Shown piece by piece: positions 1 to 34,745 of a DNA stretch of 34,745 nt. Made by a program: the position numbers and the translations under genes. Source of the DNA: Macrostomum lignano (Eukaryota). Numbering within the stretch: position 1 is the first letter of the stretch; each line of letters starts with the position of its first letter. Below the pieces are notes generated by a model. It did no database searches, was not told the DNA's origin, and worked only from the letters and a program-made list of their open reading frames with translations. The DNA lies in assembly GCA_002269645.1 (NCBI GenBank), contig NIVC01004804.1, positions 1 to 34,745 on the forward strand, written 5' to 3'.

Positions 1-534
1 AACCCAGGTCGCTACATTAGCATTCCAGTCTGTTCGCATCGGGGCTATCTCTTTTCAATTGGAGAAGATGAATTGTGGCCCTTATAATCAATTCTTATAG
101 CAAGTCAGTTAGAGTAAAAAGTTATGACATAATCAATTTCTCAGTCAGCCAGTATCAGTCTCAATTTAAGTTAGCAATATGGTTACGCAATTTCAATCAA
201 GTTTTGTGTGCATTTTTTCGACACTGTTTTCAACTGGTTGTGATGCAATCTTTTATCACAATTGAAATTCAGTCAGTCAGTTTTCTTCTCCGCATTTTTA
301 CAATGCATTTCAAGTCGAAAGAGCTGCTTGACCTTTGCAAAAAAGCATGTTTTCGAATATTTAATCCCTTTAAAATTGAGCAATTTCTTAGCCAAGATGC
401 ATGTACCGTCCCAGGAAAATTTCTGATCAAATGGTGCAAGTTTGAAGAAAATCGGTTGAGCCATTTTTTTCTGAAATCTATCGCATACCTACCCACATAC
501 ATACATACAGACAACTCATTTTTAGTATATTGGA
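1..534 (-). mobile_element. Partial Helitron-like non-autonomous element (5' part; continues left of the window)
   Basis: 1-534 is a close copy of about 5514-6031. On the minus strand it begins 5'-TCCAATATAC at 534. It carries a (CATA)n/GACA microsatellite next to ...GAAAATCGGTTGAGCC..., a layout I recall from Lep1-type non-autonomous Helitrons. Confidence 0.55.
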
Positions 535-659
535 CTAGCAATCTTTGCCCCCCGATGGGGGACATCTGGATAGAATCCTTGTTCTTTACAAATAACAAAT
601 AGACAGCAAAAAAGCCTTCATAAAAAAACAACAGACATTCCCTCTTAAAAACAAAACAT

Positions 660-1490
660 CCCAAGACAGCAAGCATCCTCAGACAGCATTCAAGCATCGA
701 TCCCCAAATAGCAAGCATCCCCCAGACTGCAAGCATCCCCCAGACTGCAAGCATCCCCCAGACTGCAAGCATCCCCCAGATAGCAAGCATCCCCCCGATA
801 GAAAGCAACCCCAGATAGCAAGCATCCCCCCGATAGAAAGCAACCACAGATAGCAAGCATCCCCCCGATAGAAAGCAACCCCAGATAGCAAGCATCCCCC
901 GATAGAAAGCAACCCCAGATAGCAAGCATCCCCCCGATAGAAAGCAACCCCAGATAGCAAGCATCCCCCAGATAGCAAGCATTCCCCAGACCCCAGATAG
1001 TAAGCATCCCCCAGATAGCAAGCATCCCCCAGATAGCAAGCATCCCCCAGATAGCAAGCATCCCCCAGATAGCAAGCATCCCCCAGATAGCAAGCATCCC
1101 CAGATAGCAAGCATCCCCCAGATAGCAAGCATCCCCCAGATACCAAGCATTCCCCAGACCCCAGATAGTAAGCATCCCCCAGATAGCAAGCATCCCCCAG
1201 ATAGCAAGCATCCCCCAGATAGCAAGCATCCCCCAGATACCAAGCATTCCCCCAGACCCCAGATAGTAAGCATCCCCAGATAGCAAGCATCCCCCAGATA
1301 GCAAGCATCCCCCAGATCGCAAGAATCCCCCAGACAGCAAGCAAACCCTGAGCAAGCATAACCTGGATACAAAGAGACCTTATAGATATCTAGCAACCCC
1401 CTCTCAGATAGCAAGTACTCTCCACCCCCAGGAGCAAGCATCCCCCTGATAGCAACTATCCATCCTTAAATAGCAAGCATCCACCAGAGA
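660..1490. repeat. 18-19 bp minisatellite (AGCATCCCCCAGATAGCA)n with a 35-bp dimeric variant block
   Basis: The tandem unit is read directly. About 775-960 uses a 35-bp variant, CAGATAGCAAGCATCCCCCCGATAGAAAGCAACCC. The edges are degenerate. Confidence 0.95.
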
Positions 1491-1589
1491 ACAAGTAGCT
1501 AGTGCAGCAATTTCCTTAGCTTTATAATGGTTCCATTTTGTTTGGCATGACACTTCTTTTTATGTTTGAAATGGTGTCTCTTTTTTTTA

Positions 1590-4500
1590 AGAGGTGGCTC
1601 TTTAATGTTTGACATGGTGGCTCTTTAATGTTTGACATGGTGGCTCTTCTATATTTGTCATGGTAGCTCTTTTGTGTTTGACAGGGTGGCCCTTTAATGT
1701 TTGACATGGTGGCTCTTCTATGTTTGACATGGTAGCTCTTTTGTGTTTGACATGATAGCTCTTTAATGTTTGACATGGTGGCTCTTCTATGTTTGACATG
1801 GTAGCTCTTTTGTGTTTGACATGATAGCTCTTTAATGTTTGACATGGTGGCTCTTCTATATTTGACATGGTGTCTTCTATATTTGACGTGGTGGCTCTTT
1901 TGTGTTTGACATGATAGCTCTTTAATGTTTGACATGGTGGCTCTTCTATGTTTGACATGGTAGCTCTTTATTGTTTGACATGGTGGCTCCTCTATGTTTG
2001 CCATGGTGTCTCTTCTATGTTTGACATGGTGGCTCTTTTGTGTTTGACATCATAGCTTTTTAATGTTTGAAATGGTGGCTCTTTAATGTTCGACATGGTG
2101 GCTCTTCTATGTTTGACATGGCGGCTCCCTTATGTGTGACATGGTGTCTTTTTATGTTTAAGGTTTGACATGGAGTCATATATGTTTGACATGGTGGCTC
2201 TTTTATGTGTTTTATCTCTTTTATGAGTAAACAAACAAGCTTTTTAATGTTTGACATGGTGGCTCAATAATGTTTTGACATGGTGGCTCAATAATGTTTT
2301 GACATGGTGGCTCAATAATGTTTTGACATGGTCTCTCTTTTATGTTAATGTTTGACATGGAGTCACATATATGTTTGACATAGTGGCTCTTTTATGTTTG
2401 AGAGGGTGGCTCTTTAATTTTCACCATGATGGCGCTTTAATGTTTGACATAGAGACACGTATAGTATATGTTTGACATGGTGGCTCTTTTATGTTCGAAA
2501 TGGTGGCTCTTTTATGTTCGACATGATGGCTCTTTTTTGTTTGGCATGGTGGCTCTTTTATGTTTGACATGGTGGCTCTTTTATGTTGACATGGTGGCTC
2601 TTTTATGTTTGACATGGTGGCTCCTTTTTGTTGATATGATGGCTCTTTTATGTTCTACATGGTAACTCTTTTATGTTTGATACGGTGGCTTTTCAATGTC
2701 TGACATGGGGGCTCTTTAATGTTTGACATGGTGGCTCTTTAATGTTAGACATAGTGGCTCTTAATGTTTGACATGATGGCTCTTTTATGTTTGACATGGT
2801 GGCTCTCTAATGTTTGACATGGTGGCTCTTTAATGTTAGACAAAGTGGCTCTTAAATGTTTGACATGATGGCTCTTTAATGTTAGACAAAGTGGCTCTTA
2901 AATGTTTGACATGATGGCTCTTTTATGTTTGACATGGTGGCTCTCTAATGTTTGACATGGTGGCTCTTTAATGTTATACAAAGTGGCTCTTAAATGTTTG
3001 ACATGATGGCTCTTTTATGTTTGACATGGTGGCTCTTTAATGTTCGAAATGGTGGCTCTTTTATGTTTGACATGGTGGCTCTTTAATGTTTGACAAAAAG
3101 TCACTTATATGTTTGACAGAAAGTCACTTATATGTTTTACATAAAGTCACTTATATGTTTTACATAAAGTCACTTTATGTTTGACATGGTGGCTCTTTAA
3201 TATTCTACATTGTGGCTCTTTAATGTTCGACATGGTGGCTCTTTTATGTTTGACATGGTGGCTCTTTAATGTTTGACATGGTGGCTCTTTAATGTTAGAC
3301 ATGGTGGCTCTTTAATGTTCGACATGGTGGCTCTTTAATGTTCGACATCCTGGCTCTTTAATGTTCGACATGGTGGCTCTTTAATGTTCAACATGGTGGC
3401 TCTTTAATGTTAGACATGGTGGCTGTTAATTTTTGACATGGTGCCTCTTTAATGTTTGACATGGTGGTCCTTTTATGTTTGACATGGTGGCTCTTTTATG
3501 TTCGACATGATGGCTCTTTAATGTTTGACATGAAGTCACATAAATTTTGGACATGGTGGCTCTTTAATGTTCGACATGGTGGCTCTTTAATGTTCGACAA
3601 GGTGGCTCTTTAATGTTAGACATGGTGGCTCTTTAATGTTCGAAATGATGGCTCTTTAATGTTTGAAATGGTGGCTCTTTAATGTTTGACATGGTGGTCC
3701 TTTTATGTTCGACATGGTGGCTCTTTAATGTTAGACATGGTGGCTCTTTAATGTTCGATATGATGGCTCTTTAATGTTTGACATGAAGTCACATAAATTT
3801 TGGACATGGTGGCTCTTTAATGTTCGACATGGTGGCTCTTTAATGTTCGACAAGGTGGCTCTTTAATGTTAGACATGGTGGCTCTTTAATGTTAGACATG
3901 GTGGCTCTTTAATGTTCGACACGATGGCTCTTTAATTTTTGACATGAAGTCACATATATGTTAGACATGGTGGCTCTTTAATGTTCGACATGGTGGCTCT
4001 TTAATGTTAGACATGGTGGCTCTTTAATGTTAGACATGGTGGCTCTTTAATGTTAGACATGGTGGCTCTTTTATGTTTGACATGGTGGCTCTTTAATGTT
4101 CGAAATGGTGGCTCTTTAATGTTCGAAATGGTGGCTCTTTTATGTTTGACATGGTGGCTCTTTAATGTTTGACAAAAAGTCACTTATATGTTTGACAGAA
4201 AGTCACTTATATGTTTTACATAAAGTCACTTATATGTTTTACATAAAGTCACTTTATGTTTGACATGGTGGCTCTTTAATATTCTACATTGTGGCTCTTT
4301 AATGTTCGACATGGTGGCTCTTTTATTTTTGACATGGTGGCTCTTTAATGTTCGACATGGTGGCTCTTTAATGTTAGACATGGTGGCTCTTTAATGTTCG
4401 ACATGGTGGCTCTTTAATGTTCGACATGTGGCTCTTTAATGTTCGACATGGTGGCTCTTTAATGTTCAACATGGTGGCTCTTTAATGTTAGACATGGTGG

Positions 4501-5440
4501 CTCTTTAATGTTAGACATGGTGGCTCTTTAATGTTAGACATGGTGGCTCTTTTATGTTTGACATGGTGGCTCTTTAATGTTCGAAATGGTGGCTCTTTAA
4601 TGTTCGAAATGGTGGCTCTTTTATGTTTGACATGGTGGCTCTTTAATGTTTGACAAAAAGTCACTTATATGTTTGACAGAAAGTCACTTATATGTTTTAC
4701 ATAAAGTCACTTTATGTTTGACATGGTGGCTCTTTAATATTCTACATTGTGGCTCTTTAATGTTCGACATGGTGGCTCTTTTATGTTTGACATGGTTGCT
4801 CTTTAATGTTTGACATGGTGGCTCTTTAATGTTAGACATGGTGGCTCTTTAATGTTAGACATGGTTGCTCTTTAATGTTCGACATGATGGCTCTTTAATG
4901 TTTGAAATTGTGGCTCTTTAATGTTTGACATGGTGGCTCTTTAATGTTAGACATGGTGGCTCTTTAATGTTTGAAATGGTGGCTCTTTAATGTTAGACAT
5001 GGTGGCTCTTTAATGTTTGACATGAAGTCACATATATGTTGGACATGGTGGCTCTTTAATATTCGACATGATGGCTCTTTAATGTTTGAAATGGTGGCTT
5101 TTTAATGTTAGACATGGTGGCTCTTAAATGTTAGACATGGTGGCTCTTTAATGTTCGACATGATGGCTCTTTAATGTTTGAAATGGTGGCTTTGTAATGT
5201 TAGACATGGTGGCTCTTTAATTTTCGACATGGTGGCTCTTTAATGTTAGACATGGTGGCTCTTTAATGTTCGACATGGTGGCTCTTTAATGTTTGACATG
5301 GTGGCTCTTTAATGTTTGACATGGTGGCTCTTTAATGTTGAACATGGTGGCTCTTTAATGTTCGACATGGTGGCTCTTTAATGGTCGACATGGTGGCTCT
5401 TTACTGGTCGACATGGTGGCTCTTTAATGTTTGACATTGT
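1590..5440. repeat. 23-bp satellite array (GACATGGTGGCTCTTTAATGTTY)n, about 3.9 kb
   Basis: The tandem unit is read directly. It is more degenerate on the left and has recurrent variant blocks (AAAAGTCACTTATATG). Confidence 0.97.
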
Positions 5441-5496
5441 GCTTTTTTGTGTTTAGCATTTTGTGTTTTTAAGGTTTTTGAATAAGAAAATCTTTT

Positions 5497-5563
5497 TGCA
5501 CTACTAAGATTCGAACCCAGATCGCTGCATTAGCAGTCCAGTCTGTTCGCATCTATGCTATCT
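5497..5563 (-). other. tRNA-derived (pseudo-tRNA / SINE head-like) segment inside the Helitron-like element
   Basis: The minus strand shows an A-box-like TAGCATAGATG, an anticodon-like arm CTGGA-CTGCTAA-TGCAG and a T-arm/B-box CTGGG-TTCGAAT-CTTAG. The acceptor stem does not pair. A second copy lies at 1-50. Confidence 0.45.
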
Positions 5564-6344
5564 CTTTTCAATTGGAGATCATGAATTGTGGCCCTTATAA
5601 TTAAATTCTTATAGCAAATCGGTTAGAGTAAAAAGTTATGACATAATCAATTTCTCAGTCAGCCAGTATCAGTCTCAATTTAAGTTAGCAATATTGTTAC
5701 GCAATTTAAATCAAGTTTTGTGTGCATTTGTTCGGCACTGTTTTCAACTGGTTGTGATGTAATCTTTATCACAATTGGAATTCAGTCAGTCAGTTTTTTC
5801 TCTAGCATTCTTACAATGCATTTCAGGTCGAAAGAGCTGCTTGACCTTTGCAAAGAAGCATGTTTTTCGAATATTTAATCCCTTTAATATTGAGCAATTT
5901 CTTAGCCAGGATGCATGTACCGTGCCAGGAAAATTTCTGATCAAATGGTGCAAGTTTGAAGAAAATCGGTTGAGCCAATTTTTTTGAAATCTATCGCATA
6001 CCGACAGACAACTCATTTTTAGTATATTGGAAGATTTAGTATATTTAGATAGTAGCTAGTGTTGACTGCTAGTTCTTTAAATTATTTTTACCTTTCCATC
6101 CGGCTACTCCATAGCCATCTTGGCAGTCAATTTTATATGGAAATCTTTCTTTCACTAACGCTTCAGTGCCTTCTTGCGAGGTAATGTCTCTCCTTTCAAG
6201 TACCGTTCAATTTGATAAAGTTTTCTTGAAGTAATACCAAAACATTTTGGCAGTTTTTTCCTTGTCATAAATTTCTATGCACAAAATTTTAAGTCACGCC
6301 AAATTTAAACAGACAAAGTTAAACAAACTGTACCTATTTTTCAG

Positions 6345-6621
6345 TCTGAGCAAACTCAGCGAGACCGGTCAGCTCCAGCTGCTATTCGACAAGTACAACA
6401 AGCCCGACTCTGATGACCAGTGCAGCGAAGGCGATAGTGACGCGAGCTACTCTGGCGCCGAGTCAATCGGTCTGGACACGGTGGCCGGCTGCTTCGTTGT
6501 CACCGGCTGCTTCTTTGCTGTCGGTCTGCTTCTGCTGGCTGGCGAGTTAGTACTGGCGAGACTGAAGCGGCTGGACTGCTGCGCGAACACTCGGTCGACC
6601 CAGCGGAATGAATGTCTGTGA
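6345..6621 (+). CDS. Copy A: terminal exon (end of S2, M4, Cys-rich tail) of an iGluR-like gene; upstream exons not in the window
   Basis: A TTTTTCAG acceptor ends at 6344 (phase 2). The exon encodes LSKLSETGQLQLLFDKY...QC...IGLDTVAGCFVVTGCFFAVGLLLLAGELV, homologous to exon 12 of copy D and nearly identical to 14460-14727. Confidence 0.75.
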
Positions 6622-7847
6622 CTACTGAATCACCCAGCTATGACTGGCATTACTTTGAACAAGTTTATTAAGTCCTCTTATTGAAACGCAACACAGCGTC
6701 AAACAAACAATGCAATCTAAATCATTCTGATATATTTTTTCACTTATTTTTTACTCATACAAGCAAATACTCCATGATCAGGAATCCCTGATCTAAGACT
6801 ACAATTCAAAGCAATTGACAAATGTTGTGAAGGAGTGCTAAATTGCAAGGTAGTTTTGAAAGTGCCTCAGAGAATTACTCGTAGGATTGAGAGAACATTT
6901 ACCTCTATATGATTCATGGGAGCAATTGTAGCCCACCTGAAGTGTGCATAGGGAATGGGGCGTGAGAGACACCTCAGCCAGGGACTACTCAAAGTAGTCT
7001 CTGACCTCAGCCTCTGGCAGAAGAGAACTAGCTAGCTATTTTAAAATCGTTTTTTTAATCGGGCAATCATACAGTCGCCCATAATTAATTGTGAGCTTTT
7101 TAGTAGGAATCCTTTTTCTCCTTTCTACTTAAGATAATTTAATCAGTAGTTTGCTTTCAATCAGGAATTCTTCGTTTTTATATTATAGCTACTTATAAAA
7201 ACCGCGGTATTTGCAGAAATTTTGCTTCAATCTGGGCCATATAGATTTGGGTCAAAGTGATAGAGAGGACTCGTACTGATGCAACAAACCGCATTGAAAC
7301 CAGCTAAGATGCTGAGTAAGTAACTGTTAAGAAATTAGTCAAATTTATTAGTAGAATTATTGAATTGAAGCTGCTTAAAATGGCTTTTTAAACCTGAGCA
7401 GAGGCTGCAAGCATGCGCCTGCTTCATGAGAGATTCTACTAACGAAATCTTAGTAGGCTTAATTGAGAAAACAAGGCTTATAATAGATATAGGCTATAGC
7501 CGCATTTACAAATTCAGAGCATACAAATAGGGAGAGGAAAATTTAGATTGGTAGATATAAGTGAGTTACTTTTGGGAAAATTTATAAGTGTCAATACGCC
7601 GCTTCACGTCAACCAATGCAAGTTCATTTCGTCATTTTACACAAAATACCTATTTCGAGTACTCGCACTAACACAGCTATTGCCTCATGAAAATATTTGA
7701 TGGAAAATGCGTTTTATATTTTTAGTGATCCACGCTACTTTAGATACTAAAGATTTCAGCTTATAAATCCTTCAGTGGTCATTGACACACTTGCCAATTT
7801 TTTCGCCAAAAGTAGGTTCTCCAAAATCTTCAAAAATCGACTGAACA

Positions 7848-8346
7848 TCACGTCGGTGAAGGGTGAAGCCGCCGGGCTGCCACGAATTCTCCAGCAAGCA
7901 GCGCCAAGCCCATCGCGTAGAAACAGCCGGCTACCGCGTACGGACCCGCAGCAATGCCTAAATTGATCGCATCAGCAGATCCAGCTGTTCTCGAGGTTTC
8001 TTTGGCTCAGACTGCACCAGTCTCCGGCTGGAAGTATCTCTGTTTCAGCATCGGGATCTGGCCTGCCTCGTGTAGTTGGCGCATGCTGAATAAAATTTGC
8101 AGGGTTGCAACAAACGAATTTTGACTGATCAAAGCTCTACGTGCGTAGTCGTCATCGATAAATGAAAATTCGCTTACTATTAGTTGATAGCCTTTCCGTA
8201 CACAGCATCCTCTGGCATTATGAAGGCCACAGTCGCGGCGTTGAAAACTTCCTTGACTATAAGTACCAGCGACTGCAGTTTATTTGCACCAGGTATTCGA
8301 TCAGTGCTACGTCACCCATGCAAGCGACCTTGTTGTTATTGTCCAT
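7848..8346 (-). pseudogene. Copy A': disabled exons 11 (8346-8178) and 12 (8085-7848) of an iGluR-like paralog
   Basis: Exon 11 reads MDNNNKVACMGD...NCSRWY/KEVFNAATVAFIMPEDA, with a 2-nt frameshift and TAA at 8182-8180. Exon 12 reads MRQLHEAGQ...GAV*AKE...INLGIAAGPYAVAGCFYAMGLALLAGEF, with TGA at 8009-8007. GT-AG sites and intron phases match copy D. Confidence 0.85.
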
Positions 8347-9159
8347 CTGTGGGAGCAACAGAAAAACAAATAATTGAGGGAGCGCTTTTAAAATCCGCAG
8401 TTGCGGCTGTCGTTTTGAAAAAACTTCTTCAAAACCTTATATTTTGCAGCGCACATTTCGAACATTAAAAAGGCTTAGAAGAACGCTTCAATAATTCGAT
8501 CTCTAATACCTCTAAAGAAATCAGGGAGTTTATTGTCGTTTATGAGTAGAAATAAAACTCAAGTCTCGAAAACTTGACCTCTTTACCCCATAGTTATCAT
8601 CAGGATAAGGATGCAAATCAAAACAGACGTGTAAATGTAGGATTCAATACTTAGTTTTGAGCGCAAGACAAACCAAGCATTGAGTAGTATTGTAATCTTC
8701 GTATATCGTGTTACAATAGACAGGAATAGACGGAGAAGGTTGATAATGCTGATCATTTCTGCATGGAAGTCGATGATTAGACATGATTTCAATGAGCTCA
8801 AAATTCAAAAGGCTGAGGTTTGAAGGCTGAGAAAGAATTTATGAGAGAGCTTGCTGCTGGCAACCTCTGTAGGGAAGTTTTTGCTTGGAAGTTCGAAGTT
8901 AAACTTCCGAATGAATGAACCAAAATAATCATAACATATCATAAATAATATCATATCATGGGCAATGAACTGATAAACTGTACGATTTTTAAGTGCTTTT
9001 ACTCTTTTGCTATGACACGAGTTAGAACTACTCATAACAAGCATTAGAAGACCCATTTGATTCCTACGAGAGATTTCCGTCAAAATATAGGACTGATGCT
9101 CTTGTAAAATTGTCTTGATGCATTGATAAAAAATTGTTGTACACAGGAACTACTACATT

Positions 9160-9402
9160 CTAGAGACGGGGAAGGCCGGGGATTTGAATCCCGATCACAC
9201 TAAAACATTTGTGTCCTGGAGCAAGACGCTCAACTCTGCATTGTTTCAGCACACAATTCTTGTGAAATGCACCAGAATTAGGAATTGAGGCTGTGTGGCG
9301 ACCACTCAGTCCTTGGACTGAACAGCCGTACGCAGCCTTCAGAGTCGGTTACTAATCGCCCATTAGGGCTGGTGTCTTCAAATCTTATCATTATTCATTA
9401 TT
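9160..9402 (+). mobile_element. tRNA-derived SINE-like element (degenerate)
   Basis: A B-box-like GGATTTGAATCCC (9180-9192) is followed by GTGTCCTGGAGCAAGACGCTCAAC, which resembles the GTGTCCTTGAGCAAG core of conserved-domain SINEs. There is a (TTA/TCA)n tail at about 9385-9402. Confidence 0.45.
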
Positions 9403-9682
9403 AGAGAGGAAACTAGCGATTAATGGAGAAAAGTTCTAGAGGCTGCAATGTTTTAATTTTTTCCTATCGGTTCACACATATAGCACAAAATCTTTTAGTC
9501 TTCTTAACTACTGAATTCAGCTTCCGATAAACTTCTTCTACACACCAGCTACACGCTGATCAGACTGCGTGTCTGGCTTCAAACAAAATGAACGTTTATC
9601 AAAGAAGCAGACCGTCCGAGCCTTCACGAGCCAAAAGATAAAAGCAAACGTGAGAAATGAAGTATTGCACTTCCGAATTTTA

Positions 9683-10943
9683 TCGAGGTAAGTCAGAGGT
9701 ATCTGTCAGCTTTTTTTAAAAAACTTTGATCTCGCTAGTTCCCCGTCCCTTGAAATCAGTAGTCCTGGACAAATATGAGCAACAAAACTGTCCATCATTT
9801 TAAGCTTTCTTTCTGAAGCCATCTCTTGGCCGCTCACTTATATACGAGGGGCACTGAAAAGGTTCTGAGCCTCGGTGTGACGGAGAGAGAATTGGGGCAA
9901 ATACAACCAGCTTTTTTCTACCAAGATGCACTTTTGTGACATTTTGATCGCAGTGCTTCGATACCACTCTGAAAAACTGCGTTGAGCACCCCTCGATCCA
10001 GGAGGTCGCAGCATCCTCCGGTGCATCATCAGTGTTAAATCGCTGCCCACGGAGTGCCCGCTTGAGATGCGGAAACAGCTGTGAAATTCGCTGGGGGCAA
10101 GGTCTGGTGAATAGGTAGGGTTGTGGCAGCTCTGATACGCTGACAGCTGCTGTCTTTGTCAGTCCACTGGTGTGGGCAGGTGTGTTGGTCTGCAGCAGCA
10201 CTACACCACGGCTCAGCACTCCCCGCCGATTCTCCTTGATTGCCTTGAGGCCTTGAGGGCAATCAGATCGGCGTAGTAGGCACCCGTGACTGTCTGCTTG
10301 TGCGGCAGAAAGTCCAGCAGCAGTGGGCTTTTATTAGTGTCCCTCGTAAGAACTTTCATACCTGAGGCTACCCCTACGCTATTTTTTGAGGCAGGGAAAT
10401 TGGCTTTGGAATGATTAATACTTGTAGGACACCTACCAAGGATGGGGTCTGTCCCAAAGTCAAGTCTGCCGCATCTTCGACCGACTGCGCTCCAGCTTTG
10501 ATGGGTCAGACGGTCTCGCACTGCTGGCAAGAAAATTGCAATTGTTGAGAACCCGATTGAGGTGGGCGGACATCTCATGGAGAGGAAGGTTGTAGAAGAC
10601 ATGAAAAGACATATTGATGAGATATGCAGCATGTAGTGTCTGCTAGGTGGGGTCCCATGCTAGGACAACGTATGTGTCGGTGAAGAACAAGGATCACCTA
10701 GGCAGCACTGGCATCCAGGTGCTACCGCACCAAGCCTATTTGCCAGATTTTCCAAAAAGTCAAACCTCGGATCCGGTTTCTAACTCCGATTTTTTGGGTG
10801 TCGTTAATTTTCCTTGTGTTAGGTGCGATGAGAAAATCAAGTCCACTGTGAACTCTGTGTTAGTATGTGCTCACGTACGGTTTCTTTGCCTTTTATGACT
10901 CGCATGACTGGCTGACAACGTCTTGAATTAACTTGACTTATCG
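9683..10943 (+). mobile_element. Old degenerate mariner element (outer), interrupted by a second mariner
   Basis: HLGSTGIQVLPHQAYLPDF (about 10695-10750) resembles the mariner VLPHPPYSPDLAP motif, and DEKIKSTVNSVL follows it. Degenerate TIR-like ends are TA|TCGAGGTAAGTCA (9683) and TGACTTATCG|TA (10943). Confidence 0.5.
9845..10346 (-). mobile_element. Internally deleted mariner (Tc1/mariner) element with a frameshifted transposase C-terminus
   Basis: TIRs CGAGGGGCACTGAAAAG (9845) and CTTTTATTAGTGTCCCTCG (to 10346) are each flanked by TA. Minus-strand peptides LLDFLPHKQTVTGAYYADL, VLLLQTNTPAHTS and LFPHLKRALRGQRF match the mariner catalytic-domain consensus. Confidence 0.85.
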
Positions 10944-11029
10944 TAAGGCGGATGCAGCGAGGAGGCGGAGATCGCCCATTGAGCTAGTTCCTGGCGACCA
11001 ATGACTTCCGCTGGCTGACACCATTGTTG

Positions 11030-11165
11030 TTGGTATTATTGTTTTTGTTGGTGTTGTTGTTGTTGCTGTTGTTGTTGTTTTTGTTTTTGTTGGTGTTGTT
11101 GTTGTTGTTGCTGTTGTTGTTGTTGTTGTTGTTGTTGTTTTGTTGTTGTTGTTACTGTTGTTGTT
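11030..11165. repeat. Imperfect (GTT)n microsatellite
   Basis: Read directly; about 235 bp upstream of the copy B ATG. Confidence 0.95.
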
Positions 11166-11400
11166 ATCATTGTTAGTGAAAAAACAAGGTTTGTTAAAAA
11201 ATTAGCACTTAATAAAATGATATTCGCTTTAGATAAAGCTTTAAAAATAGTTTAAAAAGTTGCTAAATGTTGCCTGCAATTGGCTAGAATTTCTTATTGG
11301 CTAGCATGGTGCATATTTACATTAAAAAGCCTGATTCAGCTCGAGTTACCACTCAAAAAATACTCGAAATCCATTGCATCAATAAATTGACGGTCCTGGA

Positions 11401-14400
11401 ATGAAGCTGTTACAATATTTTCTTTTTCTGTACTTAACATCCGCCACCTCAGGCCTGGAGTTCAATCTGACAGTTGTGATTGAGCAGAATGCTGTAAATG
11501 AATCTCTCATCGACCTGGCTGTGAGCAGACGGGTGAACTCGAACTGGAGACTGTTGCCAGGCCACTCAATGTCGCACACAATCGTGCAGGTGCCCGCGGA
11601 TGGAGCTCAGCAGGCTGCTAAAGAAGGTGAATGACTGAGCTATTTTGTTTGCTATCACTTCAGAGACTCAATTCCACAGGGCTTGGTACGTTCCGGAACT
11701 TCGACACCCCTACGAGTCCTTAAATGTTTTTTGGTAGCACCAGTGCGCATCTAGGATTGCACTCGATTGTATTTTGCTCCGAGAAACTTCACTAAGCTTG
11801 CATTACAATTTCACCTACATTATATTAACCGAGTATACTAGCGGGTTGATAAGATCCAACCCACCAACATTAGCCTTGATGATTAGCAGTGAGTCCAATG
11901 GCAGTCGAAAACATCAATGCTTAACCTGCATTTGTTGTGTAAAATTGGAATCCTTTTATATAATTAACTCTATTATACTTACTACACCTGTACCCCACAA
12001 GCTATCTACTTACTCCCAAATTTTTGTATCGTCAGCAGTCTTCTCTAAAAATTCAACTGCTGCTAAAATAATGTACGAGTAAAAGTGTATTTTCGAGCTC
12101 TAGTTGGCCGATACTGCTTGTTTTTGACCCATTCTTTTCCTCGGCTCCGTCCCAGCTAAATATCCTCTATGTTACTCGCCATTCCAGTGTGCTCTCAGGA
12201 TGGTCTGTCAGCTCTACTGGCAATCGGCAGCTGCGGTCTCGTCACGGAGCTGAGCTCGCTAGCCAAGTCGCTGCAACTGCCGTTCATCGCCCTGCCAACC
12301 GCTCTGTGCAGCCCCACTAAACTTCGTGAGCAGTCGAGTGGTCAATGCTATTGCTAACATCCAGTTCGCTTGAAAAATCAGAAGAGTAACCAAAGAGGGA
12401 ATGCTCCAACAACTTCCTAAACGATTCAAGCTTAGCATCGCACAAAGTCGTATCAAGTATCAAGCAAGCGGAGGTTTGCATGCCATGTCAAAATAATTTC
12501 TAGTCTGATTTGAATTGATCAGCCGAGAGAAATTTCCGTGTTGACAGCGATTCTGACAACAAGAATATAATAAACGGCAGGTCCAGTGTCTGACTGTTTT
12601 GAACAAGGAAACAGAGACCAACAGGCGCACCCACTTCAAAAAGAGACTTTTTGTCTTTAATAAAGAAAAGAGGCTTGTTTGACTCCACAAAGCTATCATA
12701 TTTAACCCGCAGCATTTGGGGTCTTCGGCAACCACGAAACATCCGTGATTCTGGACGCAGCAATTTCTGTAATGGAGTCCACTCGAGCGGAAGAGATTGC
12801 AATTTTGTATGACCAGACAAATGGTAGGTAGTGTCAAAATACTATTAAATCATGATTGTGACTACTCAGTATAGGTGACATGAATAAATTCCAAAGTTCC
12901 TCAAACTTTTCAAAATATTTGCAGGAGGAAGAGTTTTAGAATCGCTGCAATCGCGACTCTCAAGCCTCGGCATCAGCTCCGTCCCTTTCAACGTCGACCC
13001 CACACTCAGCGGAGATCTTCTCTCCGAGAGGCTCAGACGCCTCATGAAGAAGCGCCTGTTCAACGCCATCGTCATGGCGACGCCTCGCAACGCGCAAAGC
13101 ATCGTGGCAGCCGCTGCGAACGCCAGCGTCATGCAGCAGAACTACTTCTGGCTCGTGATTGACAGCGGCGGACTCAGCAAGTCCCACCTGATGAGGGTGT
13201 GTCCCAACAACTGCAACCTGGCTCTGCTCAGAGGAGGCACAACTGGCGTCAATCGGCCATCGGACTGTCCGCCTGCAGTGAGAGACGTCTTTCCGAGCTG
13301 CGACACCGACAGCATTCGGTGAGCGCCAGCTGCCCTGCCCTGCCCTGCCCTGCCCTGCCCTGCCCTGCCCTGCCCTGCCCTGCCCTGCCCTGCCCTGCCC
13401 TGCCCTGCCCTGCCCTGCCCTGCCCTGCCCTGCCCTGCCCTGTTCTGCCCTGCCCTGCCCTGCCCTGCCCTGCCCTGCCCTGCCCTGCCCTGCCCTGCCC
13501 TGCCCTGCCCTGCCCTGCCCTGCCCTGCCCTGCCCTGCCCTGCCCTGCCCTGCCCTGCCCTGCCCTGCCCTGCCCTGCCCTGACCTGCCCTGCCCTGCCC
13601 TGCCCTGCCCTGCCCTGCCCTGCCCTGCCCTGCCCTGCCCTGCCCTGCCCTGCCCTCCCCTGCCCTGCCCTGCCCTGCCCTGCCCTGCCCTGCCCTGCCC
13701 TGCCCTGCCCTGCCCTGCCCTGCCCTGCCCTGCCCTGCCCAGCCATGCTTTGCTCTGCTCGATTTGCTCTAAATCTATTTGAGCAGCAGTGTAACTGTAC
13801 TTACATTAATACTCGATCTCCCATCAACCGAAATCTCGCACAGACACTGGACATCCGTCTCGTGGATGCGATCGAGGCTCTGGCGAAGGCTCTCACAGAC
13901 TCGCTGACTCAGCAGGGATTCCGAGAGAGCAACGCGTCATGCTTTCCTCTGCAGCCGTGGTCGTCTGGCTCTCAAGTGCTCAGCAACGTCATGTCTGTGA
14001 GTTTTTGGTTTCTGCATTTGATTTTTTCATTGCAGCGTTTTTGCTCACTTCGACGCTCATTTCATTGCTCATTATTAACAGGTCTACAGGTATTTGAGCA
14101 GTTGCACTCGCCATTTTTAATGCTTTAAAATGGCTTTATGATAGCTTCTGCTCTTTTAACCGCACTTATTTTGCTTTCATGTTTGTGGTCTTTAAAAGTA
14201 GCCAGAATTAATTGTTGGTTCTTTAATTGTTTTTTTACTTTCTCCGTGTTCTGTGGTTCTCCGTAGCAATCGTCATTTCTTGTATTTTCCAGCATCTGAA
14301 TTTTTTAAGAAAATTGAGCGGTTTCTTATTTGTTTTTGAAATTTTCATAACGCATTGAAACATTGCTGCATTTTTTCGCAAATTATAACTCCCTGTGCAT

Positions 14401-14727
14401 CCGCAGCACTGCAAAGTCAAATTTGCACCAAAGTTAAACAAACTGTACCTATTTTTCAGTCTGAGCAAACTCAGCGAGACCGGTCAGCTCCAGCTGCTAT
14501 TCGACAAGTACTACAAGACCGACTCTGATGACCAGTGCAGCGAAGGCGATAGTGACGCGAGCTACACTGGCGCCGAGTCAATCGGTCTGGACACGGTGGC
14601 CGGCTGCTTTGTTGTCACCGGCTGCTTCTTTGCTGTCGGTCTGCTCCTGCTGGCTGGCGAGTTGGTGCTGGCGAGACTGAAGCGGCTGGACTGCTGCGCG
14701 AACAGTAGGGTCGACCCAGTGGAATGA
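11401..14727 (+). pseudogene. Copy B: internally deleted iGluR-like paralog (signal peptide, ATD exons 1-5 and terminal M4 exon; exons 6-11 absent); pseudogene or truncated isoform
   Basis: Exons are 11401-11626, 12188-12325, 12713-12823, 12925-13318, 13844-13996 and 14460-14727. Exons 1, 2, 3 and 5 have the same lengths as in copy D; exon 4 is 1 nt shorter (394 vs 395). Homology to D intron 5 stops at 14113. Confidence 0.8.
13331..13740. repeat. (TGCCC)n pentanucleotide array, about 82 units, in intron 4 of copy B
   Basis: Read directly; starts about 12 nt after the GTGAGC donor. Confidence 0.98.
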
Positions 14728-16386
14728 ATGTCTGTGACTACTGAATCACCCAGCTATGACTGGCATTACTTTGAACAAGTTTATTAAGTCATTCTATTGA
14801 AACACAATACAGAGGCAATCAAACAATGCAATCTAAATCACTCTGATATAGTTTTCCTTTTATTTGATACATGAGCTACCCAAAATCCAACACAGAACTT
14901 GCGTAAAATCGAGCAACAAAAACACGTAAAAACGCTTGCAACTCTCTACGGAGTATTCTGCTGCACATCTTGTACTAAAGCTAAAGGCTGTCACTCTCAA
15001 GACGTTAGTGTCGCTCTGTACGAGCTCTGTAGTATTGTAGAAAGTTGCTGTTTCATAAGAACTTTTTTCTTATCCAAGACTACAATTCAAAGAATGAAAA
15101 TTTGTGAAGATACATGTATGCTAATTCGCAAGCTACGTTTGAAAGTGCTATGGAGAAAAGGGTTTAGAGATATTTACCTTAAAATTATTGGGAGTAATTG
15201 TAGTAGCCCTCACGAAGTGGGCAGAAGCAGCCGAAGAGTTACATGCATTGCAGATGATTATAGATTATATCGATTATAAATAGCAGAAGAGCTATTTTAT
15301 CGATTGAATGGGCAATCACACAGTTGTCCATAGTTGGTGTGTGAAATTTTGAGAAAATGTAGCTTCGGTTGCTACTAATGATATTTTAATCAGTAGTTTG
15401 TTCCATATCAGGAATTCTAGTGTTTCTACTAGCTATATTTTAATTCTTCTTATCATAAATTAAGTTTAATAAAAACCTAGATGCAACCGCGGTACTTGCA
15501 GAAATGTTTGTACCCGTCATATACACGGTTTTCGTCAAGTGATAGGAAGGAGTCGTATGGAAAAATCTTAATTGTTCATTTCAGTTGAATAAAACTAGTT
15601 CAGATGCTGGGTATGTACGAGCGTACGGTAGCTCTTCGTAAAAAATTTAGTCAAATTTATTAGTCAAATGGGTGAAGAAATTAAAGCTGAAAAAAGATAC
15701 GAGTACAAAGATTATTAACTTTAGAGTACACGAATAAAGTGCGATTTTTGTGACTCATATAAGTGAGTTATTTAGAAAATGATCAGTGCCAATAAGCCAT
15801 TTCAAGTTAATAAATTTAATCTACTTCCGTGATTTTACGCATAACACGGCTATATTTTGTCATAGAAAGATTAAACGGATAAACCATTGTCCGTTTTAGT
15901 GTTTCGATCACTTTTTGTGATCTTTTTTTGATCCTTTGTGAGCCTGGAGTGAAATGGTGTTAGCCATCCACCCCTCGCGCTGTACATTGTGCCGCCTTTG
16001 TGCGCCGTCCTTTCTACCCCTCTGTGGGGTGGGGGCTGCTCACCCGCTTATTTATCTGCACGCCGCCCTCTGTTTCCACGTCGCTCGCTTTGGCTTTGCA
16101 GCTCAATTTTTGGTTCAATACTAGAACTTTTAAACTTATAATTATACGGTCGTAATTCCTACACTGGTCGTTGATACACTTGCATAATAGCAGGTGCGAC
16201 ACAATCTAAAAACTTGATCGATAAAATTGTTGTCGAAAGAAGCCGCGAGTGGGAAATAAGCCAACTAAATACCAGCATGGGCTAAAAGTACAATAAAAAC
16301 TTTCATAAAAACCTCTGAAAATGTTTCGCCCAAAGGCAGGTTGTCCAAAAACTGCAAAAAATCGATCGAACATCACCCTGTGAAGG
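14215..16386. repeat. Diverged segmental duplicate of about 6065-7862 (last intron, terminal exon and convergent intergenic region)
   Basis: Collinear shared words include AAAGTTAAACAAACTGTACCTATTTTTCAG, AAGACTACAATTCAAAG, TTTAATCAGTAGTTTG, ACCGCGGTA(T/C)TTGCAGAAAT, TTAGTCAAATTTATTAGT, ATATAAGTGAGTTA and GAACATCAC. Confidence 0.8.
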
Positions 16387-19300
16387 TGTTGGGAAACACA
16401 AATGCACCGCCGCTCTTCTGAAACAATTTCGTCAGCGAGCCGCTGCTGAACCGACCGCTCAGCTGGAACCGAGCTGCCGCTCCCACCTGCTCAGTGAATG
16501 ATGCAACGATCTCAACGCCCTGAGCGTTGAAGAATCCTGTTGTCGAGTTGTAGGAAATCTCACCGCGACCCGAGTCGAAGCTCGATAGCTGAAATGAGAC
16601 AGCGGCGACTGCAACTGCTCATATCTGAGATCAGTTAATGATGAGCAGTGGAATGTACAATAAAGTGGGCTGTCAAATGCTGCGAGCACGAACTCACAGA
16701 CATGATTTTGCTGAGCACTTGAGCGCCAGACGACCACGGCTGCAGAGGAAAGCATGATGCGTTGCTCTCTTGGAATCCCGGCTGAGCCAGCGAGTCTGTG
16801 AAAGCCTTCGCCAGAGCCTCGATCGCATCCACGAGACGGATGTCCAGTGTCTGTGCGAGATTTCGGTTGATGGGAGATCGAGTATTATTGGAATATTCTT
16901 CTGTGAGTGTATGTGATTGAATAGTTTCCCTATAGTCTAAAAGTCTATTGTCTAGAGAGACAATAGCACACAGTCTTGGTCAAAAAATTCTAAATTTAGA
17001 TTTAGTCTTGGATTTAGAATTCCTTGTCTTGGCATAGGTAGAGACTGTTTTTGGAGGTAGTCAATGGCCATAGACAATTTTTTTCGAGAAAAGTCAGTGT
17101 AGACTGTATCATGTTGGCGTCATAATATAATAACGAGATCAAATGAGTTACTAAGTAATAGCCTTTTTTCTACAGGCTTGTAATGTCAATGACAGGAAGA
17201 ATTACCTACAATTACTAAACGACAAATGGAAGAAAATGCAAGAAATGAGAGATCAAAAGGTATTTTAGCAAGATCGGCAGGGCAGGGCAGGGCAGGGCAG
17301 GGCAGCTGGCGCTCACCCGAATTGACGCCAGTTGTGCCTCCTCTGAGCAGAGCCAGGTTGCAGTTGTTGGGACACACCCTCATCAGGTGGGACTTGCTGA
17401 GTCCGCCGCTGTCAATCACGAGCCAGAAGTAGTTCTGCTGCATGACGCTGGCGTTCGCAGCGGCTGCCACGATGCTTTGCGCGTTGCGAGGCGTCGCCAT
17501 GACGATGGCGTTGAACAGGCGCTTCTTCATGAGGCGTCTGAGCCTCTCGGAGAGAAGATCTCCGCTGAGCGTGGGGTCGGCGTTAAAAGGGACGGAGCTG
17601 ATGCCGATGCTCGAGAGTCGCGTCTGCAGCAGCTGTATGAAGCCATTCTCTGTGAAATTAGATAAATAATAGTGTCTGCACAAGTGTACGCGAATTTTGC
17701 ATCAAGTTTTAAGGTCAAAACGGGCCGCATGCTTAGAACCTTGTCTCGAATAGTTTTCCCGGACGTGGTATTCTGTCTTGGTACCTTAGACTAGTCTTAC
17801 TTACATGTAGCTTCTTTGGGAAGTTAATCATTGACAAAGCATGGACGGCTTATTAAAACTCTTCAGTGTTCTTTAATAAGAGCGTAGTTATTGGGAAAAA
17901 GTACAAACTGCACGCTATAAGTTGTGAACACGAGCATAGTCACTACTGTTAGCTTTTCAGACCATAAGAAGATGAAGAAGACAAGAAAAGGCTTTACGAC
18001 TGATAACAAGCTCGTCTGAGCCTTGGTGTCTCAGTAGCTTCCTTAGTGTCAGGGTTCATTTAGTTATTCCTAGACTAGCAAAGCTTAATCTTTGTTAGCT
18101 TCTGCTAGCTGGCACTATTATCAATAATACAGTTGCATCATTTCAGAGGCTGAAATCGACTTGTCTTATAGTACACACGAACTCAAGTAGTCAGTCATCG
18201 TGGCGTCAGGATGCTTGCTTTCTTTGAAATATAAATAGCTCGGAGTTGCTCTAAAGGGCGAACTAATGAATCGATATGCAATTCAATGGACGAAAGAAGT
18301 CCTCTTTGATCTTGCTTGCTAACTAAAAGCTAGCTAATTTTTAAAGTCTCTTTGTAGCCTGAAATGACTTCCCAACAGTTTGGAGCTCATTAAACAAAGC
18401 AATCGCAAATTATGTATTCAAAGAAGGCTGCGCTGACTGAAAGCGCGAACGATGAGACAAATAGGATGGGAAAGTTGGGAGAAACATCGTCATGCCGAGC
18501 ACAAAAGAAGAGGAGACATGTCAAACACAAAAGATTTATGGGGGAATTGCTAATAAGCTGGCTTTCAGGCTTTCATTTTCCTAAAAAAACTAGCAGTAGT
18601 TGCCTGTGAAATTTCAAAATCTACATTTTATTTAGAAAAATATTCTTTTCTTTGTTGCCCCAAAAGTGAAGAGGGCAAATATTACTAGTGAAAGGATCCC
18701 TGTGCATTACTGTTTAATATATTAGATTTTCCAAGCTTACCCTGAGACATGTCGTAAAATATGATGACCTCTTTTTTCCTCAAGTGTTGAAATTGTTTTA
18801 ACGGTTGCTTCCAGTAGTTCAGTCACCCTGTGGCTACCAACAGCGTCGTAGTCTGCAAGGAAATAATAAACTATCTGTGCACAATATTAAAGTCTGAAAC
18901 TTCTGAAACTCTAAAAGTACATGACATCAGAAAAAGTATTTTCGCATCTTATTTTAGAACGAGAGAAATATTGACTGGTATTATTGCAGCTATATGATAT
19001 GCATATCGATTTTGATAAATCGATAAATAGGTGTTCCCATTTGATCACCACAGACAGAACAATTGTCTGACATTAATAGCCTAAATATCAACTGTTAATG
19101 TCAAGTCTATTGCTGTCAAATCAGACTTTTGTGGGATAACTCTTGGTAGTCAGTAATAAAATACGATTGTAGTTAGTAAACACTTTTTATAACTGTCAAT
19201 CAATTTACAAGAGAAAATCCATTCCTTACTTGATTTACTTCGCTTGTAATGATAGCCAAAATTGAAAGCTGCCAACTGTACAGAATGTAAGATAAACAAG

Positions 19301-19883
19301 TCTGTTTAACACTCATGATTTAACTTTACTCACGAAAATGTGTGCTGCTGCACAGAGCGGTTGGAAGGGCGATGAACGGCAGTTGCAGGGACTTGGACAG
19401 CGAGCTCAGGTCCGAGAGGAGACCGCAGCTGCCGATTGCCAGAAGAGCTGACAGACTGGACTGAGAGCACACTGGAATTGAGTTAAGCTAACGCTTACCC
19501 TTACTCTCATGTATTTCGAGCACAATAAAAGACAATAGTCAAAACTACAACCACAACCCAAGTGTATGGATATTCAATATTTGCATCAGACTAACCAAAC
19601 GAATAATTTTAAATCTAATTTACTCAAGCATGGCATGCTTGCAGCCAAGCTACTCACCCTCCTTAGCAGCCTGCTGAGCTCCATCCTTGGATACCTGCAC
19701 GATCGCATGCGACATTGAGTGGCCTGGCAACAGTCTCCAGTTCGAGTTCACCCGTCTGCTCACAGCCAGGTCGATTAGGGAGCTGCTCACTGCATTCTGC
19801 TCAATCACAACTGCCAGCTTGAAGTCCAGGCCAGAGGTGGCTGACACAAAGCATGCCAATAGCACCGATGCTATCGGCAACAT
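16373..19883 (-). pseudogene. Copy C: ATD-only iGluR-like paralog (exons 1-6, stop at the ATD/S1 boundary) with two apparent frameshifts
   Basis: Exons are 19883-19658, 19471-19334, 18852-18741 (112 nt, +1), 17649-17317 (333 nt, 62-nt deletion), 16850-16698 and 16588-16373 (ends ...FPNTFTG*). It has a signal peptide MLPIASVLLACFVSATSG and GT-AG sites homologous to copy D. Confidence 0.85.
17276..17305. repeat. Short (GGCAG)6, the minus-strand counterpart of the intron 4 (CCCTG)n array
   Basis: Read directly; same position after the GTGAGCGCCAGCTG donor as in copies B and D. Confidence 0.9.
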
Positions 19884-20296
19884 CGTTATCAAAGTTCTTG
19901 GAAAGGATTACGACAACAATCATTTTATTTACTGTACTTTAATAGCTCCTTTTTGTGTAGTGAGTTTTTAACGAATCACAGTTTCTAACCAATGCCAGGG
20001 TACGATTGGAAGATTAGCGGCTATGACTCAGATTCCGGCCAAAATAAGTATGGTAGCATGTCATAAAAACGTTAATTGAAAACAGAATTGTACATTTTTA
20101 TAAGAATGACTTAGCATTGAAATGCAAATGTATATTATATTTAACAGATAGTCATTGCCTACAAACTTCTTTCGCAATTGGCTCCATGTAGAAAAGATAC
20201 CTGCATTGTTCGTCCCTTTTCACTATCTACCTGCTTATTTCTTAGTACCTCGAATCTTTCAGGACCCTTAGTAGAAGTAGGCATTTAGTGCAGTGA

Positions 20297-20325
20297 CTAG
20301 CAATCTAGTGCCCCCCTTCGGGGCG
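20297..20325 (-). mobile_element. Helitron-like 3' terminus (GC hairpin and CTAG) of the same family as 535-561
   Basis: A|CTAGCAATCTAGTGCCCCCCTTCGGGGC compares with |CTAGCAATCTTTGCCCCCCGATGGGGG at 535. The left flank is A, as expected for AT insertion. The other end was not identified. Confidence 0.5.
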
Positions 20326-22280
20326 CCCAATAAGCAAGGGACGAAAAGTGAATTCTATTTGCTTTGACACCTAAGCAATGCCCACGTATGAGTTTAGTGT
20401 AGTGAGTGACTCTGGGCTGTTCGCATAAAAACTAACCCAGACGGGCTAGACTATCTAAAAGTGGCCAGGTTTGACGCGAACATCCTGTTCCAAGGTTTGA
20501 CATTGATAGATCCAACTGCAGCATAAATGACAGGCTCTTGTTGCTTGGTTTTCGTCTTCGTAAACTTGTGTCTACCAATTCAACGAGATTAATCAGCTAC
20601 CTGGTGAGTCGAATAATTTTCTATTTCTATATCAGAAACTGGTTGTTGAGGCACCAGTCGGAACATTCGCTGTCGACATCTATAGTCTCTCTGGATCAAC
20701 TCCAGCTCTACAACAAGGTCTATTCTCGATTTTGAGAGAACCTCTTTCTCACCTTATCTAGGCTGCTTACTAGACCGGATTAACTAGACTCGGCTATAGA
20801 TCTTATATTCCGCAGAGAGGCCATTTTGTATTGCGGCAATATGAACGGGATAGAATACAGTTCTCTAAAAGAAAAGCTCGACTATGAAGTCATTTAGGAA
20901 GTTAAGAACTAGAAGCAAGAAGCGAGAGAAATCGAATTAAAAATGCCTCTTATCAGGGAAAGCTCGACCGCTGTTTTTCGTGAAAAGTGCGAAGAAAGCC
21001 GACATGGGTTGCTTAAATTTTGAGTTCAGTAGCTTAGGGACATAGACGCTATTTTTTTGAGAATGTGATAGAATTTTTCATGAATTAAATAAAAAGCTAC
21101 TCAATCAAATTAAGAATGATACATGCACTGCGGATATTACTGACAAAATTGAGTTGAGTAGTTGAATTTTGCGCTATTACGAGATGCAGAATTGTTTACA
21201 TTGGCTTCTGTGACCACATAAGCGGTTAATTAGTGGCCCATCTTGTGTTTATATGATCCTTGAGCCTATATGTTTCGAATTACGAGTAAGTATACAGCAT
21301 GTACCCCTAGTTAACAGTTAACAGTTCGGGTACAAAACAGTGCCATAGAGTTAGTGAGATGCCATAGACAGATTGGACGGATAAAGCATTTTAGTGGTTT
21401 GATCACTTTTTCAGTCAAAGCTGAAGCTCAAAGCTACTCGTTAATATATATTCAGTCTAACAGTCTAATACTATTGATAGATCCGAACTTTCAACTTATA
21501 AATTAAAATATTCCTTTTTGCGACCTAGTTGGTACTGCAAGCTTTTAATTTAATCATAGATACGAAAATCAGACTTGCGAGACTGAAAATTTTCTGTCTA
21601 TGGTCGACACTCGTTGGCATAGCGGAGTTCAATTTAATCCTGGGGGCATCAATTTGATCATTCTAATCATATAACGTTAGATATCCAGTGCTATAACACA
21701 AGTCGTTTACTTATCATTGGGAAAATCTAAAACAGAACATTACAATAAACAAATAAAAGCTTTAGCGTCGGATGTCGTCAAGTCAGGCTGGAATAAACCT
21801 CAGCATCTGCCGGTACCAGCCTCCGCATTTTGCAACGGTCACTTCACGGGTTGCGTCCTCTGCAACCCTCTGTAGGACAAGGATTCGCCACTCTCGTAGC
21901 GAATGACCATCAGGCGGAGTGTCGAGCTCTCTTGCAGTTGTGGTTGAGCCAGCTGGCGTTTGATGGCTGCCTTCAGGCAGCGAAATCCTGACATTGAACA
22001 ATCCAGCCTCCGGAGGTAACAAAATCCAGGCTCGAAGCTGACGTAATGAATAGTGCCCACGAGACAATTCTGTCGACAGCATTGAAGGCAGTCAATTTAT
22101 CAGGGGCCCTAGCTCTGTCGACTAACAGCACGCCTCGCCGACCAGCATCTCTAGAGCGTCCTAAAATATTTGAAACAGGCTGATACAACTTAGTAAGTAA
22201 ACAAAGTACACAACCATTCATACTTACTTGAACTGAAAGCTGAACTCGTAGAAAGCTGTTTTACTAAGTATTTATGCCTA

Positions 22281-22792
22281 TGCCTACCACCCTGTAATTC
22301 AACAGTTCGACAGAAAACATCTGTAAGTTTTTCCCCAGAAAATGTGGCCGCAAAAACATATTCCGGAGGCGAGTTATTGAGCTTAGAAATGTACGCTTGC
22401 TCATTTTCTGTCAAACATTGCCATAGACAGCGGCCATAGACAATCTTTGCCGTATAAAAATCCTTGAGCATACACTCTGAGACTGTGGTCAAAATCCTCC
22501 AGTTTATTTGAACAAAAGACAACATGGCGACCAGGTAACACTGAACAGCATTAACAAGTAAGGAAGTTACCAAGCTGCCTGTGCCGCAAATGATGCCCAT
22601 CATTTTCAATGCACTCACGGAGCCGACCAAGGAAGCCGTCAACTGCATTGCGAACAGCATCCGCCCGGTTCTGTCGAATCCAATCGAAAGCTGTAACAAT
22701 TGCTGCGTTCAGTTGGTGGAAATCCAAGAAAAGACGAAGGAAAAACTGACAGATGTTTTCTGTCGAACTGTTGAATTACAGGGTGACAGGCA
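22281..22792. mobile_element. MITE-like element with about 55-bp terminal inverted repeats
   Basis: TGCCTACCACCCTGTAATTCAACAGTTCGACAGAAAACATCTGTAAGTTTTTCC (from 22281) is the reverse complement of about 22739-22792 with 3 mismatches. No clear TSD. Confidence 0.7.
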
Positions 22793-22995
22793 AAACGGAT
22801 TACTCGCAGTTAGCGCACAAAGAGTTACCCTTTTTTGGGACACCCGTTATGCCTGAGTGGCCCATCTAGATACCTCGTATTTTAGTATCTGTGGTTGGGA
22901 CTTGCACAGCCAAGACTTTGTCTATGGTAGCTGCTATACCATTTCAATTTCGAGCCCTGCACATACTACTGAATAGATTAGATTTTTCATAGTGT

Positions 22996-23060
22996 ACCCT
23001 GGGGACATATCATAAGTTACATGTATGATGACCTCTTTTTCCCTTAACTGTTGCGACTGT
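22996..23060 (-). pseudogene. Degenerate orphan fragment of exon 3 (copy C type) with flanking intron
   Basis: ATTAGATTTT...TACCCTG(A/G)G...ACAT...TATGATGACCTCTTTTT(T)CC aligns with 18721-18790. The minus-strand translation LREKEVIIHVTYDMSPG compares with the corrected copy C sequence LEEKEVIIFYDMSQ. Confidence 0.55.
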
Positions 23061-24487
23061 AAAAATTCTGCGCTATTAAAGCATGAAACTTTGACCCTAT
23101 AATAGAATATATTTTTGACGCGGATTTCCCTACCGTTAACGCTTATTAAATTGAATTATTACGGTCATAAATGCCAAACAAAATAGAGAATCTTGCTTGT
23201 CCTATTGCTCAAAAATCCCTATAAGTAACCCAGGAATTTTGTTACAATGTAATAACTATGTGAATGCTCTGTTACTTTTCTATCGGTCAACCAGAGGCGG
23301 CAGTGTTGTCGGTGAAGGCTCTGAACAATTCAGACTGATCACATGTAGCCAGTCTGACGTCTTTAATTTGCAAATTGAATTATTTGCTCTGCAGCATTGT
23401 CGTGATCCGCTTGTTTTGCTATGGAAACATACAGTGTTTTTACTTAGTTTTATTGATGTTTATTTGATTAACAAAAAATTAGCCATATATAAATTGACAT
23501 CAAAAGGATACTATCCACGCTCATTAGTCGAAACAATGCCAATACATTGAGCTACTTCGTAGATAATTGCTTCCGTGCATCATTGCTCAACCAATGGACA
23601 CTCTGTCTGCAATAATTGTCACGGAAGCAAAACAGCCATCACACAAAATACCCAATAAAAGCGGTAATTGAGTTTGCTGTGACTGTGGACAGCGCATTAG
23701 ATAGACAGAAACAAAATTTTACAGCCAGGAACAATGACGTATGCGAACACTGCATTTAGCGGGTCGCTTTCACAAGCCCTAAATTTCACAACGTCGCAAG
23801 ACACAAACTTTCATAAGCTCTAAATTTCATAAACCCTAATTTTCACATCGTCGAAAAGTTGTGCACAGTATTTCATAAGCTCTAAATTTCACAACGCCTA
23901 AAAACACTATAGAGATACAATCTTTCACAAGACCTAAATTTTACAACGCCTAAAACACTATGGAGAGACAATCTTTCATAAGACCTAAATTTCACAACGT
24001 CTAAAAGCACGCGTGAATTACGTAGTAAAAGGCAAGCATACGGATACAAGTATTATTGATTGCTAAAATAAAATTGGCTACCTCAATTGCAAACTTTTCA
24101 AGTCAGGACTCAGTTGCTACTGGTACTTGGTAGTGTGGTACATAAATGAAGTTTTAATGTTTCTCATGTTGCAAAACCAGGTAGCGCTACTTGGAAAGTT
24201 TATTACAAAAAAGATTCTACCTGAATGGACTTCGAAAGTTTAAAATTAGAAGACTTTTTTTCAAGTTTCCAAGTTGCAACACCAGTAAAAATCCATAGTC
24301 CGGAAGAGGGGTGGTACGCCGGATTAATCCGGCGTACACTCACGACTTTTGGTGCACACTTGGCGTACAATTTTTTACTTTTTGAAATCTGGCGTACTAT
24401 CTGGCGTGTAAAAATGCATATGGGTGTGCTCATCTTGGATTTCATGTTAAGTTTTCGGGGTTCTCTGGAAAAGCGTTGTCTTTTCAA

Positions 24488-24490
<3 letters not shown>

Positions 24491-24570
<80 letters not shown>
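24491..24570. repeat. (TC)40 microsatellite
   Basis: Read directly. Confidence 0.98.
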
Positions 24571-24574
<4 letters not shown>

Positions 24575-25056
24575 GTTTCTTTGGTGAAGTGTTAATGGGT
24601 AATGTGAGTAAAGAGTAATGGAGGGGTTTATACTCACTCGTTTATTGTATGAATCGATTTGAAAAAGGAAATACAAGATTGATTTTGGAAAGGAGTGGTT
24701 GAAAGATAGTTGGAATTTGAAAACTTATTGTAAAAAATCTTGTGCCATTTTGTCAATCCTATGTTTTCACTTCATGAATTTTTAATAAACGGACTTTGGA
24801 TTGAGTTTGAAAATTTGAAACTCAGAATTAGATTAGCTACCACTATACTACGGTAGCCCTTGAAGATGAGAATGATAATTTGCAATTTTATGTGACTTAT
24901 GCAAGTCGTTATAGTTAATTAAGCCAGCAAAGAGAATTTATGTGCTATTTGATAGTACTTTGGGCAACATACATGTACGCTCTACGCTGTAGAGTGTAGC
25001 TACCACATGAGCTAATTAACTGTCACTAAAACGGGCTCTCGATTCAGTACTTATGA

Positions 25057-26606
25057 AAGATTGTATCTCCATAGTGTTTTTAGGCGTTGTGAAATTTAGG
25101 TCTTATGAAAGATTGTATCTCCATAGTGTTTTTAGGCGTTGTGAAATTTAGGTCTTGTGAAAGATTGTATCTCCATAGTGTTTTTAGGCGTTGTGAAATT
25201 TAGGTCTTGTGAAAGATTGTATCTCCATAGTGTTTTTAGGCGTTGTGAAATTTAGGTCTTATGAAAGATTGTACCTCCATAGTGTTTTTAGGCGTTGTGA
25301 AATTTAGGTCTTATGAAAGATTGTACCTCCATAGTGTTTTTAGGCGTTGTGAAATTTAGGTCTTATGAAAGATTGTACCTCCATAGTGTTTTTAGGCGTT
25401 GTGAAATTTAGGTCTTATGAAAGATTGTACCTCCATAGTGTTTTTAGGCGTTGTGAAATTTAGGTCTTGTGAAAGATTGTATCTCCATAGTGTTTTTAGG
25501 CGTTGTGAAATTTAGGTCTTATGAAAGATTGTACCTCCATAGTGTTTTTAGGCGTTGTGAAATTTAGGTCTTATGAAAGATTGTACTTCCATAGTGTTTT
25601 TAGGCGTTGTGAAATTTAGGTCTTATGAAAGATTGTACCTCCATAGTGTTTTTAGGCGTTGTGAAATTTAGGTCTTGTGAAAGATTGTATCTCCATAGTG
25701 TTTTTAGGCGTTGTGAAATTTAGGTCTTGTGAAAGATTGTATCTCCATAGTGTTTTTAGGCGTTGTGAAGTTTAGGTCTTATGAAAGATTGTACCTCCAT
25801 AGTGTTTTTAGGCGTTGTGAAATTTAGGTCTTATGAAAGATTGTACCTCCATAGTGTTTTTAGGCGTTGTGAAATTTAGGTCTTGTGAAAGATTGTATCT
25901 CCATAGTGTTTTTAGGCGTTGTGAAATTTAGGTCTTATGAAAGATTGTACCTCCATAGTGTTTTTAGGCGTTGTGAAATTTAGGTCTTATGAAAGATTGT
26001 ACCTCCATAGTGTTTTTAGGCGTTGTGAAATTTAGGTCTTATGAAAGATTGTACCTCCATAGTGTTTTTAGGCGTTGTGAAATTTAGGTCTTGTGAAAGA
26101 TTGTATCTCCATAGTGTTTTTAGGCGTTGTGAAATTTAGGTCTTATGAAAGATTGTACCTCCATAGTGTTTTTAGGCGTTGTGAAATTTAGGTCTTATGA
26201 AAGATTGTACTTCCATAGTGTTTTTAGGCGTTGTGAAATTTAGGTCTTATGAAAGATTGTACCTCCATAGTGTTTTTAGGCGTTGTGAAATTTAGGTCTT
26301 GTGAAAGATTGTATCTCCATAGTGTTTTTAGGCGTTGTGAAATTTAGGTCTTGTGAAAGACTGTATCTCCATAGTGTTTTTAGGCGTTGTGAAGTTTAGG
26401 TCTTATGAAAGATTGTACCTCCATAGTGTTTTTAGGCGTTGTGAAATTTAGGTCTTATGAAAGATTGTACCTCCATAGTGTTTTTAGGCGTTGTGAAATT
26501 TAGGTCTTGTGAAAGATTGTATCTCCATAGTGTTTTTAGGCGTTGTGAAATTTAGGTCTTATGAAAGATTGTACCTCCATAGTGTTTTTAGGCGTTGTGA
26601 AATTTA
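25057..26606. repeat. 52-bp satellite array (about 30 units), followed by 16-bp sub-repeats to about 26680
   Basis: The unit is GAAAGATTGTA(C/T)CTCCATAGTGTTTTTAGGCGTTGTGAAATTTAGGTCTT(A/G)T and is highly homogeneous. Confidence 0.98.
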
Positions 26607-27072
26607 GAGCTTGTGAAATTTAGAGCTTGTGAAATTTAGAGCTTGTGAAATTTAGAGATAGTGAAATTTAGGGCTTTTGAAATTCTGTGCATGCCTTTTA
26701 GGTGTTATGAAATTTAGGGCTTGTGAAATTTAGGTCTTGTGAAATCTGCATTGCTTATTTTCGACGTTGTGAAAATTAGGGTTTATGAAATATAGGTCTT
26801 ATGAAAGGTTCTGGTTTCGACGTTGTGAAAATTAGGGTTTGTGAATTGTCATTTAGCATGTCATTTTGAAGAAGGAAACTGCTCTCCTAATTAAAATATC
26901 TTTTTCTACGGCTTCATTAAAAAATAAAAGCTTTTCTTTGGTAACTTTATTCAACCTACTATCAATGCACCGAGCGTTTTTCTTTTAATCGTCACGGTTC
27001 AATCTTTTTACTGGAATTGTGTAAGAAATATATTGTTATAGAAAATTAAAATATAATGGGACCATTAAAGGT

Positions 27073-27309
27073 TCGTCTCAGGCCAATAACAAGGGGCTTT
27101 AGCACCAAAGGGCTTTAGCACCAAGGGGCTCTAGCACCAGGGGCTTTCGCACCAAGGGGCGCCAGCACTAATAGCGCTATCCTCAAAGGCGCCATGAAGG
27201 GGCCCAAAGGGAAAAATAAAATGAATTTTCAGGTAGGAGTTCATATTAATACTCGTAGAATAAAAAACCAATTCACTCGGACAATAAAGGGGTCGTCTCA
27301 GGCCAATAA
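27073..27309. repeat. 17-bp perfect direct repeats flanking a 203-bp segment that contains five 16-bp tandem units
   Basis: TCGTCTCAGGCCAATAA occurs at 27073-27089 and 27293-27309. (AAGGGGCTTTAGCACC)-like units span 27091-27169. Confidence 0.85.
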
Positions 27310-27463
27310 TCTGTGATTGGTTCCCGATGAGAGATGAAGAGAAAATCTACAGTCGAAATGCAGTTGTGAATTGTCAGTATAATAGAAAGAGCTGATTAAT
27401 ATTTACGATGGCCGGATTTTTTTATCTGCTTTGAGCATGCTGGCATACTCAACCCTTTACGAA

Positions 27464-30400
27464 ATGAAACTGACCACTTTTGTCTTACTGTTGAATTCAA
27501 TGTCAGCCACCTCTGGCCTGGACTTCAAGCTGGCAGTTGTGATTGAGCAGAATGCAGTGAGCAGCTCCCTCATTGATCTGGCTGTGAGCAGACGGGTGAA
27601 CTCAAACTGGAGACTGTTGCCAGGCCACTCAATGTCGCATGCAATTGTGCAGGTGTCCGCGGATGGAGCTCAGCAGGCTGCTAAAAAAGGTGAGTATCCT
27701 AGATTTAGGCGGTTGAAACTAGTCTGTAACTGTAGTCACATCGTTATGAAAGTTGGGGTTCTCGGGCACAAAACCGGCGTCAAGTTTGATGATGAGTTTG
27801 GCGCTCATGAGGACCCAACTCCACTTTGCCCATGCCGAATTAATAGTGATAGTGATCAAGAAAGTAAGCGTCGCATCTTTATGCTTATGGGTCAACGGAA
27901 TCCAACATATCAAAAGTGTTAGCCACTCGCGATTTTAGTTTGCTCCCAGTCAGGTCTGTCAGCACTTCTGGCAATCGGCAGCTGCGGTCTCCTCTCGGAC
28001 CTGAGCTCGCTGTCCAAGTCCCTGCAACTGCCGTTCATCGCCCTGCCAACCGCTCTGTGCGAGGAGGGATATTTTCGTGAGTAACAGTGAAAAATCATGA
28101 AATCTATCGGAGTTCGGTTAATTTTCGAAAAATAACTCAAGTAAGCTAAAATTACTGACAAATAATGTTTTATGAAGTCATTTTCTCGGGCTATTTTTAC
28201 CGCTCTTTCTCTTTCAAGATGTTTCCGATAAAAAAGAGACTACTAGACTACACTAGACTATAACAAAGCACAAAATATTCTGTGATAACTAAGTGTTCCT
28301 AGGGTTCCTTCTAACAAACCTGTGACCGTGACACAGTAAGTTACACTTACTAAATCACCAATTGCGAAAAATATTTTCCAATGCAATTCGAAAAACACAA
28401 GCTATTGACCCTTTAGGGTACGGGGTCATTGGCAGTCACTCAGTGTCTGAGGTTATCGGCGCTGCAGCCGAAGTCATCTCGACCCTGGATGAAAAACAAG
28501 TGGCCATTTTGTACGACTCATCCAACGGTAATTGCTAATTTAATAACTACAAGTATTTTTATGATGCTGCTGCGATTAATAGCTCGTAGTAATTAGTTAA
28601 TAGAACTGTAACTCAAATTCCACTCTACATTTCTTATCTCACAGAGAATGGCTTCATACAGCTGCTGCAGACGCAACTGTCAAGCATCGGCATCAGCTCC
28701 GTCCCTTTCAATGTCGACCCCACACTCAGCGGAGATCTTCTCTCCGAGAAGCTCAGACGCCTCATGAAGAAGCGCCTGTTCAACGCCATCGTCATGGCGA
28801 CGCCTCGCAACGTGCAAAGCATCGCGGCAGCCGCTGCGAACTCCAGCGTCATGCAGCAGAACTACTTCTGGCTCGTGATTGACAGCGGCGGACTCAGCAA
28901 GTCCCACCTGATGCGGGTGTGTCCCAACAGCTGCAACCTGGCTCTGTTCAGAGGAGGCACAACTGGCGTCAATCGGCCATCGGACTGTCCGCCTGCAGTG
29001 AGAGACGTCTTTCCGAGCTGCGACACCGACAGCATTCGGGTGAGCGCCAGCTGCCGTGCTGTGCCCTGCCGTGCCCTGCCCTGCCCTGCCCTGCCCTGCC
29101 CTGCCCTGCCCTGCCCTGCCCTGCGCTGCCCTGCCCTGCCCTGCCCTGCCCTGCCCTGCCCTGCCCTGCCCTGCCCTGCCCTGCCCTGCCCTGCCCTGCC
29201 CTGCCCTGCCCTGCCCTGCCCTGCCCTGCCCTGCCCTGCCCTGCCCTGCCCTGCCCTGCCCTGCCCTGCCCTGCCCTGCCCTGCCCTGCCCTGCCCTGCC
29301 CTGCCCTGCCCTGCCCTGCCCTGCCCTGCCCTGCCCTGCCCTGCCCTGCCCTGCCCTGCCCTGCCCTGCCCTGCCCTGCACTGCCCTGCCCTGCCCTGCC
29401 CTTCCCTGCCCTGCCCTGCCCTACCTTGCTCAATCACCAACACACTGAGAGCATCAAAGCTCACTCACTCACATAACTATATGTACTCGATCTCCTATCA
29501 ACCGAAATCTCGCACAGACACTGGACATCCGTCTCGTGGATGCGATCGAGGCTCTGGCGAAGGCTCTCACAGACTCGCTGACTCAGCCAGGATTCCGAGA
29601 GAGCAACGCGTCATGCTTTCCTCTGCAGCCGTGGTCGTCTGGTGCTCAAGTGCTCAGCAAAGTCATGTCTGTGAGTTCGTGCTCGCTGCTCACTTTATTG
29701 TGCATTTTACTGCTCATCGTTAACTGATCACAGATGTGAGCAGTTGCACTCGCCACTCTGTCTCATCTCAGCTATCGAGCTTCGACTCGGGTCGCGGTGA
29801 GATTTCCTACAACTCGACAACAGGATTCTTCAACGCTCAGGGCGTTGAGATCGTTGCGTCATTCACCGAGCAGTCGGGAGTGGCAGCTCGGTTCGAGCTG
29901 AGCGGTCGGTTCAGCAGCGGCTCGTTGAGGAAATTGTTCCACAAGAGCGGCGGTGCATTCGTGTTTCCCAACACCTTCACCGGGTTCAAGAATGCTACGT
30001 TGGTCGTTTGCTGTCCTATGGTAATAATTTCGTAAAAATATCACAAATTTTATTTTTTAAATCGAGAGGACTTAAGCCAATTTCTTGTTTTTTTCAAGGA
30101 TTTTCCGTCCGCCGGTTTAATTGAAGATCTGGGCGATAATTTTTACAAAGGATATGGAATGGCTCCAGATATCCTTAAATATCTGGCTTCTAAATTGAAC
30201 TTTCGGTACGTGAGAAAATTGGAGTGTAAAAGTGCGAGACAATCCACTCACATGCCCGCTCTTGAAAATTTCAGATACGTCCTCAAGAAACCTTACGACG
30301 GAGAGTGGGGTCGCCCGAATCCCGGCTCCAGGATCTTCACCGGCTGCGTTGGAGAGACTCAACAGGGGGTTTGTCAAGCAAACAGTTTTGTCGTACTTTT

Positions 30401-33287
30401 TAAAATGTCGGTGCAGTGAGGCGACACCGGTCCTCTCGAAAAATTGAATTCAATTAGTAATCAGAACGAGAATCTAAAATGAGCATCTTGAGATGAGATG
30501 TTACGCTGGTATTTTGTTGTCAGCATTTTTCGTTTTGCATAGTCCTTTAAAAATTTCAGTACTCAACAGCATCATAATTTTATTTTCTAAACGTCTTTTT
30601 CGAGGTGGTCGACTTCTCCGCCGGGTCGTTTACAAAAACAACCGTACGAGATACTGTGATTGACTTCTCGGCAGACCTGTACCCCGACTACAACGCCATT
30701 CTGATTCCGAGACCACAAGAAGCGTCCAAGATGTGGAACGTGTTCCTCCCTCTGCACTGGCAGGTGTGGGCCTGTCTGGCTGCCTCATTCTTAGTTGCCG
30801 CATTCGCTCTTTGGTTGCTTGCGTACTTTTCCCCGTTCTCCGCCATCAATCTGGGCCTGGAGGGCGCTATCAGTGACGAGGCCAGCTACTTCGAGTACCT
30901 GTGGACCATAATCGGCAGCTTCATGCAGCAGGGACAGGATTTCTATCCCTACGCTACGTCTCCTCGGGTGGTCCTTGCTTTCTGGTGGTTTTTCAATGTT
31001 ATCATTTATGCGGCTTATACAGGTAATCGCCAAGTTACATGTACGCACATGTACATGATGAGATTTAAATTCAGATATTTTGAGCAGTGTTGTCATATTA
31101 ACTTTGACTTCATCTTCAGCCTTTCTTACATCGTTTCTGACGATCACAACCACGGAATTGTCAATAAGGACGCTGCAGGATTTGGTCGCGCAAACTGACG
31201 TCGTACCTGGTTACATTCCGGGTAGTAATTTGGACACTATGTTAAAAAGCAGCACGTCTGGCATCTACAAGCAGATCGCTGACATCATGGTTCCTGCGCC
31301 TGAGTGCCCGAGTTTGGTAGGCCTAAAACAGGGCTTGGGATACATTAGTTTGAGCCGTTTTTTTCTGAAATCGATCACATAGATACCTACCGGCAAACCA
31401 TTTTTGGTTTATAGGACTAGCAGTCAGCTCCCCGTGTTGGAGAGAAAAAAATTTAATGATTTTTTTGAGTAAACTACATGTAGCTTCTCCTTGCAATAAA
31501 CAAATCGTTCACGCCTTGACATCTTAGCTATTCCCCCGTAAGCCTTGAAATCTCAGCAATTCCCCCAAACCCTAACCCTCACCCTAACCTTAACCCTAAA
31601 ACTAACCTTAATCTTAACCATGACCCTAACCCTAATTTCGTGTTCTTTCGACAAAAAGGCACAATTTCTGTAAAACTCTGGGTCAGTTAAATAGTAAGAA
31701 TACCAAGCCAATTTTCCGCCCGTCGAACTACCAAAGGTGGGGGGGGCGGCATTCTCCTGCGCCGGAAAGGAGCAACGCAGGCGCACGAAATTCAAGAAAA
31801 CGGCTAAATTTTTTTTTTTGCACCTTCTCAAACAAGAATCAAATCGCCAGCCTTTGGGACCGTCGAGATATTCGACGATTTTGCCAGAAGGTTCGATTTT
31901 TTCCATAAGGCTAATGCATTCAATGCCAATGGAAATTCCCCCTTGGTAGTTCTACTGTTAATTAGAGACGCATTCAAGACAGACGTTCCTATTAGACTTT
32001 ACGTGTTCTCTCTTTTAGTTAAATAATACTTGTCTATACGTACGAAGCTTAGGGGAGAAATTGCGCATACAAGTTTTTTTTATTTGCCTTTCACAACGCA
32101 CCAATTTCAGTCACTGCATAGCAACATAGCCTGCATGAGCGATTTAATGGCAATGAAAGCCATGGCCAAGCTCAATTGTTCTCGCGTGTACTTCGCTGAC
32201 GAAGTGTTCAATGCGGCTACTGTGGCGTTTTTGTACCCCGAGGATGCCTTCTTTGGCCAGCTGATGGACTACTAGTGAGTATCAGTAGTATATACTACTC
32301 AGTAGAAAACTCGCACAGCTTGCAGAAGGTGCTTGCTACGTCGAAAGTTTCATTTACCTTTTTGGAAATTTACAAGGGTGCGACTCTGTCAAGTTTCTTG
32401 GGTTCGACCCTAAAAACTTACTATAGTTATCTGCACTGCTCTGCTCTTGCATCAATACGATGTTCTGTCGACAAATCGATATTCATTTTATATTAGCTCA
32501 TATTTTTAATATTGATTGAGGAATATTTTGTGCTATACTCTAAGCTACAGTTGTTTATTGCAGACTGAGGTATCCTTTATTACAAGTCCTCCTTCGCAAG
32601 CAGTTCTAGGGTGCCGAATCAGAGGCAGGGGGCTATTTGCATCCTGGCGCACTTTAAGCGACATTGTTATCTCGTACACAACCGGCGAGAGGAATCCCTG
32701 CCCACCCCGCCGACTCCCCTGAGCAGGCACACAAGCGCGCGGATACGTACGCAGTCATACGCACAGGCACACACTCACACAGGAGTGCACAGCGGCCCTG
32801 ATTTTATTTATCGTTAGGCATGTACACTTCACTGTGCCTTGGGGTTTGGCCCTAATTTCACAGGCAGAACTAAGTCGAGATTCCTATTTAGCCCCAAATT
32901 AATGTGACTGCACTCGGAATCAAGCCTGGGTTGCTGGCACACCAGAGCACCGCGCTGGACCACTGGGAATCGGCCCCCTTACTTGACCAGTACAAGTAGC
33001 AAATAATATAATCGCGCCTGTAATTTATGTACACCGACAGCATTCGAAAGTTCCGAGAGTCTGGTCAACTGCAGCTAGTGACGAACATGTACGACGCGTC
33101 GAACAATATCACCGCTTGTAACACTGGAGTGAGCAGTTCCGCTGCACCAGCGATCAGTCTCGATGTTGTAGCGGGCTGTTTCGCTGTCACCGGAGCTTTT
33201 TACGGCTTTGGACTGGCTCTGCTGATTGGAGAACTGCTCTGCATGAAGATTCGCAGGTCGCAGTGCTGCAATAGCAACTCGGAATGA
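27464..33287 (+). CDS. Copy D: complete divergent ionotropic glutamate receptor-like ligand-gated channel subunit, 12 exons, about 832 aa
   Basis: Exons are 27464-27689, 27939-28076, 28417-28527, 28645-29039, 29518-29670, 29772-30020, 30099-30205, 30275-30368, 30605-31022, 31120-31316, 32111-32274 and 33041-33287. They total 2499 nt, are phase-compatible, use GT-AG throughout and contain no internal stop. Motifs include the signal peptide, KNATLVV, YDGEWG, FTKTTVRDTVIDFS, M1 VFLPLHWQVW, pore LWTIIGSFMQQG, PRVVLAFWWFF, M3 AYTAFLTSFLT, IRTLQDL, S2 Cys pair and M4 ISLDVVAGCF. An upstream in-frame ATG at 27437 is an alternative start. Confidence 0.9.
29052..29421. repeat. (TGCCC)n array, about 74 units, in intron 4 of copy D
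   Basis: Read directly; a few interruptions. Confidence 0.98.
31350..31443 (-). mobile_element. Helitron-like fragment spanning a head-to-tail junction, in intron 10 of copy D
   Basis: TGAGCC(G/A)TTTTTTTCTGAAATC..ATC..ATA...GGA|CTAGCA followed by the hairpin CTCCC-GTGTT-GGGAG matches 456-561. Confidence 0.55.
31569..31635. repeat. Degenerate telomere-like (CCCTAA)n, about 11 hexamers, intronic
   Basis: ACCCTAACCCTCACCCTAACCTTAACCCTAAAACTAACC..., read directly. Confidence 0.8.
32560..32980 (-). mobile_element. Possible SINE-like insertion in intron 11 of copy D
   Basis: The minus strand has a tRNA-like head (AGTGGTCCAGCG...CCAGGCTTGATTCCG, B-box-like), a GC-rich body and an AATAAA-containing tail. 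Boundaries are approximate. Confidence 0.35.
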
Positions 33288-34745
33288 AACTTTGCTGACA
33301 ATAATTAATAACTTGCGATTTACTCGATTATGCCACGAGAAAAGCTTAATTCAAGACACCTTAATTTTATTAGCTTTTTACTGATATTTTGAGTCGTAAA
33401 TTAGTTCCTGTCCCTAATCCACTGCTAAATTAAGTTGCACCGCAATTAACGACGTTAATCATTGTAGTAATCGATTAGCCATGAGTCTACTTACGCGAAT
33501 AATTAATTTGTCACATAGAAAAAGCTCCCTGCGAAGGGTTCCAGCTGCACGTAAATCTCTATGATTTCTATACCCTGAAAAGTTTTTTTATCGAGAAAGC
33601 TATAAAATTTTCAGCCCTAATATCAAAACCGTCGTTCTGCAGTTTATGGATTTTATGCTCCTACAATACACTGGTCAATCACTTATTGAATGCACTGTTT
33701 AGTTTTAATTCCAGCATTTTAACTCTACGGATTTTTTTCTGAAATATGAATGGATGTAGAAAATGCCTGTGAGGCGTAAAGCGGGCAGCCTGCAAGGTCG
33801 AACAAAGCCGCTTGAAACTGCCGCACTGCTTTGCATGTAAAACAGTTTAAAGTTATTAGTCGACTAACACTTGACATTCCTGCCGACAAAAAAAACAACT
33901 ATTTTACCTACCTGCCCTACCCTAATGAGGATCAAGGAGATAATCGCAAAAAACTTCACTTCAGGGAATCACTGAACCTCTAAATGCACGCGGCATGTTC
34001 CACGGATATGTATCCACCCTTCAACTTATAAACTGTGAATTGAAAGTAGTATTTTAGAATCTACCTGAGAACATTGTTGGCTGCAAGTTAGACTCATATC
34101 ATGGACAACTCCATTGACTCATCCATGGACTCATATATGTAGTTAAAATTAAATGCGTTTTCAGTCGTTAAACAGCACATTGAAGTTTGCAACCCTTTGT
34201 TAAAATCATCTGTTCGTTCTTTGCCTATTCGAATAAGTCAAAATGCTGTGACAACGATGGCTCCAAGATGGCTGGCAGATAAGCAGATAAGCTAGCTAAA
34301 GTTATCGACCAAGCTCGAATCTTCAAACAAAACTACATGAACCTTTTCTCTTAGTGCGAGGCTCTATCCATCTATCAAACTATTTTTTATAATCTATTAT
34401 CTATTATCTAACAACCATACATGTTACCTAATGGCAGAATCTTCGTATCCCGTACAGACCAATGGCACTTGTAATCGATCAAATATGATAGTTTCTGCAA
34501 AACTCGTGTTTTTCGCATCAAATATGAAAGCTTAATCTATCAGTGGGAGAGCTACTGGAATTAAAGCCATGCTCAAAGATCATTGTTCATCTGTGTGAAT
34601 CTGTGACTAAATATTCCATGCTCTGTGACGTTTCGGTGATCATCGTTGACTTATTTCTTATTTATTATTTATTGCAAATTCTCTTCTCGTGTTAGGCTGT
34701 ATGCACAAAGATCTGAACAAGAGGCAGTTTAGTGTTTGATTTAGC

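Follow-up and report, generated by a model that had tools for sequence, protein, structure and literature searches.

The 34,745-nucleotide stretch of Macrostomum lignano DNA analysed here (the window) carries on its forward strand, at positions 27464-33287, a real and intact 12-exon gene for a predicted iGluR-type channel subunit. Rebuilt independently from the raw sequence, the gene gives an uninterrupted protein of 832 residues from a coding sequence of 2499 nt, which has no internal stop or frameshift and closes with TGA at 33285-33287. All 11 introns are of the GT...AG type, with none of the 22 splice dinucleotides disrupted. This independent model agrees with the start, end and intron count given in the original prediction, which had described a full-length, intact subunit invisible to the ORF track. 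The last point holds insofar as the gene does not appear as one ORF, but this merely reflects a prokaryote-style ORF list that splits a spliced gene. The start is ambiguous, as an alternative in-frame ATG at 27437 would add nine N-terminal residues (MLAYSTLYE) to those beginning at 27464.

Exon 1 (27464-27689; all exons are on the forward strand) holds the start codon, the signal peptide (residues 1-18, MKLTTFVLLLNSMSATSG) and the beginning of the ATD, ends in the donor AAG/gtgagt and is colinear with the M. lignano proteins P0001 (A0A1I8HJW1) and P0008. The ATD continues through exon 2 (27939-28076; acceptor ttttag, donor gtgagt), whose junction KK-V-CSQSGLS is in register with RTVCSESGLS of P0001, exon 3 (28417-28527), whose counterpart is missing or unrecognisable in the two partial copies, A and B, described below, exon 4 (28645-29039), whose donor CGG/gtgagc lies directly 5' of a (CTGCC)n array, and exon 5 (29518-29670), which is 96% identical to M. 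lignano P0159 (A0A1I8GRA3) and P0012 (A0A1I8GT76). Exon 6 (29772-30020) comprises the end of the ATD, the ATD-LBD linker and the start of S1, which extends through exon 7 (30099-30205; donor TCG/gtacgt) and exon 8 (30275-30368), the latter with a DGEWG motif at residues 468-472 that contains the W450 equivalent. The end of S1, with the T480 and R485 equivalents in TKTTVRDTVIDFS, lies in exon 9 (30605-31022) together with M1, the pore loop FMQQGQD and most of M3; exon 10 (31120-31316) adds the end of M3 and the part of S2 with G-S-N-L (positions 653-655), and the gate motif AYTAFLTSF straddles the junction between these two exons. Exon 11 (32111-32274; donor CTA/gtgagt) carries the next part of S2, where the D705 equivalent (ACMSD) and the first cysteine of the LBD disulphide are found, and exon 12 (33041-33287) contains the end of S2 with the second cysteine, M4 (residues 793-817), a 15-residue tail and the TGA stop.

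The donor of exon 8 (GGG/gtttgt) is weak, yet the junction that it forms, GCVGETQQG/VVDFSAG, is exactly in register with P0159, P0001 and GluA2. From the sequence reading, an acceptor at 29734 was rejected because of an immediate stop and a donor at 30210 because it breaks the frame with exon 8, and later exon-8 donors were rejected with the aid of the homologue alignment because they would insert residues found in no homologue. P0001 is colinear across all exon junctions with 49% identity over 802 columns, and P0159/P0012 are colinear across junctions 5-9. A collection of 5.8 billion proteins contained no identical or near-identical protein, and no record of the last-exon ORF was found in public assemblies.

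The encoded protein runs from the signal peptide through the ATD, S1, M1, the pore loop (FMQQG), M3, S2 and M4 to the short tail, and the hydropathy of the spliced product peaks at M1, M3 and M4. Three Pfam families match above their gathering scores, viz., ANF_receptor (residues 39-355, E 6.4e-13), Lig_chan-Glu_bd (residues 439-528, E 1.2e-11) and Lig_chan (residues 542-802, E 5.9e-30). Matches in the PDB include GluA2 structures (residues 408-822, E 5e-39) and GluD1 (residues 23-666), a solved structure that covers the ATD and LBD together. The domain order ATD-S1-M1-pore loop-M3-S2-M4 is present, and the protein is a member of the iGluR superfamily. The ATD alone is weakly conserved, with only E 4.6e-4 against the ATD of GluK2, in agreement with the strong divergence that had been noticed in this region. 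The tail beyond M4 (CMKIRRSQCCNSNSE) contains a CC motif, and CC (RLKRLDCCAN) is also found in two other terminal exons of the window (6340-6582 and 14455-14697), so that the predicted tail of about 15 residues with a shared CC motif is indeed observed; its palmitoylation is a conjecture.

Outside the gene, the window contains several related pieces. Partial copy A (11400-14003, forward strand) retains only exons 1, 2 (3'-truncated), 4 and 5, with 85-97% nucleotide identity to the gene, and partial copy B (16375-19846, reverse strand) retains exons 1 (5'-truncated), 2, 4 (3'-truncated), 5 and 6 (3'-truncated), with 92-96% identity; neither has LBD or pore exons. The N-terminus of another M. 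lignano protein, P0002, is 94-96% identical to copies in the window. A lone M4/tail terminal exon from a more distant paralogue (14455-14697, forward strand) has 42% amino acid identity to exon 12 and a tail ending in RLKRLDCCANSRVDPVE before the stop, and the block that holds it is 93.6% identical to 6300-6749, where a second lone terminal exon of the same paralogue type, with the CC motif (6340-6582, forward strand), has only satellite DNA upstream. At 7872-8352 (reverse strand), a pseudogene fragment similar to exons 11-12 of another paralogue has an in-frame stop in its last exon. The clustered paralogues of the original prediction thus reduce, within the window, to two truncated copies of ATD exons and to lone or broken terminal exons, none of them an intact gene. 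Intron 4 harbors a (CTGCC)n minisatellite of ~74 copies (29051-29422, forward strand), which accounts for the long but spurious CPALP/GQGRA ORFs of both strands, and partial copy A has the same array in the same intron (13330-13748). Neither Rfam nor a tRNA scan found anything in the window, and Pfam searches with its other long ORFs were negative save for one sub-threshold match to a mariner-type transposase. Comparison of the gene with the partial copies gives dN/dS values of 0.25-0.44 at a dS of ~0.11, from few substitutions and over ATD exons only. Because the gene sits amid truncated copies of the ATD module, stray terminal exons and repeats, the family appears to grow and decay by segmental duplication at this repeat-rich locus.

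An exhaustive protein search, in which P0001 served as the proxy query for the spliced protein, was used to identify relatives. The gene product matches P0001 with E 1e-236, and at 49% identity this is its best full-length relative, and all of the closest matches that were looked up are from M. lignano. The best non-flatworm matches are Haliotis, Lineus and Pecten proteins named "delta-1-like/kainate-3-like" (223-245 bits and 25-28% identity, ATD included), whereas two Delta-clade proteins, P0066 and P0062, score 147-175 bits. In a neighbour-joining tree of 421 columns, with class references from the source data of Ramos-Vicente 2018 and NMDA receptors as the outgroup, the Macrostomum family has a bootstrap of 100 and the enclosing, mostly lophotrochozoan group, which includes the mollusc and nemertean "delta-1-like" receptors, a bootstrap of 80. 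Branching within this group is poorly resolved (25 or less), and the sister relation of these receptors to the gene has a bootstrap below 25. The gene is left out of the AMPA+kainate clade (bootstrap 95; AMPA 96) as well as of the Delta clade (human, amphioxus, Tubulanus, Asterias and Saccoglossus; bootstrap 74). The placement of the enclosing group relative to AKDF is poorly supported, its position beside a Trichoplax Epsilon sequence having a bootstrap of 22. The gene does not group with the two derived amphioxus GluF sequences that were the Phi references of the tree, and it has Q586, which occurs in no Phi subunit (PMC6307864). NMDA membership finds no support, as GluN1 gives the lowest scores (78-84 bits) and the pore has QQG, not NSG. 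When scored with trimmed blocks of Drosophila IR25a and IR8a, the gene comes 86th and 91st of ~93 sequences, while in the NMDAR1 control NMDA sequences came first, and the IR25a hallmarks SVMAERE..DFTVPYY (S1) and TPQGGGEAP (pore) are absent from the gene. As judged from its sequence, the gene is therefore orthologous neither to AMPA, kainate, Delta or NMDA receptors nor to IR25a/IR8a; the tree and the IR ranking yield no one-to-one orthology with an AMPA, kainate or IR25a-type gene, the outcome that would have spoken against the original prediction. Its proposal of a lineage-specific expansion is borne out by the family bootstrap and by the M. lignano origin of the looked-up closest matches, which place the predicted protein in a Macrostomum-specific family within a mostly lophotrochozoan branch.

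The mollusc and nemertean receptors auto-annotated as "delta-1-like / kainate 3-like" may be the molluscan 'Phi/Zeta' or 'GluR-m' groups of the literature, and a word-index search with Haliotis P0095 returned four matches only, one of them auto-named "IR93a-like". IR names have been given to many lophotrochozoan genes of the iGluR family (Croset et al. 2010), and Lottia Lotgi 110568 is 'LgigIR297' in that scheme and 'GluD1-2alpha_Lgi' in Ramos-Vicente 2018. Our literature search found no phylogeny of flatworm iGluRs.

The FMQQG motif lies at residues 597-601 (nucleotides 30920-30934), with Gln at the Q/R site (586, GluA2 numbering, as for all residues below) and Asp at +4 (D590), as expected from the AMPA/kainate-like pore first proposed. 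Q586 and D590 suggest that the open pore would be Ca2+-permeable and polyamine-blocked, like that of unedited AMPA/kainate receptors. The equivalents of R485, T480 and D705 and the LBD disulphide C718/C773 are all kept, and the first three residues would bind an amino-acid ligand by its alpha-carboxyl and alpha-amino groups. The LBD had been regarded as too diverged to be placed, but these residues are retained and its signature W450 / [ST]653-N654-[LV]655 / D705 is shared with the mollusc and nemertean "delta-1-like" receptors. Positions 653/654/655 are Ser/Asn/Leu, in contrast to Gly653 and Thr655 of the AMPA/kainate glutamate pocket. Because Ser and Leu replace Gly and Thr, and because the pocket is conserved with the mollusc and nemertean relatives, Ser653/Leu655 suggest that the agonist may be a small neutral amino acid or a relative (of the glycine, alanine, D-serine or GABA type) and not glutamate. 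The residue rules for 485/705 and 653/655 derive from PMC6307864, and the one for 653/655 is unreliable as a guide to the ligand since agonists differ widely between closely related iGluRs (PMC13648236).

The M3 gate motif, AYTAFLTSF, matches the nearly invariant SYTANLAAF at six of nine positions. Its counterparts are SYTAFLTSM in P0159 and AYTGDLTAH in other paralogues, and since the departure is common to the family, it is inherited and not a decay of this copy. The divergence lowers confidence in canonical gating but does not affect superfamily membership; given how little this motif otherwise varies, the subunit may not function as a homomer, and its gating may be altered or it may depend on paralogous partners. 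We consider it probable, with some confidence, that the gene encodes an intact subunit of a tetrameric cation channel of the iGluR superfamily, gated by an extracellular ligand, that belongs to a Macrostomum-specific family and has the ligand, pore and gate properties suggested above.

The subunit could instead be an environmental chemoreceptor, a tuning member of a lineage-specific sensory repertoire comparable to the variant protostome IRs and not a synaptic receptor. The family is confined to one lineage, has multiple copies and falls outside the conserved synaptic classes, and by the usage of Croset et al. 2010 the gene could carry an IR name, but we consider this role unlikely given the low IR25a/IR8a rankings, the missing IR25a hallmarks and the retention of the full R/T/D triad and of the ATD, a domain largely absent from IRs except IR25a and IR8a (PMC12837371). 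A less probable explanation is that the copy died recently or was never expressed, and that its frame is open only for want of time, which would not be surprising where truncated relatives abound. Around the gene lie no fewer than five iGluR fragments and several satellites, public collections hold no matching protein or gene call, and the M3 gate is degenerate relative to SYTANLAAF; against this stand the coding frame and splice sites, intact throughout the 12 exons, the retention of all critical residues checked (R485, T480, D705, C718/C773, Q586 and D590), the family-wide nature of the gate departure and a dN/dS below 0.5. The least probable of these alternatives, a non-conducting or obligately heteromeric subunit that acts as a Delta-like trans-synaptic organiser or modulatory partner and whose ligand opens no pore of its own, draws on the three changed gate positions, including the two alanines that adjoin the Lurcher site, on the GluD1 structure match across the ATD and LBD and on the 'delta-1-like' auto-naming of the nearest outside relatives, but the gene falls outside the Delta clade, and the whole Macrostomum family has kept the pore loop, Q586 and D590, which points to selection for conduction.

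An intact, ligand-gated cation channel subunit remains our preferred interpretation. Going beyond it, one might speculate, at rather long odds, that the Macrostomum family is a flatworm-specific class in which the gate has been rewritten (AYTAFLTSF / AYTGDLTAH) while the rest of the amino-acid-binding iGluR is intact, that its gating is unusual, such as opening that is constitutive or inhibited by ligand, or its agonist is not a classical transmitter, perhaps as an environmental amino-acid sensor, and that it diversifies as a near-identical ATD module is swapped onto different LBD/pore modules.

The gene is one more, unannotated, member of a receptor family expanded in Macrostomum; it is not a new kind of receptor, nor does it overturn the present picture of iGluR evolution, where lineage-specific expansions are frequent. 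It provides a correct full-length model for a family of flatworm iGluRs that public collections mostly represent by fragmentary or chimeric gene models, and it indicates that Macrostomum, a model for regeneration and neurobiology, has its own expansion of receptors outside the AMPA, kainate and NMDA classes, in which a conserved lophotrochozoan ligand pocket is paired with a divergent channel gate. The gene is thereby a concrete target for asking how far the SYTANLAAF gate may vary in a working iGluR, and what ligand fits the "delta-1-like" pocket that is widespread in molluscs, nemerteans and flatworms.

Among known systems, the uncharacterised M. lignano paralogues (P0001, P0159, P0012 and others) have the same architecture and exon-junction register as the gene, and have in common with it, as hallmarks of the family, the pore SF[LM]QQGQDFYP and an M3 gate that has diverged. 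G[ST]N[LI] in S2 and a juxtamembrane cysteine in the tail are likewise shared hallmarks. P0159 is 96% and 88% identical to the gene in exons 5 and 6, but only 40-72% identical in exons 7-10. Haliotis XP_067672970.1, Pecten XP_033737179.1 and Lineus XP_064635760.1 have the same pocket (W450, P/S478, T480, R485, [ST]653-N654-L655 and D705), but their gate is the canonical TYTANLAAF, and their Q/R site is occupied by N, E or H instead of the Q of the gene. AMPA and kainate receptors (GluA2, GluK2) share with it the fold, domain order, FMQQG, the Q/R-site Gln, the acidic residue at +4, R485, T480, an acidic residue at 705, the LBD disulphide and a short tail with a cysteine near M4. The gene is only ~26-30% identical to them over the LBD and TMD, and it differs at 653/655 (S/L, not G/T), at 450 (Tyr to Trp) and in the gate (SYTANLAAF to AYTAFLTSF). 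Delta receptors share Ser653, a non-polar residue at 655 and Asp705, as in the D-serine/glycine-binding GluD2, but the gene is not part of their clade, in which nemerteans, echinoderms and hemichordates are represented. With the protostome IRs the gene has in common that it belongs to a lineage-specific, multi-copy iGluR branch and that it keeps an ATD as IR25a and IR8a do, a resemblance to these two that lies at the superfamily level only. Most tuning IRs lack one or more residues of the R/T/D triad, and unlike the insect tuning IRs, the Macrostomum gene keeps both the ATD and the complete triad.

The gene at 27464-33287 on the forward strand is genuine, intact and apparently unannotated; it encodes an iGluR-family subunit and belongs to an expansion specific to Macrostomum. 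Exon assembly from the three forward frames, combined with reading of the raw sequence, gave 12 exons, with every intron GT...AG, and a spliced frame of 2499 nt that has no internal stops and encodes 832 aa. This independently rebuilt model agrees with the start, end and intron count (11) of the original prediction; a prokaryote-style ORF list of this eukaryotic window yields mere pieces of the gene. A second in-frame ATG at 27437, 27 nt 5' of the start at 27464, would prepend nine residues (MLAYSTLYE), and sequence alone is insufficient to choose between the two. Support for the splice junctions comes from homology to M. lignano proteins. The best full-length relative (P0001; A0A1I8HJW1) is 49% identical over 802 columns in an alignment that is indel-free at the junctions, save for a 5-residue difference right after junction 3, and two other proteins, P0159 (A0A1I8GRA3) and P0012 (A0A1I8GT76), are colinear with the gene over junctions 5 to 9 and 5 to 8, respectively. 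At the single weak donor, GGG|gtttgt, the P0159/P0012 alignment has 'GCVGE.Q.G|.V' exactly in register.

All three iGluR domains exceed the curated Pfam cut-offs, viz., ANF_receptor at aa 39-355 (scoring 48.9 bits, where 25.4 are required), Lig_chan-Glu_bd at aa 439-528 and Lig_chan at aa 542-802, and together with the open frame they bear out the claim of a full-length, intact subunit. Residues 408-822 match solved GluA2 structures (E 5e-39), residues 23-666 match the GluD1 structure, the M1, M3 and M4 segments lie where expected from hydropathy, and the FMQQG pore sequence, as predicted, is present at aa 597-601. The tail following M4 reads CMKIRRSQCCNSNSE. On comparing tails (P0001, P0019, P0020 and the window exons 6340-6582, 14455-14697 and 33041-33287), a Cys was seen ~7-12 residues past M4 in most of them (QCC, DCC, DCV, DCI); the doubled CC is confined to the gene itself and the lone terminal exons at 6340-6582 and 14455-14697.

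No protein identical to the product was found in the protein collection searched and the last-exon ORF is absent from the public assemblies searched; thus, the gene apparently lacks annotation in public records. Among the public M. lignano gene models for this family, several are fragmentary or are chimeras with scrambled frames, for example P0002 and P0003. In P0002 (A0A1I8GU87), a piece of ATD exons 5-6 is followed by ~400 unrelated residues and a pore region that derives from another paralogue, and in P0003 (A0A1I8F...) the reading frame switches repeatedly. Because residues 1-109 of P0002 are 94-96% identical to copies inside the window, and the closest proteins looked up all belong to M. 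lignano, the window must come from that species or a very near relation.

An exhaustive HMMER search initiated using P0001 collected 4676 relatives, which were then ranked against the gene itself. The top three non-flatworm matches are a Haliotis "delta-1-like" (245 bits), a Lineus "kainate 3-like" (234 bits) and a Pecten "delta-1-like" protein (223 bits), all aligning from the ATD to M4; the Delta-clade members P0066 and P0062 score 175 and 147 bits. A neighbour-joining tree (421 LBD+TMD columns, 100 bootstraps) was built with Phi, Delta, kainate, NMDA and Epsilon references from the deposited alignment of Ramos-Vicente et al. 2018 (PMC6307864), to which rat GluA2 was added from the structure matches. 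The gene falls within a Macrostomum family with a bootstrap of 100 and the closest proteins looked up are all from M. lignano, in line with the lineage-specific expansion proposed earlier. The enclosing group of 54 sequences (bootstrap 80) has mostly mollusc, nemertean and flatworm proteins as labelled members, and the gene lies outside the AMPA (bootstrap 96), Delta (74) and amphioxus Phi (97) clades. From these scores and the tree, the nearest relatives beyond Macrostomum appear to be spiralian "delta-1-like" receptors, with weak support for the branching within the 54-sequence group and for its position relative to AKDF and Epsilon. Names of spiralian non-AMPA/kainate/NMDA receptors are inconsistent between publications: the Lottia gene Lotgi 110568 is LgigIR297 in Croset 2010 (Table S3) but GluD1-2alpha_Lgi in Ramos-Vicente 2018 (PMC6307864).

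The gene does not group as a one-to-one orthologue of an AMPA or kainate gene, as it falls outside the AMPA + kainate clade (bootstrap 95). Nor does it behave as an IR25a-type orthologue: when some 93 sequences were ranked with the trimmed blocks of Drosophila IR25a and IR8a published by Croset et al. 2010, it came 86th and 91st, and the IR25a hallmarks looked for in it were not found; with an NMDAR1 control query, NMDA sequences come out on top. One-to-one orthology to these gene types, which would have refuted the original prediction, was therefore not found.

The clustered paralogues of the original prediction are not intact genes: they are copies of ATD exons, lone M4/tail exons and a stop-bearing fragment. 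Copy A (11400-14003, forward strand) has only exons 1, 2, 4 and 5. Copy B (19846-16375, reverse strand) has only exons 1, 2, 4, 5 and 6, of which several are incomplete. LBD and pore exons are missing from both. Both show a dS of about 0.11 to the gene, with dN/dS of 0.44 for copy A and 0.25 for copy B. The lone M4/tail exons at 6340-6582 and 14455-14697, from a more distant paralogue, lie one each in 450-bp blocks (6300-6749 and 14418-14865) that are 93.6% identical (tail '...RLKRLDCCAN...'). Upstream of the former block is nothing but satellite DNA; the latter comes after copy A, and judging from exon phases the acceptor of its terminal exon would not suit exon 5 of copy A. An exon 11-12-like fragment of a further paralogue (7872-8352, reverse strand; ~35% identity) has an in-frame stop in its last exon. 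Over the exons compared (exons 1-4 are not covered by P0159), the gene and P0159 are 96% and 88% identical in exons 5 and 6 but merely 40-72% in exons 7-10. This pattern, along with copies A and B being the ATD module alone, ending at exon 5 or 6, suggests that duplication or homogenisation (gene conversion) is acting on the ATD module separately from the LBD/pore part.

Much of the remaining window is taken up by three satellites (repeat units 23, 18 and 52 bp long) and by a (CTGCC)n array that lies in an intron. The 23-bp satellite TTTAATGTTTGACATGGTGGCTC (1558-5441; ~169 copies, 83% matches) has a strong G/T strand skew and is flanked on either side by one copy of a ~530-bp direct repeat (1-534 and 5514-6031; 91% identity), and the 18-bp tandem repeat CCCCAGATAGCAAGCATC (702-1343; ~35 copies) has overlapping repetitive minus-strand ORFs. 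The 52-bp satellite (25050-26845; ~30 copies, 97% matches) lies a short way upstream of the gene, and a short, inverted array akin to it is found ~1 kb off (23767-24010). The (CTGCC)n minisatellite (~74-84 copies) is present in intron 4 of the gene (29051-29422) and in the same intron of copy A (13330-13748), where it lifts the local GC to 63-66% and gives rise to spurious ORFs of some length on either strand (CPALP... / GQGRA...). Intron 10 harbors a degenerate interstitial telomere-like tract of AACCCT/CCCTAA units (31568-31636). Two neighbouring ORFs in different frames (9800-10632, reverse strand) look like the C-terminal end of a transposase of the mariner/Tc1 type, although the match to Pfam Transposase_1 (E 0.042, 14.2 bits) stays under its cut-off; they are probably a decayed transposon.

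The pore has Q586 and D590 and the binding pocket has W450, S478, T480, R485, S653, N654, L655 and D705 (GluA2 numbering), with the LBD disulphide pair C718 and C773 also present. Arg485 with an acidic residue at 705 marks amino-acid ligands, Gly653/Thr655 marks glutamate, and Ser653 with a non-polar residue at 655 marks glycine-type ligands (PMC6307864; PMC8437780). Ligand prediction is limited, because agonists vary even among close paralogues (PMC13648236). Most likely, the product would be a cation channel that opens to a small amino acid, is permeable to Ca2+ and gates atypically.

The M3 gate, AYTAFLTSF, differs from the TYTANLAAF kept in mollusc relatives; since paralogues also carry diverged gates (SYTAFLTSM in P0159, AYTGDLTAH in several further ones), the change is a family trait and not decay of the gene's own copy. 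The combination W450 / [ST]653-N654-[LV]655 / D705 with 'G[PS]FT.T..R..VIDF' is common to P0001, P0024 and the three proteins from Pecten, Haliotis and Lineus, is present in part in the remaining Macrostomum family, and was not found in the other clades. The LBD, earlier considered too diverged to place in a named class, is thus indeed divergent from those of the vertebrate iGluR classes, yet, by this shared signature, is conserved within a spiralian group.
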